NCBI GenBank assembly: GCA_049903315.1
Contig: JBNGBT010000008.1
Location: 62,330 to 126,329, forward strand
Source: Candidatus Cloacimonadota bacterium
GTDB lineage: Bacteria > Cloacimonadota > Cloacimonadia > JGIOTU-2
Length of the DNA: 64,000 nt
Direction of reading: 5' to 3'
In this document: piece by piece, positions 1-64,000 of the stretch
How the letters are laid out: the number at the start of each line of letters is the position of its first letter
Position numbering within the stretch: the stretch's first letter is position 1
The notes under the pieces: model-generated
What the model was told of the DNA's origin: nothing
The model's input: the letters and a program-made list of their open reading frames with translations, nothing else
Database searches by the model: none
Position numbers and translations under genes: made by a program

Positions 1-142
1 TCTCATAACGTCAGGAAATGGTCCCTGACCACTCAGTTCATTCATTAATTAGAAGTTAAATGAATTCAGTGTTGATAATAGTTGACGAAAAAACGGTCTG
101 AAAAAAACTGCGTTACACAGAATAACAGGTAGAAATATACTC

Positions 143-1969
143 ATGCATTCAAAAATCTATGATGTGATCGTAATCGGTGCAGGACATGCTGGCTGCGAAG
201 CAGCACTTGCATCTGCAAAGATGGGTGCCGATACCCTCATGTTCGTCATCAAGCTGGAGACGATCGGCAGGATGTCCTGCAATCCCGCAGTTGGAGGACT
301 TGCAAAAGGTCATCTTACAAGAGAGGTTGATGCTCTTGGAGGTGCCATCGGGCAGGTCATTGATAAAACGGGTATTCACTTCAGGATGCTGAACAGGAGT
401 AAGGGACCGGCAGTCTGGGCTCCACGTGCTCAGGCAGACAGGATCGCATACCAGATCGAGATGCGGTCTGTAGTCGAGCACCAGGAGAATCTTGAAATAA
501 AAGAAGCATTGGTCGAAGAACTCATTGTTGAAGAGGATCATATAAAGGGAGTCTTAACACAATACGGACAGACCTATTATGCTAAAACTGTCATTATTGC
601 AGCTGGTACATTTCTTAATGGTACGATTCATATAGGAAAGAATAATTATTCTGCAGGCAGAGCAGGCGAATTTGCATCTATAAAGCTGTCGGATTCTCTG
701 AAAAAGTGCGGATTCCCACTTGTAAGATTTAAAACAGGCACACCTGCGCGACTCGATTCCCGAACACTTGATTATTCAAAGCTGGAAGAACAAAAACCGG
801 ATGAACCACCCCCCAAATTTTCTTATTATACCGATATTCATCCGAAAAATTATGTAAGTTGTTTTCTCACTTATACGAACAAAAGCACACACAAAATAAT
901 TGCTGATAACATTACCGAATCTTCATTGTTCAGTGGAAATATTACAGGAATTGGTGCGCGGTATTGTCCTTCTATAGAAGATAAAATAAAAAAATTTCCT
1001 GAAAAAGACAGGCATCAGGTTTTTATAGAACCGGAAGGTATCAATACCTTTGAAATGTATGCAAACGGACTGCCCACAAGCTTTCCTCCGCAGGTGCAGC
1101 TTGATATGATTCACTCTGTCGAAGGACTTGAAAAGGCAAAGTTGATGCGCTACGGATATGCGATCGAATATGACTGCATCCCAACAGAATATATCCAATA
1201 CAGCTTAGAAACAAAGTTGGTAAAAGGACTGTTCTTTGCAGGGCAGATCAATGGCACTTCCGGTTATGAGGAAGCTGCTGCGCAAGGAATTATCGCAGGA
1301 ATCAACGCGGTGAAATATGTGCAGAAAAAAGACCCAATTATTATGCATCGTGATAATTCATATATCGGAGTTTTAATCGATGACCTTGTAACCAAAGGAG
1401 TCGATGAGCCCTATCGAATGTTCACTGCACGAGCAGAGTATCGTCTTCATTTGCGGCAGGATAATGCAGATGAGAGGCTCATGCCACTGGGATATGAGTT
1501 GGGACTAATCGATAAATATAGGTACAAACAATTTACCGATGCTCTAAAAATCAAAAATAGAGAGATCAAGAAATTGTTGAAGGAAAATGCAATATCTGAC
1601 TCAGAAAAATCATATAAAATGATAGATATTCTCCGAAGACCAGAAATTGCTTACGGCGATCTTGCAAAATTTGGGTACAAGATTGCAGATGATGTGACCA
1701 ATGCAATCAAAGAGAAAATATCTCTCGAAGTAAAATATGAGGGTTATATAAAGAGGCAGCATCAGGAGATCGAACGGTTTAATTATCTTGAAAGCAAGTC
1801 TATTCCAGCGGATTTCAATTATATGGAATTCGCCACTATTTCTTATGAAGCAAGAGAAAAACTCACAAAAGTTAAACCTCTTTCAGTCGGACAAGCTGCG
1901 CGAATACCCGGAGTAACTTTTGCCGATGTATCGGCACTACTGGTGAAATTAAAAACCCTTGATGCATGA
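143..1969 (+). CDS. mnmG: tRNA uridine-5-carboxymethylaminomethyl(34) synthesis enzyme MnmG (GidA)
   Basis: N-terminal FAD motif VIGAGHAGCEAA, SCNPAVGG, GPAVWAPRAQADR, RYCPSIEDK, GQINGTSGYEEAAAQG; 608 aa. Confidence 0.97.
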   Translation: MHSKIYDVIVIGAGHAGCEAALASAKMGADTLMFVIKLETIGRMSCNPAVGGLAKGHLTREVDALGGAIGQVIDKTGIHFRMLNRSKGPAVWAPRAQADRIAYQIEMRSVVEHQENLEIKEALVEELIVEEDHIKGVLTQYGQTYYAKTVIIAAGTFLNGTIHIGKNNYSAGRAGEFASIKLSDSLKKCGFPLVRFKTGTPARLDSRTLDYSKLEEQKPDEPPPKFSYYTDIHPKNYVSCFLTYTNKSTHKIIADNITESSLFSGNITGIGARYCPSIEDKIKKFPEKDRHQVFIEPEGINTFEMYANGLPTSFPPQVQLDMIHSVEGLEKAKLMRYGYAIEYDCIPTEYIQYSLETKLVKGLFFAGQINGTSGYEEAAAQGIIAGINAVKYVQKKDPIIMHRDNSYIGVLIDDLVTKGVDEPYRMFTARAEYRLHLRQDNADERLMPLGYELGLIDKYRYKQFTDALKIKNREIKKLLKENAISDSEKSYKMIDILRRPEIAYGDLAKFGYKIADDVTNAIKEKISLEVKYEGYIKRQHQEIERFNYLESKSIPADFNYMEFATISYEAREKLTKVKPLSVGQAARIPGVTFADVSALLVKLKTLDA

Positions 1970-2597
1970 TAAATTAGACTTTCAAAATTTTCTGAAACAG
2001 CATAACATTTCAGAACTAGCATTTAATTTATTTGAATTATACGAGAAGATCCTCACAGAAAAAAACAAAAAATTCAACCTCGTTTCAAATACATCACTAG
2101 AAAAAATATGGTTCACTCATTTCTTTGATTCTGTTCTTATTGCCGATTTTCTTGATATTAGCAATGCGAGCCTTCTCGATTTTGGAAGCGGCGGGGGTTT
2201 TCCCGGATTACCATTGAAAATAATCTATCCTTCTATAAAATTATTTTGTGTTGAATCAGTCAGAAAAAAAGTGCTCTTTCTAAAATTCTTAAAACAGGAA
2301 CTGAATCTAAAGGATACAACAATAATTCAATCGCGCTTTGAAGACGTGGAGCAAAGCTTGGAAAATAGTCTTGATTACATCACGGTGCGTGCAGTAAAAA
2401 TGAACGATGATTATTTCCGGAAGGCATTTTCACTCCTGAAACCTTCGGGGAAACTCATATTGTATAAATCAGAAGTTAATATTGATGAAGTTGACAAGAT
2501 TAAGCAGTATGCGGATTGTGAGAAAACAGAAATAATAAGAAAAGAGTATTCCGGGCTCGGTAAAAGAGCCTTTATCATTGTAAAAAAGCATGGCTAA
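1962..2597 (+). CDS. rsmG: 16S rRNA (guanine527-N7) methyltransferase RsmG (GidB)
   Basis: HFFDS, LLDFGSGGGFPGLPL SAM motif; directly follows mnmG. Confidence 0.93.
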   Translation: MHDKLDFQNFLKQHNISELAFNLFELYEKILTEKNKKFNLVSNTSLEKIWFTHFFDSVLIADFLDISNASLLDFGSGGGFPGLPLKIIYPSIKLFCVESVRKKVLFLKFLKQELNLKDTTIIQSRFEDVEQSLENSLDYITVRAVKMNDDYFRKAFSLLKPSGKLILYKSEVNIDEVDKIKQYADCEKTEIIRKEYSGLGKRAFIIVKKHG

Positions 2598-3366
2598 AGC
2601 ACTCGCGATCACAAACCAGAAAGGTGGGGTCGGCAAGACCACAACAGCGATTAATCTTGCTGCTTCGCTCGCATCTTATGGGCAAAAGGTATTGCTTATA
2701 GATCTCGATCCTCAGGCGAATTGTACGAGCGGAATAGGAATAGATAAAAATTATGTGGATGGGCAAATATACGATCTGTTACTTGGAGATTTACACATTT
2801 ATGATGCAATTCTTGAGACAAGCATAGCTAATTTGCGCATAATCCCATCTTCGATAGATCTTATCGGTTGCGAGGTGGAGCTTCTCACCGTCGATGACAA
2901 AGAACAGCGCTTGAAGAAAGTGCTTTCTGCTATTGATGGGAAATTTGATTATATCATTATAGACTGCCCACCGTCTCTCAACATCCTTACAATAAATGCG
3001 ATGGTCGCCTCTAACGATCTGCTTATTCCGATACAGTCAGAATATTATGCATTGGAAGGTATTGCGCAACTGCTTAAAACAATTCAGCTTATCAAGCGAA
3101 AACTTAATCCTGATCTTTCCATTTTTGGCATTGTTATCACGATGTATGACAGAAGAACAATTTTGGCAGAACAGGTCGCAAAAGAGGTTCGAAGATATTT
3201 TAAAGACATAGTTTTCAACACAATAATTGACCGAAATGTAAAATTGAGTGAAGCCCCGAGCTATGGCAAACCGATCCTGACGTATGATATCAGTTCGCGA
3301 GGAGCGCAAAATTACTTGCGCCTTGCACAGGAAGTATTAAAAAAAGATGGAAAGGATGACGTATGA
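2590..3366 (+). CDS. parA: Chromosome partitioning ATPase ParA/Soj
   Basis: Deviant Walker A NQKGGVGKTTT, DLDPQAN, IIIDCPPSL, EYYALEG, LSEAPSYGKP. Confidence 0.96.
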   Translation: MAKALAITNQKGGVGKTTTAINLAASLASYGQKVLLIDLDPQANCTSGIGIDKNYVDGQIYDLLLGDLHIYDAILETSIANLRIIPSSIDLIGCEVELLTVDDKEQRLKKVLSAIDGKFDYIIIDCPPSLNILTINAMVASNDLLIPIQSEYYALEGIAQLLKTIQLIKRKLNPDLSIFGIVITMYDRRTILAEQVAKEVRRYFKDIVFNTIIDRNVKLSEAPSYGKPILTYDISSRGAQNYLRLAQEVLKKDGKDDV

Positions 3367-4199
3367 GCAAACTTGGAAAAGGTTTGGAAGCACTTGTTCA
3401 AATTGATGCAGATGAAAAAACCGGCGTAAAGCTGATCGCAATTAAAGATATATCTTTCAATCCATATCAGCCGAGAAAATCCATCAATAAAAACCAGTTA
3501 CAGGAACTAGCAGACTCCATCGCAGAAAATGGCATTATTCAGCCTATTATTGTAAGAAAAGCAGATAATAACAAATACGAACTCATTGCAGGTCAGCGAA
3601 GATTAACTGCTGCCCAGATCGCAGGATTCGCAAAAGTACCTGCGATAGTACGCACCGCAAAAGACCAGGAAATGCTTGCTCTCGCACTTGTTGAAAATAT
3701 TCAAAGAGAAAATCTGAATGCAGTTGATGAAGCAATGGCGTATCAGATGTTTGTGGATGAATTCAAATATACACATGAAAAAATTGCTGATATCGTTGGT
3801 AAAAGCCGTGTCGCGATCACAAATGCTCTGAGGATTTTGAAATTACCCGAGCCAATTATTGAAATGATAAAAAATGATATACTGTCTGCCGGTCATGCAC
3901 GAGCAATTCTCCAGGTTGATCCTTCTCTGCAAATAGATTTTGCAAATTACATTGTGAAAAACGAAATGTCAGTGCATGCTGCAGAAGCGATTTCTAAAAA
4001 GTTTGAAAATATTAGAAAAGAAAAAAAGCCTGCAAAACGGGATATCCATTTAGTCGCACTTGAACAGGATCTTGAAAAGAGATTTGGAACAAGAGTAAAA
4101 ATTAAAGGATATAAAAAAGGTAAATTCGAGATCTATTACCATACCGAGGATGAATTTGAAAAAATCCTCAATATGATACTTCACAAAAATGAAACATAG
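3363..4199 (+). CDS. parB: Chromosome partitioning protein ParB/Spo0J
   Basis: NPYQPRK, GIIQPIIVR, IAGQRR, ALVENIQRENL, HTH region GKSRVAITNALRIL. Confidence 0.96.
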   Translation: MSKLGKGLEALVQIDADEKTGVKLIAIKDISFNPYQPRKSINKNQLQELADSIAENGIIQPIIVRKADNNKYELIAGQRRLTAAQIAGFAKVPAIVRTAKDQEMLALALVENIQRENLNAVDEAMAYQMFVDEFKYTHEKIADIVGKSRVAITNALRILKLPEPIIEMIKNDILSAGHARAILQVDPSLQIDFANYIVKNEMSVHAAEAISKKFENIRKEKKPAKRDIHLVALEQDLEKRFGTRVKIKGYKKGKFEIYYHTEDEFEKILNMILHKNET

Positions 4200-4845
4200 A
4201 AGATTAGTTGTATTTCTTTCAATAATAATAATAATTTTGGTCGGATCATATATTGTTGTTTCTTTATATCTTATCAGCGATCTGACAACAAAGAATGATA
4301 TTTTAAAACAGGAAAAGCAGGGTTTGGACCTCAAGGTCAAACAACTCGAAGATGTGATTGCCTCATTGCCCAAAGATACAAAAAGCCCGGTTATTCAATC
4401 AAAAGCAGTAGAAAATATTCAGGTGCATGAGAAAGAGCTCGAAGCAGCGACAGATGATTTTATAAACTATCAGCAGTATATACCGAATTTTTGCCCTCTT
4501 GCTGAATTGATCCTTACAAAGCCATATTTGCCAAAGCGAAGCCACTACGGCATAGACCTTGCAGGAAAGATTGGCGAACCGGTTTATGCTGCAGCTTCAG
4601 GAGTCGTGGAATCAATCAATCTTGATGACGAGATCTATGGAAAAATTCTTGTACTCGATCATCTTAATGGATATAAAACAAGTTACGGTCATAACTCCCA
4701 CATAAATGTACAGGTCGGGACCTTTGTGCGCAAAGGAGAACAGATTGCAGAAGTCGGCAACACAGGTATTAGTTCTGCCCCGCACCTGCACTTCGAAATT
4801 TTATTACATGACCAAAATATCGATCCGGAGACAAAAATAAAATGA
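4189..4845 (+). CDS. Membrane-anchored M23 family (LytM-type) metallopeptidase
   Basis: N-terminal TM helix and coiled coil; HYGIDL, YGH and PHLHFEI zinc motifs. Confidence 0.9.
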   Translation: MKHRRLVVFLSIIIIILVGSYIVVSLYLISDLTTKNDILKQEKQGLDLKVKQLEDVIASLPKDTKSPVIQSKAVENIQVHEKELEAATDDFINYQQYIPNFCPLAELILTKPYLPKRSHYGIDLAGKIGEPVYAAASGVVESINLDDEIYGKILVLDHLNGYKTSYGHNSHINVQVGTFVRKGEQIAEVGNTGISSAPHLHFEILLHDQNIDPETKIK

Positions 4846-4859
4846 GATGGAGGTTTTAA

Positions 4860-5231
4860 GTGAAAAACGGAGAAAATAATTTGGATACCATTATTGGAGA
4901 ACATACGAAATTCAATGGAGAAATTCATTCTGAAGGTGGTGTTCGCATCGATGGTGAAGTTGAGGGAAAAATTCATTGTGAAGGTTTTTTACTTATTGGA
5001 GAAAAGGCAAACATCAAAGCCAATATCCAATCCGACGAAGCGATTATTTCTGGCAAAGTCGAGGGGAATATCACTATTGAGAAAAAATTGGAACTTAAGA
5101 GTTCCGCGCTGATCAATGGCGATATTATAGCAAAGGTGCTTTCTATGGAATCTGGAACACAGATCAGCGGAAATTGCAGCATAAAACAGGTTGATACCCA
5201 GAAAAGCACAAAAAAGAGCAAAGAAAAATAA
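4860..5231 (+). CDS. Bactofilin (polymer-forming cytoskeletal protein, CcmA-like)
   Basis: TIIGEHTKFNGEI...RIDGEVEGKI...ISGKVEGNI...INGDI beta-helix pattern; GTG start with GGAGG RBS; next to the M23 gene. Confidence 0.9.
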   Translation: MKNGENNLDTIIGEHTKFNGEIHSEGGVRIDGEVEGKIHCEGFLLIGEKANIKANIQSDEAIISGKVEGNITIEKKLELKSSALINGDIIAKVLSMESGTQISGNCSIKQVDTQKSTKKSKEK

Positions 5232-5236
5232 CCACA

Positions 5237-5473
5237 ATGCCTGTGAAGAACAAAGGGTATTACAAAGAGGTTTTTGAGGGACTCGGGCTTGTGGCACAGC
5301 TCGGTCTCACAATGATTATTAACATTTTAATATTTTTTTTCGTAGGATTATTCATTGAAAAAAAATGGCATCTCAAAGGTATTCCAATAATCATCGGAGT
5401 TTTTTGCGGAGTTGTTTCAGGTGCATTTTCATGTTACCAACTCATAAAAAAAAATGAAAATTCTGACAAATAG
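5237..5473 (+). CDS. ATP synthase accessory membrane protein (AtpZ/gene-1 type)
   Basis: 78 aa, two TM helices, QLGLTMII...GLFIEKKW pattern, first gene of the atp cluster. Confidence 0.75.
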   Translation: MPVKNKGYYKEVFEGLGLVAQLGLTMIINILIFFFVGLFIEKKWHLKGIPIIIGVFCGVVSGAFSCYQLIKKNENSDK

Positions 5474-5837
5474 TTTTCGCAAGTACGTATATCATATTCT
5501 CGGGCTGATTTTCTTGACAGAGATACCGGCTCTTTTGCTTATCACACAAAACTTGAAGCTTTGGCTAGGTTATTTTCTTGGCTCAATTCTCTCAAGTGTG
5601 AATTTTTATTTTCAGGCAAAGGGCGCAGAGAGCAGAGTGGGACTAAGCCCCACAGGAGCAAAATTAAGCGTATTCAGGAATTTTTATATACGCTATTTGG
5701 TTTTGGTTGTATTCGTAGTTGTTTCTGTGAAGTTCTTAGAAGTAAATATTTTTTCTCTTCTTGTCGGCTTACTCATTGCTCCAGCTATTGTTCTAATCGA
5801 TGGTATTCATGCCGGAAAAAATAATCAGGAATCCTAA
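5454..5837 (+). CDS. atpI: ATP synthase protein I (AtpI-like)
   Basis: Four-TM 127-aa protein immediately before subunit a; GYFLGSILSSVNF and YIRY motifs. Confidence 0.75.
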   Translation: MKILTNSFRKYVYHILGLIFLTEIPALLLITQNLKLWLGYFLGSILSSVNFYFQAKGAESRVGLSPTGAKLSVFRNFYIRYLVLVVFVVVSVKFLEVNIFSLLVGLLIAPAIVLIDGIHAGKNNQES

Positions 5838-5853
5838 TAAGATATAAGTTGAT

Positions 5854-6684
5854 ATGAAAAAAAAGTCCAAGAAAGCATTGATAATAGTTCTTATAATAAT
5901 AGTTATTGAGGGGATACTTTCTGTCGGACTTAATCATGAACTTCAGGTTGGAATTGATGATGGCAGATTCGTTATCAGAAATATTGAGAGTGAAAAATCC
6001 ATTCAGGATCAGATCAATCATGAATTCCAAAACTATCATATAGTAAAGCTTTTCGGAAAATTTACTATCAATTGGAGCGTGTTGCGCGTTATTCTTTTTG
6101 TAGATCTTTTTTTGATATTATTTGCAGCGCTTGTCAGACGAAAGATGCATCTTATCCCAGGGAAATTACAAATTATTGCAGAGATGATATATTCGTTTTT
6201 TTCCAGTCTTGTGATTGAAACAGTCGGTGAGAAGAAGAAATATTTCACGCCCTATATTTTTACAATATTTGTGTTTATCTGGATATGCAATATAATCGGA
6301 ATGATCCCCATTCCGGGAAATCTTGAGCCAACCAGGAATTTAAATGTTCCTCTTGGACTAGGACTCATGGCGCTGGTAATTGTTCATTATTCCGCAATAA
6401 AAGAAAAAGGAATGAAGCTCTACCTGAAAGAATATGCCGAACCGATTTCTTTCATGCTCCCCATAAACATTGTCGGCGAAATTGCAAAAGGGATTTCTCT
6501 CTCCTTTCGTCTTTTCGGGAATATTCTTGGAGGAGCTATCATTATTCTCGTAGTTTCGAATCTCACCCGTTTTATTCTTATCCCGGTTGGTCTTAATCTG
6601 TTTTTTGGTTTGTTCATCGGAACGGTGCAGGCATTTGTGTTCACCATGCTTGTGCTGTCATATACCGCAGTGGCAATAAAATAA
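5854..6684 (+). CDS. atpB: F0 ATP synthase subunit a
   Basis: PGKLQIIAE, PTRNLNVPLGL, ISLSFRLFGNILGG with the essential Arg, VQAFVFTML. Confidence 0.95.
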   Translation: MKKKSKKALIIVLIIIVIEGILSVGLNHELQVGIDDGRFVIRNIESEKSIQDQINHEFQNYHIVKLFGKFTINWSVLRVILFVDLFLILFAALVRRKMHLIPGKLQIIAEMIYSFFSSLVIETVGEKKKYFTPYIFTIFVFIWICNIIGMIPIPGNLEPTRNLNVPLGLGLMALVIVHYSAIKEKGMKLYLKEYAEPISFMLPINIVGEIAKGISLSFRLFGNILGGAIIILVVSNLTRFILIPVGLNLFFGLFIGTVQAFVFTMLVLSYTAVAIK

Positions 6685-6685
6685 T

Positions 6686-7417
6686 ATGTTTGATACCTTT
6701 AGTTTAGTACACGTTGCAGCATACCTCGGTGCAGGTCTTGCAGTCGGCATTTCGTCGATCGGAGCAGGCATTGGAGAGGGCTATATTGCAGGCAATGCGA
6801 ACATTGCAATGATGAAGCAGCCGAAATCAAACGATATTCTTCTTCGCACTATGCTTATCGCACAGGCAATTACAGAAACCGGAGCTATCTTTGCACTCGT
6901 GATCGCAATGCTTCTCCTTTTTGGTGGTTCTATTATACCCGAAGCTAACTGGCAGAGGATCGCTTCATTATTTGGTGCGGGACTTGTTATGGGAGCGGGT
7001 TGTCTCGGAACCGGTCTTGGAATCGGGTATGCTGGCGGACAGGCGTGCAAGGGAATAGGCAGGCAGCCACGAGAATCAAAAGTTCTTACAGCAAACATGC
7101 TTATTGGGCAAGCGCTGTCCGAAACATCGGCTATTTTTGCCTTGGTCATTGCGATGCTTCTTCTTTATTCTACACCTGACGGAAACAGCATCGTGAAATC
7201 TTTCGCTTTTATTGGTGCAGCATTTGCAATGGGATTCGGAACGTTCGGTCCCGGATTTGGCATCGGTATTGTGGCGGGAAAAACCGTTGACGGTATCAGC
7301 AGGTTTCCAAAGCAGTCTGCAGTACTTGTGAGAACGATGTTCGTAGGCGCCGCTGTGTCGGAGTCAACTTCAATATATGCATTAGTTATTGCATTTTTAT
7401 TATTATTTGTAGCATGA
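6686..7417 (+). CDS. atpE: Fused triple c subunit (three tandem F-type c hairpins, about six TM helices)
   Basis: Three c-like units with GxGxG helices and QAITETGAIF / QALSETSAIF / AAVSESTSIY, each keeping the ion-binding Glu. Confidence 0.88.
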   Translation: MFDTFSLVHVAAYLGAGLAVGISSIGAGIGEGYIAGNANIAMMKQPKSNDILLRTMLIAQAITETGAIFALVIAMLLLFGGSIIPEANWQRIASLFGAGLVMGAGCLGTGLGIGYAGGQACKGIGRQPRESKVLTANMLIGQALSETSAIFALVIAMLLLYSTPDGNSIVKSFAFIGAAFAMGFGTFGPGFGIGIVAGKTVDGISRFPKQSAVLVRTMFVGAAVSESTSIYALVIAFLLLFVA

Positions 7418-7438
7418 TTATAATCCTTAGGAGGATAC

Positions 7439-7678
7439 ATGGAAAGTGAAATCATTAGAGCGGCAGCATTATTGGGTGCTGGCATTTGTATGGGCTTCGG
7501 TGCTATCGGACCTGGAATCGGCGAAGGTTTTACCGCCGGAAAGGCATGTGAAGGCATCGCACGTTCACCCGAAAACGCCGGACTACTCACCAGAACAATG
7601 CTTGTCGGTCAAGCAGTATCAGAATCAACCGGTATCTATTCACTGGTCATTTCTCTATTACTTATTTTCGCAGTGTAA
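7439..7678 (+). CDS. atpE: F0 ATP synthase subunit c, Na+-type signature
   Basis: 79 aa; GPGIGEG and GQAVSESTGIYS; GGAGG RBS. Confidence 0.95.
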   Translation: MESEIIRAAALLGAGICMGFGAIGPGIGEGFTAGKACEGIARSPENAGLLTRTMLVGQAVSESTGIYSLVISLLLIFAV

Positions 7679-7682
7679 GAAC

Positions 7683-7719
7683 TCCCGTCAAATCGGGAAG
7701 GAACCCCGAAATTTCGGGG
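7683..7719. other. Two hairpins between atpE and atpF
   Basis: TCCCG-tcaaat-CGGGA (7683-7698) and perfect palindrome CCCCGAAATTTCGGGG (7704-7719), whose end overlaps the atpF SD sequence GGAGGAG. Confidence 0.55.
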
Positions 7720-7732
7720 AGGAGTATCAAGT

Positions 7733-8233
7733 ATGGTTAATATTGATTATACGCTTATTCTGGTGATCGTAAATTTCATTGTTTTGCTATTCATCCTGAA
7801 AAAGCTCTTGTATAAGCCGCTCATGGACTTTATCAACAAAAGAGAATCTCAGATAAGAGATGACCTCCAGGGCGCAAAAGAGCTTAAAGAAGAATCTACC
7901 AAGATTCTTGAGAAGCAGAAAGAATTGCTTCGAAAAGCAAAAGAAGAAGCCAGAAGTATACGTGATGAAGCAACAAAAAGTGCGAAAATACAGAGCGAGC
8001 AAATTCTTCATGATTCCGAAAAACAACGGGATGTGATAATACAGGAAGCTCAGGAAATTATCGATGTAGAAGTAAACAAAGCAAAAGAAAGCATTCAGTC
8101 TCAGATTGGAGATTTTGTCATAGAACTGACCGATAAAATCATCGGCAAGAAACTCACCGAAGATGATGATGTGAAACTCATTAACGATATGATAAAAGAA
8201 GAGAGCAAAAAAAAGGAGTCGTCTGTTGATTAG
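7733..8233 (+). CDS. atpF: F0 ATP synthase subunit b
   Basis: N-terminal TM NFIVLLFILKKLLYKP followed by a long charged coiled coil. Confidence 0.93.
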   Translation: MVNIDYTLILVIVNFIVLLFILKKLLYKPLMDFINKRESQIRDDLQGAKELKEESTKILEKQKELLRKAKEEARSIRDEATKSAKIQSEQILHDSEKQRDVIIQEAQEIIDVEVNKAKESIQSQIGDFVIELTDKIIGKKLTEDDDVKLINDMIKEESKKKESSVD

Positions 8234-8756
8234 AAATATCATTGCAAGAAGATACTCATCAGCGCTTCTTGAGATTATCAAGAGGGATGATCTCGTACAT
8301 TTTGAGAATGAGATCTCAGCATTGCAGACAATCCTGAAAGATGAGCCAGAAATTGAGGAATTTCTTGTCTCGCCCATTGTCGAGGATGAGCATAAAACCG
8401 AAATTATTGGGCTTCTCGTAAAAGAATTTAATGCATCAGAGGTGCTGCACAATTTCCTGAATGTACTCGTTGATAAAGAAAGGATATTCTATATTGCAGA
8501 CATTCTTAAGGAATTGATCAGAAGAATACACAAGGAAATCGGCATCTTTGATTTTGAGCTTAAGACAGCACATGAACTCGATGAAGAAACAAGTGAAAAT
8601 ATAAAAAAATTCATCTCAAAATATGTTGATGGAAAAATAATATTTAAACATACGATTGATCGGCATATTAGAGGTGGCTTTCTCGCATTTAATGATGAAC
8701 TGGCGGTAAATGCATCGATCAGAAACAATCTTGATGCTCTGAAAAGAGAGTTTTAA
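8226..8756 (+). CDS. atpH: F1 ATP synthase subunit delta
   Basis: [10 protein letters not shown] start, [17 protein letters not shown]; lies between b and alpha. Confidence 0.9.
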
Positions 8757-8782
8757 TATATGAAGCAGATTATTTTAGGAGT

Positions 8783-10486
8783 ATGATGAAAATACAACCT
8801 GATGAAATCAGTAGAATAATCAAAGAAAAAATTGAAAAGTATAACTATAAAGTTGATATAGACGAAGTCGGCAGAGTTATCGAGGTCGGTGACGGTATCG
8901 CACGTGTGTATGGCCTGCAGGATGTCATGGCATCGGAACTTGTCCTTTTCAATAATGAAATCTACGGTATGGCACTAAATCTGGAAGAGGATAATGTCGG
9001 CTGTATCATCCTTGGCGAAAGTGATAAAATCAAAGAGGGTGATATTGTCAAAAGGACAAAGAAGATCGTACAAGTACCGGTCGGCGAAGCAACGCTGGGA
9101 CGTGTGGTGGATCCCCTCGGAATGCCTCTTGATGGAAAAGAGCCGATAAAATCCAAACTGAGTATGCCTATTGAGAGAAAAGCACTTGGCGTTATTGCAC
9201 GACAACCAGTGATAGAACCCCTGCAATCCGGGCTGAAAGCTATCGACTCCATGATCCCCATCGGAAGAGGACAACGTGAACTCATAATTGGTGATAGACA
9301 AACCGGAAAAACAGCCCTCGCGGTTGATACGATCATAAACCAGAAAGATACAGACGTCTATTGTATTTATGTGGCGATTGGACAGAAAAGATCGTCAGTA
9401 GCAAAGGTCGTTGAGGCATTGAGAGAGCATGGAGCGCTGGATTATACAATTATCGTATCAGCAACCGCTTCCGATCCTGCTGCAATACAGTATATCGCTC
9501 CTTATTCCGGTGTCACAATGGGCGAATATTTCCGCGACAGAGGTAAGCATGTACTGGTAATTTATGATGACCTTTCCAAACATGCTGTTGCATATCGCCA
9601 GATTTCACTTCTGCTCCGCAGACCTCCCGGTCGTGAAGCATATCCCGGCGATGTTTTCTATCTCCATTCACGACTTCTTGAAAGAGCGTCAAAACTCGAA
9701 GAAATTTATATCATCATACCAAAAGAAATGGAAAAAGCAGAAGAAGGTGTGAATAAAAAAGAATATCGAAGGCATATTAAATCAAGCGATGAAGAACTCA
9801 AAAAAGATCTTAAGGAATTAGGAAATGATAAATTCAAGTTCTATAAGCTGCCGGAAACAGGCGGTTCACTCACTGCTCTACCAATAATCGAAACCCAGGC
9901 AAGTGACATTTCTGCATACATTCCCACGAACGTGATCTCAATTACGGACGGTCAGATATATCTCGAATCAAAGCTCTTTTATTCCGGTGTGCGACCTGCG
10001 ATCAATGCAGGATTATCGGTTTCACGAGTTGGGGGCAAAGCACAGATAAAGGCAATGAGACAGGTTGCAGGAAGATTGCGTATTGAACTTGCTCAGTTCA
10101 GAGAGCTGGAAGCGTTTGCGAAATTCGGCGCAGAGCTTGATAAGGATACTCAGGATCAACTTAATCGCGGGTACAGGTATGTAGAAATACTCAAACAGGG
10201 TCAGTACAAACCAATTCCCGTTGCCAAGCAGATTGCAATAATTTTCATGGGTTATGAAGGATATCTTGATGACCTTCCGGTCGATATTATACAGGATGTT
10301 CAGGCAGAGCTTTTCGAATTAATGGATGAAGATTATCAGAAACTACAAAAAGAACTAGTTAAACCAGATGGAGTGACAGAAGAAGTCGAAAAGCAATTGC
10401 ACGAGTTATCAAAAAAAGTAAAAAAAGTTTTCGAGCATCAGGTCATCGTAGAAGAAATAATCGAAGAAGAAGCATCAGCGAAATAG
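8783..10486 (+). CDS. atpA: F1 ATP synthase subunit alpha (with internal insertion and C-terminal extension)
   Basis: [51 protein letters not shown]. Confidence 0.97.
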
Positions 10487-10487
10487 T

Positions 10488-12893
<2,406 letters not shown>

Positions 12894-12894
<1 letters not shown>

Positions 12895-13313
12895 TGGCCA
12901 ATAATTCACAATTGCTTCATTTAAAAATAGTCACACCTAGGGGAGTATTCTTTGAAGATGACGTGGGTGAGCTCGTTGCTCCCGGCAAAGATGGTGATTT
13001 TGGAGTCCAGACCGGGCATACGCCATTTATATCTTCAGTGAGACCCGGCATTTTGAAAATCTATAAAAACGACAAACCAGAGCTCTATTCTCTAATCAAT
13101 GGTTTTGTGATGGTGGATGTCGATAAGGTGAGAATTTTCACAGAAATAATAGAAAAACCGGAAGATATCGATAAAAACAGAGCAGAGCGTGCAAAACAAC
13201 GAGCTGAAAAACGCCTGCAGGAGAAAAAGGAACATACGGATCTTCGTCGCGCTGAAGGTGCGCTGAGAAGAGCTATTGCCCGTATTCAGATAAGCGAAGA
13301 GGGATTTCACTAA
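12894..13313 (+). CDS. atpC: F1 ATP synthase subunit epsilon
   Basis: LKIVTP, GDFGVQTGHTP, IDKNRAERAKQRAEKRL, ALRRAIARI. Confidence 0.95.
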
Positions 13314-13340
13314 TTGATTTCTTTGACGTAGAATAAATCG

Positions 13341-13370
13341 ATAGCTATATGTGAGTATAGCTATTTTTTT
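13341..13370 (+). terminator. Possible intrinsic terminator of the atp operon
   Basis: ATAGCTATA-tgtgag-TATAGCTAT hairpin followed by a T run; AT-rich stem; overlaps a TTGACG-N17-TATATG promoter-like element. Confidence 0.45.
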
Positions 13371-13376
13371 ATATAG

Positions 13377-14678
13377 GTGATACATTTGAAAAGACAAAAA
13401 AAGATATTGATAATCTCATTGGCATTTCTTTCAATGCTCTGCTTCACTACTTTACAAGCAGAACAAGAAGATTCTCCATTCGTTGAGCACAAAGTTCTTT
13501 CAGGAGAGAATCTGTATACGATTGCCAGGAAATATATTGACCGATCCCCGACTCTTTTTCTTGGGGAATTTGTAGAGCAGATCAGAAGTGTAAATAACAT
13601 CTCTGATTCTAATGTAATACATGTAGGTCAAATAATATTGATACCGACTGAAGCAACGAATCTTATCAATAAGGAAAAAGTACGACATGATTCATTGTGC
13701 GGGATTTATCTTAACACCTATTCTCTAACCGAAAATAACATGCAGCGCATTATAAACAGATATGATTCACTTAAATGCAATGCGCTTGTTGTTGATTTTT
13801 CAAATGTGAGGGGTACCCTTTTTTACTCTTCTAGAAACAATATTGCTCAGCAGAACAACCTATCAACTCCAATTATTCGGGATCCTCAAAAACTCGCTAA
13901 CATGCTGCATATGAATGATATCGAACTTATAGCCCGTGTCACAATGTTCAAAGACACGACACTTGCGCATAACTATCCAGAATGGCGACCTGTTCTTATT
14001 CCTGATTCAACTGATACTCTTGCATCTAAGAAGAAATATGCGGAGCACTGGCTTAATCCGAATAACCAGGAAGTACAGAAATATAAACTTGATATTATCA
14101 AAGAAATAATTTCTCTCGGAGTTGATGAGATACAGCTTGATTATGTACGTTTTCCGACCGAGGGTCATCTCCTTGATGCGGATTTTGGCATTCCAGACTC
14201 AATCACGAAGCAGGATGTGATAACAGATTTTATTTCAAAAGTATATGAGGTAACTCAGCAGAAAGGGGTAAATCTCTCTGCTGATATTTTCGGGATCGTT
14301 GCATTTCAGCATCATGATGATGTGCAGAACACGGGACAGGATATCGGCAGAATCATGCCGTATCTGGATAGAATTCATCCAATGATATATCCCTCACATT
14401 TTTATGGAGAATTCTGGGGAAAAGCATATCCCGGTAAGGAACCCTATTATTTTATTTATCGAATGTGCAGGGTGCTGAAAGAAGAAATCGAAGATGATCA
14501 AAAGATCATACCTTATCTTGAATCTTTCTCGTTGTATAATAATTATATTGATCCTTACACGATCTCTGCTCAGATACAGGCAGTAAAAGATGCGGGATTG
14601 AAAGGTGGATTTCTTTTCTGGAATGCCGGAGCAAATTATGAGTCAACCTGGAAAGCGCTTGAGGAGTTTATAGAATAA
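13377..14678 (+). CDS. Secreted LysM-domain protein with a putative glycoside hydrolase TIM barrel (DUF4015-like)
   Basis: Signal peptide; LysM HKVLSGENLYTIA...IHVGQIILIP; IARVTMFKD, DEIQLDYVRFP, SADIFG, PMIYPSHF motifs. Confidence 0.8.
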   Translation: MIHLKRQKKILIISLAFLSMLCFTTLQAEQEDSPFVEHKVLSGENLYTIARKYIDRSPTLFLGEFVEQIRSVNNISDSNVIHVGQIILIPTEATNLINKEKVRHDSLCGIYLNTYSLTENNMQRIINRYDSLKCNALVVDFSNVRGTLFYSSRNNIAQQNNLSTPIIRDPQKLANMLHMNDIELIARVTMFKDTTLAHNYPEWRPVLIPDSTDTLASKKKYAEHWLNPNNQEVQKYKLDIIKEIISLGVDEIQLDYVRFPTEGHLLDADFGIPDSITKQDVITDFISKVYEVTQQKGVNLSADIFGIVAFQHHDDVQNTGQDIGRIMPYLDRIHPMIYPSHFYGEFWGKAYPGKEPYYFIYRMCRVLKEEIEDDQKIIPYLESFSLYNNYIDPYTISAQIQAVKDAGLKGGFLFWNAGANYESTWKALEEFIE

Positions 14679-14728
14679 TACCTCATTATTTTCTTGACGC
14701 TCAGAATCCGCATTCATGAATAAATTAT

Positions 14729-15280
14729 ATGAAAATAAAATTCATTCAAATTCCTCTCATACTTCTCTACACCATTATCATATTTCTCCTCACCTGTTGC
14801 GCTTCAAAAACAGGTTTGATTCCCGGAGCAGCAAGCGGAAAATATATCGAGGTTTTCTTTCTTTCCGAAACTACAAACCAGTATTTCATCCACCCGATCG
14901 AATGGAAAGAAAAGGGAATTACATTCAGTTTAGATTTTACTGTTCGAACCAGTAGGAAACCACAACCCAATGATCCTGTAAATTTCAGCTATACTCTCGA
15001 AAAGAACGACCCATTTAATGATGAACTGGTGCTTTATTTTGTGCTTAATGACACTACTGCCGTAGCACCGTCTATGATAGAATCTCTTGCTTCTGAGGAT
15101 AATAACAGTTATGTAAGATACACAAGTCAGATCGAATACGGTGATTTTATTAAATTGATCTCTGCAAAAAGAGTCGATATTATTCTTCTGGATGGGATGA
15201 ATGATACCCGCAGCAAGTTACCGAAGCAATTTTACAAGGCAGCAGATGAGATGAAAAAAATGTTGAACATTCAAAATTAA
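14729..15280 (+). CDS. Hypothetical lipoprotein
   Basis: Hydrophobic N-terminus ending LLTCC; no recognisable domain. Confidence 0.6.
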   Translation: MKIKFIQIPLILLYTIIIFLLTCCASKTGLIPGAASGKYIEVFFLSETTNQYFIHPIEWKEKGITFSLDFTVRTSRKPQPNDPVNFSYTLEKNDPFNDELVLYFVLNDTTAVAPSMIESLASEDNNSYVRYTSQIEYGDFIKLISAKRVDIILLDGMNDTRSKLPKQFYKAADEMKKMLNIQN

Positions 15281-15291
15281 AAGAGTGAGTG

Positions 15292-15468
15292 ATGAAAAGA
15301 GCTTTTAATATTTTTATTTGTTTGACCTCAGGGCTTATTGTCGGCATCATTATCAGTAAATTATTACTTGAACCAGACTGGCAGGATGCATTTGCCAGCC
15401 CTGCAGTTATCGGGGCAGTTATCGGCACAGCAGTCGGATTTCAAACAAACAGGAAGAAAAAGAAATAA
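15292..15468 (+). CDS. Small two-TM membrane protein (58 aa, below the ORF-track cutoff)
   Basis: Hand translation MKRAFNIFICLTSGLIVGIIISKLLLEPDWQDAFASPAVIGAVIGTAVGFQTNRKKKK; 11 nt after the previous stop; basic termini. Confidence 0.55.
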   Translation: MKRAFNIFICLTSGLIVGIIISKLLLEPDWQDAFASPAVIGAVIGTAVGFQTNRKKKK

Positions 15469-15569
15469 ATATTTACTTGAGGAAAATTATAATTATAAAT
15501 TTTCTTGACGCACTATTTCCCTCTTAGGCAATAATTTACACGCATTTAAAAAATCTCGTAAGGAAGTAT

Positions 15570-17051
15570 ATGGAAGAACTGTCTCACGAAACACGACTGG
15601 CACAATTATCACTCATTGCAGACAAGAAATACCTGCCGCTTGCAATGGACTTTATTCAGGATGTGGCAGTTGTTGTAGGATTAGAAAAATCCGATGCGCA
15701 AAAACTCGAACTGATCGTGGAAGAAGCAAGCCTCAATGTTATAGAACATGCCTTTGATGAGGATGAAAAAGGAAATTTTGAGATCATTATCATGAGAAAA
15801 CCCGGACAGCTTGTCATCTCGATTAGAGATAAAGGACTTCCTTTTGATTTTCAAAAAATAAAACCCGGCGAGAATTCAGGATTGGGCATGGTTCTCATGA
15901 AAGCATTGGCAGACGAAATACATTTTGTCAATCTTGGAAGAGAGGGCAAAGAGGTCTTATTTATAAAAAATCTTCCTTATAAAAACATTACTGAATTAGA
16001 AGAATTGCCGGAAACAAAGGAAGCCATCCCCGTAGAAAAAAAGGATGTCGAACTTACCTACCGATTGATGACCGAGCAGGATGCAGTTCCCATGGCACGA
16101 TGCATGTATCGGTCTTATGGCTATTCCTATGGCAACGATTTTGTGTATTATCCGGAAAAAGTACAAGAACTCATTAAAAGCAAGCTGCTTCACTCATGCG
16201 TTGTATTAAATCCCGAAGGAGAGCTGATCGGGCACCTTGCAATGATGCTGGAATCTCCTGATGCTAAGATCGGAGAAACGGGAATGGCTGTCGTCGATCC
16301 GCGCTACAGAGGTCACGGCATATTCAAGAAAACTAAATTATTTTTAATTGATTATGCGAAAAAAAGAAATATGGCAGGGATCTACAGCGAAGCCGTAGCA
16401 GTGCATCCCTATACCCAAAAAGGGAATATCTCACTCGGTGCTCATGAGACAGGATTTCTTATCGGTTTCACTCCCTCAACAATGTTCTTCAAAAAGATCG
16501 AAACGCAGCAGAGAACGAAACGGCAAACCACCGTTCTTTTCTATCTTACACTGAAAGATGAAGAGGAAAAGATATACCCTCCATTCCATCATAAAGCAAT
16601 GATAAAGAAGATATATGAGATGAGCGGGTTGAAGAGAAAGATAGAGAAAGCGGCGCACAATATTTTAGATGATATACCTGAAAAATCACAAATCGATGTG
16701 AGGGTGCAAACAGAACCGGGCAGAGCATTTATGAGAGTCTCGCAATTCGGGAAGGATGTTGTCGAACTTATTGGATTTAGATTACATGAACTTTGCCTGC
16801 AAAAGATCGACTGCATCTATATAGATCTGCCGTTAAGCCATCCTATGACACAGCAGATATGTGCGCCACTCGAAATGCTTGGATTTTTCTTCGCAGGCAT
16901 TATTCCTGAAATGTTTGACGGAGATGTACTCAGATTACAATATCTCAACAATGTTGATATAGACTTTGAGAAAGTGACTGTTGTCTCAGATTTTGGAAAG
17001 GAGCTTTTTGACTACGTAGTCAAGGCGCACGAAAGGGAATTATCAGTATGA
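15570..17051 (+). CDS. RsbW-like HATPase_c domain fused to a GNAT acetyltransferase domain
   Basis: LIVEEASLNVIEHAF, IRDKGLPFD, GLGMVLMKALADE (anti-sigma kinase-type boxes); VVDPRYRGHGI (acetyl-CoA motif A). Confidence 0.8.
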   Translation: MEELSHETRLAQLSLIADKKYLPLAMDFIQDVAVVVGLEKSDAQKLELIVEEASLNVIEHAFDEDEKGNFEIIIMRKPGQLVISIRDKGLPFDFQKIKPGENSGLGMVLMKALADEIHFVNLGREGKEVLFIKNLPYKNITELEELPETKEAIPVEKKDVELTYRLMTEQDAVPMARCMYRSYGYSYGNDFVYYPEKVQELIKSKLLHSCVVLNPEGELIGHLAMMLESPDAKIGETGMAVVDPRYRGHGIFKKTKLFLIDYAKKRNMAGIYSEAVAVHPYTQKGNISLGAHETGFLIGFTPSTMFFKKIETQQRTKRQTTVLFYLTLKDEEEKIYPPFHHKAMIKKIYEMSGLKRKIEKAAHNILDDIPEKSQIDVRVQTEPGRAFMRVSQFGKDVVELIGFRLHELCLQKIDCIYIDLPLSHPMTQQICAPLEMLGFFFAGIIPEMFDGDVLRLQYLNNVDIDFEKVTVVSDFGKELFDYVVKAHERELSV

Positions 17052-17083
17052 TTTTAAAAAAGCAAAAAGAAAAAAAATGCAGA

Positions 17084-17264
17084 ACCACGAAACACCAGTC
17101 TTCTCCACCTATTATTGTGCCATGGCACAATCAACTGGCGGATACGCCAAGGCAGGCACGAAATTAATAAAATGATATTTAGAACAATATTTTCTCTTAA
17201 AATCTGTTTTGGTGCTTTTCGCCTGCAGCGGCGCAATGTAATGAAGACGTGTGATTTTCGTGGT
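17084..17264. repeat. Composite inverted REP-like element
   Basis: ACCACGAAA..GTCTTC..GCAGGC on the left and its inverted counterpart GCCTGC..GAAGAC..TTTCGTGGT on the right; internal perfect palindrome ATTGTGCCATGGCACAAT (17114-17131). Confidence 0.5.
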
Positions 17265-17290
17265 AAAAGTATTTATAACAAGGAGTAACT

Positions 17291-18946
17291 ATGGTAAAAG
17301 AAAACTTTATTGATTATATCGAGAAAGGGATCAAAGAAAACTGGGACCTTCAGGCATTCACAAACTACCGCGGCGACACACTTAATTATGGGCAGACCGC
17401 AAGCGAAATCCTGAAACTTCATCATATATTCAAAGCACTCGATGTAAAGAAAGGTGCAAAGATCGCTGTGCTTGGAAAAAATTCTACGAATTGGGCAATT
17501 ACATATCTTGCAACCGTGACATACGGTGCGGTCATTGTCCCGATCCTTGCGGATTTCAAGGCAGATGACATTCATCATATACTCAATCACTCGGAAGCGG
17601 AAATGCTTTTTGTCGGAGACGGATTATATGAAGATATTGATGAGAAGATGATTCCAAATATCAATGTAATTTTTGCTTTGGAAGATTTTTCGATACTCTA
17701 CAACAAACACAATTCTATCAAAGAAGATATCACAAAAGCAAAAGTTCACTGGGATAAGGAATTTGAAAAAAATCTCACACCAAGTTCTTTCACTTTCGAA
17801 AAGATCAAGAATGATAAACTCGCAGCGATTGTCTATACATCTGGAACGACCGGATTTTCTAAAGGCGTGATGCTTTCACACAATAGTCTAATCGGAAATA
17901 TTGTGTATGCTCATGAGCACATGCCACTGAAAGCAGGCGAAAGAATCCTCTCATTCCTTCCGCTTGCCCATGCATACGGTTGCGCATTTGAATTTCTCTT
18001 TCCTTTTACACTCGGGTGTCATATTACATTCCTCACAAAATTACCATCACCCAAGATAATCCTTAAGGCATTTGCAGATGTTCAGCCGCATCTTATTCTC
18101 TCTGTTCCCCTTATTATTGAGAAGATATACCGTAAACAGGTCAAACCCGTACTTGATAAAGGGAGCATGAAGGTACTCATTGCACTGCCGGGCTTGAAAT
18201 CGGTGATAAAGAATAAGATCAAGAAAAAGCTGGTTGCGGCATTTGGCAGCAATTTCTACGAACTTGTGGTCGGAGGAGCCGCATTAAATGAAGAGGCTGA
18301 AGCGTTTTTCCAATGTATAAAATTCCCTATCACAATCGGCTACGGTATGACGGAGTGCGGACCACTCATCAGCTATGCAAGTTGGGATAAGCATAAACCG
18401 GCTTCATGTGGACAAACCATAAATTTTCTCGAAGCGAAAATTGATTCAGATGATCCTCAAACTATTGTGGGAGAAATTATGGTGCGGGGAGAAGTGGTCA
18501 TGGATGGCTATTTCAAAAACAAAGAGGCTACTGCTGCTGCTATTGACGAAGATGGCTGGCTTCATACTGGCGATCTGGGATTGATTGATAAAGACGGTTT
18601 CATATTTATCAAAGGGCGAAGGAAGAGTATGATACTCAGTTCATCAGGTCAAAATATCTATCCCGAAGAACTGGAAGCTAAAATTGATAATCTTCCCTAT
18701 ATTCAAGAGTCTCTTGTAATTGAGAAAAGTGGAAAGCTCGTTGCATTGGTTTACGCAGATTTTGAGAAAATAGACTCTGAAAAGATCTCGGAAACACAGA
18801 TCGAAGATATCATGGAGCAGAACAGGAAAGATATCAACAAGATATTGCCTTCGTACAGCTTTATATCCAAATTTGAACTGTATCCCGAGGAATTTGAAAA
18901 GACACCGACCAAGAAGATCAAGCGATTCCTCTATAATATTCAATAA
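17291..18946 (+). CDS. Long-chain acyl-CoA synthetase (AMP-binding)
   Basis: YTSGTTGFSKGV, GYGMTECGP, GWLHTGDLG, GQNIYPEELE, FEKTPTKKIKR. Confidence 0.9.
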   Translation: MVKENFIDYIEKGIKENWDLQAFTNYRGDTLNYGQTASEILKLHHIFKALDVKKGAKIAVLGKNSTNWAITYLATVTYGAVIVPILADFKADDIHHILNHSEAEMLFVGDGLYEDIDEKMIPNINVIFALEDFSILYNKHNSIKEDITKAKVHWDKEFEKNLTPSSFTFEKIKNDKLAAIVYTSGTTGFSKGVMLSHNSLIGNIVYAHEHMPLKAGERILSFLPLAHAYGCAFEFLFPFTLGCHITFLTKLPSPKIILKAFADVQPHLILSVPLIIEKIYRKQVKPVLDKGSMKVLIALPGLKSVIKNKIKKKLVAAFGSNFYELVVGGAALNEEAEAFFQCIKFPITIGYGMTECGPLISYASWDKHKPASCGQTINFLEAKIDSDDPQTIVGEIMVRGEVVMDGYFKNKEATAAAIDEDGWLHTGDLGLIDKDGFIFIKGRRKSMILSSSGQNIYPEELEAKIDNLPYIQESLVIEKSGKLVALVYADFEKIDSEKISETQIEDIMEQNRKDINKILPSYSFISKFELYPEEFEKTPTKKIKRFLYNIQ

Positions 18947-18972
18947 GCTCGAGGCGATATAATTTATAGATA

Positions 18973-19770
18973 ATGGATCATGCATTTCTGCTTAAGCTCC
19001 TTCTGAGTTTTTTACTTGGAGGGATCTGGATCACATTCTCGACGATCATTGCAGAAAGATTCGGGTCAAAACTCGGCGGCGTTATCGCGGGACTTCCGAG
19101 CACGATCATCATCTCGCTTTTTTTTATCGGCTGGACTCAATCGCCAATAATTGCCAACAGGGCAACAACGGTCATTCCTATTGTCATGGGGATCGACGCA
19201 TTTTTCGTCGTCGTGTATGCGCTTCTCAGAAAGAAAAGTTTCTCTATTGCACTTGGTGGAGCTCTTCTGTTCTGGGGTGGATCTGCGTTCATTCTTGCAT
19301 CGGTTAAGTTTGACAGTTTCCTGATCTCTATGATTGGCTTTGTCGTACTTGTTATACTCTCATATCACATCCTGGAAAAGTGGAATTCATTCCCGTCGGA
19401 GTCAAAGAAATATGCAAAGTATACTGCGCCGGTACTACTGATACGAGGAATCCTCAGCGGCTCGATCATCGCATTTGCTGTTCTTATGGCAAAGATTGCA
19501 GGACCTCTTATCGGCGGTATGTTCTCTGTTTTTCCCGCAGTGATGCTGTCCACAATGATCATTACTTATTTTGCTCATGGAACCAGCTTTTCTGTTGCAG
19601 TACTCAAAATACTCACGGTAAGCGGACCGGTGAATGTCGTTACATATGCAGTTGCAGTGCGCTATCTTTATGGAAGTGTCGGACTTCTCTGGGGAACGCT
19701 GATCGCATTTGTTATTTCTATGATAAGTTCGTTTTTGGTATATCAATTCGTAAAAAGAAAAATGATATAA
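18973..19770 (+). CDS. Multi-pass membrane protein with internal duplication (DUF3147-like)
   Basis: Two similar halves AERFGSKLGGVIAGLP / AKIAGPLIGGMFSVFP; hydrophobic throughout. Confidence 0.6.
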   Translation: MDHAFLLKLLLSFLLGGIWITFSTIIAERFGSKLGGVIAGLPSTIIISLFFIGWTQSPIIANRATTVIPIVMGIDAFFVVVYALLRKKSFSIALGGALLFWGGSAFILASVKFDSFLISMIGFVVLVILSYHILEKWNSFPSESKKYAKYTAPVLLIRGILSGSIIAFAVLMAKIAGPLIGGMFSVFPAVMLSTMIITYFAHGTSFSVAVLKILTVSGPVNVVTYAVAVRYLYGSVGLLWGTLIAFVISMISSFLVYQFVKRKMI

Positions 19771-19785
19771 CATGTAAGGAGGACA

Positions 19786-21138
19786 ATGGAAAAAAAAGTT
19801 AAAACACAGGGTAGTGGCTATATGGGATTTTGGGCTATTGTCGCGCTTGGCGTCGGGGGAATGGTCGGAGGTGGAATATTTGCAGTCCTTGGTCTTGCAG
19901 TACAGCTTGCTCATGGCGGCACACCTGTGGCATTTGGTCTGGCAGGTATCGTAGCGCTTCTGACAACCTATTCATACTCCAAACTCTCTGTTGCCTATCC
20001 AAGTGAAGGGGGCACTGTTGAGTTCATTAACCAGGCATTCAAACCGGGTTTCTTCACAGGCGGGATGAACGTCCTTCTCTGGCTCAGTTATGTGGTCATG
20101 CTGTCATTATATTCCTATGCTTTCGGCAGCTACGGAAGCACCTTTTTCCCCGAAGCGATACAGCCCGTGATGAAGCATGTATGCATCAGCGGCGTTATAA
20201 TTATCTTTACATTCCTTAATGTGATCGGTTCCCGCGCAGTGGGCAGAGCAGAGAAATGGATCGTGGGAATCAAGATTCTTATCCTGTTATTTTTTACCGG
20301 GGCAGGCGTGTGGTCGATCAAAGTTGCAAATTTCATGCCTGCAAAATGGGTCAGCACAATCCCGCTTATTGCAGGCGGTATGATCATCTTTGTTGCGTAT
20401 GAAGGATTTGAACTCATTGCTAACACAGCGAACCAGGTTCAGCATAGAAAGAAAACAATACCGAGAGCTTATTTCACCGCAGTGATATTTGTCATCATAC
20501 TCTATATTGTTATTGCGTTGATCACGGTCGGGAATATTACGAGTCTAGCTGAAGTCGCGAAATATAGAGATTACATTCTTGCTGAAGTTGCTAAACCATT
20601 TCTCGGGCAATTTGGATTTGTACTCATCACAATTGCTGCGCTTCTTGCTACGGCTTCTGCGGTGAATGCCACGTTGTATGGTGCTTCTCGGGTAAGTTAT
20701 ATCATCGCAAAAGATGGCGAACTGCCAAAAGTACTTGAAAAACAGGTGTGGCATAAACAGAATATTGAAGGACTTTTCATTACGACTGCAATAACGCTGC
20801 TCGTGGCGAATTTCTTTAATCTCTCGAGTATTTCCACAATGGGAAGTGCAGGATTTTTGCTGATCTTTGGTTTTGTGAATATCTCGAATGTGATTCTGGC
20901 TAAAAGCACAGAGAGCAAAAAATTCATCTCTATGATTGGTGCGATCGTGTGTTTTATTGCACTCTTTGCGCTTGTCTGGCAGACCGCCAAAACAAATCCA
21001 AGCAATATATGGGTGCTTGTTATTATGCTCGGTTTGTCATTTATAATTGAAGGTTTTTACAAAAGCATAACCGGAAAAGATTTCAAGAAAATACTCGATC
21101 CCAACTTGAAGGAGAACCAGGCAAAGAATTTGGAGTAG
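19786..21138 (+). CDS. APC superfamily amino acid permease
   Basis: GGMVGGGIF TM1 motif, FVAYEGFELIA, about 12 TM helices. Confidence 0.9.
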   Translation: MEKKVKTQGSGYMGFWAIVALGVGGMVGGGIFAVLGLAVQLAHGGTPVAFGLAGIVALLTTYSYSKLSVAYPSEGGTVEFINQAFKPGFFTGGMNVLLWLSYVVMLSLYSYAFGSYGSTFFPEAIQPVMKHVCISGVIIIFTFLNVIGSRAVGRAEKWIVGIKILILLFFTGAGVWSIKVANFMPAKWVSTIPLIAGGMIIFVAYEGFELIANTANQVQHRKKTIPRAYFTAVIFVIILYIVIALITVGNITSLAEVAKYRDYILAEVAKPFLGQFGFVLITIAALLATASAVNATLYGASRVSYIIAKDGELPKVLEKQVWHKQNIEGLFITTAITLLVANFFNLSSISTMGSAGFLLIFGFVNISNVILAKSTESKKFISMIGAIVCFIALFALVWQTAKTNPSNIWVLVIMLGLSFIIEGFYKSITGKDFKKILDPNLKENQAKNLE

Positions 21139-21368
21139 GAATAAATGTAAAAAGCCGGATCTGGAAAGATGTGTTCTGAATTAGGATTTTTATAAAGATT
21201 TGAAAGAATAAACTATTTGACAAGAAGGGTAGTGATTTAAAAAGAATTCGAAATAAAAAATATGATTGGATTTACTGCAGAAATTGTGGAAAATAGATGA
21301 GGATAATTATATTAATGTAAAAAAGATAAACTGGAATATAAATTAATAAATTAAGAAAGGACAAGAGT

Positions 21369-23747
21369 ATGAAAAAAATTGTTATTATATTGCTATTAAA
21401 TCTTATAGCATTTGTACTTAATGCTACGATTATTAATATCCCAGCTGATTATACCACAATACAAGAAGGTATTGATGCTTCAGTTGATGGAGATACTGTT
21501 CTTGTACAGCCAGGAAATTATGTTGAAAATATAGCATTAATAAGTAAAAATATCTATATTGCTTCCCTATATTTAACAACACAGGATACATCATATATTG
21601 CGCAAACGATAATTGATGGAAATCAAGAAAATCCTGCAGTGAGAATTCTTAATGGAGTTGATAGTACTGGTGTATTAGATGGATTTACAATAACTAACGG
21701 TGATCCTGCGGGGTTGCTAATATTTATTGCTAGTCCAACAATTAAAAATCTATATGTTTACGACAATCCTGAAGGAATTAGATGTCAAAATTCAAGTAGC
21801 CCAACTATTTTAAATGTAGATATAATAAATAATACATCAAACGGAATTATGTGTACAATGAACAGTAATGCAAATTTACAGAACGCTAATATAATTGGAA
21901 ATACATCAACAGATGGAGCAGGTATCTATTGTGATAGTTCTATAATGACTGTTAAAAATTCGATTATTACAGAGAATACTGCAACAGGTAAAGGAGGAGG
22001 TATTTATTGTAAGGGATCTGAAATTGTTTTAGAGAATACTACGATTTCTAATAATATTGCTAATAGTGGAGGTGGTATTTATTGTTATAATTCAGATGTG
22101 GAGTTCAGCTCATACAATAGATGTAATATTTTTATGAATAGCAATATTGTTAATAAAGGATATGGTTTGGATATATCTTCACAAAATTGTGATATAATTA
22201 ATGTAATTTTAGATACTTTCACAGTAGTAAACCCAACAGATTTCTATGTTTCCCCAATAATTAACTACACTTTTGATATTTTACATGGATATCAGAACAA
22301 CATAATAAATTCTGATTTATATGTATCTTTAGATGGAGATAATTCAAATTCCGGTACTAGTCCCGATGAGCCCTTAAAAACAATTAGAAATGCTTTATCT
22401 AAGATTTATGCTGATAGTCTAAATAAGAATACAATTTATATTGCAGATGGTGTGTATAGTGAAAGTACAAATGGAGAGATATTTCCTTTAAAATGGTGCA
22501 ACTATGTATCACTTGAGGGTTTTTCAAAGAACGAGACAATTTTAGATGGAGAAAATGAAAATAGGTTATTAGATTTCTATTATATTACTGAAGCTACAAT
22601 AAGTAATATTACTATAACAAAAGGAAATTCAGGGGATGGAGGGGGAGTATATTGTAGAAATTCAAATCCACATTTTATGAATGTAAATGTTAATTATAAT
22701 GTTAGCACCGGAGAAGGAGGAGGAATGTCCTTTAGAGATTCTAATCCGGTTATGGAAAATGTAGAAATAAATGATAATACAGCAGATTATGATGGAGGGG
22801 GTATCTATTCAATAAACTCCGAGATATATTTAAATGGTGTGTCAGTTTATGATAATACATCATACGAATATGGAGGAGGAATGTATATTGGAAATGTTTT
22901 ATCTGCGATGCCTGATCCAATTTTAGAAAATGTTAAATTAACTGGAAATTACTGTGAAAATGCCGGTGGGGGTGTTTTCTTTGAGTTTAATAAACCAACT
23001 TTGCTGAATGTGGAGATAACAAATAATACAGCAAATGAAAACGGTGGGGGAATATATGGATGGGATGCAGAAATTAGCTTCGATAAAGTGACAATAGCAA
23101 ATAATACAGCAACAGATGATGGCGGCGCAATCTATTGTGAATATACAGATGTGAATATGATTAATAGTATAGTATGGAATAATTTGTCTAATGAGATATA
23201 TACTCATGGAAGTTGTGATATAGTTGCGAATTATACAGACATTAATGGTGGTTGGTCAGGAATTGGGAATATAGATTTAGATCCAATGTTTGTTGATCCG
23301 GGTGAGGGAGATTATCATCTCAGTTGGGTTAATTATCCTATGCCAGATGATACAAAATCTCCATGTATTGATGCAGGTGATCCGAGTTCGCCACTTAATC
23401 CTGACGGAACAATAGCAGACATGGGAGCATACTATTTTAATCAAAATGTATCGATTGATGATCCACAGAATTTTGATAATCATACACTTAAAACCTGTCC
23501 AAATCCAACTAATATTAATAATGAATGTTTAAATATAAATTTCAAAATGGAAAAAAATGGAAAAGTCGATATAGGACTTTATAATTTAAAGGGGCAATTA
23601 GTAAAAGAAATTTTAAATGAGGAAAAAGGGATTGGTGAATATACGATACGATATACTGCAAATAAATTAAATACTGGCATTTATTTTATTAAAATGGATT
23701 TCAATGGAAAAAAGATAGAGGTAAATAAAGTTATTATTTTGAAATAA
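21369..23747 (+). CDS. Secreted parallel beta-helix (pectin-lyase-fold) repeat protein with C-terminal sorting-type Ig domain
   Basis: Signal peptide; IPADYTTIQEGID; many N-x(n)-GGGIYC repeats; DGDNSNSGTSPDEPLKTI (DUF1565-like); SPCIDAGDP...DMGAY; tail PNP...YNLKGQLVK...GIYFIK; visibly AT-richer than flanks. Confidence 0.8.
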   Translation: MKKIVIILLLNLIAFVLNATIINIPADYTTIQEGIDASVDGDTVLVQPGNYVENIALISKNIYIASLYLTTQDTSYIAQTIIDGNQENPAVRILNGVDSTGVLDGFTITNGDPAGLLIFIASPTIKNLYVYDNPEGIRCQNSSSPTILNVDIINNTSNGIMCTMNSNANLQNANIIGNTSTDGAGIYCDSSIMTVKNSIITENTATGKGGGIYCKGSEIVLENTTISNNIANSGGGIYCYNSDVEFSSYNRCNIFMNSNIVNKGYGLDISSQNCDIINVILDTFTVVNPTDFYVSPIINYTFDILHGYQNNIINSDLYVSLDGDNSNSGTSPDEPLKTIRNALSKIYADSLNKNTIYIADGVYSESTNGEIFPLKWCNYVSLEGFSKNETILDGENENRLLDFYYITEATISNITITKGNSGDGGGVYCRNSNPHFMNVNVNYNVSTGEGGGMSFRDSNPVMENVEINDNTADYDGGGIYSINSEIYLNGVSVYDNTSYEYGGGMYIGNVLSAMPDPILENVKLTGNYCENAGGGVFFEFNKPTLLNVEITNNTANENGGGIYGWDAEISFDKVTIANNTATDDGGAIYCEYTDVNMINSIVWNNLSNEIYTHGSCDIVANYTDINGGWSGIGNIDLDPMFVDPGEGDYHLSWVNYPMPDDTKSPCIDAGDPSSPLNPDGTIADMGAYYFNQNVSIDDPQNFDNHTLKTCPNPTNINNECLNINFKMEKNGKVDIGLYNLKGQLVKEILNEEKGIGEYTIRYTANKLNTGIYFIKMDFNGKKIEVNKVIILK

Positions 23748-23830
23748 TATAAAAACTGAATCCCCTTTATCAAGATGGGTGAACCCCCATCTGGCGGATA
23801 AGACATCATGGATGTTTTACTCCAAAACAT

Positions 23831-23880
23831 GTAACTCAACATTCCGATGTTGAGTACGCAAGATCGAAATCTTGCGTTAC
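23831..23880. repeat. Inverted doublet of 25-nt GTAA-type REP-like palindromes
   Basis: + strand GTAACTCAACATTCCGATGTTGAGT (23831-23855); - strand GTAACGCAAGATTTCGATCTTGCGT (23856-23880); stem differences are compensatory. Confidence 0.7.
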
Positions 23881-25160
23881 AAATTTTTACAATACCCCAG
23901 CACTTCCCCGATCGTATACAACGAACCACTTACACATATAAGATCATTTTTGTCAGCGATCTTCTTTGCATGTTCAAATGCGGAGATGCTGTTCGGAAAT
24001 TTGTAATATGCAATACCTGTTTTCTTCACTTCCCTCTCAAGTGTTTCGATTGCTGCAGCTCTGTGAGATTGCGATTTACTGATCACAATAATGTCTGCGA
24101 TCTCGGAAATGGAACGCACCATCTTTTTGATTTCCTTATCATAGAGTATGCCAAGCACAACGATAAGTTTCTTGTATTTGTAGATTGATTTAATATTGCG
24201 AACAAGCTGTCTCATGCCTGCGGGATTGTGTGCTCCGTCAAGAATGATCGTAGGATTTTCTCCGATTTTTTGCAGGCGTCCATTCCAGATGACAGAAGCA
24301 AGAGCTTGCTTTGTCTTTTCTTCATCGAGTACGAATCCATAATATTTTGCAAGTACAGCACACACGAGAACAGACAGTGCAGTATTACCCACCTGATGTG
24401 CTCCTGCAAGATTGCAATAGATACCATTGAAGTTCACATCATACGAGGGGATTGAGATGTCATAGTACACGCCGTTCTCGCCATAATGTTCATTGGAAAG
24501 AGTTAGTGTTTTTTCATATTCGACAACCGGGCAGGAGAGTTCTTTTGCTCTTTGCAAAATTGCTTTTCGTGCTGCTGGACGCGTTCTGCCAAGCACTAGT
24601 GGGATGCCTTTTTTTAGGATTCCCGCTTTTTCAAGGGCGATCTTGGCAAGTGTATTTCCGAGAGATTTTGTATGATCGTATTCGATATTTGTAATAACTG
24701 TGATAACAGCGTTGAGCAGCACACTGGCATCGAGCCGTCCTCCGAGTCCGACCTCCATAATAGAAAAATCAACTCCTTGATTATAAAAAAGTTCAAAAGC
24801 AATGGCAGTTGAAATCTCAAAATAGGTTGTATCGAATTCTTCGTGAGTATCTTTTCTTTTGAGATACAATGCAAGTAGTTCTTCTGGATTTACCTCTTCT
24901 TTGTTGATGCGGAAGCGTTCTTTATAATCAACAAGATGGGGGGATGTATTAAGTCCGACCGAAAAATTGTGAGTATGCAGGATCGACTCGATTGCTGCGC
25001 AGGTCGAGCCCTTGCCGTTCGTTCCAGCGACATGGATGCCCTGTATATTCTTTTCGGGATTGCCGATCGCATCGAGAAACTGTTTTATTCTTGTCAGCTC
25101 GATCTTTCGATCGGTGGCAGTCTTTGCGAAGATTTCTTCTAAGAATTTATTATAATTCAT
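23877..25160 (-). CDS. folC: Folylpolyglutamate synthase / dihydrofolate synthase
   Basis: IHVAGTNGKGST, TSPHL, EVGLGGRLDA, EKAGILK, ILDGAHNPAG, SGSLYTIG. Confidence 0.95.
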   Translation of the reverse strand: MNYNKFLEEIFAKTATDRKIELTRIKQFLDAIGNPEKNIQGIHVAGTNGKGSTCAAIESILHTHNFSVGLNTSPHLVDYKERFRINKEEVNPEELLALYLKRKDTHEEFDTTYFEISTAIAFELFYNQGVDFSIMEVGLGGRLDASVLLNAVITVITNIEYDHTKSLGNTLAKIALEKAGILKKGIPLVLGRTRPAARKAILQRAKELSCPVVEYEKTLTLSNEHYGENGVYYDISIPSYDVNFNGIYCNLAGAHQVGNTALSVLVCAVLAKYYGFVLDEEKTKQALASVIWNGRLQKIGENPTIILDGAHNPAGMRQLVRNIKSIYKYKKLIVVLGILYDKEIKKMVRSISEIADIIVISKSQSHRAAAIETLEREVKKTGIAYYKFPNSISAFEHAKKIADKNDLICVSGSLYTIGEVLGYCKNL

Positions 25161-25161
25161 A

Positions 25162-26451
25162 TTATTTTAGATATATCATTTTATGAAAAGACGTTTCTAC
25201 ATTTTCAGAAACCATCTTGTAAAGATAAACACCGCCGGACGCTTTTTTGCCATTCTCGTCTTTCCCATCCCAAACAGCTTGAAGCGTTCCCAAACAGTGG
25301 TTTGGGAATGAGGTAAGTTTTTTAATTAATTGTCCTTTTATATTGTAGATTTCCACTTCTGTGTTCTCTGTGCTCTCTGTGGTGAAAAAATTTATTATAG
25401 TTGAATCCGTAAATGGATTAGGGTAATTGCTGACAAAAATGTCATCAGGATGGGGAATATCCACGCTGACTCCCGTGTAGTAAAATCCGGCATCCTGGGG
25501 ATTAACACCGACAGTGAGTGTGTGAAGAAGCTCCTCCGATTCTGAGTAAATGTACATCCTTCCATTATTGATCCAGTCCATAGAATCACCCAGATAGATT
25601 GTGCCATCATTATCAAATTGAATGAAGCTGCCACCGCTTGCCCAGAGACCTGTAGAGGAATGTATAATTGAGAGATCCAGAGAATTGTACGCCAAATAAC
25701 CAAGTCCGAATCCGTCTGCGAGATAAGTAGTGCCGTTTGGATGAATGGCAATCTTGGTCGGTGAACCACCAATATCAAGAATAGTGATGTCATTATAATT
25801 TGCAGTATTAATAATATAGATCTTTCCCCAAACAGCGGGATTGGCATAACCATAATTACCTGTACAAACGACATGCAAACGACCAAATGCATCGATTGCT
25901 CCAAACTGCGGATTGTTACCAACGGGAATCGTATTCGTTACCGTTTCTGTATTAATGTCGATAACCGAAACTGTTCCCATACTCGAGCCATAAGAGGAAT
26001 TCATCACGTATAAATTATCATTATAAAGAACCATTCCTTCCGGCGTGGATCCCACCGGAATAGAGCCCGAGACAACATTATTAATAAGATCGAGAACATA
26101 TACTGAATTGGTAAAAAGTCCTGTTACATATGCCTTGTCTCCATTTGGGTGAATGACCATCCAATATGGATTCGAGCCGTTCGGGCATTGGATGTGACCC
26201 GAGGTTGTTTCTGTTTCGAGATTTATGACCTGGATAGAATGTATTCCAGAGTTGACCACGTATGCTTTATCCTCCTGAACGACGATCTGGTTGGCGTACT
26301 GTCCGAGCTGCAAAATATGGTTTTCAAGCACTTCGGTTTCAGTGTCATAATGGGAAAGCGTTTCGTCATTGCTGTTGACGATGTACACATCGTGGCTATA
26401 AAGTAATGCTGAAATGAGTAGGAAGATAGACAGGATAAGGAAATTTCTCAT
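25162..26451 (-). CDS. Secreted YncE/YVTN-type beta-propeller (BtuG-like) with C-terminal FlgD-Ig/T9SS-type sorting domain
   Basis: Signal peptide; repeats KAYVVNS, KAYVTG, IPVGSTPEG, IPVGNNP, LTVGVNP; tail NYPNPF...IYNIKGQLIK...VWDGKDENGK...GVYLYKM; directly downstream of the TonB-dependent receptor. Confidence 0.75.
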   Translation of the reverse strand: MRNFLILSIFLLISALLYSHDVYIVNSNDETLSHYDTETEVLENHILQLGQYANQIVVQEDKAYVVNSGIHSIQVINLETETTSGHIQCPNGSNPYWMVIHPNGDKAYVTGLFTNSVYVLDLINNVVSGSIPVGSTPEGMVLYNDNLYVMNSSYGSSMGTVSVIDINTETVTNTIPVGNNPQFGAIDAFGRLHVVCTGNYGYANPAVWGKIYIINTANYNDITILDIGGSPTKIAIHPNGTTYLADGFGLGYLAYNSLDLSIIHSSTGLWASGGSFIQFDNDGTIYLGDSMDWINNGRMYIYSESEELLHTLTVGVNPQDAGFYYTGVSVDIPHPDDIFVSNYPNPFTDSTIINFFTTESTENTEVEIYNIKGQLIKKLTSFPNHCLGTLQAVWDGKDENGKKASGGVYLYKMVSENVETSFHKMIYLK

Positions 26452-26461
26452 TGAGACCTTT

Positions 26462-28591
26462 CTAAAGAAAATTTACAGAGAATGATATTTCCAGATTTCT
26501 TCCGGGAGACGGAATATTTCTTGAAGTTTCATAGTGCGCGTTAAAGAGGTTATTTATTCTCATAGAAATTGAAGTTTTGAGTTTTGTGCCGATCTGCATA
26601 GAATAAAGGATGCCGGTATCGTAGGTGGTATAGCCGTCAACCATTACAGTATTGCTGAAATTATCAAACTGTTTTCCAATGTTCAGGACTGATGCAAAAA
26701 GTGAAATGTCCGCTATAGAATATTTAATTTTTCCCTGCATTTTATGAAGGGGTTTGTTTGTAAGATATTTATTATAATGATCGGCAGCAGATGTTTTATT
26801 GATCGGGTAGTTCTTTGACCCGCTCAGTTCAAGTTCAAGATTATCGAAGATGTACCAGTTCAGAGAACCAGAAAACCCGTAAAGTTCCGCATCAGCAAGA
26901 TTGTCCGGCTTCCAAATTCCAAGCGCAGTTCTGTACCAGTATATAAGATTTTCGATCCGGTTGAAGTATACCTCACCCGAGAGAGTGAAAGAGCTGAGTT
27001 TTACTTTTATGTTACTACTCGTGCCATAAGAGCGTTCGGCTTGAAGATTTGGATTTCCCTGTACCTGTGCGTCACCTTTCCAGAAAAGCGAACTGAATTC
27101 CGGCATCGCATAGGAGTTCCCTCCGGAAATGCTCATCTGAAAAACGTCTAATTTTGCTGGATATTCAAACGTAAGATGAGAGGAAACATACACATCCTCA
27201 TCAACAAAATAGTCTGCACGCACAGATGGAATTAAAGATAATTTCTGCAATCCTATTAACAGCGGGATGGAGGTTTCATTAGACAGATATACAAAGGTTC
27301 TGTTTTTTTGCAAGATCGAGTTTTCAGGATGTAGATGGTCATCAAATTTATAGGTTTCATGTCGCACACCGAGTTGTGATATTGAAGACAGAACTGGTCC
27401 GGTTGAATTCAATTTTGCACGAGCTTCAAAAGTCGAGGTTTTATTTGTTGAGTTTTCGGAATAAAATGGATTTGTCGTTGAGTTCTCATACTGACTTTTA
27501 TTAAATTGATAATAGAGATCGGTCGATAAAGTGTTTTTTCCAAAAGGGAATCGAACATCAGTATTTATATAAAATCTCTGTGCTTTTCCTCGCGCTTTCT
27601 CGAACCAAATGTAGTCGTTTGACTGCCCCGGGATACCTCTTTCAGCAGAGTAGTAGAGAAATGACAACTTTGAGAATGCATCATTTTTGAACGCTATTCG
27701 AGATTGAAGCGATAGAGAGCCCTCTTTCATGTCGTTATTTGTCCGGGTGATCGTTTTCTCATCATATTCATTAAAGTATTTGAAATTATTTTGAGCGGTG
27801 TGACCGTAAAGATTACACAACACAGAATATCTTCCAAAGGAAAAATTATTTTGATAATTGAGAGAATAATTTTGCCAGCTTCCTGCATGCGAAACAATTT
27901 CGTGCGAATGAGAACTGGAGCGGGAATTTTTCAGTACAATGTTCACAATGCCCCCGATTGCTGATTCTCCGGACGTGCTGCCTGCATTGTGAGAAATAAC
28001 CTCCACATGATCGATCATATCAACGGGAATCGAAGAAATCGAGTTGCCCATAGAATTGTCTGTTTTCATTCCGTCGATGAGATACACGCAATGGCGCGCT
28101 TCATAGACATGGAGCTGAAGCTGTTTTTCGCCGCTGGCACTTTCTCTTATGAGTAAGCCAGGGTGCGCGGCAACCAATCCGGCTGTGCTATTATTCTCAA
28201 TATTTTCTGGAGTCAGTATTTCGATATCAGCTGAGGATAATTTAAGCGTAGTGCCCTTTTCTTTTCTTACACTTAATCCCTGAATTCTTATTGGTTCAAT
28301 TGAGAGATAAATGAGGTTGTTTCCTAGGTCAATAACAGTAAATTCTTTATCTTCGTATCCCTGAGAAGAAATGAAAATTTTGCATGGTAATTCACTCACG
28401 GGCATCGTGAACCAGCCGTTATCATCAGTAATTGTAATATGATCGGAACTTACTGTTTTTATGAGGGCATATCGTATTGGATTGCCTGTTTTTCCGCTGA
28501 GTATTCGTCCTTCAATTTCTGCATATAACAGCATTGGGAGTATGAGGGCGATGAAAAGCACACATCCAAATTTATTCATCCGGCTCACCAT
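26462..28591 (-). CDS. TonB-dependent outer-membrane receptor, BtuB-like
   Basis: Signal peptide, N-terminal carboxypeptidase-regulatory-like domain, plug motifs YLIDG / AIGGIVNI, NPNLQAERS, C-terminal INNLFN..Y...PSPGRN; in a B12-uptake gene context. Confidence 0.85.
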   Translation of the reverse strand: MVSRMNKFGCVLFIALILPMLLYAEIEGRILSGKTGNPIRYALIKTVSSDHITITDDNGWFTMPVSELPCKIFISSQGYEDKEFTVIDLGNNLIYLSIEPIRIQGLSVRKEKGTTLKLSSADIEILTPENIENNSTAGLVAAHPGLLIRESASGEKQLQLHVYEARHCVYLIDGMKTDNSMGNSISSIPVDMIDHVEVISHNAGSTSGESAIGGIVNIVLKNSRSSSHSHEIVSHAGSWQNYSLNYQNNFSFGRYSVLCNLYGHTAQNNFKYFNEYDEKTITRTNNDMKEGSLSLQSRIAFKNDAFSKLSFLYYSAERGIPGQSNDYIWFEKARGKAQRFYINTDVRFPFGKNTLSTDLYYQFNKSQYENSTTNPFYSENSTNKTSTFEARAKLNSTGPVLSSISQLGVRHETYKFDDHLHPENSILQKNRTFVYLSNETSIPLLIGLQKLSLIPSVRADYFVDEDVYVSSHLTFEYPAKLDVFQMSISGGNSYAMPEFSSLFWKGDAQVQGNPNLQAERSYGTSSNIKVKLSSFTLSGEVYFNRIENLIYWYRTALGIWKPDNLADAELYGFSGSLNWYIFDNLELELSGSKNYPINKTSAADHYNKYLTNKPLHKMQGKIKYSIADISLFASVLNIGKQFDNFSNTVMVDGYTTYDTGILYSMQIGTKLKTSISMRINNLFNAHYETSRNIPSPGRNLEISFSVNFL

Positions 28592-29366
28592 TCTGAGAGT
28601 AATTATAAAGTATATTAGGTTTGCCGGTAAATGGATTTTTAATAACTTCGATCGGTACGTGAAATACTTTTCTCAGAATTTCTTTTTTTAATACATCTTC
28701 TGTTTTGCCAAAGGCAACAATGCGGCCATTATCTAGTATGAGAATTTTATTACAAAATTCAGCAGCGAGATTGATATTATGAGAAACAGCAAAAATAGTT
28801 TTGCCCTTTTTTTGATTTTGATGTTGAAGAAGAGAAAAAATTCTTATTTGATGGTGAATATCAAGGTGGGATGCCGGTTCATCAAAAAATAGGATATCTG
28901 TGTCCTGATTGAGAGCTCTTGCGATCATAACAAGTTGAAACTCACCGCCGCTCAGTTCACCAAGGTACCTGTTTGAAAGATGGCTAATATTAAGTTCTTT
29001 TAATATAAGTTCAGTTTGAGCAATTTGCCCGTTTGTATAATTTTGCCAAAAACCCAGATAAGGATATTTACCCATCAACACGACATCCAGGACAGTAAAA
29101 TCAAACTCGAAATGGGGTTGCTGAACAACAACCGAAACGTGCTGTGCTCGTTCAAGAGAAGTGTAGCTTGAGAGAGGGTTATTATCTAAGTAAACATCAC
29201 CCCTGTAATCTTTTATATAACCGCAAAGGCATTTAAGGAGTGTCGATTTGCCTGCACCGTTCGGACCGATCACTCCCACAAAATCATTCCGTTCTATAAC
29301 AAATGAAATATCATCCAGAACAGGCTTGTCTGTGTAAGAATAAAATAAATTTGAAACTTTTATCAT
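28572..29366 (-). CDS. ABC transporter ATPase, BtuD/FecE family
   Basis: GPNGAGKST, LSGGEFQ, FFDEPASHLD, VSHNINLA. Confidence 0.9.
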   Translation of the reverse strand: MIKVSNLFYSYTDKPVLDDISFVIERNDFVGVIGPNGAGKSTLLKCLCGYIKDYRGDVYLDNNPLSSYTSLERAQHVSVVVQQPHFEFDFTVLDVVLMGKYPYLGFWQNYTNGQIAQTELILKELNISHLSNRYLGELSGGEFQLVMIARALNQDTDILFFDEPASHLDIHHQIRIFSLLQHQNQKKGKTIFAVSHNINLAAEFCNKILILDNGRIVAFGKTEDVLKKEILRKVFHVPIEVIKNPFTGKPNILYNYSQNGEPDE

Positions 29367-29430
29367 TTTTTTGTTGACGTTAATATACTTGTTTTGTATG
29401 TTTTAGCAAAATATGATCATGGAGGTCATA

Positions 29431-29844
29431 ATGAAAATATCGATTGATACAGACTACAGTTTGCGAGCTCTTCAGGAACTTGCATACCAGGATAGGGACA
29501 ATCCTTATTCTATTTTGAAGATTGCAACCAAGAGAAAAATTCCTCATAAATATCTTGAGAAACTTTTCAGAAGGTTGAGAATAGCTGGTATCGTTAAGTC
29601 GGTAAAAGGGCGCAAGGGCGGTTATATGCTCACCCGCAATCCCGATAAGATAACCACAAAAGATATCATTAAGGCGGTTGACGGCAGGACGAACATTCAT
29701 AACTGCAATGATCGCAAAACAGAGAAGCTCTGCGAATTTGCTGATGAATGCTCTTTCCAAGATTTCTGGAATGATTTTAATACTCATATTAATGACTTTC
29801 TTGATTCATATTCACTTGAAGATTTTCTTGAGAAAAGAAAATAA
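29431..29844 (+). CDS. Rrf2 family transcriptional regulator (IscR-like, three Cys)
   Basis: YLEKLFRRLRIAGIVKSVKGRKGGYML; C-x8-C-x5-C; ATG at 29431 after GGAGG; precedes a cysteine desulfurase. Confidence 0.88.
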   Translation: MKISIDTDYSLRALQELAYQDRDNPYSILKIATKRKIPHKYLEKLFRRLRIAGIVKSVKGRKGGYMLTRNPDKITTKDIIKAVDGRTNIHNCNDRKTEKLCEFADECSFQDFWNDFNTHINDFLDSYSLEDFLEKRK

Positions 29845-29855
29845 CGGAGTGTTCG

Positions 29856-31037
29856 ATGAGCGGCAAGGAAGTATATCTCGATAGCTGCAAAACATCCCGG
29901 CTTGCCCCTGGAGTGCTTGATGCAATGATGCCGTATTTAACTGATAAATACTGGTATCCTGGCTCATTTACCAGTATCGGAACAGAGATTGCAGAGGTGA
30001 TCGAAAAAGCGCAGGAAACAGTTGCCAACTCACTCAATGCGCAATCCGAAGAGATCACTTTCACTTCCGGGGGGACTGATGCGAATAATATTGCGATACA
30101 GGGAATCCTGCAGGCAAACAAAGAGAAGGGCAGGCATTTTATATGCTCAACCATCTCGCATCCATCGGTTCTGGCGGTCTTTCAGGGTTTGGAAAAGCAG
30201 GGTTTTGAAGGAACATATATCTCTGCGAATCGGGATGGATATCTTGATTTGGAAGAACTAAAAGCAGCGATCAGACCGGACACAATTCTTGCTGCGTTCA
30301 CGCATATTAATCACATCCTCGGCACTATTCAGGACTCAAAAGCGATTCGTGAGATACTCGATCAAGCTGATCATAAGATATACCTGTTCATGGATTCCTG
30401 CGAGGCTTATACGAAAATCCCGTTAGATGTTGAAGAACTAGGAATTGACTCTCTTTCAATTTCTGTGCACAAATTTAACGGACCGAAAGGCATGGGCATT
30501 CTCTATGTTAAAAAAGAAACGAAGATCGCTCCAACACAGTTTGGGATAGTAAGATTATACAAACTAAAACCCGGAGCGATCAATGTATCTGGAATCGTGG
30601 GAACCGCAAAAGCTATAGAGATGTCATTTGCTGATTTTGATAAACAGATCGAGCGATATAGAGAACTTCAGACTTTGCTTTATGATGAAATAATGAGAAG
30701 AATTCCAGATACTGTCCTGAATGGTCCACCGATTGGAGAACGCAGTCCTGCCCATCTAAATGTGACATTCCGCTTCATAGAAGGTGAAGCAATAATGATG
30801 ATGCTCGACTTTGATAATATCCATGTTGAAACCGGCTCTGCATGCTCGTCTCAAAATCTACAGCCAAACTATATCCTTATGAATACAGGAAGAACTCACG
30901 AAGAATCACACGGCTCTGTTCGTTTTACGCTGGACAGATTTGTCACAAAAGAGGATATACTCAAAACGGTCGATGCGCTGGAGAAAACAGCAAAAGAACT
31001 TCGTCGAAGAAGTCCGCTTGGTAAGAAGGAGCAATAA
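29856..31037 (+). CDS. iscS: Cysteine desulfurase (IscS/NifS type)
   Basis: FTSGGT, SVHKFNGPKGMG (PLP Lys), TGSACSS (catalytic Cys), GSVRFTL. Confidence 0.9.
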   Translation: MSGKEVYLDSCKTSRLAPGVLDAMMPYLTDKYWYPGSFTSIGTEIAEVIEKAQETVANSLNAQSEEITFTSGGTDANNIAIQGILQANKEKGRHFICSTISHPSVLAVFQGLEKQGFEGTYISANRDGYLDLEELKAAIRPDTILAAFTHINHILGTIQDSKAIREILDQADHKIYLFMDSCEAYTKIPLDVEELGIDSLSISVHKFNGPKGMGILYVKKETKIAPTQFGIVRLYKLKPGAINVSGIVGTAKAIEMSFADFDKQIERYRELQTLLYDEIMRRIPDTVLNGPPIGERSPAHLNVTFRFIEGEAIMMMLDFDNIHVETGSACSSQNLQPNYILMNTGRTHEESHGSVRFTLDRFVTKEDILKTVDALEKTAKELRRRSPLGKKEQ

Positions 31038-31672
31038 TGGCAATAAAATATTCGGAACTGGTGATCGAGCATTTTAAAAATCCGCATAATGTCGGCACGA
31101 TTGAGAAAGCAGATGCTCTTGCAACTGAAGGAAGCCCGGCGTGTGGAGATCAGCTCACAGTATATCTCAAAGTTAATCCTGACACACAGGTCATTGAAGA
31201 TATCAAATTCCAGTCATACGGATGTGCATCCAATATTGCCACAGCTTCGATAATCACCGATCTTGCTCTCGGTAAAACACTGGAAGAAGCAAAATCAATC
31301 AGTTGGAAGCAGGCAGCTGAAGAACTCGGAGGGCTTCCACCAGTGAAAATGCATTGCTCCGTGCTTGCAGTGGACGCATTACGCTCTGCGATCAAAGATT
31401 GGGAACATAAGCACCTTGGGAAAAAGGTCGAGGAGAATCTCACGAAAAAGAATCTCGTAAAAGAGCTTCAAAAAGTGATCTACGGGAAGGTGGGAGTTGA
31501 TATAGTGAGTTTGAAACTGCTCAAATATATCGGCATCGACGAGAAGAAGAATGTGTTGATTGAACTCGCTGTCTCAAAAGATGATCCTTTTATTGAAGAT
31601 CTAAAAAACGAGATTAATGAACGCATGGAGAAATTTCCTGGCATAGCTTCTGTTAAGATCTCACTGGTTTAG
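31037..31672 (+). CDS. iscU: Fe-S scaffold IscU/NifU-N with an extra C-terminal domain (DUF59-like)
   Basis: EHFKNPHNVG, GSPACGD, YGCAS, LPPVKMHCS; about 80 extra C-terminal residues. Confidence 0.88.
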   Translation: MAIKYSELVIEHFKNPHNVGTIEKADALATEGSPACGDQLTVYLKVNPDTQVIEDIKFQSYGCASNIATASIITDLALGKTLEEAKSISWKQAAEELGGLPPVKMHCSVLAVDALRSAIKDWEHKHLGKKVEENLTKKNLVKELQKVIYGKVGVDIVSLKLLKYIGIDEKKNVLIELAVSKDDPFIEDLKNEINERMEKFPGIASVKISLV

Positions 31673-31679
31673 CGGGCCT

Positions 31680-32010
31680 AACTCGGATAAGTCGGGAAAG
31701 ATTTAACCACGAAAGACACGAAATCCCACGAAAAATGAAAGAATAGAACGCTGATTACGCAGATTATACTGATCATCACGTATTCAGAAAATATTTTTCA
31801 AAAATGTAACAGAATTATAGAATTAAGTGACTAAATCAAATAAACCGAAACCACAAAGAATTCACCACAGAGAACACAGAGAAAATCTCCTCTAACAAGA
31901 GGAGTACGACTTTAGTCGGGAGGTGTGTTTCATAGGAAATTCCGTACCTGTCCCTGTGAATTGATTTATATTCAAGAGGGGTGAAATATTAGATATTCAC
32001 CCAGAAATCG
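31680..32010. repeat. Mosaic of short REP-like palindromes and 9-10-nt periodic motifs
   Basis: CACGAAA x3 (31708-31733); ACGCTGATT-ACGCAGATT; CCACAGAGAACACAGAG (31865-31881); CTCCTCT-aaca-AGAGGAG (31887-31904); CGACT-tt-AGTCG (31907-31918). Confidence 0.5.
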
Positions 32011-32102
32011 TTATGGATTTGATTGCTAAAACATTCAGTAAAAGGAATTGAGAATTAAGCAACTCATGCTCATCTACACTCTATAATTTTATAAAGAACG
32101 AT

Positions 32103-33050
32103 TTATTTTCTTTTTAGTAAATACACAAAAAATGGCGCACCGAAAAGTGCGGTCACAACACCGACCGGAATTTCAATTACCATCACTGAGCGCGCTATGG
32201 CATCGCATATCACGAGGAAGCTTGCACCAAGAAGCGCTGAGAGCGGAAGCATGTAGCGGTTGTCCGATCCAATAAGAAAACGGGCAATATGAGGGATGAT
32301 AAGTCCAACAAACCCGATAATTCCAACAAATGACACAATTATACCAACTAGAAATGAAGTAAGAATAAAGAGGAACTTTCGAGTTTTGTAAACATTCACC
32401 CCGAGTGTCTCTGCAGAATATTCCCCGGTTGAAAGGATGTTCAGCTTTGCCGAGAAAAGGCACAGGACAATCACGCCAATAATCGAAAAACCGGCAATCA
32501 TCCAGAGTAAAAATGACGTGGATTGAGAAAATATGAACCCGAGATTTCCCATAAGAATTGAGAATATTTGAGCAAGGTCTTTATGAAAGATGCTCATGAG
32601 AAAAGCAATGATCGCAGAGAAGAACATATTCACCACAACACCTGCAAGAATAAGCCTGGTTTTATCAATATGACGTTTTGTTTGAGCAATTTTCCATACA
32701 AGTATCATTGTAATAAGAGCGCCGAGAAATCCGAATAACGGCATCAAATATATCTTCTTGAGAAGAAGACCGATGATATTTCCAAGTGCGGCGCCGGAAG
32801 AGATGCCGAGCAAATAAGGTTCTGCAAGGGGATTATGAAGCATGCCCTGAAGTACACCGCCACTTGTTGCAAGCACAAGACCGGCAGCGATCCCAAGCAT
32901 GATGCGCGGTATTCGAATGTTAAATAAGATATTTTTGCTTGTTTCCGAAAGAGAAAAAAGATTAATGGAGCTTCCACCAATCTGAAGCGATACAAATATT
33001 GCGGCAAGTAATGCAATAAATCCGAGGAGAATGTATAATTTCTTATTCAT
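32103..33050 (-). CDS. ABC transporter permease, BtuC/FecCD family
   Basis: IRIPR, NPLAEPYLLGISSGAALG, GEYSAETLGV, GIIGFVGLIIPH, EIPVGVVTALFGAPFF. Confidence 0.92.
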   Translation of the reverse strand: MNKKLYILLGFIALLAAIFVSLQIGGSSINLFSLSETSKNILFNIRIPRIMLGIAAGLVLATSGGVLQGMLHNPLAEPYLLGISSGAALGNIIGLLLKKIYLMPLFGFLGALITMILVWKIAQTKRHIDKTRLILAGVVVNMFFSAIIAFLMSIFHKDLAQIFSILMGNLGFIFSQSTSFLLWMIAGFSIIGVIVLCLFSAKLNILSTGEYSAETLGVNVYKTRKFLFILTSFLVGIIVSFVGIIGFVGLIIPHIARFLIGSDNRYMLPLSALLGASFLVICDAIARSVMVIEIPVGVVTALFGAPFFVYLLKRK

Positions 33051-33875
33051 TTATTGAGAAGAAAGCTGCGATAATTTTTGTATTCCCTGAACGATTCGAG
33101 GACCAGCCCTTAAAATGAGATCGGGATCGATATCTTCTGTGGTGAAGATCATGTCGTTTTTGTTTGCGTTAATTTTATCCCACCCCAATCTGTCTTTGAT
33201 GTCCGCCTTATTCACATGTGGGTACGTAATAAGAATGATATCAGGATTGAGTTCCACAACTTTTTCTGCTGAGACAGAACAATATTCTCGAGGGAGTATA
33301 GGAAAGATGTTCTTAAGTCCTGCTTTGAGAATCATGTCTCCAACAAAGGAATCTGAAGATGCTGTCATGAGAGGATTGTTGTAGATTTCAACATAGATTG
33401 TCGGGGCTTCTTGAGGTTTTTGTATTATGTCGATTGCATTCTGCATTGAGACTATAAGTGAGTCAGCGCTATCTTCTTTTTCCAGATAGGTTCCTATCTC
33501 AGATATTGTATGATAGAGTCCGTTAATTGATCTCGGATAGAATTGGTGAACAGTAATATTGAGATCCCGCAATTTCTGTGAGAAAATTTCCTGCTCCATG
33601 CCTGTGAGAAAAACTGCATCCGGTTCGAGGGCAAGAATTTTTTCTATATTTGGAGCACTGAAACTGCCAATGATATCTTTCTGTTGAAGCGTGAGAGGAT
33701 AGTCGCACTCCAGTGTAATACCGATTATGTGATTTTCAGCTCCGATAGAGCAAACTATCTCTGCAAGCTCCGGCGAGAGCACCACTATCTGAGGATGGGG
33801 GGCGTCTACTTTTTCCATTGCAGAATTGCAGCCGATGATCAAGATCAGTAAAAACAGAAAGAAACATTTTTTCAT
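33051..33875 (-). CDS. Cobalamin-binding lipoprotein, BtuF-like
   Basis: Lipobox IIGC; IVVLSPELAEI, CDYP, PNIEKILALEPD, ILRAGPRI; first gene after the B12 riboswitch. Confidence 0.88.
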   Translation of the reverse strand: MKKCFFLFLLILIIGCNSAMEKVDAPHPQIVVLSPELAEIVCSIGAENHIIGITLECDYPLTLQQKDIIGSFSAPNIEKILALEPDAVFLTGMEQEIFSQKLRDLNITVHQFYPRSINGLYHTISEIGTYLEKEDSADSLIVSMQNAIDIIQKPQEAPTIYVEIYNNPLMTASSDSFVGDMILKAGLKNIFPILPREYCSVSAEKVVELNPDIILITYPHVNKADIKDRLGWDKINANKNDMIFTTEDIDPDLILRAGPRIVQGIQKLSQLSSQ

Positions 33876-33942
33876 AAAAAAAAACCCAATCTCGGTGGAA
33901 AATGGGTTCTCATTGTATGAGAATTATTCTTTCCGCCGAAAA
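33876..33942 (-). terminator. Riboswitch expression platform (terminator and competing hairpin)
   Basis: On the - strand AACCCA-N14-TGGGTT followed by a T run directly before the btuF-like ATG; upstream TTTCGGCGGAAAG can pair with the loop segment TTTTCCACCGAGA. Confidence 0.6.
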
Positions 33943-33952
33943 ATAATTGTCT

Positions 33953-34137
33953 AATATATAAGGCAGGTTTCCTGGCTTACAGCGGAACAAGGATGCCTTC
34001 CCATTCCCGAATGTTCGGGATCAGTGACGTCTCCTTACAAAAGATGCTGATTACAGTGGCGGGGACCGCTTCCGATTTTCACGGAATTCCCTCTTGGTAT
34101 TATGCCATTGGCACGCACACAAGCACCTTATATATTA
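33953..34137 (-). ncRNA. Cobalamin (B12) riboswitch
   Basis: - strand reads ...AGAGGGAATTCCGTGAAAATCGGAAGCGGTCCCCGCCACTGT...GTCACTG...TGGGAAGGC...AAGCCAGGAAACCTGCC; closing stem TATATAAGG/CCTTATATA; upstream of B12 transport genes. Confidence 0.95.
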
Positions 34138-34193
34138 CACTCTATGGTTGAGAAGTTGCAGCGCGTTTAGAGCTTGTCAAATAAAACGTGATT

Positions 34194-34679
34194 TTATACA
34201 AGATCGTGGATAATATTTTTAAATGCAACGTGTATGATAGCCAGAAGTATTGAGAATATTACAACTGCGAAGGCGATCTTCCAGGAAAATCCTATAAGGG
34301 CTATACCCAAAGCAGTACCGCATGCCGGGGGGTGTTCGCAGTCTATCATGACCATGATGAACATTGAAAGACCGACCGAGGTGGCAAGCAGGAGCATATC
34401 AACATAAAAAGAAGAGACAGAGATTAAGGAGATTAAAGAACCAACGACTAAACCGGTTAGATGACCACCGATCACGCTTCTTGGCCGAGCAGAGATACTG
34501 TTTGGCATAGCAAAAATAACGAACACCGTTGCACCCATTGATGCGATCACAATTGCATTGCTGAATTTCAGGATCACGAGGACAAAAAAGATCGAAATCG
34601 TCGCAATAACACTTTGGAAAATGTAATTTTTCCAATATTTTTGTAATTCTGTTTTGTTTTTCTTTAAAATATTTTTCAT
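34194..34679 (-). CDS. HPP family membrane protein
   Basis: ASMGATVFVIFAMP, SARPRSVIGGH, CEHPPACGTAL. Confidence 0.88.
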   Translation of the reverse strand: MKNILKKNKTELQKYWKNYIFQSVIATISIFFVLVILKFSNAIVIASMGATVFVIFAMPNSISARPRSVIGGHLTGLVVGSLISLISVSSFYVDMLLLATSVGLSMFIMVMIDCEHPPACGTALGIALIGFSWKIAFAVVIFSILLAIIHVAFKNIIHDLV

Positions 34680-34684
34680 AAAGG

Positions 34685-34999
34685 TTATATGGTCTTATGT
34701 ATTGGCAGCAGCACGATATTTCCTATCCCATCATCAACGAACTTCACGCCTGAACGCTTCAGCTCATCGAGCATAAAATCGATCTGAGCTTCATCTGCAA
34801 TTGCCATAATAAGTTCTGTGAACTGTGTTTCAGAACCAAAAGAATTACGAAATCCCGCAAATAACGGCATGCTGAAAGTCATTTTGTGACTCAAAGATTC
34901 ACCACTCAGCACGATCGTGTCTTCGACTCCTGCTTCTGCAAGAGCCATCATCACATCATCTAAATATTTCGCCTTGTAAAGCTGTAAAATCATATACAT
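34685..34999 (-). CDS. Small PII/GlnB-like-fold protein
   Basis: 104 aa; YLDDVMMALAEAGVEDTIVLSGES and C-terminal GIGNIVLLPI resemble the PII superfamily; canonical T-loop not recognisable. Confidence 0.55.
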   Translation of the reverse strand: MYMILQLYKAKYLDDVMMALAEAGVEDTIVLSGESLSHKMTFSMPLFAGFRNSFGSETQFTELIMAIADEAQIDFMLDELKRSGVKFVDDGIGNIVLLPIHKTI

Positions 35000-35014
35000 G
35001 ATTTTCTCCTAAAC

Positions 35015-36235
35015 TTATTCACCTTTGTCTAACATTGCTTCACCGGATTTGAACAAAGCCCATTTAAGAAAGAAGGGGCCAACAAGCATGACAAGAAAAG
35101 TGGTCGCAGTCACCGTGCTGATTATTTGCTTGGCATAAAGTGTCATCCCAAGATTTTCTAGGGTTTTTGATGCCGCGAGTGCAAGCCCGATTGCCACACC
35201 TGCCTGGTCCAGAAGGCAGAAACCGAGATACTTACGCACCGGTTCTGTGGCGTGGGAGAGTGAACCGCCAATATAAGAACCTACCCATTTACCGGAAGAA
35301 CGAGCGAGAATATACACGATGGCAAGCAAGCCGTATTTTATCAATAGTGAAAGATCCAAGCGAGCGCCGACAAGAACGAAGAACCATACATAAACAGGGG
35401 GTGACCAGTCTCCGAGAGCGGAGAAAATCTTTCTTGCATTAATTGGCTTTGAGTTTATTACAACAATGCCCATTGCCATATTTAAAAGTATGGGTGAGAG
35501 TATCAGAACTTCCGCGATTCCGCAGTTTAGCAAGATAATACCCAAAGAGAATATGAGCAGTTTTACCCGATCATGAATTCGTCTGGTGACAAACAACATA
35601 ACGAATCCCATAGCTGTTCCGATGACCACAGAGAGAAACATTTCAAGCCCGGCAGTGCCAAGAGCAGTAAGTATCGATGCAGAAGCCCCTGTATGTGTTG
35701 TGCCAAGGAAGATCAGCGAAATAGGAAGAACAATGATAAAAATGATGAGTGCGAGGATATCATCCAGTCCTACAATAGCATACAAAGTAGTAGTGAGTGT
35801 GCCTTTTGCTTTGTATTCCCGAACGACCTCGACAGTTGCCGCTGGGGCGGTTGCTACCGCAAGTGCGCCAAATATTATACCAAGAGGAATGCTCTTGAGC
35901 AAAACACTGAGTGCGATACCGACAAAAATAAAAGCGCCGAAAGATTCAAAGAACAGGGTATAGATAATTACTTTTCCCAGCTTCTTGATCTCACTCCATC
36001 TTAATGCGCCGCCTATTCCAAAACCAATAAGAGAAAGTGTGAGTACATTTATAATTTCGAGGGATTGTATCTGGTCGTATGATATAAGATTAAAAACACT
36101 TGGACCGAGAAGAGCTCCTGCAATTATATATCCGACTATCAGGGGTGATTTGAGGAGTTTTGCTCCATTTGAGAATATAAGCGCTGCGATGAGAGATATA
36201 CCAAGAAAAAGAAATATATAAGGAGTCGACCCCAT
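35015..36235 (-). CDS. Cation:proton antiporter (CPA family)
   Basis: PLIVGYIIAGALLGPS, ATAPAAT, GLDDIL, FFVLVGARLD, QAGVAIGL. Confidence 0.9.
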   Translation of the reverse strand: MGSTPYIFLFLGISLIAALIFSNGAKLLKSPLIVGYIIAGALLGPSVFNLISYDQIQSLEIINVLTLSLIGFGIGGALRWSEIKKLGKVIIYTLFFESFGAFIFVGIALSVLLKSIPLGIIFGALAVATAPAATVEVVREYKAKGTLTTTLYAIVGLDDILALIIFIIVLPISLIFLGTTHTGASASILTALGTAGLEMFLSVVIGTAMGFVMLFVTRRIHDRVKLLIFSLGIILLNCGIAEVLILSPILLNMAMGIVVINSKPINARKIFSALGDWSPPVYVWFFVLVGARLDLSLLIKYGLLAIVYILARSSGKWVGSYIGGSLSHATEPVRKYLGFCLLDQAGVAIGLALAASKTLENLGMTLYAKQIISTVTATTFLVMLVGPFFLKWALFKSGEAMLDKGE

Positions 36236-36697
36236 TTAATCCTGGTCCTTTATAAGAGCATACATTTCTTCGGGAGTTGCCGCTTCAAGCAGATTTTTCA
36301 TAAAGGATTTATTTTTCAATCTGAGCACAAGCCGTGAGAGAAGGCGGATATAATCCTTATCCTGCGTATCTGATGCTCCTATCATGAATATGAGTTTAAC
36401 GGGTTTGTTATCTATCGATTCGTAATCCAACCCTTCTATTTTTCTGCCAAGTGCAATAACAAAATCCTGAACAGACGCATCACGAATATGAGGAACTGCA
36501 ATACTATATCCAATGCCGGTACTCATCAATTTTTCCCTTTCATATATCTTCTTCAAAAAGAGAGCTTCATCCGAGATCAAATCACTTGTTCCTATTACTT
36601 GGGAGAGTTCTTTCAGGGCATCATTTTTATTGTCAGATTCTATATCAATAATACGATTTATATTCATATATTTATAAATCTCAATGGACTGTGCCAT
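36236..36697 (-). CDS. Stand-alone PTS EIIA (fructose/nitrogen-type) protein
   Basis: EREKLMSTGIGYSIAVPH with the phospho-acceptor His; IDNKPVKLIFMI. Confidence 0.88.
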   Translation of the reverse strand: MAQSIEIYKYMNINRIIDIESDNKNDALKELSQVIGTSDLISDEALFLKKIYEREKLMSTGIGYSIAVPHIRDASVQDFVIALGRKIEGLDYESIDNKPVKLIFMIGASDTQDKDYIRLLSRLVLRLKNKSFMKNLLEAATPEEMYALIKDQD

Positions 36698-36854
36698 ACT
36701 TTAACCATCCTGAAACAATATTTCCGTCTCTTTTTTTGATGAATGAATTATTGTCAAAGAATAACAAGTCTATAATATAGTATCACTATTTTCTTGACGG
36801 ATTTACTTATATTTTTCATATAAACATAAATTAATAAGAAATCAGGAGTTACCT

Positions 36855-37577
36855 ATGCAAAAGTACATAAAAATTTTATTCGGAATAATTTTATTAGCAT
36901 TTTCCCTCATGCTCACAAACTGTGATTCGCCCCTTTCTGACGAGCCCCTGAATAATCCAGCGTTGATTGCACCTTCACTTACAATTGAGCGCACTTATGA
37001 TAATTCAAAAGCGCTTAAGGGAGAAGCTATAGCTTTTATCTGGGATAAAAATTTTAACCTTGTGAGGATCAAAGATGGCGGCGTGTCCGTGAATGGCACA
37101 GATCTGATACTTGAATATTTGATCACCGGCGGTCCCTATTATGAAACAACGGGAAATTATCCGGTATATCAGAACACGATTTATACAATGACCGTAGAAA
37201 TGAGTAATGGAGACACCTATGATTCTGAGGTTAGAACTCAATTCCATGATCTACATACCTTCAATATACCTGCTACTTTCAGCCATACGGATAGTATTCA
37301 TGTGTCATGGGAGGAGATCGTTACGTGTGATACTATGTGGATCGAGTTTAGTTATATTGAGGATGATGATAGCGGCATCGTAAATGTTGGGATTCCTCAG
37401 GATAGCGTAGATACCGGCGGCTTTACGATAACACACAATAATTTTGATGAACTCGCAGGGAAATCAGTACAGGCAAAACTCATATCCGAGAAATTCGGAA
37501 CCGAAAATTCACATTTCAAGATAGGCGCGATGATATCTTCGAAGTATACAGTGATTAAAGAGTGCCAGATTAACTAA
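36855..37577 (+). CDS. Hypothetical lipoprotein
   Basis: Signal ending MLTNC; beta-rich mature part; AGGAG RBS. Confidence 0.6.
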   Translation: MQKYIKILFGIILLAFSLMLTNCDSPLSDEPLNNPALIAPSLTIERTYDNSKALKGEAIAFIWDKNFNLVRIKDGGVSVNGTDLILEYLITGGPYYETTGNYPVYQNTIYTMTVEMSNGDTYDSEVRTQFHDLHTFNIPATFSHTDSIHVSWEEIVTCDTMWIEFSYIEDDDSGIVNVGIPQDSVDTGGFTITHNNFDELAGKSVQAKLISEKFGTENSHFKIGAMISSKYTVIKECQIN

Positions 37578-37595
37578 AGAATTCCTTCCACCCAC

Positions 37596-38201
37596 ATGCT
37601 GCATTTTCTCGTTCAGGTTGATAAGTCTGTCTTCCTTTTTATTAACAAAACCTTATCAAATTCTTTTTTTGATAAAATATTTCCAATCATAACAGAACCA
37701 AGGAATTGGCTGATCGTAATGCTGATCGCTCTGATATTCTTTATCATTAAAGAGAAAAAAAAAGCAATAGGTGTTATTGCTGTCGTTGTCATAGCTGTTG
37801 CCATTTCAGATCTTATTGCATACAGAATACTTAAACCGCTTTTTGGTCGGTTGCGCCCATGTCATCCGGAATTTTTTATTGGGGGTGGCAGATTCCTTAT
37901 TGGCATGAAAACCTCTTTTTCATTTCCCTCAAACCATGCGATGAATATGTTTACTGCTGCGACAGTACTTTCTTGTTTCTACAATAAATACTCAGGATAT
38001 TACTTTGGCTTTGCAATGTTGATAGGAATTTCCCGCATATATGTCGGCGTTCATTATCCACTTGATATTTTAGGGGGGGCAATGTTTGGGATACTGCTGG
38101 GAACAGGTGTCTATTTGGCTTATTGCAGGATCGGGATTTTCGTAAAAAGGCATGCAAGAAAGAAACAACGCGATGAAGATAACACCAAAGCAGAAAGCTG
38201 A
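37596..38201 (+). CDS. PAP2 family phosphatase (undecaprenyl-diphosphatase-like)
   Basis: KPLFGRLRP, SFPSNHA, SRIYVGVHYPLD. Confidence 0.92.
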   Translation: MLHFLVQVDKSVFLFINKTLSNSFFDKIFPIITEPRNWLIVMLIALIFFIIKEKKKAIGVIAVVVIAVAISDLIAYRILKPLFGRLRPCHPEFFIGGGRFLIGMKTSFSFPSNHAMNMFTAATVLSCFYNKYSGYYFGFAMLIGISRIYVGVHYPLDILGGAMFGILLGTGVYLAYCRIGIFVKRHARKKQRDEDNTKAES

Positions 38202-38994
38202 GTTCCAGAAAGAAGTATATACTTATTATAACAACCATAAACGCGATTTTCCCTGGCGAAAAACCGAAGATCCCTATTGTATTTTCGTGTCTGAGATAAT
38301 GCTGCAACAAACCCAAACAGATAGAGCTGTTGATAAGTATAGAGAATTTATACACGCATTTCCATCATTTGAAGAACTGGCACAAGCATCATTTGCTGAA
38401 GTTCTGGGAAAATGGAAAGGACTCGGTTATAACCGTCGTGCAAAATGGACACATGAAATCTCAAAAATAATAGTAAAAGATTACGATGGGAAAATGCCGG
38501 ATTCGCTTAAAGAGCTTGAGAAATTACCCGGAATTGGACACGCAACGGCACGATCTATTTCGGCTTTTGCATTTGATAGACCAACAGTATTTCTCGAAAC
38601 AAATATTCGAACAGTTTTGATACATCATTTTTTTGCTGATAAAGATAAAGTTGATGATGAAGAGCTTCTTAAAATAAGCGAGCAGGTTTTAGATGAAGAA
38701 AATCCGCGCGAGTGGTATTCTGCGCTTATGGATTATGGAGTATATCTAAAAAAAGAGCTTGGTAACCTCAATCATAAAAGCACACATTACAGAAAGCAAT
38801 CAAAATTCATAGGATCTGATAGACAGATCAGGGGCAAAATACTGGCCATTCTGCTGAAGGAAAAGGAGATTTCACTAAAGGAATTAATTAAAATATTAGA
38901 CGAGAATTCTGAAAGAGTCCTGGGAATTGTTGATGATCTTATAAAAGAGAATCTTATTAAAAGAGACAAGACAAACGAGTTACTACGTCTTTAG
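38173..38994 (+). CDS. mutY: A/G-specific adenine glycosylase, MutY-like, lacking the Fe-S motif
   Basis: RDFPWR, VSEIMLQQTQ, WKGLGYNRRA, LPGIGHATA HhH motif, ALMDYG; no Cys cluster after it. Confidence 0.8.
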   Translation: MKITPKQKAEFQKEVYTYYNNHKRDFPWRKTEDPYCIFVSEIMLQQTQTDRAVDKYREFIHAFPSFEELAQASFAEVLGKWKGLGYNRRAKWTHEISKIIVKDYDGKMPDSLKELEKLPGIGHATARSISAFAFDRPTVFLETNIRTVLIHHFFADKDKVDDEELLKISEQVLDEENPREWYSALMDYGVYLKKELGNLNHKSTHYRKQSKFIGSDRQIRGKILAILLKEKEISLKELIKILDENSERVLGIVDDLIKENLIKRDKTNELLRL

Positions 38995-40263
38995 TTTTTT
39001 CTTCTTTGCTGCAGGGAAGAGAATATTGTTGAGGATCAATCTGTAGCCCGGGGAATTCTTATGGAGCTCAAGAAGTGTCGGGGGATCACCAATTCTGTGC
39101 TGATAATCTTCGGGATCATGCCCGCCGTAAAAAGTAAATGTTCCTCGTCCAAAATTCCCATGAAGATATTTCACCTCACTTGCCCCTTCTACTTCTCCAA
39201 GTATTATCACACTGTTTTTTACATATTCCTTATGATAAGATGTGGTTTGTCCGAGGAATCCATTCACCACATTGACATGGCTTTGCGTGAGCATCGTGGG
39301 TACAGGGTCGTATTTTGCTGAAAATTGAAATAGTGTAAAATAGTCTGCTTCAGCACCACGGATTTGGGCATAATTACTCGCATCAATACTTGAGAATTCA
39401 TATTCATACGGATTTTTCACAAGAGAAAAATTCTCAAAAGCAAAAGTCCTGTCAAAATCGAGTTTTTGTTCAGCTTGTGAGTCCATCGGATCGCCGTCAA
39501 AAGGTACATCGCATATATCAATCCCGTATGCAGCCTGTGCAATATCATAGGTGTCAGTTGCTGCGCACATTGCAAAGAGAAATCCCCCGTTGCGGACATA
39601 TTCACGGATCATCTGCACAACTGCCTGTTTGAGCTGCCACACCTTGTCGAATCCAAGATTGTGAGCGAGCTCTTCATCAATCTGCTGAATTTCTTTGTAC
39701 CAGTTTGTGCTGTGGAATCCCGCATAAAATTTACCAAACTGTCCTGTGAAATCTTCATGATGGAGATGAAGCCAGTCATAATCTTCGAGCTTGCCCTGCA
39801 GAACCTCTGTGTCATAAACCGTATCATACGGAATCTCAGCATAGGTCAGTGCGAGCGTTACAGCATCGTCCCAGGGTTCTCCTGCAAAACCTTTCAATTG
39901 TCCCGCTTTGCTCTCCGGCAGTGTGTATACTGCGATTTTCGGAGCTTTCTCAAGGTGAACAATGTCCATGTTTGATTTTTCGATTGTTTGTTCTACTAAA
40001 AGATAATCCATGGGAGCAATCTGCTCATAAGTAACACCTTTCAAACGGCATAATGCTTCAAGATCATCGGCACCCGGTAATAAAAAAGAGCCCCCCCTGT
40101 AATTGAGAAGCCATTTGCTGTCATATCCCTTTTCTAGAGTTTTATAGACTACGCCATATGCTTTGAGGTGGTCTGTTTGGGAGAAATCCATTGGAATAAG
40201 AATTTCCGAATACACGAAAAAAGGAATGAAGACAATCAGGACAAAGATCGCTATTTTTTTCAT
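38983..40263 (-). CDS. Secreted conserved protein with a class-I glutamine-amidotransferase-like fold
   Basis: Signal peptide; HLKAYG, WLLNYRGGSF, DWLHLHHEDFTGQ, GGFLFAMCAATD nucleophile-elbow-like motif, YGGHDPEDY. Confidence 0.6.
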   Translation of the reverse strand: MKKIAIFVLIVFIPFFVYSEILIPMDFSQTDHLKAYGVVYKTLEKGYDSKWLLNYRGGSFLLPGADDLEALCRLKGVTYEQIAPMDYLLVEQTIEKSNMDIVHLEKAPKIAVYTLPESKAGQLKGFAGEPWDDAVTLALTYAEIPYDTVYDTEVLQGKLEDYDWLHLHHEDFTGQFGKFYAGFHSTNWYKEIQQIDEELAHNLGFDKVWQLKQAVVQMIREYVRNGGFLFAMCAATDTYDIAQAAYGIDICDVPFDGDPMDSQAEQKLDFDRTFAFENFSLVKNPYEYEFSSIDASNYAQIRGAEADYFTLFQFSAKYDPVPTMLTQSHVNVVNGFLGQTTSYHKEYVKNSVIILGEVEGASEVKYLHGNFGRGTFTFYGGHDPEDYQHRIGDPPTLLELHKNSPGYRLILNNILFPAAKKKKLKT

Positions 40264-41397
40264 TTATACAAACTCGCTTAAAATCTCGTCAGATACAAAC
40301 AGTGCTTTTTTGGTAAGTTTCAGATGTTCATTCTCAACTGTCAAATATCCGAGCTTTGAAAACCTGGTTATTACATCAGAATATTCGGCAATGGCATCAA
40401 AACCAAACTCACCTTTCAAATGATGCAGGGGTACACCCTTTGTCGTGCGAAGTCCGAGAAAGATCATATCCGAAATGTACTCTCTTTTCGAAATTACTTT
40501 TGAGTTTTTGCATGCAGATTGCGCATTTTGCATATTTGTAATGTAGCGTTCAACATCAGAAATATTTTCTTTTCGGGTCATATCATAAAATGAATGTGCT
40601 GCTGCTCCGCATCCAATATATTCTTTTCCCTTCCAATATGAAATATTATGCCGGGACTCATATCCATTTTTTGAAAAATTAGATATTTCATACTGATAAA
40701 AGCTATTCTCCTTAAGAAATGACAACATCGAATAATACATATTTTTTTGTAAATCCTCAGAAGGAAATGTGTAACTATTCTGCGCATCAAAAAGCGGTGT
40801 TCCTTTTTCCAAAGACAGGCAATAGGATGATATGTGCATTGGCTTAAGCCCAACAGCTTTTTGCAGGCTTTTCAACCATGTCTCATATGTTTGTTCGGGA
40901 GTTCCGAACATCAAATCGAGGGAAATATTTTCAGTGCAATGGGTTTTCACAAGCTCAACGACAGATTGGATATCCTTGGAAGAATGAAGTCTTCCCAAAA
41001 TATTTAACTCATCATCGTTAAATGATTGCGCACCAATACTCACACGGTTAATGCCGAGAGTTTTCCAGTTTTGGGCTTTGTCTTTTGTGAGAGAAGCTGG
41101 ATTTGCTTCGATGGTTACTTCGCTCTCTGGAGAAATAGTAAAAGTGTCATTGATGGTAGAAAAGAGTGAGAAGAGAAGCGGAAATGATAAAAGAGAAGGT
41201 GTTCCACCACCTATGTAGAGAGATGTTAATGTGTAGTTTATATTTTTATAGTGTGAAATTTCTTTTGTAAGTGCTCGAATATAGTTTTCAACCGGTTTCG
41301 CATCATATACAGCAGAGTAAAAATTACAATAATTACATTTCCTTGTACAGAAGGGAATGTGTATATATAGAGAAATTTCTTTCACGGGTAAAAACAA
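40264..41397 (-). CDS. hemW: Radical SAM heme chaperone HemW (HemN-like)
   Basis: YIHIPFCTRKCNYCNF, GGGTPS, YEISNF, HNISYW. Confidence 0.9.
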   Translation of the reverse strand: MFLPVKEISLYIHIPFCTRKCNYCNFYSAVYDAKPVENYIRALTKEISHYKNINYTLTSLYIGGGTPSLLSFPLLFSLFSTINDTFTISPESEVTIEANPASLTKDKAQNWKTLGINRVSIGAQSFNDDELNILGRLHSSKDIQSVVELVKTHCTENISLDLMFGTPEQTYETWLKSLQKAVGLKPMHISSYCLSLEKGTPLFDAQNSYTFPSEDLQKNMYYSMLSFLKENSFYQYEISNFSKNGYESRHNISYWKGKEYIGCGAAAHSFYDMTRKENISDVERYITNMQNAQSACKNSKVISKREYISDMIFLGLRTTKGVPLHHLKGEFGFDAIAEYSDVITRFSKLGYLTVENEHLKLTKKALFVSDEILSEFV

Positions 41398-41415
41398 GCT
41401 TTTAGAACGATGCTG

Positions 41416-42144
41416 TTATTTCGGGATTTTAAGTATCCTGTTCCATCTGATCTTATGATGATCCCCCATTGACCAATAAATGATCATGGGAATACCTTTT
41501 ATATATTCCCGATCAAGAAATCCCCAGAAACGGGAGTCATTGCTGTTATCCCGGTTATCACCCATGACAAAATACGAGCTGTCCGGAACGACAATTGGAC
41601 CAAAATTATCCCTGCTTCCCATGAATTCATTATTAATGTACAGGCGTCCCTGCTCGCGTGGGATGATTCTGAAATCAGTATGCTGCACGTAGTTTTCTTT
41701 CACATACTTCCCGTTTATATAAATGTTTTTATCTATGATCTGCAATGTGTCACCAGGCACGCCGATGATACGTTTGATAAAATCTCTACGCTTATAGAAT
41801 TTGAAGAAGAAGTTCTTCTTATCCCAATAGATTGGGCGTATCAGTTTTGCATATCTTTCTGCAGGTTCTGGATGATAGGGATCATAAGGATATTTAAATA
41901 TAACGGGCTCGAACTGTTTGGGCTCTCGAAACCAGTAAACAAATTTATTTGCTATAAGCTGATCACCTTTTAGAAAGGTACTTTCCATAGATTCTGAGGG
42001 TATAAGGAAGGTTTCTATCAGAAAAGTTCGGATGATTATTGCAGCAATACCCGCAAAGATTATTGCCTCGATCCATTCACGAAGTACGGATTTCTTTTTC
42101 TTTCTTACTTTTAAATCAGCTTTTTGGTCCTGAGATTTTGCCAT
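41416..42144 (-). CDS. lepB: Signal peptidase I
   Basis: IPSESM (catalytic Ser), FIKRIIGVPGD (Lys), MGDNRDNSNDSRFWG. Confidence 0.95.
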   Translation of the reverse strand: MAKSQDQKADLKVRKKKKSVLREWIEAIIFAGIAAIIIRTFLIETFLIPSESMESTFLKGDQLIANKFVYWFREPKQFEPVIFKYPYDPYHPEPAERYAKLIRPIYWDKKNFFFKFYKRRDFIKRIIGVPGDTLQIIDKNIYINGKYVKENYVQHTDFRIIPREQGRLYINNEFMGSRDNFGPIVVPDSSYFVMGDNRDNSNDSRFWGFLDREYIKGIPMIIYWSMGDHHKIRWNRILKIPK

Positions 42145-42167
42145 TCAGTTCTTCTCCATTATATGCT

Positions 42168-43706
42168 TTATGATTCGTGTTTTTTGCCGTTTTCTTGGTA
42201 TTCACGGCAGATATGTTCAACTTCTCTGAAGTTTACTTTCCCTGTTCCCATCATTGGGATATCCTCGATAACGTGGAATTCTTTTGGTATGGCTATGGAG
42301 GGGAGATCTTTTCCCATTTGTTTTTTAATTTTTTTGAAATCTACCTCAGCAGTGGTGAGAGCTGCAACGATATCTGCGCCCTTTGTGGGATTAGGGACAT
42401 CAACGACACAGCAGATCACATTGTCGGGCAACAATTTATTTAGTACATCTTCAACTTTTACAAGAGAGACCATTTCGCCGCCGATCTTTACAAATCTGCG
42501 CAGGCGTCCACGATGCCAGAGGAAGCCATCCTCGTCGAAGACACCCATATCACCTGTGTCGTACCAGCCATTATGAATACGGAGAGAGGTTTCTTCAAGA
42601 TCTCCATAATAGCCCTTCATGACAAGATCTCCCTTTACCATGATCTTGCCCTCTTTACCGCGGGTGAGTTCTTCGTCAGTTTCCCGATCAATAATTTTCA
42701 CCTGAACCCCGGGGACCGGTTTTCCAATGCTGCCGGGTTTATTCGCTTCTTTAACATTGACGGACACGACAGGACTCGTTTCGGTGGTGCCGTATCCCTC
42801 AAGAAGTTCAATGTCATGAAGTTTTTTATATCCTTCACGCACCTGAGCAGTCAGCTTATCCGCGCCGGCGACCGCGATCCTTACCGTAGAGAAATCCCCT
42901 GCTCGCGAACGCTTCAGATAGCCATAGAAGAATGCAGGAGTTCCTATCATAATTGTGATCTTATATTTTTTTATTGAGTCTACAATATTTTTATATTCAA
43001 GTGGATTTGCGTGTGTAACTACAGCAGAACCGACAGTGATCGGTATCCATAAATTGGTTGTAAGCCCAAAAACGTGGAAAAGGGGAAGGTTTCCTAAAAA
43101 GATATCTTCGTGGGTAAATTCAAATACTTCAGTACAAGCTTTAATGTTGTGAAAGATATTCTTGTGAGTGAGTTGTACTGCTTTGGGGTCTTTTTCGCTT
43201 CCGCTTGTAAAAAGTATGACCGAAGTCTCATCTTCATCTCCATGATGAACTGAATTTTGAAGCATGCCGGTTGGCAGTTTGGAACGGAGTGCTGCCTTAA
43301 GTTTATCTCCGGTTGTGAGGGATGCCATGATATCTTCAAGGTAAACCATACCAGGCACAAATTCAATATTAAGTTTTTCACAAAGTTTTTTACTCGTAAT
43401 AATAGTCTTGAAGCTGCATTTTTCCTGAGCATATACACAGTTACTTGCTGCTCCTGTGGAATAATTTATCATTACGGGTATCTTCCCACACATTAATGAG
43501 CTGATTATTGAAAGCATACATCCAGCAGAGGTAGGTATCATTATTCCAATATATTGGCCATGATATGCGGAGAATTTCTTTGCGAGGATCAGAGAGGCGA
43601 TGAGCATTTTATCAAAGGTTATGTCTTTTTCTGTAGCTTGATCGTAGAGAGCGATCTTTTTGGAGAATTTTTTCGCTGTGGAAATAAACGCTTGCTGTAG
43701 TTGCAT
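42168..43706 (-). CDS. Acyl-ACP synthetase-like AMP-binding enzyme (Aas C-terminal domain only)
   Basis: LFTSGSEKDPKAV, LPLFHVFGLT, EGYGTTETSP, WYDTGD, RFVKIGGEMVSL, GTGKVNF; no PlsC or MFS domain. Confidence 0.8.
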   Translation of the reverse strand: MQLQQAFISTAKKFSKKIALYDQATEKDITFDKMLIASLILAKKFSAYHGQYIGIMIPTSAGCMLSIISSLMCGKIPVMINYSTGAASNCVYAQEKCSFKTIITSKKLCEKLNIEFVPGMVYLEDIMASLTTGDKLKAALRSKLPTGMLQNSVHHGDEDETSVILFTSGSEKDPKAVQLTHKNIFHNIKACTEVFEFTHEDIFLGNLPLFHVFGLTTNLWIPITVGSAVVTHANPLEYKNIVDSIKKYKITIMIGTPAFFYGYLKRSRAGDFSTVRIAVAGADKLTAQVREGYKKLHDIELLEGYGTTETSPVVSVNVKEANKPGSIGKPVPGVQVKIIDRETDEELTRGKEGKIMVKGDLVMKGYYGDLEETSLRIHNGWYDTGDMGVFDEDGFLWHRGRLRRFVKIGGEMVSLVKVEDVLNKLLPDNVICCVVDVPNPTKGADIVAALTTAEVDFKKIKKQMGKDLPSIAIPKEFHVIEDIPMMGTGKVNFREVEHICREYQENGKKHES

Positions 43707-43841
43707 AGTGTCTCCTTACAGGCTATTATTTTATTGCGAAAAGCAACATTCCGTAAGGATATATGCAATGTCAATGTTTTCATCTGTCAGATGGAGCACC
43801 GAAAAAATTGACACTGCAATAGCCCAGCATACATTTCTAAT

Positions 43842-44468
43842 ATGAATATTATACAGCAATTCTTTATTTTGATTTTCCCTGTGCTATTTGCATTGACCAT
43901 TCACGAGTTTTCCCACGGCTATGCAGCATATAAACTTGGAGATGACACTGCAAAAAGAGCAGGACGATTGACACTCAATCCTCTTAAACATCTCGATCCC
44001 ATCGGCACAATAATGCTTTTTATCGCAAAGATCGGGTGGGCAAAACCTGTTCCAATTAATCCATATAATTTTAAAAATTTCAAATGGGATACTGCAATTG
44101 TGTCCTTTGCCGGACCGCTGGCAAATTTCATCAGCGCGATCGCATTCAGTATTCTCTTCAATCTCTTTTATTCACCTGCTTCCGGGCAGAATGTTTTTAT
44201 CATGATCATATTTTATACGATATTTATTAATATTGCATTAGGATTGTTCAATCTTATTCCCATCCCACCTCTTGATGGATCAAAAATATTCGGTGCGCTA
44301 CTTCCTGACAGATTATATTTCCAATATCAAAAGTATGAACGAAAAGGTATGTTCCTTTTTATCGCGATAATATTGATCAGCAACTTTGCGGGTTTAAATA
44401 TTATTGGCGGAGTTATTCTTCCTCCCATCAGATTCTTTGTGAGATTGTTGACTGGAGTTTCGATATAA
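43842..44468 (+). CDS. Site-2 protease (M50 family)
   Basis: HEFSH zinc motif, GRLTLNP, AGPLAN, FNLIPIPPLDG. Confidence 0.93.
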   Translation: MNIIQQFFILIFPVLFALTIHEFSHGYAAYKLGDDTAKRAGRLTLNPLKHLDPIGTIMLFIAKIGWAKPVPINPYNFKNFKWDTAIVSFAGPLANFISAIAFSILFNLFYSPASGQNVFIMIIFYTIFINIALGLFNLIPIPPLDGSKIFGALLPDRLYFQYQKYERKGMFLFIAIILISNFAGLNIIGGVILPPIRFFVRLLTGVSI

Positions 44469-44471
44469 AAT

Positions 44472-45218
44472 ATGGCAGAACAAGCAGTTCAGGTAGAACA
44501 AAACGATAAGTATAATATCAAATTACCAAACTTTGAAGGTCCCCTCGATCTTCTTCTTTATCTTATACGGAAACATAAAATTGATATTTATGACATCCCG
44601 ATCGCCTTTATGCTGGAGGAATATCTCAAATATCTTGCTGTGATGGAAGATTTAAATATTTCTATTGAAGGCGAATTCATGGAAATGGCAGCAACTCTTA
44701 TTCAGATAAAACTCCGTTCACTTTTGCCGAGATCAGTCGAAGAAGATCTGGAGGATCCTCGCACCGAGCTAGTGAATAATCTCCTTGCATACCAGAAGGT
44801 AAAAGAAACGACAGAGATACTATCTGAGCTTGCAGAAGAGAACAGATATTATTTTTACAGGTCAATGGATGAGGATGCACGAAAAGAAATACAGCAATCT
44901 GCGGTGAGTTATGAATTAGAGCAGAAAGACGTAGACCTCTATGACCTTATTAAAGTGCTGCAAAAATACATAATTCAAAAGCCACAGGAGATATCTGAAG
45001 ATATTTCTCTTGATGAATATAAGGTAGAAGTGAAAATAGAAGAGCTAACAAAACTCCTTCGTAAACATAAAAAAATCCTATTTTCCGACCTCATAAAAAA
45101 CAGCAGCAGAATTGAACTTATTGCATTCTTTCTTGCGATCCTCGAGCTCATGAAACGAAAAAAAGTCAGTATATTTCAGAGCACACAGTTTTCAGACATT
45201 CATATAAATAAAAGATAA
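44472..45218 (+). CDS. scpA: Segregation and condensation protein A
   Basis: FEGPLDLLLYLI, IDIYDIPI, MAATLIQIK, FLAILEL. Confidence 0.92.
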   Translation: MAEQAVQVEQNDKYNIKLPNFEGPLDLLLYLIRKHKIDIYDIPIAFMLEEYLKYLAVMEDLNISIEGEFMEMAATLIQIKLRSLLPRSVEEDLEDPRTELVNNLLAYQKVKETTEILSELAEENRYYFYRSMDEDARKEIQQSAVSYELEQKDVDLYDLIKVLQKYIIQKPQEISEDISLDEYKVEVKIEELTKLLRKHKKILFSDLIKNSSRIELIAFFLAILELMKRKKVSIFQSTQFSDIHINKR

Positions 45219-45224
45219 ATACGA

Positions 45225-45725
45225 CTATTTGTTCTTATCCTTCTTAGGATGATCCTGGAATTTATCTCCTTCCTTCATCATCCTGATCTTGTCCTGAAGG
45301 TCTCTCCCAAAGCTTTGCATAAAGATAAGATAGCGTCCAAACTTTTCTTCACCAAGTTCATTTCGAAGTTTTTCGTAGAGCACAGATTTATTTTTGTCGA
45401 GTTCACTTTCCTGGGCAAGAAGAAGGTCAATATTCTTGGTGATTTCCTTTTTATCATTCTTATCTAATGCAAGTTCCAGGTCATTCATGATCACATGGTG
45501 GACTTCATATGATGCACTCATCAGATTATCAATGTCTTTAATAATCGGAAGAACTCTCATGCTCTGCTCATCGGATAGATCGAGAATTTTGAGAAGTTCA
45601 AGGTTCCTGAGCTGAATGATCACCTTCTTATGCTCGTCCATAGGATGCATGAATCCTGGTTGTGCAATTGCAGCTGCTGTAAATATCAGCAATCCAATAA
45701 CAAGCAGTACTAACTTTTTATTCAT
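45225..45725 (-). CDS. Periplasmic helical protein (Spy/CpxP-like) in the ECF operon
   Basis: Signal peptide AIA-Q, LDLSDEQ motif, all-helical; third gene of the sigma/anti-sigma cluster. Confidence 0.55.
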   Translation of the reverse strand: MNKKLVLLVIGLLIFTAAAIAQPGFMHPMDEHKKVIIQLRNLELLKILDLSDEQSMRVLPIIKDIDNLMSASYEVHHVIMNDLELALDKNDKKEITKNIDLLLAQESELDKNKSVLYEKLRNELGEEKFGRYLIFMQSFGRDLQDKIRMMKEGDKFQDHPKKDKNK

Positions 45726-45738
45726 TGTAACTCCTAAA

Positions 45739-46320
45739 TTATGTTATACTATTATCATACATTTTATCTATTAATTCTTGTAATTCATCCTGATCAAGAT
45801 TATCCAGAACATCTTCATAATATTGCCAATCACCATAGAGAATATCATATGTCAGTTCATCATTTTCATAGATCTCCTGAAGATACATTGTCTCAAGATT
45901 ATCTAGGTATCCGCCGCTTAATGACACAGTTTCAGTATAAGTGACATTGTCGATTACATAATAGTTTTCCTGTAGTACAGGCACTGTTCTCGGAGAAAGG
46001 AAGAAGATCATCAGCGCAATAAATAGGATGGAGACAGTTGCAAGAGCGGGTTTTGCCCAGGATCTTACCCAAATGGGTTTATCCTGTTTTTGGGGAAGGT
46101 TCTCAAATCTTTGCGTGATGTGAGCATGTGGGGGCACAGGATTAGCTTGTACATCTATATCAACAAATTCCTTTGTGATATGCAGTACATTTTCCCATTC
46201 TTTGAGTTCATTTCTGCAAAATTCACATTCAGAAAGATGTGCAGCAATCCGTCTTTTCTTTCGAGATGAAAGTTCATCGTTCAGATAATCGAGTAAAATA
46301 TTTTTATCAATACACTTCAT
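45739..46320 (-). CDS. Zinc-finger (HxxxCxxC) anti-sigma factor
   Basis: LLDYLNDEL...HLSECEFC, single TM helix; directly after the ECF sigma gene. Confidence 0.85.
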   Translation of the reverse strand: MKCIDKNILLDYLNDELSSRKKRRIAAHLSECEFCRNELKEWENVLHITKEFVDIDVQANPVPPHAHITQRFENLPQKQDKPIWVRSWAKPALATVSILFIALMIFFLSPRTVPVLQENYYVIDNVTYTETVSLSGGYLDNLETMYLQEIYENDELTYDILYGDWQYYEDVLDNLDQDELQELIDKMYDNSIT

Positions 46321-46322
46321 AG

Positions 46323-46841
46323 TTACTCCTGAAATTCGATCAGGTTTTGATCTTGTAGATCTTTTTTTATCTTTTGCATAGCAAAGAAATAATTACTTTT
46401 CACGGTTCCGAGACTCTTCCCCAATATCTGTGCGATCTTTTTAAAGGGAAGCTGATTATAGTAACGCATCACAAAAACTTCTTTCTGGCGAGGAGAAAGA
46501 GAATTGATTAGATTTTCGAGTGAGACAAAGAGTTCCTTTTCATCAAGAACGGATGATGGATTTGCATTCATTTCCGTGCGCATTTCGTGTGCTCCAGGAA
46601 ACCTATTGATCTCTTTACTTCTTTTATTATTCATATAATAGATATGATTCAATGCGATCCTGTAAATCCAGGTCGTGAATTTTGCTTCATTTCGAAAGGA
46701 ATTAATATTTTCATACACTTTCAAAAAAATATCCTGCGTCGCATCTTCTGCATCTTCATAATTTTTTAACATCTTTAATGCCAACAAAAAGACCTTTTGA
46801 TAATTTTCTTCAATCAGTTGATTGAGCCGAATCGAATCCAT
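46323..46841 (-). CDS. ECF RNA polymerase sigma factor
   Basis: AEDATQDIFLKV, FTTWIYRIALN, LSPRQKEVFVMR, IAQILGKSLGTVKS. Confidence 0.93.
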   Translation of the reverse strand: MDSIRLNQLIEENYQKVFLLALKMLKNYEDAEDATQDIFLKVYENINSFRNEAKFTTWIYRIALNHIYYMNNKRSKEINRFPGAHEMRTEMNANPSSVLDEKELFVSLENLINSLSPRQKEVFVMRYYNQLPFKKIAQILGKSLGTVKSNYFFAMQKIKKDLQDQNLIEFQE

Positions 46842-46862
46842 ATAATATTTTCGTTTATTTGG

Positions 46863-46891
46863 TTAGACGTCTTTACATGAAAAAAGTTTAA
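46863..46891 (-). promoter_or_regulatory. Putative autoregulatory ECF promoter
   Basis: - strand TAAAC-N16-CGTCTAA about 25 nt upstream of the sigma start; resembles the AAAC-N16-CGT consensus of SigW/SigM-type ECFs. Confidence 0.6.
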
Positions 46892-47074
46892 ATTCATTTT
46901 TTGTTCACGCTCTGCTTTATGATCAAATTATACAAATGTCCGCAAATACAGCAAGTAAATCATTAATTACATATTAATTGACAGGATAAATACCCTTTTT
47001 CAAGCTATGTTGTGATAGCGGACAGATCGGACTGTAAATATTTTAGCGCTACATGACGACAAGTAAGGATTAAT

Positions 47075-48769
47075 ATGAAAAAAAATGAAAAGAAAACCTT
47101 AAAAAATGTTCTGCACAACAGCATATTGCATTACGGAAATAATATTGTAGTTTCAATGGTGGGAGGTACTCCCTTCACATATGAAAAATTTGGCAAAAAA
47201 GTAGAAGTGATTTCTAAAATATTACAGAAAAGAGGTATCGTAAAAGGGGATAAGGTAGCAATATTATCTGAAAACAAACCGCAGTGGGGCATTGCTTTTT
47301 TTGCAATAACGACTTTTGGCGCAATAGCCGTTCCAATCCTTCCGGACTTTCATGCAAATGAGATCCGTCATATCCTCATGCATTCCGAAGCAAAAGCAAT
47401 TTTCATATCCCAGGAGCAATATAATAAACTTGAAGATGTTGAGATGGAAAGCCTGAGTACTATATTTCATATCGATGATTTCAGCATAATACCTCCCGAC
47501 ACAACAGTTGATAAACTTAAAGATTTGATAAAGGAAGGCGAGGTAGAATTCGCAAAGTTGAGAGAATCTGCTCTGAAGCTTCTTTATCCGGACCAGGGTA
47601 CTCTCAAAGAAGATGATGTTGCTTCTATTATTTATACCTCCGGCACTACAGGTCATTCAAAAGGGGTCGAACTCACACATAAGAATTTCATTTTTGATGC
47701 TGAAGCGACCCTGAAGGTTCAAAATGTAGTAGAAGAAGACAGGCTGCTCTCGATCCTACCGCTATCACATTCCTATGAATTCACCATTGGTTTTTTGATT
47801 CCCTTTATTCGCGGAGCCTCGATTTATTATATTGACAAACCACCTGTTGCCCGTGTTTTACTTCCTGTTTTACAAAAAATAAGACCTACAATGATGCTTA
47901 CTGTACCTCTTGTCATAGAGAAAATATATAAACTGAGAATTGCTCCCCAATTATCAAAAAGCGATTTGCTCAGACAATTAATGAAAGTACCCGCAGTGAG
48001 AAAAAAACTTCATAAATTAGCAGCGAAGAAAGTGATGAAATTCTTCGGGGGAGAGATGAAATTCTTTGGCATCGGCGGAGCCGGATTGAACAGCGAAGTA
48101 GAAAAATTCTTGAGGGAAGGAAAATTTCCTTATGCGATTGGGTACGGCTTGACAGAAACATCACCTTTGATCGCAGGAAGCGGAGTAAAAAATACCAAAT
48201 TCCGGTCTACAGGAATTATTGTTCCTGAAGTAGAAGTAAAAATAAATAAACCGGATAAGAAAACTGGCGAGGGCGAAATTTGGGTAAAAGGTGACAATGT
48301 GATGAAGGGATACTACAAAGATCCGGATAGAACAAAAGAAATGTTTTCTGAAGACGGTTGGTTAAAAACCGGGGATCTCGGTTATATGGATAATGATGGG
48401 TATTTATATATAATAGGAAGATTAAAGAATGTAATCGTTGGTCCAAGTGGTGAGAATATATATCCAGAAGAGATAGAATCAAAAATAAATCAGTACGATG
48501 ATGTTCTCGAATCCTTGGTTTACCAGGAAAACGGACAACTTATTGCGCGCGTTCATCTTAATTATGAAGAGCTTGATTCGGAATTCAAGAATAAAAAAAT
48601 GACGGAAACACAGATCGCAAAGCGAATTGAAGAAATACTTGAGAAGATGAGAAATGAAGTCAACAGCAGCATGTCATCTTTCTCCAGAATCATTAAGATG
48701 ATCGAGCAGCACGAGCCTTTCGAAAAAACTCCTACAAAGAAGATCAAAAGGTATTTATACACAGTGTAG
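47075..48769 (+). CDS. Long-chain acyl-CoA synthetase (second paralogue)
   Basis: YTSGTTGHSKGV, GYGLTETSP, GWLKTGDLG, GENIYPEEIE, FEKTPTKKIKR. Confidence 0.9.
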   Translation: MKKNEKKTLKNVLHNSILHYGNNIVVSMVGGTPFTYEKFGKKVEVISKILQKRGIVKGDKVAILSENKPQWGIAFFAITTFGAIAVPILPDFHANEIRHILMHSEAKAIFISQEQYNKLEDVEMESLSTIFHIDDFSIIPPDTTVDKLKDLIKEGEVEFAKLRESALKLLYPDQGTLKEDDVASIIYTSGTTGHSKGVELTHKNFIFDAEATLKVQNVVEEDRLLSILPLSHSYEFTIGFLIPFIRGASIYYIDKPPVARVLLPVLQKIRPTMMLTVPLVIEKIYKLRIAPQLSKSDLLRQLMKVPAVRKKLHKLAAKKVMKFFGGEMKFFGIGGAGLNSEVEKFLREGKFPYAIGYGLTETSPLIAGSGVKNTKFRSTGIIVPEVEVKINKPDKKTGEGEIWVKGDNVMKGYYKDPDRTKEMFSEDGWLKTGDLGYMDNDGYLYIIGRLKNVIVGPSGENIYPEEIESKINQYDDVLESLVYQENGQLIARVHLNYEELDSEFKNKKMTETQIAKRIEEILEKMRNEVNSSMSSFSRIIKMIEQHEPFEKTPTKKIKRYLYTV

Positions 48770-48838
48770 CACAAGACTCATTCTCCGACTTTACAGAAAA
48801 AAAGGTGAGATTGTCATGCTTCATTTTGATAAAACCAC

Positions 48839-48855
48839 TGCACCAATTTTGTGCA
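48839..48855. promoter_or_regulatory. Candidate upstream activator site for a sigma-54 enhancer-binding protein
   Basis: Dyad TGCACCAATTTTGTGCA about 110 nt upstream of the -24 element; close to the NtrC-type TGCAC-N7-GTGCA pattern. Confidence 0.55.
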
Positions 48856-48964
48856 TATATTAGCTGAAGAAATAAATTTTAAAACAGCGTGAAATAATAT
48901 CACACCACATAACGTACGAATTAGAGGGAGATTATGGTAAATGTGGGGAAGATCAACATTTTTT

Positions 48965-48980
48965 TGGCACGATTTTCGCA
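48965..48980 (+). promoter_or_regulatory. Sigma-54 (-24/-12) promoter
   Basis: TGGCACGATTTTCGCA with exact GG-N10-GC spacing, about 40 nt before the RBS and ATG at 49022; the operon encodes a sigma-54 activator. Confidence 0.8.
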
Positions 48981-49021
48981 TAGAGAAGGAGTGCGAATAG
49001 AAATGAAAACAAGGAGTTAAC

Positions 49022-49483
49022 ATGAAAAAGTTAATCGCACTCGCAAGTATGATGATACTCAGCGTAAGTATCGTGGTAGCAGCCACAGCAAGTGGTTATG
49101 TAACAGATATGGAAACCGGTGTTGGAATCGAAAGTGCAATCGTAAAATTCCATTTTATTGATGGTGAATGCCCTGACGGTGGCGGCAATGGCGGTGGCAA
49201 TGGTGGTGGAAACGGTAATAATGGCAATAACGGTGGCGGTAATGGCGGTCATGGTCTTAACATATATGATGCCGTAACCGATGCAGACGGATATTATACA
49301 ATCGTTGATCTTCCAGAAGGAAACTACGAAGCCCGCGCATTAAAACCTCATACCTATATGCCTTCTCTTCTTGAAGAGATAGTTATTGATGAAAATGGCG
49401 TAGTCGTCGACTTTGCTCTTGAACCATGCAGTGGTAGCGGTTCAGCAAAGCAACTCAAAATCAGACACCTCATCAACTTTTAG
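49022..49483 (+). CDS. Secreted carboxypeptidase-regulatory-like beta-sandwich protein with a Gly/Asn-rich insert
   Basis: Signal peptide; SGYVTDMETG..IESAIV and TDADGYYTIVDLPEGNY flank GGGNGGGNGGGNGNNGNNGGGNGGH; AAGGAG RBS. Confidence 0.7.
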   Translation: MKKLIALASMMILSVSIVVAATASGYVTDMETGVGIESAIVKFHFIDGECPDGGGNGGGNGGGNGNNGNNGGGNGGHGLNIYDAVTDADGYYTIVDLPEGNYEARALKPHTYMPSLLEEIVIDENGVVVDFALEPCSGSGSAKQLKIRHLINF

Positions 49484-49549
49484 TGCTGCGCACATGAGAA
49501 ATATTGACGGGATTTCGGTCCCGTCGTATTTTCTCTATAAGGAGTAATA

Positions 49550-49903
49550 ATGAAATCAATAATTTTTGCCGGTTTATTTGTATTTTTTTTAGCTGTGTCT
49601 TTGCATGCAGCAGATTCAACAGAAGCACCGGCATCTGGCGATGAGATCACCATCGAAGAGAAAAGTGAAGGAGCTGAGTTTGACTTCTTTATAGATAAAG
49701 ACGGTGATGGCATCTGTGATAATAGAACCCTGAGATATAAAGGAACATTTTCCAAGCATCTGAACATCCGTCATTACAGAATGATCTCTTATAAATATGA
49801 CTATCAGTTCAGATGCGAGTTCGGCTCATCAGGCGGATCAAAAAAAGGAGACGGTGGAAACGGACAACACGGAGGAAACCCGGGACATCATGGAGGTCAA
49901 TAG
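49550..49903 (+). CDS. Small secreted protein with a DxDGDGICD motif and Gly/His-rich tail
   Basis: Signal peptide LHA-A; FFIDKDGDGICDNR; tail GGNGQHGGNPGHHGGQ; AAGGAG RBS. Confidence 0.7.
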   Translation: MKSIIFAGLFVFFLAVSLHAADSTEAPASGDEITIEEKSEGAEFDFFIDKDGDGICDNRTLRYKGTFSKHLNIRHYRMISYKYDYQFRCEFGSSGGSKKGDGGNGQHGGNPGHHGGQ

Positions 49904-49906
49904 TTG

Positions 49907-50869
49907 ATGCCTGTCTGGCTCGGTCTGATTCTTATCGTATTTCCATCACTCCTCTTTGGACAAAACTCCGAAGGGGATATGTATTTTCATGGCTCATCAC
50001 AAAAAGGCATTGATGGATTATCTGAAAATAAGGGAATACTGGGCGGAAGCTTCAAGTATTTTTCTGATTCCTATTATCTTGATATAGCTCCGCAGTTAGC
50101 TGTACACTTTGACGGTTCCGATATTGAAGGAAATATTTCTTCGCTTGGAGAAATTTTCTTTCCGTGGGGAGGAACAAGTGCCCATATCTATTATCAAAAT
50201 ACGGCAGATTCACTGAACGATCAATTCAAGGCAACTGGAGAATTATATCGCACGATAGAAAAACAGCGGTATATCGTTGAATATGGGGATATTTTTGATT
50301 TTACATATTATCCTGATTACAGGAATTTCACGCATATTGATAATGCCCTCTACCTTTTGTATAAAAGATTTTATAGAACATTTGCATTGCACACATATTT
50401 TGATTTCACCTATCGATACTTCAATGATATGTCTGATCACTCAATTGGGCTGACAAAAGCATCGGCAGAGGTATACTTCTCACGCGGAATAAAGAGAAAT
50501 ATCGGACTTAAGTACGGAATGTATGTCAGTAAAAATATTACTTCAACGGATTCACTCATCTATGTGAACTCGGAACTGTACGATTCTTTTGCATATGATG
50601 TATATAAAATTTATTTGGGGAGCACGATATATTTAAATGACCTACTTGTAAAACCTGATATCTCAGTACAACATAAGATATACAATAATTCTTCCGCAGA
50701 AAGCTCTTATTCCGAAACGGGAATGGGATTATCTTTTTATGCGGATTATCCAATCAGTAATAATATTTTATTATATTCGAACAGCAATATGTTTGTTTCG
50801 TTTGATTCGGCATTAAGTATATCTACATACGACACAAGTCTTGGAATACGATATCTATTTAAGAAATAA
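49907..50869 (+). CDS. Putative outer-membrane beta-barrel protein
   Basis: Signal peptide; Tyr/Phe-rich alternating strands; C-terminal SLGIRYLF. Confidence 0.5.
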   Translation: MPVWLGLILIVFPSLLFGQNSEGDMYFHGSSQKGIDGLSENKGILGGSFKYFSDSYYLDIAPQLAVHFDGSDIEGNISSLGEIFFPWGGTSAHIYYQNTADSLNDQFKATGELYRTIEKQRYIVEYGDIFDFTYYPDYRNFTHIDNALYLLYKRFYRTFALHTYFDFTYRYFNDMSDHSIGLTKASAEVYFSRGIKRNIGLKYGMYVSKNITSTDSLIYVNSELYDSFAYDVYKIYLGSTIYLNDLLVKPDISVQHKIYNNSSAESSYSETGMGLSFYADYPISNNILLYSNSNMFVSFDSALSISTYDTSLGIRYLFKK

Positions 50870-50870
50870 T

Positions 50871-52526
50871 ATGAATATAAGCCCGGTAGAAAAAAAAGAA
50901 AAGAGCATCAAATACCTGCTCGTCATCATATCAATCATTATTGTGTTATTGTGGGCTTCTCTCTATTACGTACAGAACAATAATATTAAAACGGTTTATA
51001 AAACGATAGAATTGAACGGGCGGCTGTATCTCGAACTTGTAAATGATATCATTCAAAGCAATCTCTATTCTCAGGATGTGATAGAAACACTTTTCTTTGA
51101 ACGCGCAGAAATGCTCATCCATCTTGTTATGGAGGACCACACAGCACAGATTAGTGATTCACTCAGGCAGAAGATGCTCATACATCATATCTGCGTCATT
51201 GATACGCTTGGGAATCTTGTATTTTCTTTGCCGGAGGGTTGCTCAAAAGACGTATCCATAGACCAGCTTCCAAAAACAGAAGAATTTGTTCTTTTAGAAA
51301 TTGAGGATAATCCTGATGCAGTGTATATTGTCTCTTTTCGAAATGAGCAATGGTTTGTTGCATCAATAAAAAAGAGAGATTATTTCTCGCTTCTTAAGCC
51401 GATTCAGCTTTCTACAATTTTTTCTCAACTGAGCCAACAAATATCATCTGTGAGTGAATCAATAGAAACACTACCGCAGATTCGATATCTCGTCATTCAG
51501 GATGCAAAGGGTATAATTGCAGCTACTGAGAATGTGCGTCGAATGCAGAGAATATCTTCAGACGAATTTTTAAGCTCTCATCTGGCAAATGAAACCATTG
51601 CTTCTCGCGAGACTTCATTTGAAAATATAAAAGTGCTCGAGATCTTACGCCCATTCTCTCTCGAAGAAACCGAGCCCGTTCTTCTCCGTCTTGGGCTTTC
51701 AATAGATAAAATAGAATCTTTGAAGAGAAATCGCGTTCTCTTGTTTATTATTTATTCGATAATCTTTGCGGGAGTTTTAATTCTGGAATTCCTCTTTTAT
51801 CGTAATCATATTAAGATACACAGGATCATGGAATCCCTTCAAAAAGCCGAGTATATGGCAGGTATCGGAGAACTTGGCAGAGAGGTTGCTCACGAAATCA
51901 AAAACCCGCTCAATGCGATTTCAATGATACTTCAGAGAATCCGGGCAGAGTTTGTTCCCGAAAAAGACAGCGAGTTGAAAAAATGGCTTTCCGTATCGTT
52001 TGATGAAATAGAACGCCTCAACGGCATTGTAGAAAGATTCCTTGATTATTCGCGCTCGATCACATTGAAAATTAAGAAAGTTAATGTCGGTGATTTTATT
52101 GGGAAAATTGCTGATATTTTTCAACAGGAATATAAGGATACTAATCTGCAAATCCAGGTGGATGGCAATAAAAGCATTGTCTGGAATTTTGATATTGATG
52201 CACTCACTCAGGTTATGATAAATGTTATAAAGAATTCTGTCGAATCATTTTCACCCGAACAAGAACACAGGAACATCCGCATAGAATATTTTGAGAAAGA
52301 CAAAGAAATGACAATCAAGATCGTTGATAACGGCAGCGGGATTTCCGTAGATAAACTCAATAAAGTATGGGATCTATATTTCAGCACAAAAGAGAGCGGA
52401 AACGGATTGGGATTGCCTATTTCCAAGAAAATAATAAAAGCCCATCAGGGGGATGTATTTATCAAGAGCAGTTCAAAAAATGGAACTGAGATAATAATAA
52501 AGCTGCCAAAATCGGAGTTAGAGTGA
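50871..52526 (+). CDS. Membrane sensor histidine kinase (ZraS/AtoS/NtrB-like)
   Basis: Two TM helices around a periplasmic domain; VAHEIKNPL (H box), NVIKNS, DNGSGI, FSTKESGNGLGL. Confidence 0.92.
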   Translation: MNISPVEKKEKSIKYLLVIISIIIVLLWASLYYVQNNNIKTVYKTIELNGRLYLELVNDIIQSNLYSQDVIETLFFERAEMLIHLVMEDHTAQISDSLRQKMLIHHICVIDTLGNLVFSLPEGCSKDVSIDQLPKTEEFVLLEIEDNPDAVYIVSFRNEQWFVASIKKRDYFSLLKPIQLSTIFSQLSQQISSVSESIETLPQIRYLVIQDAKGIIAATENVRRMQRISSDEFLSSHLANETIASRETSFENIKVLEILRPFSLEETEPVLLRLGLSIDKIESLKRNRVLLFIIYSIIFAGVLILEFLFYRNHIKIHRIMESLQKAEYMAGIGELGREVAHEIKNPLNAISMILQRIRAEFVPEKDSELKKWLSVSFDEIERLNGIVERFLDYSRSITLKIKKVNVGDFIGKIADIFQQEYKDTNLQIQVDGNKSIVWNFDIDALTQVMINVIKNSVESFSPEQEHRNIRIEYFEKDKEMTIKIVDNGSGISVDKLNKVWDLYFSTKESGNGLGLPISKKIIKAHQGDVFIKSSSKNGTEIIIKLPKSELE

Positions 52527-53857
52527 AAATATTAATTATTGAAGACGACGCATCTCAAAGAGAGATATTAGCAGATTTTCTCAAGTCCCAAAAACACGAG
52601 ATCTTCACCGCTTCAAATGGTGAAGAAGGAATAAAAATATTTTATAAACACCCAGTTGATGTGGTGATATCTGATTATCGAATGCCGGGACTGAGTGGAA
52701 AAGAGGTTCTGGAAAAGATATTAAAGATAAATCCATTCACGGCAGTCATTATCATCACTGCATACAGCTCGGTAGATAATGCTGTCGAGTTGCTCAAACT
52801 TGGCGCGTTTGATTATATTGAAAAACCGATCAATCTCGAATTGCTCTTGAGTAAAATAAAAAATGCACAGAATTACATACAGGTTGAGAAGGAAAGTAAA
52901 AAGGTTCAAGATATTATTATCGACGAAGAACTTCCAGTCACTTTTATTGGAGACAGCCCAAAGATAAATGAAATCCTCAGCATTGTAAAAAGAGTCGCAC
53001 ATGTGGACGCTTCAGTCCTCATCTCCGGAGAAAGCGGAACCGGGAAAGAGGTCATAGCAGATATAATTCACCACCTCAGCCCCAGGAAAAAATATAAAAT
53101 GATAAAAGTAAACTGCTCAGCAATACCCGAAACACTTCTCGAGAGTGAGCTTTTCGGGCACGTGAAAGGGGCTTTTACAGGTTCGATACGCGACAGAAAA
53201 GGGCGTTTTGAAGAAGCGAATGGAGGTACACTTTTTCTCGATGAGATCGGGGATATTGCTCCGTCAATACAGGTAAAACTTCTCCGGACGCTTCAAACAA
53301 TGGAGTTTGAACCCGTGGGGAGCTCGATGACCAAAAAAGTGAATGTGCGCATTATTGCTGCATCAAATAAGAACATTCAAACAGAAGTGCAGTTAGGACA
53401 TTTTCGGGAAGATCTGTATTACAGGCTGAATGTCATACCAATTCATCTTCCCCCATTGCGTGAAAGAAAACAGGATATAAAAAAGCTGGTGGAACATTTT
53501 TTGAGCATATATTCCGCTGATGAAGACATAACTTTTTCCCACGATGCCCTTATGAAGCTGGTGAATTATCCCTGGGAAGGGAATATCAGGCAGCTGAAAA
53601 ATGTGATACAGAGAACGATCGCCCTAGCCAGAAATAACATAATCCAGATCGAAGAGCTTCCTGAGGAGATACGAGAATATCATCTTTTCAACAATGAAGA
53701 AAACGCAAAAACAATTGCCGATGTTGAACGAACTCACATCACGAAAATATTAAAAGAATGCGAATTCAACCAGGTGAAGGCAGCGGAGATGCTTGGGATT
53801 CATCGTAATACGTTATCAAGAAAAATCAAAGAATATAATATTGATATTCCAAAATAA
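52523..53857 (+). CDS. Sigma-54-dependent response regulator (NtrC/ZraR family)
   Basis: Receiver IEDD...DYRMP; GESGTGKE, ESELFGHVKGAFTGS, FLDEIG, FREDLYYRLNV, WEGNIRQL; Fis-type HTH. Confidence 0.95.
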   Translation: MKILIIEDDASQREILADFLKSQKHEIFTASNGEEGIKIFYKHPVDVVISDYRMPGLSGKEVLEKILKINPFTAVIIITAYSSVDNAVELLKLGAFDYIEKPINLELLLSKIKNAQNYIQVEKESKKVQDIIIDEELPVTFIGDSPKINEILSIVKRVAHVDASVLISGESGTGKEVIADIIHHLSPRKKYKMIKVNCSAIPETLLESELFGHVKGAFTGSIRDRKGRFEEANGGTLFLDEIGDIAPSIQVKLLRTLQTMEFEPVGSSMTKKVNVRIIAASNKNIQTEVQLGHFREDLYYRLNVIPIHLPPLRERKQDIKKLVEHFLSIYSADEDITFSHDALMKLVNYPWEGNIRQLKNVIQRTIALARNNIIQIEELPEEIREYHLFNNEENAKTIADVERTHITKILKECEFNQVKAAEMLGIHRNTLSRKIKEYNIDIPK

Positions 53858-53865
53858 ATATTGTC

Positions 53866-54651
53866 ATGGATAAGTTAAGAGTAAGAAGAATACTACAACT
53901 GGTTTCGCTTGGAATATCAGTGTCTTTATTTGTTCTACTAATCGAAGGTACACTTCCTGTTGCGCATGAGTTCTGCCCCTATGCATCGGTGTGTTTCGGT
54001 GTATGGAAAATTGGAGCAAAATTCGCACCGTTTATTTTTCCAGTAGCAATAGTAATTGGTGCTGCGATTGCACTCAGCACACTATTTCTCGGAAGATGGT
54101 TTTGTGGATATATTTGTCCCATTGGAACGATTCAGGAGCTTGTATTCTCAACAAGGAAATCCAAGAAAAAATTTGTGCAATTAATCCCTTACAAAGTCCA
54201 TAAACATTTGAATATTGTTAAATATGTTGTATTTTTTTTCACCGCAATAACTGCGTTTCTCGCAGCTCAATTTATCTACATGAAATTCTGCCCAATTCTT
54301 GCAATCGCTCATATTCAAAATATTACTATTGTTGGAATTCTTGTGCTTGCGATAATTCTATTTGCAGGTTTTTTTATCGAAAGATTCTGGTGCAGATACC
54401 TATGTCCTTATGCAGCGCTTATGAATATCATCCAGAAAATTGCCGATATGATAGGCATTAAAAGATATAAAATATTCCGGAACATTCACACCAGTATTAA
54501 CTGTTTTAATTGCCTGAATTACTGCCCGATGAACATTGACATCGGGTATAATGAAAAAATTTCTGACATTAATTGTATTAAGTGTTTGAGTTGCGTGCGC
54601 CGATGCTCAAAAACTGATAAAGAAAAAAGTAAATGTATTTATAGAGATTGA
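53866..54651 (+). CDS. NapH/MauN-like membrane 4Fe-4S protein
   Basis: About four TM helices; GRWFCGYICPIG and RFWCRYLCPY CxxxCP motifs; C-terminal SINCFNCLNYCP and CIKCLSCVRRC. Confidence 0.85.
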   Translation: MDKLRVRRILQLVSLGISVSLFVLLIEGTLPVAHEFCPYASVCFGVWKIGAKFAPFIFPVAIVIGAAIALSTLFLGRWFCGYICPIGTIQELVFSTRKSKKKFVQLIPYKVHKHLNIVKYVVFFFTAITAFLAAQFIYMKFCPILAIAHIQNITIVGILVLAIILFAGFFIERFWCRYLCPYAALMNIIQKIADMIGIKRYKIFRNIHTSINCFNCLNYCPMNIDIGYNEKISDINCIKCLSCVRRCSKTDKEKSKCIYRD

Positions 54652-54660
54652 GGAAAAAAA

Positions 54661-55167
54661 ATGAAAAAAATATATTTGATGATACTTATTGTTTTGCTTG
54701 CTGTTCCCCAGATAGTATTTGCGCAGGACACGACCAAAGTGTATAAGGTTGATAAATCAAAATGTATCGGCTGTACTATTTGCGTAAAAGATGGAAAATG
54801 TCCAACCGATGCAATAGAGATGAAGAATGGAAAAGCAGTTATTGATCCGACTAAATGCATAGACTGCGGTATATGCGCAATGCAGTGTCCTGTTGCAGCG
54901 ATTCAAGAAGTTGAGTATGTAGATAGCAGCGCAATAGTTGTGGAAGAAATTGTAGTTGAAGCTGAAGATACAAGTGCGATTGAGCAGTCGTCATATACTG
55001 TTGATGCAGAGGGCTGTATTGGCTGTGCGATCTGCGTTCGGAAATGTCCTGTTGGAGCGATCAGCATGAAGGACAGCAAAGCAGTAATAGATACGGAGAA
55101 ATGCATAAATTGTGGAATTTGTGCAAATGCATGCCCCGTGAAGGCAATACACAAAGCGGATGAGTAG
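54661..55167 (+). CDS. Exported polyferredoxin (two 2x[4Fe-4S] domains)
   Basis: Sec-type signal MKKIYLMILIVLLAVPQIVFA-Q; four Cys motifs CIGCTIC..CP, CIDCGICAMQCP, CIGCAICVRKCP, CINCGICANACP; acidic linker. Confidence 0.85.
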   Translation: MKKIYLMILIVLLAVPQIVFAQDTTKVYKVDKSKCIGCTICVKDGKCPTDAIEMKNGKAVIDPTKCIDCGICAMQCPVAAIQEVEYVDSSAIVVEEIVVEAEDTSAIEQSSYTVDAEGCIGCAICVRKCPVGAISMKDSKAVIDTEKCINCGICANACPVKAIHKADE

Positions 55168-58100
55168 AAGAAAAAAATACACACTCTACTTTCTTGCTGC
55201 TGTTTCTTTGTTATTCATTCTTTTACACTGCTCGGATAAGACCAAAAAGCTTTTTATCTATGATGGTGATGTCCGGATTGAATATTCACGGTGTACAGGA
55301 TGCTATGAATGCATTGATGAGTTCGAATGTCCGCAGAATGCGATAATAAAGGACAACAAGCATATCACCGCATATATTGATCCTGATAAGTGTATTCAAT
55401 GTATGAAGTGCATAGATGTCTTTTCCTGTAAAGATAATGCACTCACAGTTCAAAAAGATATAATATCTCCAGGTGCAATTAAAGACTTTTATACATGCTC
55501 GGATTCTGCCGGACGGCTTGAGATACAGTTCACTGCCCCAGGGGATGATTCAACTGATGGCAGGGCATATAATTATTCACTACACCTCACGTCTAACAAA
55601 AATACTATTACTTATGATTTTGATGTACCAGTCCCCTCAGAAGCGAACACAATGGAATATTGGCGGATTGAAGGTCTTCCTCTTAATGAAATGATAACAG
55701 TAAAACTTGATGCGAGCGATGAAGTTGGGAATATGTCCGGCATAATACAGGCAACTCTTACCATCGCTAATATTGATACAATCCCACCTGCCCAGATAAC
55801 CGATCTGTTTTCTGTGCCGCAACTTTCAACAATAGAGTTGCAATGGACATCTCCGGGTGATGATGGCCATGAGGGCATGGCGGATTCATATGAACTGCGA
55901 AAAGCAGAAGTTTCTATTACCGAGGATAATTGGGATGACGCTGAGGTTTTAGAGTATGCCCCAATCCCCGAAGAACCATACACACTTCAATCCTATGTAG
56001 TAGAAGATAGTCTTGTTCAGGACAGAATATATTATTTTGCGATTAAAACTACTGATGATTCAGGGAATATATCAGAGATTTCAAACTGTGCGTATAATGA
56101 AATAATCGGCGATACGATCCCGCCAGCCAATATCACTGATATCAAGGTTACTTCAACCGGTTTTCAAACAGCTCACATCCGATGGACTGCTCCCGGCGAT
56201 GACAATGCAGAGGGTGCTTCTTCATATTATATAATCAAGATTTCAGAAGATGAGATAACGGATGACAACTGGAATTCAATTGAACCGTACGACAATACCA
56301 TCATTCCCCAATCAGCAGGCGGAACAGAGAACTTTCTCTTCGACAACCTTGCAGGAGATACAGAATATTATATCGGAATTAAGGCAGTTGATGAGGTTGA
56401 AAACGTTTCAGGACTTTCAAATGTTGCGCAAGCTGTGACTCAAGAAGTTCCAGACAACACACCCCCGAATCCTATCGCGGATCTCACCACGGTAGAAACA
56501 GAGACAGAAATTACACTGTCATGGACTGCTCCTGGAGATGATGGGACCACGGGAATAGCTTCATTCTACGTTTTGAAATATAGTGAGAATCTAATCACGG
56601 CAGGTAACTGGTCTTCAACCCAAACACTTCCCAATGCTCCTATTCCAGAAGAATCCGGCACAGCACAGAATTATATAGTGAGTAACGTCGAACCGGGCAT
56701 AGAATACTATTTTGCTATCCGTTCATATGATGATGCATTGAATATTTCGAATCTGTCAAATGTAGTAGCAGGTTCTCTTTTGCAAGATATAATTCCACCT
56801 TCTGATATATCAGATCTGGACGCACAATCAACAGAAACCGAGATCATCTTACAGTGGACTGCTCCCGGCGATGATGGGAATATCGGAACTGCGGACTCCT
56901 ATGATTTACGATATTCAACAGAGTTCATTTCTCAGGGAAATTGGCAGAATGCTACAGCGATCAGCGATGTGGCCGATCCATTTATATCTGGTACACTCCA
57001 ATCATACATTTTTGATTATGGTTCCATTGGAACAGACTATTTCTTTTCAATAAAAGCTAAAGATGATAATGGCAACGAAGCGGGATTATCCAATATTGCC
57101 TCAGGACAAATTCTTGGAGATATTACCCCGCCTTCAGCCGTACTGGATCTGGCATCATTTGCAACAGAGGAAATGATAACTCTCATGTGGACTGCACCCG
57201 GCGATGATGGAGATAACGGCACAGCTGAATTTTATGATGTCAGATATAACACGGAGCATATTGATGATACAAATTGGAATGATTCCTATCAGTGCGATAA
57301 TGAGCCAGTACCAATGCCTGCGGGTGCAGAACAGCAATATGAAATCAGCGGATTGCTTCAGGGTGAAGTGTACTATTTTGGGATGAAAAGTGCAGATGAG
57401 AATAATAATTATTCACTCATTTCAAATATTATTTCTGCTTCTTTATTATCCGATACAACACCACCCGTAGCGATTGCAGATCTTATAGTTCATAATTTCT
57501 CTTCACATTCGATCCAGATACGTTGGACTGCAGTTGGTGATGATGAATTTGAGGGAACTGCAGATTCTTACGTGATTAAGGTCTATGACGGGGAAATAAA
57601 TGAAAGCAATTGGGCAAGCATTCCGGAATATACCCAGAATTTAACTCCGCAACAATCCGGAATGCAAGAAATGCTGCTTCTCTCACAACTGCAGCCGGAA
57701 ACCGAGTATTATGTCGGACTGAAAGTACTCGACGATGCACAGAATATTTCCGGCTTATCAAACATTGTGAATGCAACCACAACTGCAACCCCAGACACAG
57801 TATCGCCGGCTCAAGTAATTGATTTGTCTGCACTTGCAACAGAGATCGATATTACACTCTCATGGACAGCGCCGGGGGATGATGGGAATGAAGGGCTAGC
57901 TGCATTTTATGAAATAAGAGAAAATAGCGTTATGATTACTCCTGATAATTGGGAGTCTTCTGAGCTATTGACAAATATTCCTTTGCCTGCGGAATCCGGA
58001 ACAGTACAATCTTATATCTTAGATGATGCAGAGCCCGGAATACAGTATTTCTTTGCTCTTAAAACCTATGATGACGCATCCAATGTTTCTGTGATTTCAA

Positions 58101-60322
58101 ATAGTGCTTCAGCATTACTTTTACAGGACACAACACCTCCTTCGCAAATCGCAGACCTGTCTGCGGAAGCAACAGAGATTGATATTACACTTTCATGGAC
58201 AGCACCAGGTGATGATGGAAATGTGGGATTGGCATCATATTATGAGATCAGAAAAAATAATGCAGAGATAACTTCTGCTAATTGGAATTCCTACGAACTG
58301 TTACCAGACATTCCTATTCCTGAAGACCCCGGCACATTTCAGTCATACACTTTTTCGGAACCCGTGCCAGACGAGGTATATTATTTTGGCATTAAGACTT
58401 TCGATGATATGGAAAATGTCTCAGATCTTTCAAATATTGTGTCAGGAACTCTGCTGCAGGATACGGAACCTCCTTCAGATATAACCGACCTGCTTGCAGA
58501 ATCATACGAAACAGAGATAATCCTTCAGTGGACTGCTTCCGGTGATGATGGTGATCTTGGATTGGCTTCCTATTATCAGATCAGGAGAAATAGTGTGGAG
58601 ATAACTCTTACCAATTGGAATTCATCCCCACTTTTGCCCGATATTCCACAACCTGCTGACCCGGGCACGATCCAGTCCTGTGCTTTTACGGAAGCAGAGC
58701 CCGGAACGGTGTATTATTTTGCCATAAAAACTTTCGATGATATGGGAAATGTATCCGGTCTTTCAAATATTGTGTCGGCAACTCTACTGCAGGACACAGA
58801 GCCGCCGTCAGATATAACCGACCTGCATGCGGGATCCTACGAAACTGAGATCGTCCTGCAGTGGACAGCATCCGGTGATGATGGCATGGTTGGAACTGCG
58901 GAATCCTATGATATGAGATATAATTTTGAAGAAATAAATGAAAATAACTGGGATTATGCATTATCAATAAGCGATGTAGCGGCACCATCCCCTTCTGGCA
59001 CTACCGAATCATATATTTTTACTGGCGGACCAGTCGGACTTGAGCTTTTCTTCGCTATCAAAGCTTTAGATGAAAATGGCAATGAATCCGGGTTGTCCAA
59101 CGTAGCATCCGGTCAGATCCTTGGTGATATCACACCTCCTTCTGCCATCAATAATCTTACTATATCAAATGTTACTTTTGAGAGCTTAATGCTCTCATGG
59201 ACTTCAGTTGGCGATGACGGGCTTTCTGGTGTTGCATCGGGTTATACAATAAAAATTCATACCGAAGAAATTACTGAGCAGAACTGGAATTCGATTACGG
59301 AATATGCTCAAAATATGATCCCTCAGCCCTCGGGTTCAATGGAAATGATCCTGATAGAGAATCTCTTATCGGAAACTGAATATTTTGCAGCGATCAAAGC
59401 TTTTGACGAAAATCAAAACTACTCGGATATCTCGAATGTTCCCAGCACTGTAACTCCTGAAGAGCCGGATATTATACCTCCTGATGCAATTAACGATCTT
59501 GATAGCAATGCGAGTGAAACAACGATTACATTGAGCTGGACTGCACCGGGCGACGACGGAAATACCGGAACAGCTGCATATTATGAAATTCGCAGATCCG
59601 AAGAACTCATCACAGAAGTAAACTGGTCTGCTGCAACACCTCTGACGAATCCACCTTCTCCTCAGCCTGCAGGAACACAACAGTCATATGAGGTGAACGG
59701 TCTCACAGGTGGTGTAGTGTATTATTTTGCTATAAAAACATTTGATGATGTAATGAATGTATCGGAATTATCAAATGTTGTTTTTGATATGCTCGAAGAA
59801 GATACGACGCCTCCATCACAGATAACCGATCTTATGGTTTTGGCAGGATACGCTTCTAATAATTCAACAATATCAATCCATTGGACAGCACCGGGTGATG
59901 ACGGCGCATTGGGAACTGCTGATCATTATGAAATCCGTTATGCAACATTTCAGATCAGTGAACTCAACTGGAATCTAGCGCAGGTATTTTTCAATCCACC
60001 CGCTCCGCAAACTGCAGGAACAATTCAAACATGTAATGTTACAGGTTTAAATGATGCGACAATTTACTACTTTGCCATCAAAGCATATGACGATAATAAT
60101 AATGCGGGGATCGCATCCAATTCTCCAGGTGGAAAAATAGTGTATCAAATCAGTACCGGTCCCTGTAACGGATGTGGAAACTGCGTGAATCATTGTCCGG
60201 AAAATGCGATCACTGATCATGGATCATATGCAACCATTGATCCTGATAAATGTGAAGCATGTGGTGACTGTGTCGGTTGGTGTCCGAGAAATGCAATTCA
60301 TTTGTATGTGGTGAGTTATTAA
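55160..60322 (+). CDS. Giant putative lipoprotein: ferredoxin domain + 14 FN3-like repeats + ferredoxin domain
   Basis: Signal ending LLHC; N-terminal CTGCYEC..CP / CIQCMKC..C; 14 repeats D-x-x-PP..I.DL...WTAPGDD...Y...YYFAIK..D; C-terminal CNGCGNCVNHCP / CEACGDCVGWCP. Confidence 0.85.
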   Translation: MSRRKKYTLYFLAAVSLLFILLHCSDKTKKLFIYDGDVRIEYSRCTGCYECIDEFECPQNAIIKDNKHITAYIDPDKCIQCMKCIDVFSCKDNALTVQKDIISPGAIKDFYTCSDSAGRLEIQFTAPGDDSTDGRAYNYSLHLTSNKNTITYDFDVPVPSEANTMEYWRIEGLPLNEMITVKLDASDEVGNMSGIIQATLTIANIDTIPPAQITDLFSVPQLSTIELQWTSPGDDGHEGMADSYELRKAEVSITEDNWDDAEVLEYAPIPEEPYTLQSYVVEDSLVQDRIYYFAIKTTDDSGNISEISNCAYNEIIGDTIPPANITDIKVTSTGFQTAHIRWTAPGDDNAEGASSYYIIKISEDEITDDNWNSIEPYDNTIIPQSAGGTENFLFDNLAGDTEYYIGIKAVDEVENVSGLSNVAQAVTQEVPDNTPPNPIADLTTVETETEITLSWTAPGDDGTTGIASFYVLKYSENLITAGNWSSTQTLPNAPIPEESGTAQNYIVSNVEPGIEYYFAIRSYDDALNISNLSNVVAGSLLQDIIPPSDISDLDAQSTETEIILQWTAPGDDGNIGTADSYDLRYSTEFISQGNWQNATAISDVADPFISGTLQSYIFDYGSIGTDYFFSIKAKDDNGNEAGLSNIASGQILGDITPPSAVLDLASFATEEMITLMWTAPGDDGDNGTAEFYDVRYNTEHIDDTNWNDSYQCDNEPVPMPAGAEQQYEISGLLQGEVYYFGMKSADENNNYSLISNIISASLLSDTTPPVAIADLIVHNFSSHSIQIRWTAVGDDEFEGTADSYVIKVYDGEINESNWASIPEYTQNLTPQQSGMQEMLLLSQLQPETEYYVGLKVLDDAQNISGLSNIVNATTTATPDTVSPAQVIDLSALATEIDITLSWTAPGDDGNEGLAAFYEIRENSVMITPDNWESSELLTNIPLPAESGTVQSYILDDAEPGIQYFFALKTYDDASNVSVISNSASALLLQDTTPPSQIADLSAEATEIDITLSWTAPGDDGNVGLASYYEIRKNNAEITSANWNSYELLPDIPIPEDPGTFQSYTFSEPVPDEVYYFGIKTFDDMENVSDLSNIVSGTLLQDTEPPSDITDLLAESYETEIILQWTASGDDGDLGLASYYQIRRNSVEITLTNWNSSPLLPDIPQPADPGTIQSCAFTEAEPGTVYYFAIKTFDDMGNVSGLSNIVSATLLQDTEPPSDITDLHAGSYETEIVLQWTASGDDGMVGTAESYDMRYNFEEINENNWDYALSISDVAAPSPSGTTESYIFTGGPVGLELFFAIKALDENGNESGLSNVASGQILGDITPPSAINNLTISNVTFESLMLSWTSVGDDGLSGVASGYTIKIHTEEITEQNWNSITEYAQNMIPQPSGSMEMILIENLLSETEYFAAIKAFDENQNYSDISNVPSTVTPEEPDIIPPDAINDLDSNASETTITLSWTAPGDDGNTGTAAYYEIRRSEELITEVNWSAATPLTNPPSPQPAGTQQSYEVNGLTGGVVYYFAIKTFDDVMNVSELSNVVFDMLEEDTTPPSQITDLMVLAGYASNNSTISIHWTAPGDDGALGTADHYEIRYATFQISELNWNLAQVFFNPPAPQTAGTIQTCNVTGLNDATIYYFAIKAYDDNNNAGIASNSPGGKIVYQISTGPCNGCGNCVNHCPENAITDHGSYATIDPDKCEACGDCVGWCPRNAIHLYVVSY
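55450..60135 (+). repeat. Tandem array of 14 FN3-like coding repeats (about 330-345 nt each)
   Basis: W/F-T-A/S-P/V/S-GDD motif counted 14 times; the junctions near 58430 and 58760 remain highly similar at DNA level. Confidence 0.85.
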
Positions 60323-60568
60323 ATGAAAAAAAAGAGAACATCGTACATAGTCATTATTGCAGTTTTGATAATTATGCTTGTGCTCATCGCTGCGACCGAA
60401 TCAAAACCTATTGTATGGAAAGAGAACTGCACCGGGTGTGGAGATTGTGCAAAATATTGCCCCGTGAATGCGATAACGATAATAAACGGGAAGGCAGTCA
60501 TCGATCACGAAAAGTGTATAGATTGCAAGTTGTGTGTCACCACCTGCACCTTTGGAGCCCTTAAGTAG
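60323..60568 (+). CDS. Small 2x[4Fe-4S] ferredoxin with an N-terminal signal or anchor helix
   Basis: MKKKRTSYIVIIAVLIIMLVLIAA; CTGCGDCAKYCP, CIDCKLCVTTC. Confidence 0.82.
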   Translation: MKKKRTSYIVIIAVLIIMLVLIAATESKPIVWKENCTGCGDCAKYCPVNAITIINGKAVIDHEKCIDCKLCVTTCTFGALK

Positions 60569-60569
60569 G

Positions 60570-60815
60570 ATGAAAAAATTCACTCGAATTTTACTATTCA
60601 TCTTTTGTGTGCTGATACTTTTTTGGGGATGCACAAAATTTGCAGGCATAAAATTCACTATTGATGAATCGAGCTGCATAGGATGCGGAAGGTGCTATGA
60701 CGCATGCCCTCATAATGCTATATTTTATAGCGAAGGAAAGGCAGTTATTATTCAGAGCAAATGCAAGCAGTGCGGATTGTGCGTGCCTGTCTGCCCGAAT
60801 GATGCGATCCATTAA
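60570..60815 (+). CDS. Small lipoprotein 2x[4Fe-4S] ferredoxin
   Basis: MKKFTRILLFIFCVLILFWG-C lipobox-like; CIGCGRCYDACP, CKQCGLCVPVCP; ATG at 60570 preferred. Confidence 0.82.
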   Translation: MKKFTRILLFIFCVLILFWGCTKFAGIKFTIDESSCIGCGRCYDACPHNAIFYSEGKAVIIQSKCKQCGLCVPVCPNDAIH

Positions 60816-60820
60816 GTATT

Positions 60821-61984
60821 ATGAAGAAATATTTCTTTTTTATCATATTATTACTCAACGCCAATATACTTTTGGGTGAGGGGCAGCTTTCTTATGAAGC
60901 TTCCTATGATGAAAATGAAGGTATCAGCCACAGGTTCGCATCGTATGTGACATCTCTTACGCAGAAGTGGCTCATCGAGAACATAACATACAGCTCCCTG
61001 CACAGTGAAGATGATAAAAAGAAGAATAAAGATGATGCACAATATTATCTTTTAAACTATATCAGAAATAAGGTTATAGCCACTCATTTTTCAGATTCTT
61101 ACCTTATTTCAGCATATCTTTCTGGGGAATATGATTTTGGAAGAAATATCAAAACTAATATTGCTGGTTTGCCGTATCAGTACACACTTGAAAACGGACT
61201 GACAACTGGATTGAGAGCAAATTACAAATTCTCAAACTTCGAAACAGATATGCGTCTGGACTATGACACGAAAAATTACAATTATGTAACACTCGACAGT
61301 AAAGAAGGACATCATACCGAAGCAAATCTACAAGGAAAGATCAAAACATCATTGTCATTATCAAAATCACTGAAAGCATACATCGAAGCTTATCATTACA
61401 ATGATTTGAATGAAAGCAGCAAGTTCGATTTTACCCGGTTCTATGCAGGATTATCTTTTGATAAGAAACTCAATTATATCCATTACCTCAGTATCGATGC
61501 CGCAGGTGGATATTCTGATATTGATTCTCTATTTCCCTATACATTTCGAACTGAAGCACGGGTGACAAGCAAGTTCATTCATGAGTGGATCGCAGTTGCA
61601 AAATTAAGCTACAATATCTGGACAAATAATGATATAGATGGAATATATTTTGGCAATACTTACGCAGAATTTCTTACTCAAAAGAATATTTCATTCACGC
61701 CAAATAATGAAGTGAGTAAATTCCAGATGTCTGCATCGCACTATTATCTGAGCAATCAAACTCTCTTGAAGACCAAGCTGGAATTCTATATAAATAAACT
61801 TATGTTATCATTATCGTACGGACGATACATCGGCAGGAATTTGCCATATGATAATAAGTTCATCGGCAAGATCGCATATCCGATTTTTCAAAATGTTTGC
61901 CTGTCCTATAGCTATCACTATCAGGACAATGTGGTAATTCCGGGAGTAAATGCTCATTCCTGCGGGATTGATGTGCTTTTTTAA
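60821..61984 (+). CDS. Putative outer-membrane beta-barrel protein
   Basis: Signal peptide; many aromatic-terminated amphipathic strands; ends CGIDVLF with a terminal Phe. Confidence 0.55.
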   Translation: MKKYFFFIILLLNANILLGEGQLSYEASYDENEGISHRFASYVTSLTQKWLIENITYSSLHSEDDKKKNKDDAQYYLLNYIRNKVIATHFSDSYLISAYLSGEYDFGRNIKTNIAGLPYQYTLENGLTTGLRANYKFSNFETDMRLDYDTKNYNYVTLDSKEGHHTEANLQGKIKTSLSLSKSLKAYIEAYHYNDLNESSKFDFTRFYAGLSFDKKLNYIHYLSIDAAGGYSDIDSLFPYTFRTEARVTSKFIHEWIAVAKLSYNIWTNNDIDGIYFGNTYAEFLTQKNISFTPNNEVSKFQMSASHYYLSNQTLLKTKLEFYINKLMLSLSYGRYIGRNLPYDNKFIGKIAYPIFQNVCLSYSYHYQDNVVIPGVNAHSCGIDVLF

Positions 61985-61987
61985 ATC

Positions 61988-62986
61988 ATGCTGAAAACGC
62001 TTGCAGAAGGATTCATGCTTGGATTGGCCACAGGTTCTGTGTGTCTTGTGACATGCACTCCGATCTATCTTCCTTATCTCTTATCTGAAGAACGTAAGCT
62101 AGCAAAAAGCTTGGGCATAGTCGCAGAAATTTCTGCTGGCAGGTTTTTTTCATATATCGCTTTTGGAGCAATTGCCGGATATGTCGGTGCAAATATTTCT
62201 AATATCAACAGAACACTTTTCACATCTATCGCATATATTTTACTCTCAATTTATCTTGTACTTTCTGCAGTGAGGGCAAGGCAACATGATAAAAAATGCC
62301 ATGTTTCAAAAATTGCAAGAATAACCAAAAGCGCATTTATTCTCGGCATTCTTACGGGCATAAATTTCTGTCCTGCATTTCTGATCGCACTTTCCAAGGC
62401 AGTAAATCTTGGGGGAGTAGTAAGTGGAATGATGCTTTTCCTCGGATTTTTTGGAGGTACCACCCTCTATCTTATTCCGATAGCATTTCTCGGGCAGCTT
62501 TCACGGATTCAGATAATGAAAAAGATAGGGCAAATCGCTTCACTGATCATTGCAGCATGGTTTATCTTCAGTGGAATTAGAGGGTTAGCCACTCTCAAAA
62601 AGCAGCGCAGTCACGTAGAGGTTCAGCTTGAAGAAAATGAAAGATTGGTAGATGTCTTTGCGCCTGATCAACAGATTTTGATCATATCCTCGGATGAAAA
62701 TGCCACATATTTTTCCGCATTGAGAGATTCCTTTACTGCCTGGAATATGCACGAGATTATTTATTTGCAGAATAATTCAGAATATGTGGACTCGCTCATG
62801 AAATATGAAAAGGGCATTGTCTTTTGTGACAATGAAATTGAATGCGAAAATCTTCGGTCCATCCTTCATAATTTTGATGTGTTTTATATTGAGAAAAACT
62901 ATCCGATAAGCCGGATACTCACATTCCTCAATAAGTTTACCTTCAAAACAGAGACAACTCTCCAGTGGGAGTTCAAAGAGCAGTAA
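61988..62986 (+). CDS. DsbD_2/TauE-like membrane protein with an extra C-terminal soluble domain
   Basis: GFMLGLATGSVCLVTCTP, GRFFSYIAFGAIAG, GILTGINFCPAF, FFGGTT; about six TM helices plus about 125-aa tail. Confidence 0.72.
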   Translation: MLKTLAEGFMLGLATGSVCLVTCTPIYLPYLLSEERKLAKSLGIVAEISAGRFFSYIAFGAIAGYVGANISNINRTLFTSIAYILLSIYLVLSAVRARQHDKKCHVSKIARITKSAFILGILTGINFCPAFLIALSKAVNLGGVVSGMMLFLGFFGGTTLYLIPIAFLGQLSRIQIMKKIGQIASLIIAAWFIFSGIRGLATLKKQRSHVEVQLEENERLVDVFAPDQQILIISSDENATYFSALRDSFTAWNMHEIIYLQNNSEYVDSLMKYEKGIVFCDNEIECENLRSILHNFDVFYIEKNYPISRILTFLNKFTFKTETTLQWEFKEQ

Positions 62987-63793
62987 TTACAGATACTGCA
63001 TCATTTCTTTATCTTTCACCTGACCGTAAAGCTCGATATAGGGCTTTACCGGGCTTGAGATAATCTTCGGAAAAAGAACTTCTTCGATCTGGAAGAAACC
63101 AGCGGATTGTGACATTTCTATTAAAATTTTAATAGGTTTTTTATCTCCCCGGATTATGTTCACTTTCTGGATAGAGCTTGCAGAATACTTATGAATATCC
63201 CCTACTCGTGGCTGTTGAGAGAGTAGGGTGGTGATGCGGGAACGCCCCTTTTCCATATCGCACCCATCGCCGATAAGTACGAGTCCTGCTTCAAGGGAAT
63301 AAATTTTTTCTGTAGCCATGTGTCCGAAAATGCCTTCGATGATCATTGCTTTCAGAATAGTTTTTTTCGGGATATTGTCTTTATAGATCGCATCGAGCAT
63401 CCGCCGAATAATCGGTTCTGCAAAAATAATTCCGATGATCTCATGATGGTCGCGGGTTGCAGTCATGCCGACGTCATGAAGAAGAGATGCTGCCAGAACG
63501 CATACTTTACTGTCCTGATATGAGCCCATGTGTTCTGATTCAAGATTGAACTTTATGCCTGCATTATGCAGGAGGTCAAACATGATGAGAGCATTCAGAG
63601 CTGCAGTTCTCATATGAACCGGTCCATGGTCATTATATCCAAGGCGCTTAATAGAAACAGTATTTGCAAAATCCTGAAGAGTCAGCACCTCTACATCATT
63701 AAAAATAAAGTTTGCTATCTCAGTAGATTTCCCCTCAAGATGGGTCAAGATCGATTTCTCAAGCGCTATTTGCTTACGTGTTTTCTTAATCAT
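62987..63793 (-). CDS. HD-domain metal-dependent phosphohydrolase
   Basis: YNDHGPVH, LLHDVGM, GDGCDMEKGRSR. Confidence 0.85.
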   Translation of the reverse strand: MIKKTRKQIALEKSILTHLEGKSTEIANFIFNDVEVLTLQDFANTVSIKRLGYNDHGPVHMRTAALNALIMFDLLHNAGIKFNLESEHMGSYQDSKVCVLAASLLHDVGMTATRDHHEIIGIIFAEPIIRRMLDAIYKDNIPKKTILKAMIIEGIFGHMATEKIYSLEAGLVLIGDGCDMEKGRSRITTLLSQQPRVGDIHKYSASSIQKVNIIRGDKKPIKILIEMSQSAGFFQIEEVLFPKIISSPVKPYIELYGQVKDKEMMQYL

Positions 63794-63879
63794 AATAAGT
63801 TTTCATTTCCATTGTTATATTTCATAAATAGTGTAAAAGTATTACTATTCATGTCAATAATTATCTAAAGATCTCTATT

Positions 63880-63906
63880 AAAAAGGAATGCCCCATGGGG
63901 CATTCC
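63880..63906 (-). terminator. Intrinsic terminator (- strand)
   Basis: Perfect 22-bp palindrome GGAATGCCCCATGGGGCATTCC followed on the - strand by TTTTT; shortly after a - strand TGA at 63934-63936 that may end a gene entering from the window edge. Confidence 0.7.
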
Positions 63907-64000
63907 CATTTCTATAAATTATATGTAAGATTTTCACGCGTTGTTTACACTTTTAGGGAAGAAATATGCTATTAATTTCTCCATTGGTGTTAACTCGTCA

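What the first reader, a model, noticed from the sequence alone, without database searches (positions are those of the whole stretch)
6686..7678. F-type ATP synthase with a triple-fused c subunit plus a normal c subunit (hybrid rotor)
Seen: a 243-aa gene made of three c hairpins precedes a standard 79-aa c. All three units keep the helix-2 Glu. The helix-1 polar ligand is present only in unit 1 (GIGEG versus GLGIG and GFGIG), and the ESTxxY motif is intact only in unit 3. Known: Acetobacterium woodii has a hybrid ring with a doubled c1 lacking one site, and triplicated c occurs in the A-type enzyme of Methanocaldococcus jannaschii. Inference: a triple c in a bacterial F-type operon would give a heteromeric ring with degenerate Na+ sites or mixed Na+/H+ sites, changing the ion/ATP ratio in an energy-limited anaerobe.
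Basis: partly seen in the sequence, partly recalled or inferred. Interest (0 to 1): 0.8.

Follow-up and report, generated by a model that had tools for sequence, protein, structure and literature searches.

The report
Triple-hairpin ATP synthase rotor subunit
Next to its normal sodium-binding rotor protein, this anaerobic bacterium's ATP synthase encodes a genuine three-in-one rotor protein whose outer faces fit normal sodium sites while its two inner sites look like proton sites, so the rotor may move both ions in one turn.

Summary
The genome's only rotary ATPase (F-type, Cloacimonadota) has a 243-aa three-hairpin c gene before a 79-aa two-carboxylate Na+-type c. The pair is standard in F-type Cloacimonadota; 2- to 6-hairpin relatives occur in other phyla. 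Ring sites lie between hairpins, so the pattern reads: both outward faces complete normal Na+ sites with single c neighbours (same polarity as Acetobacterium woodii c1), while the two inner sites lack the position-32 ligand and Tyr70. The last hairpin keeps Ser/Thr/Tyr in 119 of 120 homologues, even Glu-less ones, and the triple has a weak ribosome site, pointing to a low-copy member of a mixed ring. Three Glu is rare: hairpin 2 has Gln in 82 of 85 homologues. In this family Gln→Glu goes with Asn32→Ile and Pro/Ala28→Thr in two separate genera, the only diagnostic columns. Best guess: about nine Na+ plus two H+-type sites; unproven. This scan found the family seven times before. I found no paper on it, but two key papers were unreadable. 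New variant of the A. woodii hybrid rotor.

The parts
5237..5473 (+). atpZ-like (ATPase_gene1)
   Evidence: Pfam PF09527, E 4e-10
5454..5837 (+). atpI, c-ring assembly factor
   Evidence: Pfam PF03899, E 2e-8
5854..6684 (+). atpB, subunit a; stop codon one base before the triple-c start
   Evidence: Pfam PF00119; sequence
6686..7417 (+). Three-hairpin c subunit, 243 aa, six TM helices; weak ribosome site (-1.5 kcal/mol)
   Evidence: best structure match A. woodii c1, 4BEM chain J
6695..6922 (+). Hairpin 1: Glu31 + Glu64 form a complete outward Na+ half-site; its inward face is degenerate (Thr65, Gly66, Phe69)
   Evidence: geometry from PMC2359735 and PMC3692424
6950..7168 (+). Hairpin 2: Thr109, Ile113, Glu146 (family norm Pro/Ala, Asn/Ser/Ala, Gln); donor face Thr147, Ser148, Phe151
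7190..7408 (+). Hairpin 3: Pro189, Ile193, Glu226; Ser227, Thr228, Tyr231 form a complete outward donor face
7429..7434 (+). Strong Shine-Dalgarno site of the single c gene (-10.2 kcal/mol, top 5% of 1629 long ORFs in the genome)
7439..7678 (+). Single-hairpin c, 79 aa, full two-carboxylate Na+ motif (Pro25, Glu29, Glu62, Ser63, Thr64, Tyr67), Fusobacterium type
7683..7719 (+). Two small stem-loops between atpE and the atpF ribosome site; not beyond chance (z -1.5)
7733..8233 (+). atpF, subunit b
8226..8756 (+). atpH, delta, full length
8783..13313 (+). atpA, atpG, atpD, atpC (F1: alpha, gamma, beta, epsilon)
   Evidence: TIGR00962, TIGR01146, TIGR01039, TIGR01216 above cut-off; N-type (alt_F1F0) models below cut-off

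Best explanation
The triple is a low-copy (probably single-copy) building block of the c-ring of a Na+-coupled F1Fo ATP synthase, replacing three single c subunits. SHOWN: the genes, motifs, conservation, fold and ribosome-site asymmetry. FROM KNOWN GEOMETRY: each site uses Glu65 and residue 32 of one hairpin and Ser66, Thr67, Tyr70 of the preceding hairpin. So hairpin 1 (Glu31/Glu64) completes a normal Na+ site with the c before it, and hairpin 3 (Ser227/Thr228/Tyr231) completes one with the c after it. INFERRED: the two inner sites (Glu146 with Ile113, Thr65, Gly66, Phe69; Glu226 with Ile193, Thr147, Ser148, Phe151) have lost the Na+ ligand network and are H+-type. They must be neutralised to re-enter the membrane after passing subunit a, most likely by a proton. 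With an assumed 11-hairpin ring and one triple, a turn moves about 9 Na+ plus 2 H+. Relatives with Gln or Gly at these positions have 10, 9 or 8 sites, so across the phylum the triple works as a heritable gear setting. I put ring membership at about 0.8 and proton carriage, given membership, at about 0.5.
For: Last hairpin keeps Ser66 in 120 of 120, Thr67 and Tyr70 in 119 of 120 multi-hairpin homologues; first hairpin has Phe70 in 120 of 120. Four loci with no Glu in any hairpin (L045-L048) still keep Ser-Thr-Tyr on hairpin 3. 79 of 80 four-hairpin loci do too. A. woodii c1 shows the same polarity; the AlphaFold model (pLDDT 92.6, pTM 0.86) matches it at 1.7 A over 164 residues, Z 19.2. Single c has the stronger ribosome site in 51 of 53 loci (some genomes counted twice) and 63 of 63 four-hairpin loci. 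Complex prediction, triple plus four c: weak support, score 0.38, best control 0.00, runs agree in at least 89% of contacts, partner pLDDT at least 70; the mark was met by 116 of 157 solved and 2 of 215 mismatched pairs, but at 0.60 or under by only 18 solved and both mismatches, and likeness to 4BEM may explain it. Among 16 family triples (8 Glu, 8 Gln in hairpin 2) the only columns with no shared residue are 109, 113 and 146 (ring positions 28, 32, 65); none in a, b, delta or gamma; 2 of 6435 possible 8/8 splits give three or more such columns (kin are not independent). The Glu state occurs in two separated clades, each beside Gln relatives. Hairpin 3 keeps Glu with Ile/Val32 in 75 of 85. 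H+ sites are mainly hydrophobic (PMC3692424). Recalled, not checked: the P. modestum cQ32I change shifted coupling from Na+ to H+. The genome has Rnf, a Na+-pyrophosphatase and Mrp-like antiporter subunits, and no V-type subunit I.
Against: No biochemical data; ring size and copy number are assumed. Hairpin 3 keeps Ile/Val32 in the 10 of 85 homologues that lost its Glu, so Ile32 does not depend on the Glu. Other hairpin-2 Glu gains (L019, L020, P0045) have Pro28/Ser32, not Thr/Ile. Both inner sites keep Thr66, and one keeps Ser67, whereas H+-type rings have an aliphatic residue at 67 (PMC2359735), so weak Na+ or Li+ binding is possible. The triple gene is mosaic, so the two Thr/Ile/Glu clades may share one origin by recombination rather than convergence. 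Glu content ranges from 0 to 3 across the phylum, which also fits relaxed selection.
Confidence: 0.42

Rival explanations
1. Mixed ring, but the inner Glu residues are inert (permanently protonated, structural). The triple is an ion-blind spacer as in A. woodii c1, giving about 9 Na+ per turn (3.0 per ATP).
For: Hairpin 2 is Gln in 82 of 85 and family members with zero Glu exist. Four-hairpin relatives are EQQE (38) or EQQQ (38) of 80. The spacer logic is published for V-type c subunits (PMC9171764 Discussion).
Against: Does not explain why Glu146 goes with exactly Thr109 and Ile113 in two clades, nor why hairpin 3 keeps Glu in 22 QQE homologues that lost the hairpin-1 site.
Confidence: 0.2
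2. Mixed ring in which the inner sites still carry Na+ with reduced coordination (Glu65, Thr66, backbone 63, water). The three-Glu form simply restores 11 Na+ per turn.
For: Thr66 is kept on both inner donor faces and Ser67 on one. PMC2359735 notes that ligands can be reshuffled in fused hairpins.
Against: Position 32 is Ile and Tyr70 is Phe at both inner sites. The switch to Glu removes an Asn at 32 that could have been a ligand.
Confidence: 0.18
3. The triple is an assembly scaffold or nucleus working with AtpI and subunit a. It is optional in, or absent from, the mature ring.
For: Weak ribosome site, like subunit a. It stays next to atpB when the operon is split (L015, L172: a-triple-alpha). 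Five- and six-hairpin forms with one Glu would be very long blind arcs in an 11-ring.
Against: Ser/Thr/Tyr on the last hairpin and Glu32/Glu65 on the first are what ion binding across a triple-c interface would need. A. woodii c1 is one copy in the mature ring (PMC9171764).
Confidence: 0.12
4. The triple forms its own ring (for example four copies, 12 hairpins) or is incorporated in variable numbers as a regulated gear.
For: Hairpin 1's Glu face and hairpin 3's donor face are complementary head to tail. The triple lacks the roughly 16-residue N-terminal extension of A. woodii c1, recalled to limit c1 to one copy.
Against: Weak ribosome site. Glu-less triples could not work alone. No separate promoter signal above chance.
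Confidence: 0.06
5. Assembly artefact or neutral tandem duplication.
For: None found; two loci carry frameshifted copies (L028, L039).
Against: Diverged units, phylum-wide synteny, dN/dS about 0.02-0.03.
Confidence: 0.01

Closest known systems
Acetobacterium woodii (and Clostridium aceticum) F/V-hybrid Na+ c-ring: c1 plus c2/c3 (PDB 4BEM)
   Same: Fused multi-hairpin c gene directly before a single Na+-type c in an F-type operon with atpI. First hairpin keeps Glu and has Phe70; last keeps Thr/Thr/Tyr. Best sequence hit (E 1.4e-26) and best fold hit.
   Different: Three hairpins, not two. All three keep Glu65, whereas c1 hairpin 2 has Gln. Inner position 32 is Ile, not Gln. No N-terminal extension. 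Partner c is two-carboxylate type and is encoded once.
Fusobacterium nucleatum c11 two-carboxylate Na+ ring (PDB 3ZK1)
   Same: The single c and the outward face of hairpin 1 have Glu32/Glu65; the single c has the full Ser66/Thr67/Tyr70 set.
   Different: F. nucleatum has a homomeric ring; its second proton is not transported (PMC3692424).
Methanocaldococcus jannaschii triplicated subunit K (A-type)
   Same: Three hairpins in one chain (PMC2359735).
   Different: A/V-type enzyme. The query scores 70 bits against a 211-bit cut-off on the 220-position K model PRK06271 (taken by me as the triplicated model), versus 168 on an F-type c model. Here a single c accompanies it in an F-type operon.
Methanosarcina acetivorans A1Ao, concurrent Na+/H+ coupling
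   Same: Both ions may be used by one rotor (PMC3692424).
   Different: There every site is promiscuous; here the proposal is fixed, position-specific Na+ and H+ sites.

Membership tests
A. woodii-type hybrid rotor | F-type operon with a fused multi-hairpin c gene plus a single-hairpin c gene | tested here: met
A. woodii-type hybrid rotor | Single c carries the full Na+ motif | tested here: met
A. woodii-type hybrid rotor | Outward half-sites intact: first hairpin Glu face, last hairpin Ser/Thr/Tyr face | tested here: met
A. woodii-type hybrid rotor | Fused subunit has two hairpins (four TM helices) | tested here: not met
   three hairpins, six helices
A. woodii-type hybrid rotor | Inner carboxylate replaced by Gln | tested here: not met
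   Glu146 and Glu226 here; met for hairpin 2 in 82 of 85 homologues
A. woodii-type hybrid rotor | Fused subunit physically present in the ring | tested here: inconclusive
   weak support only, 0.38 versus best control 0.00; needs purification
Two-carboxylate Na+ c subunit (single c) | Glu32, Glu65, Ser66, Thr67, Tyr70 | tested here: met
Two-carboxylate Na+ c subunit (single c) | Na+-dependent activity, 11-hairpin ring | not testable with these tools
   11 hairpins assumed from PMC3692424
A/V-type triplicated K (Methanococcales) | Part of an A/V-type ATPase operon | tested here: not met
   F-type neighbours; no V_ATPase_I match in a 96% complete genome
N-type (alternate) F-ATPase | alt_F1F0 models above cut-off; no separate delta | tested here: not met
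   TIGR03322/03324/03305/03306 below cut-off; full delta present
H+-type c-ring site (inner sites) | Carboxylate without polar 32 and without Tyr70 network | tested here: met
   Ile113/Ile193, Phe69/Phe151
H+-type c-ring site (inner sites) | Aliphatic residue at 67, no hydroxyl at 66 | tested here: not met
   Thr65/Gly66 and Thr147/Ser148; criterion for 67 from PMC2359735, for 66 recalled
H+-type c-ring site (inner sites) | Measured H+ translocation | not testable with these tools
   none

The most novel reading that the evidence does not exclude
A natural rotor with position-specific ion selectivity: about nine Na+ sites and two dedicated H+ sites in one ring, so every turn obligatorily couples both gradients. 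The hairpin-2 site is switched on or off between close relatives by a three-residue swap (Pro/Ala-Asn-Gln versus Thr-Ile-Glu), and a widespread 2- to 6-hairpin family sets ion/ATP gearing independently of ring size.
Probability: 0.35. Interest if true: 0.88.

Novelty: new variant of a known kind. Interest (0 to 1): 0.62.

Why it matters
Heteromeric F-type rotors are known from a handful of acetogens with a double hairpin. This shows a three-hairpin version fixed across most families of a phylum, with 2- to 6-hairpin relatives in other anaerobes and 0 to 3 carboxylates per triple. That is a natural series for testing how many ion-blind steps a rotor tolerates and how ion/ATP ratio is tuned in low-energy anaerobes. 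For an 11-hairpin ring, 11 versus 9 sites shifts the threshold from about 113 to 138 mV at 40 kJ/mol. If the inner sites carry protons, it would be a rotor with built-in separate Na+ and H+ sites, which I have not seen described.

Tried and rejected
Expression: seven RNA runs held only 5-7% of the words. Four were laid; short contigs of relatives cross the hairpin junctions and the triple-to-c gap, but contigs cannot show transcription or levels, so this is not used for expression or habitat. Promoter scan: 12 found versus 11.6 expected. atpE-atpF stem-loops are not significant (z -1.5). Gene conversion of hairpin 2 from hairpin 3: not supported, as helix 2 differs from Gln relatives essentially by the one codon. 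Recent transfer of hairpin 2 between the two Glu clades: not supported by third codon positions, but these are near saturation, so convergence versus old recombination stays open. Co-varying residues in a, b, delta, gamma: none. An IQ-TREE hairpin tree timed out; FastTree on 141 hairpins groups first hairpins across phyla (0.96) and middle ones (0.84) on only 75 columns, so a single origin is suggested, not shown. Na+-decarboxylase beta and V-type subunit I: no match. Literature: nine searches gave no description of a three-hairpin c in an F-type operon and no listed paper with 'Q32I'. Matthies 2014 and Brandt and Muller 2015 were not held.

Full report
1. Observation. The + strand carries a complete F-type operon: atpZ, atpI, a, a 243-aa c protein (6686-7417), a 79-aa c (7439-7678), b, delta, alpha, gamma, beta, epsilon. 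Pfam ATP-synt_C matches three times in the long protein. In I. tartaricus numbering (28, 32 | 65, 66, 67, 70) the units read A,E|E,T,G,F; T,I|E,T,S,F; P,I|E,S,T,Y and the single c P,E|E,S,T,Y. These four hairpins are the only ATP-synt_C matches in the 96% complete genome; there is one alpha/beta pair and no V-type subunit I. The units share 30-35 of 72 residues and 22-38% of third codon positions, so this is an old triplication, not a collapsed or duplicated assembly.

2. Distribution. The closest named records are Candidatus Cloacimonadota. Of 30 genome loci, 28 have an intact three-hairpin ORF after atpB and 27 of those are followed by a single Na+-type c; one copy is frameshifted and one contig starts inside the gene. 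Across 232 genomes of the phylum, 116 of the 132 outside families f5/f6 gave exactly four c matches (6 gave none, 10 other counts); 88 of 100 in f5/f6 gave two. I take the latter as the V/A-type clade described in PMC12590816 (passages) but did not check them. Of the 30 loci returned there, 27 hold an intact triple plus single c, one a two-hairpin form, one a frameshifted copy and one an operon split between contigs. The best 120 of 568 homologues were 85 three-, 26 four- and 9 five-hairpin proteins; named longer ones are Desulfobacterales, Deltaproteobacteria and Bipolaricaulota, and a named three-hairpin one is Margulisiibacteriota. Eighty metagenome loci picked by a long-form alignment were all four-hairpin genes; 68 had a single Na+ c right after. 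A profile search gave 177 clusters at E up to 1e-30; the top 150 had 2 (23), 3 (46), 4 (71), 5 (4), 7-15 (5) or 1 (1) hairpins; their gene context was not examined.

3. Reading the sites. Ring sites are shared: Glu65 and Gln/Glu32 come from one hairpin, Ser66, Val63 and Tyr70 from the neighbour (PMC2359735 and PMC3692424, passages). In E. hirae K the Glu of the second hairpin pairs with donors of the first, which fixes the direction. So hairpin 1's Glu31/Glu64 face outward to the preceding subunit, hairpin 3's Ser227/Thr228/Tyr231 face the next, and the two inner sites combine Glu146 or Glu226 with Ile at 32 and Phe at 70. A. woodii c1 has the same polarity: AETSGIF then AQTTGIY. The family confirms it: last hairpin Ser66 120 of 120, Thr67 and Tyr70 119 of 120; first hairpin Phe70 120 of 120. 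Four loci with no Glu in any hairpin still keep Ser-Thr-Tyr on hairpin 3, which makes sense only if a single c sits next to it.

4. Structure and stoichiometry. AlphaFold gives three helical hairpins, pLDDT 92.6, pTM 0.86; the best match is A. woodii c1 (Foldseek E 1e-8; Z 19.2, 1.7 A, 164 residues). A complex of the triple with four single c gave weak support only (0.38, best control 0.00; details under evidence) and may reflect likeness to 4BEM. The triple starts one base after the atpB stop with a weak ribosome site (-1.5 kcal/mol) and the single c has a strong one (-10.2). The single c is the stronger in 51 of 53 loci (exceptions L020, L029; about ten genomes counted twice) and 63 of 63 four-hairpin loci. 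This fits a low-copy subunit; ribosome-site energy is only a rough guide (b is as strong as c in this window).

5. What is special here. Hairpin 2 has Glu in only 3 of 85 homologues. Among 47 distinct locus triples, enriched for close kin, patterns were EQE 20, EEE 10, QQE 9, GQQ 5, EQQ 2, GQE 1. In the window's family, the Glu state occurs in the window's clade and separately in L008/L068, whose sister L009 has Gln (support 100/99 on the triple, 98 on subunit a). Among 16 family sequences the only columns separating 8 Glu from 8 Gln forms are 109, 113 and 146, ring positions 28, 32 and 65; 2 of 6435 splits reach three columns. Position 146 defined the groups, and kin are not independent. Third codon positions do not join the two Glu clades, but the gene is mosaic, so convergence and old recombination both remain. 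Against a general rule: L019, L020 and P0045 gained Glu without Thr/Ile, and hairpin 3 keeps Ile/Val32 in the 10 of 85 that lost Glu. Purifying selection is strong (dN/dS about 0.02-0.03, five pairs).

6. Mechanism. The genome has two RnfD-like genes, a Na+-pyrophosphatase and Mrp-like subunits; PMC8542988 (passages) infers an Rnf-driven Na+ F-type synthase for related genera without mentioning the c genes in the passages seen. I infer a Na+ enzyme whose ring holds one triple. The inner carboxylates sit in hydrophobic pockets and most likely take H+ (H+ sites are mainly hydrophobic; the P. modestum Q32I result and E. coli Ile28 equivalence are recalled, not checked). With 11 hairpins assumed (all Na+ F-rings studied), that is 9 Na+ plus 2 H+; if the inner sites are inert, 9 per turn. 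Thresholds at 40 kJ/mol are 113, 124 and 138 mV for 11, 10 and 9 sites. Rivals are inert spacers (0.20), weak Na+ sites (0.18), an assembly scaffold (0.12) and own or variable rings (0.06).

7. Known versus new. It works like the A. woodii/C. aceticum hybrid rotor (PMC7911925 passages; PMC9171764 passages and Discussion) but fails two of its defining features: hairpin number and Gln at the inner site. It is not the A-type triplicated K nor an N-type ATPase. Nine searches found no description of three-hairpin c in F-type operons. A 2026 preprint (10.64898/2026.10.01.756066, passages) names only A. woodii for mixed rings; its supplements were closed and may show such operons. 10.1101/2024.02.27.582367 (passages) does not mention fused forms. 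Matthies 2014 and the genome survey by Brandt and Muller 2015 could not be read, so prior mention cannot be excluded. The scan's own notes list this family in seven other genomes; they agree but are not independent evidence.

8. Verdict. Real, conserved, a new variant of a known kind. Interest 0.62. The mixed Na+/H+ rotor is the bold reading (probability 0.35, interest 0.88).

Noticed in passing
L038:655-1140 (-) (G231): Natural two-hairpin form: hairpin 1 plus a hybrid with the Thr28/Ile32 helix of hairpin 2 and the ESTxxY helix of hairpin 3, before a normal c. A similar protein is P0195. Deletion derivative or assembly collapse not excluded.
   Followed up: partly
L045-L048 (family f17, single-contig 1.6 Mb genomes): Triple with no carboxylate at all (G, Q, Q) on a long branch, yet keeping Ser-Thr-Tyr on hairpin 3.
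   Followed up: partly
L015 and L172 (G210): Operon split: atpB-triple is followed directly by alpha. In G210 the single c lies on another contig, and a V/A-type K gene cluster is also present (L177).
   Followed up: partly
P0127-P0129, P0131: Five- and six-hairpin c proteins (one named Bipolaricaulota) with Ile/Leu/Val32 plus Glu65 in every hairpin: possibly long runs of H+-type sites. Context not seen.
   Followed up: no
P0130, P0132-P0137: Eight-hairpin and 14- to 15-hairpin c/K proteins, two named Promethearchaeota, longer than the 13-hairpin Methanopyrus protein.
   Followed up: no
P0196-P0291, about 318 aa: Large, diverse group of four-hairpin c proteins with a distinct pattern (often E, Q, E, D); lineage unnamed in the three clusters looked up.
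   Followed up: partly
window 8783-10486: Alpha subunit has an insertion of about 50 charged residues splitting the nucleotide-binding domain (after residue 306).
   Followed up: no
window 11335-12894: Beta subunit ends in a highly charged tail of about 40 residues.
   Followed up: no
window 5854-6090: Subunit a has an N-terminal extension of about 55-75 residues with a hydrophobic segment, conserved in the family.
   Followed up: no
L029 (record titled Anaerolineales): A triple plus single c with an unusually long subunit b (317 aa) in a GC-rich-looking contig outside Cloacimonadota.
   Followed up: no
window 55160-60322: 1720-aa protein with repeated stretches hitting TIGR00868 below cut-off and a C-terminal Fe-S-type domain.
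   Followed up: no

Follow-up and report, generated by a model that had tools for sequence, protein, structure and literature searches.

The DNA analyzed here, a 64,000-nt stretch from a Candidatus Cloacimonadota bacterium (the window), contains three adjacent genes, g9, g10 and g11, whose products, judging from structural models, probably, though by no means certainly, form a porin-ferredoxin electron conduit, analogous to the porin-cytochrome systems rather than a member of them. Two 2[4Fe-4S] ferredoxins stacked in the lumen of a barrel would provide a four-cluster path across the outer membrane. If correct, this would be a haem-free electron exit through the outer membrane, not described before: to our knowledge, known trans-outer-membrane conduits use haem or copper carriers, and a literature search found no description of a porin-ferredoxin system.

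Gene cluster and regulatory module

The triad belongs to a run of 12 co-oriented open reading frames at 49022-62986, separated from g1 to g12 by 66, 0, 1, -4, 8, 9, -8, 0, 1, 5 and 3 nt (values that depend on the gene starts chosen in this analysis). The features are as follows.

48839..48855, no strand: near-palindrome TGCACCAATTTTGTGCA, found by sequence, kept in L013 and assigned to the g1-g5 module
48964..48980, + strand: sigma-54 (-24/-12) promoter-like site TTGGCACGATTTTCGCA, the sole pattern match in the window
49022..49483, + strand: g1, secreted Gly-rich protein with a weak carboxypeptidase-regulatory-like domain (Pfam, below cut-off)
49550..49903, + strand: g2, small secreted protein with a DxDGDGICD motif; homologues in stand-alone modules
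49904..50869, + strand: g3, probable outer-membrane beta-barrel of the accessory module (language-model features; stays with the kinase and activator)
50871..52526, + strand: g4, two-TM sensor histidine kinase (HisKA, HATPase_c)
52523..53857, + strand: g5, sigma-54-dependent response regulator (Response_reg, Sigma54_activat, HTH_8), 8 nt upstream of g6
53866..54651, + strand: g6, NapH-like 4-TM inner-membrane Fe-S protein (Fer4_5; two CxxxCP, two cluster motifs)
54661..55167, + strand: g7, Sec-type signal peptide and four ferredoxin motifs; kept with g6 in deletion forms
55160..60322, + strand: g8, lipoprotein of 1720 aa (LLHC) whose 14 acidic Fn3-type repeats are flanked by two ferredoxin motifs on either side
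60323..60568, + strand: g9 (core), 2[4Fe-4S]-type ferredoxin with a cleavable signal; eight Cys invariant in 25/25
60570..60815, + strand: g10 (core), lipoprotein 2[4Fe-4S]-type ferredoxin (FWGC); lipobox Cys invariant in 25/25
60821..61984, + strand: g11 (core), plugless 20-strand outer-membrane beta-barrel of an unnamed family (AF2 model)
61988..62986, + strand: g12, DsbD_2-family six-helix inner-membrane protein with a C-terminal alpha/beta domain (Pfam; model)

A sequence-only reading of this DNA had described closely packed, co-oriented genes behind a sigma-54 site, and the reading frames, gaps and pattern search confirm that description. Sites of the TTGGCACGATTTTCGCA type arose in 0.025% of 20,000 shuffled versions of the 252-nt intergenic region; the sequence is identical in L013, L097, L259 and L265 and one base off in L044, and RpoN is present in the genome. 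Upstream, TGCACCAATTTTGTGCA, which we take to resemble NtrC-type sites, is a candidate enhancer site for the sigma-54 activator. The kinase, activator, NapH-like and DsbD_2-like identities proposed in that reading were matched by Pfam (HisKA/HATPase, sigma-54 activator, Fer4_5 of the NapH-like type, Fer4, fn3 and DsbD_2 domains). Its count of 12 ferredoxin-type Cys motifs in four proteins with export signals also holds for g7-g10, comprising nine canonical CxxCxxCxxxC motifs and three with a longer spacer, as does the absence of CxxCH (0 of 12 proteins). Single contigs of three public DNA runs, which may be the source samples, cover positions 48000-63947 with zero differences, so that a mis-assembly of the repeat-rich g8 is ruled out.

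What found no support is the proposal of a single 12-gene system under sigma-54 control. An orthologue of g4 occurs in 9 of 151 Cloacimonadota genomes, compared with 75 of 151 for the g11 barrel, which indicates that the regulation and the second barrel, g3, are local. Moreover, g1 travels with g2, g3, kinase and activator, the five-gene module has unrelated neighbours in other genomes, and g6-g12 occur without it in close relatives. By sequence comparison, g1-g3 with the kinase and activator thus constitute a module unrelated to the ferredoxin cassette; it would have been inserted locally and may drive transcription here. Of the two barrels originally proposed, g11 folds as one of the outer-membrane type, and g3, in the unrelated module, is barrel-like by features only: these lie near barrel clusters of a protein atlas (0.95-0.96), below the tool's recognition threshold. 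We class g3 as a probable outer-membrane beta-barrel outside the cassette. No Pfam or NCBIfam match was found for g2. A ZraSR- or AtoSC-type identity of g4/g5 was rejected, as the two-component proteins all scored under the curated cut-offs of the ZraS/ZraR and AtoS/AtoC equivalogs.

Conservation of the triad and export of its ferredoxins

Comparison of sequences indicates a unit that covers only part of the operon, with g9, g10 and g11 as its core. Conserved synteny extends over three phyla: the g11 profile matches 75 of 151 Cloacimonadota genomes, g9-g10 precede the barrel in all 47 loci inspected, and the g9-g10-g11 order recurs in Fermentibacterota and Chitinivibrionia. At some loci g8-g11 are deleted jointly while g6-g7 remain, and the cassette has decayed repeatedly within the genus of the window.

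Both g9 and g10 have two CxxCxxCxxxC motifs per domain of 57-61 residues, the 2[4Fe-4S] clostridial-type pattern, and all eight cysteines as well as non-ligand ferredoxin residues are kept across the three phyla. A basic n-region with a hydrophobic core precedes the domain in 25/25 g9 and 24/25 g10 sequences, whereas the RnfB of the genome has no basic n-region (present in 49 of 50 g9/g10 sequences). Seven of 19 Chitinivibrionia g9 orthologues bear a twin-arginine signal, with TatC in 4 of 5 tested genomes of this kind. These export signals, the invariant lipobox cysteine and the Tat and T9SS variants support the extracytoplasmic location that had been claimed for the ferredoxins. If the N-termini were instead uncleaved anchors, with cytoplasmic ferredoxins as in RnfB and the barrel a bystander, no new biogenesis route would be needed; given the same signals and variants, the strict barrel linkage and the complex model described below, we regard this as very improbable.

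As a rule, Fe-S proteins leave the cytoplasm folded via Tat. TatC was not found in G000 or in any of the 75 barrel-positive Cloacimonadota genomes, and we know of no route for loading [4Fe-4S] into Sec-exported proteins. Ferredoxins with Sec or lipoprotein signals in Tat-less genomes thus challenge this rule, and the g9 orthologues, some with Tat and others with Sec signals, provide a natural comparison. The lack of Tat and of a known extracytoplasmic cluster assembly would fit domains that keep the ferredoxin fold but use their cysteines for Zn, heavy metals or disulfides, as structural plugs or for sequestration, in line with the metal or redox sensing and sequestration system that the sequence-only reading had raised as its alternative. 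We consider this quite improbable, since the eight cysteines and the non-ligand residues are conserved across three phyla, twin-arginine orthologues exist, and the loss of one motif cysteine in g6 is paired with the gain of a C-terminal one.

Barrel fold and modelled complex

The AF2 model of g11 is a 20-strand barrel (pLDDT 90.1) with no plug domain; its turns are short at one end and its loops long at the other. Its fold matches are outer-membrane barrels, which supports the proposed outer-membrane assignment; TonB-dependent receptor barrels are the best, and MtrB is at Foldseek rank 3 (Z 15.2, rmsd 6.7, 339 aligned residues). No Pfam match, PDB sequence match or sequence match to MtrB was found. 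Modelling ferredoxins with the barrel, as had been suggested, placed g9 in the g11 lumen against g10, with an ipSAE of 0.84 versus 0.00 for the best control; 116 of 157 solved pairs and 2 of 215 mismatched ones reach the ipSAE mark, figures that apply only roughly here. Runs agree in at least 96% of contacts, with a partner pLDDT of 87. The four clusters in the model were supplied as input rather than predicted. The modelled contacts alternate along 12 of the 20 strands, all 0-7 residues from the short-turn side. In the model, g9 sits in the half of the barrel that faces the periplasm and contacts g10, with the first Cys motif of each at the interface; from residue depth, we infer that g10 would lie on the outer side. 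The accessible part of PMC5080379 describes K-(D/E)2 or Q-A-(D/E)2 directly after the lipidated cysteine as the Bacteroidetes surface lipoprotein (LES) signal. The acidic K-(D/E)2 signal was not found after the g10 lipobox, which fits poorly with an outward position, although a Bacteroidetes signal may not hold in Cloacimonadota.

Taken together, the outcomes that could be examined among those said at the outset to count against the proposal came out in its favour: the ferredoxins have export signals, g11 is of outer-membrane type and the synteny is conserved. The TonB-dependent receptor matches could also point to acquisition or delivery of Fe, S or clusters: apo-ferredoxins would trap Fe and sulfide outside, or clusters or metal would pass between compartments by way of the barrel and g12, and the ferredoxin fold would be cargo or chelator, not a wire. 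This would agree with the sulfite-exporter/TauE-like database annotation of g12, with Fur-like and FeoB-like genes (labels by reading) after the barrel in L167, and with Sec export, which implies loading outside. We nevertheless judge it unlikely, as the fold resemblance is of a general kind, with MtrB on a par (Z 15.2 versus 17.6), g11 has no plug, the Tat-type g9 orthologues imply pre-loaded export, and the NapH-like partners imply electron flow.

Partner proteins

Around the triad, g6, g7, g8 and g12 are, by their sequence distribution, frequent but separable partners. The g6 protein, a candidate inner-membrane hub, has an orthologue in 119 of 151 genomes; its presence in 48 of 76 genomes without a barrel match indicates barrel-independent uses, and 10 of 29 g6 loci lack an adjacent ferredoxin. 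Loop His/Cys residues are conserved in the alignment; here one motif cysteine is Ser and an extra C-terminal cysteine is present, a loss and a gain that go together in the alignment. Together with g7, it mirrors NapH and its four-cluster periplasmic partner (NapGH/MauMN): g6 has all the NapH features (four TM helices, two CxxxCP, two cytoplasmic cluster motifs), with scores below the cut-offs of the NCBIfam NapH models. The g7 product is a candidate periplasmic carrier in a NapG-like position; unlike NapG, it has a Sec-type signal with no twin-arginine motif, in a Tat-less genome, and no terminal reductase is linked to it in the cluster. The hub at Chitinivibrionia loci joins NapH- and NapG-type parts in one fusion protein that has a twin-arginine motif inside it, the fused form represented by the Sec-Tat polyferredoxin (PFD), which, as far as the available text of PMC5449189 goes, was shown to be Tat-exported.

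The g8 lipoprotein is a candidate surface component. Its homologues span 595-1720 aa; among 14 of them, all have Asp at +3 and six have DD, which is not the exact LES motif as given in the portion of the Bacteroidetes source at hand. In other lineages, the g8 slot holds a ferredoxin with a T9SS-type sorting domain; in L025 this domain scores above the cut-off and the genome has SprA. Several minimal loci have no surface ferredoxin beside the triad. A role of g8 as a wire by itself was discarded because 14 cofactor-free Fn3 repeats part its two ferredoxin pairs; they would serve as a tether.

In g12, C19, C23, C104 and C128 are invariant in 53/53 sequences. The gene is present in 49 of 75 barrel genomes and was not found in 26; Pfam DsbD_2 was missing in 4 of 5 tested genomes of the latter group. 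Like CcdA/DsbD thiol carriers and DsbD_2 (PF13386, labelled 'TauE/SafE'), it has six helices with CxP and FCP cysteines; it differs in having four invariant cysteines, not two, an added alpha/beta domain and no periplasmic thioredoxin in the cluster. Neither a PF02683 match nor a clear PDB match was found. It may reduce or metal-load exported apoproteins or act as a second membrane carrier, and would not always be needed. Its four cysteines, a thioredoxin gene (without signal peptide) that follows it in L011 and L012 only, and weak receiver-like matches of its C-terminal domain (Z 8-9) suggest another role for the cassette: an envelope redox buffer or sensor, in which the Fe-S proteins and barrel reduce oxidants, disulfides or polysulfides, or report outside redox, rather than serve catabolic disposal. 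The upstream two-component system and the easy loss of the cassette would fit as well. The two-component module is, however, unlinked in most genomes, the core triad has no conserved output domain, and g6-g7 are preceded by a 2-oxoacid:ferredoxin oxidoreductase beta-like gene in 4 of 5 genomes with the minimal triad, which points to catabolism; we therefore consider a buffer or sensor fairly unlikely.

Proposed electron path and known systems

For a porin-ferredoxin conduit, outward flow is favoured. Low-potential fermentation electrons would pass from the cytoplasmic clusters of g6 across the inner membrane and through periplasmic g7 to g9 and g10 in the barrel, from which a surface ferredoxin (g8 or T9SS-type secreted) could deliver them to partner cells, minerals, sulfur species or humics. 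MqnA was not found in the genome search, and the only UbiA match sits among lipid-synthesis-like genes and looks like a lipid enzyme, so that g6 may have no quinol to use. More tentatively, with rather less confidence than in the conduit itself, roughly half of Cloacimonadota, along with further fermenting anaerobes of the FCB group, could have such an all-Fe-S, haem-free path from cytoplasm to surface, and this could be the machinery so far missing in them for direct interspecies or extracellular electron transfer. Since the Cloacimonadota carriers have no Tat, their [4Fe-4S] clusters would then be assembled or inserted outside the cytoplasm.

Porin-cytochrome conduits (Shewanella MtrCAB, PDB 6R2Q; PioAB/MtoAB; Geobacter Pcc; PCC3/PCC4, PMC5566968) share the layout of a redox protein in a plugless barrel whose gene is the next one, along with partners in the periplasm, at the surface and in the inner membrane; the seating in the lumen is likewise shared, here in the model only. 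Membership in this class, which is based on a multihaem CxxCH carrier, is excluded: the carriers here are ferredoxin domains, no open reading frame of at least 100 aa with two CxxCH was found in the genome, and a cytochrome c assembly protein (PF01578) was not found in the three Cloacimonadota genomes tested (G000, G044, G054). Compared with MtrB, g11 has 20 strands, and its fold match is unspecific among many outer-membrane barrels. Flavinylation-linked systems (PMC8238504) share NapH-like (PF12801) and DsbD-type proteins that feed cytochrome-free extracytosolic carriers; here, an outer-membrane barrel with ferredoxins takes their place, none of the 12 proteins has an [ST]GA[ST] motif, and Pfam found no FMN-binding or ApbE gene in the cluster. 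In Fus of Pectobacterium, according to the available excerpts of PMC6042079 and PMC6793856, a ferredoxin also enters an outer-membrane barrel, but it is a host protein imported as an iron source, whereas here the cell's own ferredoxins, with export signals, are encoded beside a plugless barrel.

For Cloacimonadota, direct interspecies electron transfer has been proposed from pili, as stated in the accessible part of PMC13082233, and the triad cluster would add a concrete, small and expressible candidate. Genomes are screened for extracellular electron transfer by counting CxxCH motifs; a ferredoxin-filled barrel would go unnoticed in this way, and the electroactive organisms would come to include fermenters that have no cytochromes. 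Digesters and sediments commonly harbour Cloacimonadota; the host of the window is an anaerobic marine bacterium.

Gene cluster and sigma-54-type site

All 12 co-oriented genes that the sequence-only reading had described (g1 to g12) were found again, with successive intergenic gaps of 66, 0, 1, -4, 8, 9, -8, 0, 1, 5 and 3 nt. The cluster and the site in front of it are:

48964-48980: sigma-54-type site, the sole pattern match within the window
49022-62986 (+): gene cluster g1-g12

Such a site arose by chance in 0.025% of shuffles of intergenic DNA, and a Pfam search showed that RpoN is encoded in the genome, which is 96% complete. Ferredoxin motifs number four each in g7 and g8 and two each in g9 and g10, and a motif scan detected no CxxCH in any of the 12 proteins, upholding the claim that the cluster lacks a heme motif. 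Contigs from three public DNA runs cover the region with zero differences, an agreement that checks the assembly only, since these runs may be the source samples. None of the public sequencing runs listed holds RNA.

Conservation of the g9-g10-g11 triad

The ferredoxin with a signal peptide (g9), the ferredoxin lipoprotein (g10) and the predicted outer-membrane barrel (g11) form the core of a real, widespread and apparently undescribed envelope module, which we lean towards regarding as an electron conduit. A barrel profile of 39 rows matched 75 of the 151 genomes sampled from the phylum, some of the matches being partial (e.g., a remnant in G007), and g9 and g10 lie directly upstream of the barrel in all 47 further loci inspected (27 strong and 20 weak barrel-profile matches). 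The NapH-like inner-membrane protein g6 occurs in 119/151 genomes (71/75 barrel-positive, 48/76 others) and the DsbD_2-family protein g12 in 60/151, 49 of them barrel-positive and 11 without a barrel match; it is absent from 26/75 barrel genomes. These genome counts are descriptions rather than tests, as kin are not independent.

Many minimal loci consist of the triad without an adjacent g8, g7 or g12. Losses of g8-g11 or g8-g12 within the genus show several different breakpoints, and the joint loss of g8-g11 points to one unit, yet a dispensable one. In a genome of the same genus with g9-g12 otherwise intact (G009), g8 is interrupted by an in-frame stop just downstream of its signal peptide (L009:8390-8620). 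Across its homologues, the length of g8 ranges from 595 to 1720 aa and the number of Fn3 repeats varies.

Outside Cloacimonadota, the g9 profile matched 48/61 genomes in the phylum of a Fermentibacteraceae locus (L052). In the 18 loci listed from this phylum, g9 is accompanied by one or two exported ferredoxins and a barrel-like ORF of ~400 aa that the g11 profile did not confirm; g10 is present in 16 of them. Within the class to which L038 (Chitinivibrionales) belongs, g10 was found in 14/81 genomes and g12 in 20/81, including all 14; among 14 wider Chitinivibrionia loci, 11 have a barrel-profile match, with g12 in 10 and a NapH-type gene behind the barrel in 9.

Two further arrangements were seen. 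A Bacteroidota MAG (L071:1662-5517) combines a NapH-like gene, a barrel-like gene without a family match and a twin-arginine/lipobox polyferredoxin with 10 consecutive motifs, and may represent the same design in an independent version. In the database record P0159 (6 members), g9 and g10 are joined into a single chain of 160 aa that retains the internal signal peptide, which looks like read-through or an error; this record was left out of the evidence.

Barrel model and predicted complex

AlphaFold2 predicted g11, from 31 homologues, as a 20-strand barrel without a plug (pLDDT 90.1, pTM 0.81). Its turns measure 2-5 residues on one side and its loops 3-18 on the other, which in the model is the usual outer-membrane pattern. 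Fold searches returned TonB-dependent receptor barrels and MtrB, none specific, and no Pfam, NCBIfam or PDB sequence match was obtained for g11 (best E when the profiles of g11 and g12 were searched against PDB sequences, 0.017). No relatives of g11 were present in the viral contigs searched. The barrel likeness of g3 comes from language-model features only. One Chitinivibrionia barrel (L222:1736-3187) bears an N-terminal DAVSSAT stretch that resembles a flavinylation site.

The complex was modelled with the barrel, g10 and four 4Fe-4S clusters as input and g9 scored as the partner. The score was 0.84, compared with 0.00 for the best of three controls and 0.00 when the barrel was replaced; runs shared at least 96% of contacts, with a partner pLDDT of 87. 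The mark was reached by 116/157 solved complexes and 2/215 mismatched pairs, counts that hold only roughly here because custom alignments and a ligand were used. The model thus supports binding of g9 in the barrel together with g10. On the barrel, the positions in contact with g9 form an alternating pattern on 12 of the 20 strands and lie within 0-7 residues of the side with the short turns, which would place g9 in the lumen's periplasmic half. Contacts between g9 and g10 are tightest at residues 33-39 and 77 of each protein, i.e., at their first Cys motifs. The g9 residues in contact with g10 also touch the deepest barrel positions, from which we infer that g10 sits further out than g9; like this position, all cluster distances are inferred. 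A geometric estimate gives a C-alpha radius of ~18 A for 20 strands. A PDB sequence search found no solved complex of the porin-ferredoxin kind.

Evidence for export of the ferredoxin domains

Export signals were assessed by script and alignment. A basic n-region followed by a hydrophobic core is present in 25/25 g9 and 24/25 g10 sequences, whereas the RnfB anchor of the genome has no basic n-region; it is highly improbable that these hydrophobic segments are anchors of cytoplasmic domains. The lipobox Cys is invariant in g10 (25/25) and present in all 14 full N-termini found for the Fn3-ferredoxin lipoprotein g8.

Twin-arginine signals occur on 7 of 19 Chitinivibrionia g9 orthologues, and TatC is present in 4 of 5 tested genomes with such a g9. 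As Tat exports folded, cofactor-loaded proteins, these orthologues are probably in their holo form when exported. The g8 slot of some Cloacimonadota is occupied by a ferredoxin to which a T9SS-type sorting domain is fused: in L025 this domain matches TIGR04183 with 46.9 bits (cut-off 23), the L125 protein scores above the cut-off for FlgD_ig and below it for Por_Secre_tail, and 10 further loci were flagged by pattern only. SprA was found in 5/5 tested genomes. Both variants lend independent support to export.

TatC was detected in only 3/151 Cloacimonadota genomes, none of them barrel-positive, and was not found in two single-contig genomes. In the Tat-less barrel genomes, the domains would have to be exported unfolded and loaded outside, use an unknown route or bind a non-cluster ligand. 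The last option corresponds to domains that hold another metal or form disulfides, a reading that we consider distinctly unlikely, with the twin-arginine orthologues and the ligand exchange in g6 (see below) on the side of Fe-S clusters. The idea of g12 as a Tat substitute was weakened by its presence in Tat-positive Chitinivibrionia with twin-arginine g9 and its absence from 26/75 Tat-less barrel genomes.

The window's own genome, which is Tat-less, encodes a further candidate Sec-exported Fe-S protein (G000:C3:8781-9887 (-); 368 aa, Sec-type signal, two ferredoxin motifs), presumably DUF362-like. At the end of g8 (window ~60299-60322), most Cloacimonadota homologues keep a hydrophobic strand that finishes with an aromatic residue and could be a docking or sorting element. 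The surface signal of Bacteroidetes, as described in the accessible text of PMC5080379, is lacking in g10.

Inner-membrane partners and possible electron flow

The layout of g6 is that of NapH. In the alignment, sequences that have lost its first motif Cys show one at the C-terminal end instead, which suggests a preserved ligand set. In Chitinivibrionia, the hub position is taken by a NapH-NapG-type fusion of 500 aa that contains an internal twin-arginine motif; the accessible part of PMC5449189 describes NapH fused to NapG, a type shown to be Tat-exported. Together, g6 and the four-motif ferredoxin g7 look like a split, Sec-signal form of this fusion. An adjacent ferredoxin gene was present in 19 of 29 called loci among the best g6 matches.

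In 4 of 5 tested minimal-triad genomes, g6-g7 lie elsewhere, directly behind a gene whose best matches, below the cut-off, are 2-oxoacid:ferredoxin oxidoreductase beta subunits, a neighbourhood that favours outward disposal of fermentative electrons. A quinol donor for g6 is doubtful, because MqnA was not found when searched for and the single UbiA-family match (G000:C33:214910-217400 (-)) is flanked by genes interpreted as encoding a GGGP synthase and a polyprenyl synthase, by reading a neighbourhood of archaeal-type ether-lipid synthesis. Such genes have been reported for Cloacimonadota.

Several features count against a conduit: the non-conducting Fn3 stretch of g8, the losses of g8-g11, the partner-poor minimal loci and the lack of a surface signal on g10. 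Conduction along g8 itself was rejected, as its 14 acidic Fn3 repeats carry no cofactor motifs. Instead of conducting, the module could handle iron or clusters, which appears unlikely.

The g12 protein comprises six helices and an alpha/beta tail, and four of its Cys are invariant (53/53 sequences). Its model gave zero Foldseek matches at E<=0.001 and, with VIA-align, common arrangements only (best Z 8.9; CcdA not among the matches listed); no plasmid match was found. Distant g12 relatives without the C-terminal domain (L130-L136, L139, L142) immediately follow a NapH-like membrane protein of 387 aa, and their surroundings gave no barrel match. A second NapH-like protein of the window's genome (G000:C1:22144-23307 (+); 387 aa, N-terminal membrane segment) is unlinked to the cassette.

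The accessory module g1-g5

An orthologue of the kinase g4 occurs in just 9/151 genomes; g1-g5 are followed by unrelated genes in G011, G143, G159 and G113, and g6 onwards occurs without them in G009, L098 and L101. Since the kinase is rare and both parts occur apart, g1-g5 represent a module of their own that was inserted ahead of g6 in part of the genus. Co-transcription with g6 across the 8-nt gap is plausible in the window. Sigma-54 control was rejected as a conserved trait, the site preceding the cassette only where g1-g5 are present (~60 loci scanned). The main idea of the sequence-only reading, an Fe-S conduit, stands, but neither the boundaries nor the regulation that it proposed hold up: both the second barrel and the control by sigma-54 are local to g1-g5. 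A sensing role, or a redox buffer in the envelope, is a fairly unlikely function for the core. The DxDGDGICD motif of the secreted protein g2 (window 49550-49903) resembles Cys-rich N-terminal repeats of a Fermentibacteraceae NapH-like protein (L052:13702-15270).

Relation to known systems

Porin-cytochrome conduits share a similar layout, but the cluster differs in having no haem. Parts are shared with NapGH, although g6-g7 come without a Tat signal or reductase, and with the flavinylation-linked NapH-like/DsbD systems in the accessible text of PMC8238504, although the cluster has no flavin site. In the portions available of PMC5566968 and PMC9900912, Fe-S proteins are mentioned only in helper roles for cytochrome conduits, in the periplasm or the inner membrane, or as ferredoxins of the cytoplasm. 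The accessible part of a phylum survey (10.1101/2021.10.08.463351) does not mention such a cluster. PMC13082233, in its accessible text, proposes direct electron transfer via pili, and that main text gave no match for cytochrome, 4Fe-4S or outer membrane. We found no published description of a porin-ferredoxin system, most subscription literature lying outside the search.

Other features of the window

6686-7417 (+): F-type ATP synthase c-subunit-like ORF (label by reading), 243 aa, ~3x as long as usual, which points to a triplicated proteolipid
29413-31672 (+): Rrf2-like regulator, cysteine desulfurase-like and NifU-like genes (labels by reading), together a set for cytoplasmic Fe-S assembly, at a distance of 17 kb from the cassette
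45225-46841 (-): ECF sigma factor, zinc-finger anti-sigma and small secreted protein, oriented divergently to the acyl-CoA synthetase that precedes g1, genus-conserved
63914-64000: multi-copy repeat with which many of the genome's contigs end, probably a mobile-element end

Follow-up and report, generated by a model that had tools for sequence, protein, structure and literature searches.

The operon analysed here, from an uncultured anaerobe without cytochromes, has a core of two exported ferredoxins and an outer-membrane beta-barrel, to which the 1720-aa protein adds an outer, variable component. Judged from its genes, the operon looks like an undescribed haem-free route for electrons (or iron) across the cell envelope, and we consider the chances about evenly balanced that it forms a putative haem-free porin-ferredoxin conduit with a tethered distal carrier. 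A literature search, conducted mostly at listing level, found no publication on this protein or operon. The features are listed below in coordinates of the window, meaning the whole 64,000-nucleotide stretch of DNA that was analysed.

53866..54651, + strand: NapH-like Fe-S protein of the inner membrane (Fer4_5, PF12801); accessory gene that can be separated from the barrel block
54661..55167, + strand: Fd4, exported tandem ferredoxin with four motifs; accessory, travels with the NapH-like gene
55160..60322, + strand: stalk lipoprotein gene, 1720 aa; lipobox, FdN, 14 FN3 repeats, FdC
55160..55231, + strand: Sec/lipoprotein signal ending in LLHC24 (Cys24), without twin-arginine consensus
55271..55453, + strand: FdN, membrane-proximal dicluster domain of ferredoxin type, with 8 Cys and x5 loops
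55457..60139, + strand: stalk built of 14 FN3 repeats, acidic (net charge -206) and of WTAPGDD type
60140..60319, + strand: FdC, 8-Cys ferredoxin at the distal end; its orthologue in stalk-less genomes has a T9SS tail
60323..60568, + strand: FdA, small ferredoxin with cleavable-type signal; core gene
60570..60815, + strand: FdB, small lipoprotein ferredoxin with its own lipobox; core gene
60821..61984, + strand: beta-barrel of the outer membrane with about 20 long strands, lacking a plug domain; core gene
61988..62986, + strand: inner-membrane DsbD_2 protein (PF13386); four invariant Cys, C-terminal domain not assigned to a family

Architecture and integrity of the stalk protein

The stalk gene is an uninterrupted open reading frame, free of stops and of N. 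The first-pass annotation had described an export signal ending in Cys, 14 FN3-like repeats and a canonical C-terminal dicluster domain, and all three were borne out by motif searches, a repeat HMM and Pfam (Fer4 families at both ends, with Fer4_10 at aa 38-87 in FdN, and fn3 with E 8.5e-65). The signal Cys is present in 52/52 stalk orthologues, and the Tat consensus in 0/52. FdN carries the motifs C45xxC48xxC51-x5-C57P and C78xxC81xxC84-x5-C90, with exactly 8 Cys in 52/52 orthologues and x5 in both motifs in 46 of the 52; its alignment leaves out four sequences whose first motif reads CxxxxCxxC, and which also have 8 Cys. The x5 spacing, singled out earlier as unusual, is thus real and conserved, but amounts to a mere two-residue loop insertion; x5 is likewise found in the gene at 54661, and x4 in two IorA ferredoxin domains. 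The best PDB sequence match of FdN was RnfB (9eri_B, E 3.3e-7). FdN was modelled with a pLDDT of only 55-74, repeat 1 of the stalk models as FN3, and a fold search with the two together returned just FN3 domains among the matches listed. At the other end, FdC has canonical motifs at aa 1669-1679 and 1698-1708, and all 8 of its Cys are invariant in 44/44 aligned sequences (an alignment without the 6 ORFs cut by contig ends and 2 others that are broken or short); the spacing of the second motif drifts between x1, x2 and x3. A check for homologues lacking the terminal Cys motifs accordingly found these Cys invariant. In having two CxxCxxC...C motifs per domain, these ferredoxins resemble cytoplasmic 2[4Fe-4S] ferredoxins and the RnfB and IorA domains, from which they differ by their Sec, lipoprotein or T9SS signals.

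Between the two ferredoxins, the motif [WF]T[AS][PSV]GDD occurs 14 times at a spacing of 105-115 aa, in agreement with the repeat HMM, and the array contains 247 D+E against 42 K+R residues. Thirteen stretches match the C-terminal FN3 part of TIGR00868 (CLCA), and repeat 1 folds as FN3, but the protein is not a CLCA: it scores 357 bits against a family cut-off of 900.85, and its best stretch covers only profile positions 723-863. It also differs from FN3 adhesin stalks in bearing a ferredoxin at both ends, and no Atlas cluster combining FN3 and Fer4 was among the matches listed (best score 0.83, a lead only). The first and last repeats are conserved along the array while the middle ones vary, which supports the earlier view that the stalk behaves as a spacer. 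Since the repeats contain no conserved Cys, His or Met, and hence keep nothing redox-active, conduction along the stalk was rejected. FN3 domains are about 3.5-4 nm long, and assuming this length per domain the extended stalk would measure about 14-56 nm across lineages. Near-zero linkers and conserved Asp/Asn at the junctions suggest a stiff rod rather than a swinging arm; the idea of a swinging shuttle fits the distal ferredoxin being a free protein in other lineages.

Stalk orthologues were found in 53 of 232 Cloacimonadota genomes. Both ferredoxins are kept in 44 of 46 complete orthologue ORFs, and repeat number, the comparison of which had been proposed earlier, ranges from 4 to 14, with 4-6 repeats the commonest lengths (35/46) and the window copy the longest. 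The 1720-aa architecture is real and is no assembly chimera. Region 53800-63000 lies on one contig with zero differences in each of three of the four runs, and the fourth covers all bins in pieces; these runs are not independent of the window, since every one of them carries a possible-source flag. All 13 of the main data sets containing the sequence carry this flag too, and none is used as evidence on habitat; no RNA data set was among those listed, which bears on expression in neither direction. The architecture is independently borne out by orthologues that share it in single-contig genomes (G118 and G120), by the colinear L001 locus with 12 repeats, and by L087, the one close relative examined among 33 loci of a metagenome scan, which is 86% identical over 58136-63894. 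That the gene might be an assembly artefact, or decayed and non-functional, is consequently very improbable, and is largely refuted by the orthologue survey, the single-contig genomes and the contiguity of the runs: the frame is intact in the window, 44 complete orthologues share the architecture, and the Cys are invariant. What speaks for decay is the ongoing loss of the operon within the host genus. L001 has a stop at codon 43, and deletions were seen in seven congeners examined. Three distinct deletions in the genus (L081, L086 and L180) each take out the stalk gene along with FdA, FdB and most of the barrel. The stalk gene, broken or deleted in most congeners examined, is therefore dispensable.

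A conserved core and its neighbours

Of the 41 stalk loci with enough sequence, 40 have the genes for FdA, FdB and the barrel directly 3' of the stalk gene, and these three occur in that order in 40/40 stalk-less loci, a set drawn from 63 stalk-less barrel matches; many core loci have no adjoining gene for an outer ferredoxin. All Cys are invariant in the aligned FdA and FdB sequences, the lipobox Cys of FdB is found in 81 of 82, and the Tat consensus in 0/84 FdA and 0/82 FdB. The small ferredoxins had been proposed to decorate the stalk. This is unlikely because both persist in loci without any stalk, and FdB has a lipobox of its own.

The barrel was modelled (pLDDT 90.9) as a plug-less structure of about 20 strands. 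No Pfam or NCBIfam family describes it, one weak YfaZ match among 40 members aside, and fold searches returned generic barrels only, with MtrB (6r2q_B, Z 14.9, rmsd 8.3) no closer than the others. Its profile retrieved 118 representatives, and in the 20 clusters looked up every named member giving an organism was from Cloacimonadota; word-based protein searches were insensitive, with 8, 1 and 9 matches. Atlas look-alikes of the barrel in Eiseniibacteriota and Poribacteria (0.95, low recognition) are leads only. Complex prediction of the barrel with FdA, FdB and the N-terminal 180 aa of the stalk protein gave scores of 0.84, 0.71 and 0.80 over the runs, against 0.24 and 0.00 in controls with the barrel replaced; a control with the stalk fragment replaced reached 0.85. 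The score is not attributable to a given chain, and these values were counted neither for nor against binding.

The first-pass annotation had overlooked the barrel, the DsbD_2 protein and the lack of Tat. The DsbD_2 gene follows the barrel in 30/36 and 20/40 loci, and its linkage is tighter than that of the NapH-like gene, which is found immediately upstream in 14 of 39 stalk loci, is present in one of 40 stalk-less loci, and is retained where the barrel block has been lost. C19 and C128 of the DsbD_2 protein are invariant and align weakly with the Cys pair of DsbD (hhalign probability 19.6, E 0.0012), and its profile gave no meaningful match to PDB sequences. Five ferredoxin-type genes cluster together with the NapH-like gene. 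Among the operon's proteins we found no Fe-S assembly protein and no FMN-binding or ApbE family. A histidine kinase/sigma-54 regulator module lying upstream flanks only 2 of 52 loci and was therefore not counted among the core parts, and a promoter scan was at chance level (59 vs 52 +/- 7).

Probable surface display and the envelope of the host

In stalk-less lineages, the slot of the stalk gene holds a signal, a ferredoxin and a Por_Secre_tail, the tail scoring above cut-off in 4 of 5 tested and the fifth matching FlgD_ig. This T9SS-tailed ferredoxin nests in a clade with FdC (support 98/89, in a tree of 15 of the 52 stalk loci and 59 columns), and it occurs as a stand-alone protein in 17 of 232 genomes, with 0 overlap with the 53 genomes that have the stalk gene. 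The host genome encodes SprA and PorV; Pfam found no Por_Secre_tail on the stalk protein itself. The T9SS tail on the FdC orthologue of stalk-less genomes makes it probable that FdC is displayed on the surface with the stalk as its tether, in line with the earlier proposal that a redox domain is presented far from the membrane. Positions +2..+6 of the stalk N-terminus contain at least 2 acidic residues in 37 of 52 orthologues as compared to 5 of 82 FdB sequences, and Asp stands at +3 of the lipobox Cys in 50/52 stalk orthologues. The window copy is exceptional, with a net charge of +1 at +2..+6 and no acidic export signal. As described in PMC5080379, such a signal was defined for surface lipoproteins of Bacteroidetes, another phylum than that of the host.

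TatC is absent from the host genome (96% complete) and present in 9 of 232 genomes of the phylum, and since there is no TatC the clusters would have to form outside the cytoplasm. The host also lacks the cytochrome c assembly family Cytochrom_C_asm, found in 5/232 genomes, and has no ORF of at least 120 aa with at least 2 CxxCH motifs. The menaquinone markers MqnA/D and MenD are absent from it, which makes a source of quinol doubtful.

A putative haem-free conduit and competing readings

The conduit reading builds on features that the loci themselves demonstrate, namely the gene content, the export signals, the invariant Cys sets, the fold of the barrel and the two alternative ways in which the distal ferredoxin is delivered. 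Under this reading all ferredoxins would be exported unfolded via Sec, as proposed because there is no Tat; the DsbD_2 protein would hold their Cys reduced, and the clusters would be assembled outside the cytoplasm. The plug-less barrel might be occupied or capped by FdA and FdB, which are inseparable from its gene, and the stalk protein might be anchored at the outer face with FdN beside the barrel. The FN3 stalk would then act as a tether without redox centres, its length tuned by lineage, holding FdC at or beyond the surface layer, where it could meet minerals, soluble carriers or partner cells. Electron transfer between FdC and the FdN/barrel end would rely on flexing of the tether or on contact between neighbouring stalks, and not on conduction along the stalk; its direction, a guess from host metabolism, would most likely be outward, for disposal of fermentation electrons. 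The invariant Cys sets, the FdA-FdB-barrel linkage, the plug-less barrel model, the T9SS-tailed swap, SprA and PorV in the host, the acidic stalk N-termini of most orthologues, the joint deletions and the scarcity of cytochrome c assembly argue for such a conduit. Against it stand the two ends of the protein lying far beyond tunnelling distance, the loose linkage of the presumed inner-membrane electron entry (NapH-like), the lack of TatC and of an assembly protein in the operon, the doubtful quinol source, the dispensable stalk gene, the non-acidic N-terminus of the window copy, and the core loci without an outer ferredoxin neighbour.

To our knowledge, known trans-outer-membrane electron conduits rely on haem proteins or on folded, Tat-exported enzymes; the Fe-S subunit of Shewanella DmsEFAB is exported folded via Tat, which is absent in the host here. 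The operon resembles DmsEFAB in that the latter's Fe-S subunit, DmsB, is described as kept outside on an outer-membrane protein (PMC11302344). It also mirrors the gene order of porin-cytochrome conduits (MtrCAB/MtoAB/PioAB; OmaB-OmbB-OmcB of Geobacter), which in the account of PMC5566968 cluster a barrel, a periplasmic redox protein and an outer redox lipoprotein, here represented, as read from the genes, by the plug-less barrel, the exported FdA/FdB and the outer stalk lipoprotein. However, the carriers are 8-Cys ferredoxin domains with no haem c, the outer carrier is borne on either a non-conducting stalk or a T9SS tail, and the barrel has about 20 strands as compared to the 24-32 given for MtoB/PioB-type barrels in that source. 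The extracytosolic electron-transfer systems described by Meheust et al. (2021; PMC8238504) similarly combine exported redox carriers with a membrane Fe-S protein of PF12801 and a protein of DsbD type; as presented there they use flavinylated FMN-binding carriers, ApbE and DsbD of PF02683, whereas the operon here has ferredoxins and PF13386, with barrel and stalk added.

The operon might instead capture iron/FeS or other soft metals, with apo-ferredoxins acting at a distance to scavenge Fe2+ and sulfide or dissolved FeS clusters, FdA and FdB passing them through the barrel, and the DsbD_2 protein moving metal or sulfur across the inner membrane. This reading, the main competitor though in our view an unlikely one, would account for apo-proteins leaving through Sec, with neither Tat in the host nor an assembly gene in the operon, and is consistent with the four invariant Cys of the DsbD_2 protein and its closer link to the barrel, as well as with Fur and FeoB 3' of one locus and an HMA P-type ATPase 5' of five loci of one family. 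However, flanks are otherwise unconserved, with iron-uptake genes at only 1 scanned locus (36 neighbours checked), the barrel has no TonB plug, the host already has its own TonB/FecCD cluster, and the complete 8-Cys dicluster sets in all domains are like those of redox ferredoxins.

An improbable alternative is a periplasm-facing system, in which the stalk would span or line the periplasm as a redox buffer or sensor joining the membranes and the barrel would be a substrate pore or secretion channel. The periplasm is 15-25 nm wide, close to what the commonest arrays of 4-6 repeats would cover, but extended arrays of 8-14 repeats would exceed that width; the missing acidic export signal of the window copy fits this arrangement, while the acidic lipoprotein N-termini of most orthologues do not, and the T9SS-tailed orthologue of FdC points outward. 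Atlas feature look-alikes of the barrel that include surface-lipoprotein-assembly barrels (0.94, low recognition) would also suit it. We give still less weight to the idea that the Cys-rich ends are Zn- or disulfide-stabilised binding modules, not Fe-S centres, on an adhesin-like, Ca2+-stiffened stalk, with the DsbD_2 protein serving thiol chemistry: eight ligand Cys are kept in every domain, ferredoxin-family scores are above cut-off, and the ferredoxin-type genes cluster with the NapH-like gene. Sec export beside a DsbD-type neighbour, the drifting Cys spacings of FdN and FdC, the modest FdN model and the FN3 array, of a kind typical of adhesins, would be expected under that idea.

Returning to the conduit, a broader proposal may be made, to which we attach less than even probability: that cytochrome-poor, largely Tat-less Cloacimonadota run extracellular electron transfer wholly on Sec-exported, extracytoplasmically loaded [4Fe-4S] ferredoxins, with a private barrel holding a ferredoxin wire and the stalk as an arm of tens of nm bearing the terminal ferredoxin to minerals or partner cells. 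The absence of Tat raises the question of how the clusters would be loaded; under either leading reading (conduit or iron/FeS capture) Fe-S proteins would need loading outside the cytoplasm, a description of which was not found in our literature search. The natural series of 4-14 repeats, together with the T9SS-tailed alternative, opens the tether role to direct testing in laboratory hosts such as a Bacteroidota species or E. coli. If true, an all-ferredoxin conduit would be missed by current marker-gene screens, and would let cytochrome-free fermenters exchange electrons with minerals or syntrophic partners.

Architecture and conservation of the stalk protein

55160-60322 (+): stalk gene, encoding a lipoprotein with a membrane-proximal (FdN) and a distal (FdC) ferredoxin domain

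The open reading frame encodes 1720 aa and bears out the export signal ending in Cys, the 14 FN3-like repeats and the canonical C-terminal ferredoxin of the first-pass annotation. The signal terminates at Cys24, FdN carries two CxxCxxC-x5-C motifs near the N-terminus, the 14 WTAPGDD-type repeats are spaced 105-115 aa apart, and FdC, with two canonical CxxCxxCxxxCP motifs, occupies the C-terminal end. A Pfam search of the protein returned the fn3 and Fer4 families; the repeats align over 13 stretches with the FN3 portion at the C-terminal end of TIGR00868 (CLCA), far under the cut-off, and the predicted model of repeat 1 superposes as FN3. Pairwise identity among the repeats is 22-68%, and the stalk has a net charge of -206. 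The FdN spacing, previously described as unusual, is present (x5 in both motifs in 46/52 orthologues) but is a conserved two-residue insertion and not a new motif; x5 spacing also occurs in Fd4, the exported tandem ferredoxin encoded upstream, and two ferredoxin domains of IorA have x4. The IorA match in the host (G000:C33:7733-9322) and in 5/6 congeners searched ends before the C-terminal ferredoxin part, with a stop codon inside, unlike the full-length copies of families f2 and f3.

The architecture is not an assembly chimera: 3/4 sequencing runs each contain region 53800-63000 on one contig with zero differences (each run being a possible source of the assembly), and, as independent support, orthologues share the architecture, two of them in single-contig genomes. 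Orthologues of the N-terminal 207 aa (E below 1e-29) were found in 53/232 genomes of the phylum, host counted. Among the 52 analysed, FdN has exactly eight Cys in 52/52 and the eight Cys of FdC are invariant in 44/44, so that homologues do not routinely lack the terminal Cys motifs. Six reach a contig end. Of the 46 complete frames, 44 have 4 (n=16), 5 (n=8), 6 (n=11), 7 (n=1), 8 (n=7) or, in the host copy, 14 repeats; of the other two, one is apparently frameshift-split (3 repeats, remainder in the next ORF), and one is short, with 2 repeats and the distal ferredoxin missing. Repeat number in intact two-ferredoxin forms thus varies from 4 to 14, and since the repeats at either end are of conserved type while the central ones are variable, the pattern is that of a spacer. 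The copy at locus L001, in the host genus, has only repeats 1-8 and 11-14, suggesting that the host copy probably gained two repeats through duplication.

The operon and its loss in the host genus

49022-53857 (+): Gly/Asn-rich exported protein, small DxDGDG protein, 321-aa protein of no family, histidine kinase and sigma-54 regulator, leading straight into the operon
62987-64000: right end of the window, which is a contig end (C70)

The stalk gene start overlaps the stop of Fd4, itself preceded by the gene for a NapH-like membrane Fe-S protein. Downstream, the stalk gene abuts FdA (a small ferredoxin with a signal peptide), followed by FdB (a small lipoprotein ferredoxin), a 387-aa protein without family assignment and the membrane protein DsbD_2 (PF13386). 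The model of the 387-aa protein (pLDDT 90.9) is a barrel of ~20 long strands, counted from secondary structure, with no plug domain, and fold comparison revealed likeness to large barrels in general. FdA, FdB and the barrel lie downstream of the stalk gene in 40/41 loci with sufficient downstream sequence, the sole exception having its barrel upstream. A divergent-barrel profile matched 92/232 genomes; in 40 loci retrieved out of the 63 barrel matches in genomes without a stalk gene, FdA, FdB and barrel are adjacent and in the same order (40/40). These three genes, adjacent with and without the stalk gene, therefore form the core of the operon. DsbD_2 follows the barrel in 30/36 stalk loci and 20/40 stalk-less loci. 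Linkage of the NapH-like gene is looser than that of the core and DsbD_2: it is just upstream on the same strand in 14/39 stalk loci, anywhere in the region retrieved in 22/52, and present in 1/40 stalk-less loci.

The flanks vary. In many lineages (e.g. L052:655-1197) the Fd4 slot encodes a ~90-aa domain without Pfam match followed by a single ferredoxin, the former replacing the second ferredoxin. Among the 52 loci, the only other one with the 49022-53857 module ahead of the stalk gene is L042, which belongs to a different family. Fur and FeoB follow one locus (L138:12210-14931), and in one family five loci (L122-L125, L157) have a heavy-metal P-type ATPase upstream. Downstream neighbours also include a full DsbD at one locus (L126) and a thioredoxin-like gene at two (L037/L038). 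On its right-hand side the operon constantly faces a convergent HD-domain gene across the genus.

The host carries the longest known stalk although the operon decays in its genus. Three congeners have deletions, each with a different junction, that remove most of the barrel together with the stalk gene, FdA and FdB but spare DsbD_2; one congener retains only a DsbD_2 remnant and three more retain none of the block, and NapH-like and Fd4 sequences are still present in all seven. In L001 (L001:10001-14497) the stalk gene has a stop at codon 43. Across the decay loci (L001, L081, L086, L176-L180) we find a single premature stop, the remaining losses being deletions of several kinds. The stalk/FdA/FdB/barrel block thus decays as a unit, which couples the stalk protein with the barrel, marks the NapH-like protein and Fd4 as separable and shows the system to be dispensable.

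Export and redox chemistry of the host

6686-7417 (+): ATP synthase c subunit, 243 aa, with three ATP-synt_C stretches (triplicated c subunit)
8783-10486: ATP synthase alpha subunit, 567 aa; nucleotide-binding match in two pieces, suggesting an insertion
26462-33875: opposite-strand cluster of genes for a periplasmic binding protein, a FecCD permease, an ABC ATPase and a TonB-dependent receptor, enclosing a NifS-like/NifU pair
29856-31672 (+): the one NifU found in the host, with its NifS-like neighbour

The Tat consensus was found in 0/52 stalk proteins, 0/84 FdA and 0/82 FdB, and TatC was not found in the host genome (96.4% complete); 9/232 phylum genomes have TatC, 2 of which bear the stalk gene. 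With neither Tat signals nor TatC, passage of the ferredoxins through the inner membrane would take place in the unfolded state. DsbD_2, which has four invariant Cys, two of them aligning weakly with the DsbD pair, may then keep the apo-ferredoxins reduced, by analogy with cytochrome c maturation. Searches of the host genome found no cytochrome c assembly (present in 5/232 phylum genomes), no multihaem ORF and neither MqnA/D nor MenD; its single UbiA-family protein most resembles geranylgeranylglyceryl-phosphate prenyltransferases. Outside the operon, this Tat-less genome encodes a further protein, of 368 aa, in which two Fer4 motifs accompany a signal-like N-terminus (G000:C3:8781-9887, -).

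Probable surface display of the distal ferredoxin

Where the stalk gene is missing, the position ahead of FdA is often taken by a ~180-aa protein comprising a signal, a ferredoxin and a T9SS sorting tail; Por_Secre_tail scored above cut-off in 4/5 of those tested, the fifth matching FlgD_ig. Four loci instead have a short lipoprotein with at most two FN3 domains and a ferredoxin, and some hold both forms. In a 97-domain ferredoxin tree, limited by its 59 columns, the ten T9SS-tailed domains form a clade with the 15 FdC (support 98/89), and the FdC profile scores the tailed ferredoxins at a mean of 65.7 bits, vs 29-52 with the profiles of other groups. The tailed form occurs in 17/232 genomes and in none of the 53 with a stalk gene (14 candidates scored per genome; relatives are non-independent), and families f1 and f15 each contain both forms. 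The host encodes SprA and PorV, and Cloacimonadota are listed among phyla that may possess T9SS (PMC11285876). Two or more acidic residues stand after the lipidated Cys of 37/52 stalk proteins vs 5/82 FdB, resembling the export signal described in PMC5080379; the host copy is an exception. The simplest reading of this orthology is that FdC belongs on the cell surface, the stalk being an alternative means of holding it there.

We give about an even chance to the predicted role of the system as an electron conduit with a tethered distal ferredoxin. The layout is like that of the porin-cytochrome cluster (PMC5566968), but the operon has no haem and barrel homology to that cluster is undetectable. 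DmsEFAB (PMC11302344) likewise positions an Fe-S subunit outside, but employs a cytochrome and a molybdoenzyme, and the carriers of the NapH-like/DsbD extracytosolic systems of PMC8238504 are flavinylated. Capture of iron, FeS or metal, which is possible but clearly less probable, accounts well for the export of apo-proteins; however, iron genes stand beside only one locus and the barrel model has no TonB plug. A periplasm-facing system is unlikely, non-redox Cys modules on an adhesin slightly more so, and an artefact very improbable indeed. In the main texts searched, few of them subscription papers, we found no description of the system; its genes could appear in the tables of PMC8238504 and PMC8542988. 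The main text of the latter, a Cloacimonadota genome paper, uses neither 'fibronectin' nor 'cytochrome', the ferredoxin passages covered concerning cytoplasmic metabolism, and the portions of PMC10734462 and PMC11434368 covered hold nothing on the stalk protein or operon.

The repeats have no conserved redox residues and very short linkers. Their invariant Asp/Asn (N-terminal DTxPP, GDD loop, DDxxN loop) fall at one pole of each domain, going by the topology of the FN3 fold and where the model places its strands, which suggests putative Ca2+ sites at the domain junctions. An FN3 domain is 3.5-4 nm long, so that extended stalks would measure about 14 to 56 nm across repeat numbers; as first proposed, the ends are too far apart, and direct FdN-FdC tunnelling is excluded for an extended rod. 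The suggested decoration of the stalk by FdA and FdB is unlikely, because both occur in stalk-less loci and FdB has its own lipid anchor. Within the predicted conduit, FdC need not be hard-wired, because in other lineages it is a separate secreted protein; we favour a tethered, mobile FdC that would go back to its base by flexing, or would relay electrons via neighbouring stalks.
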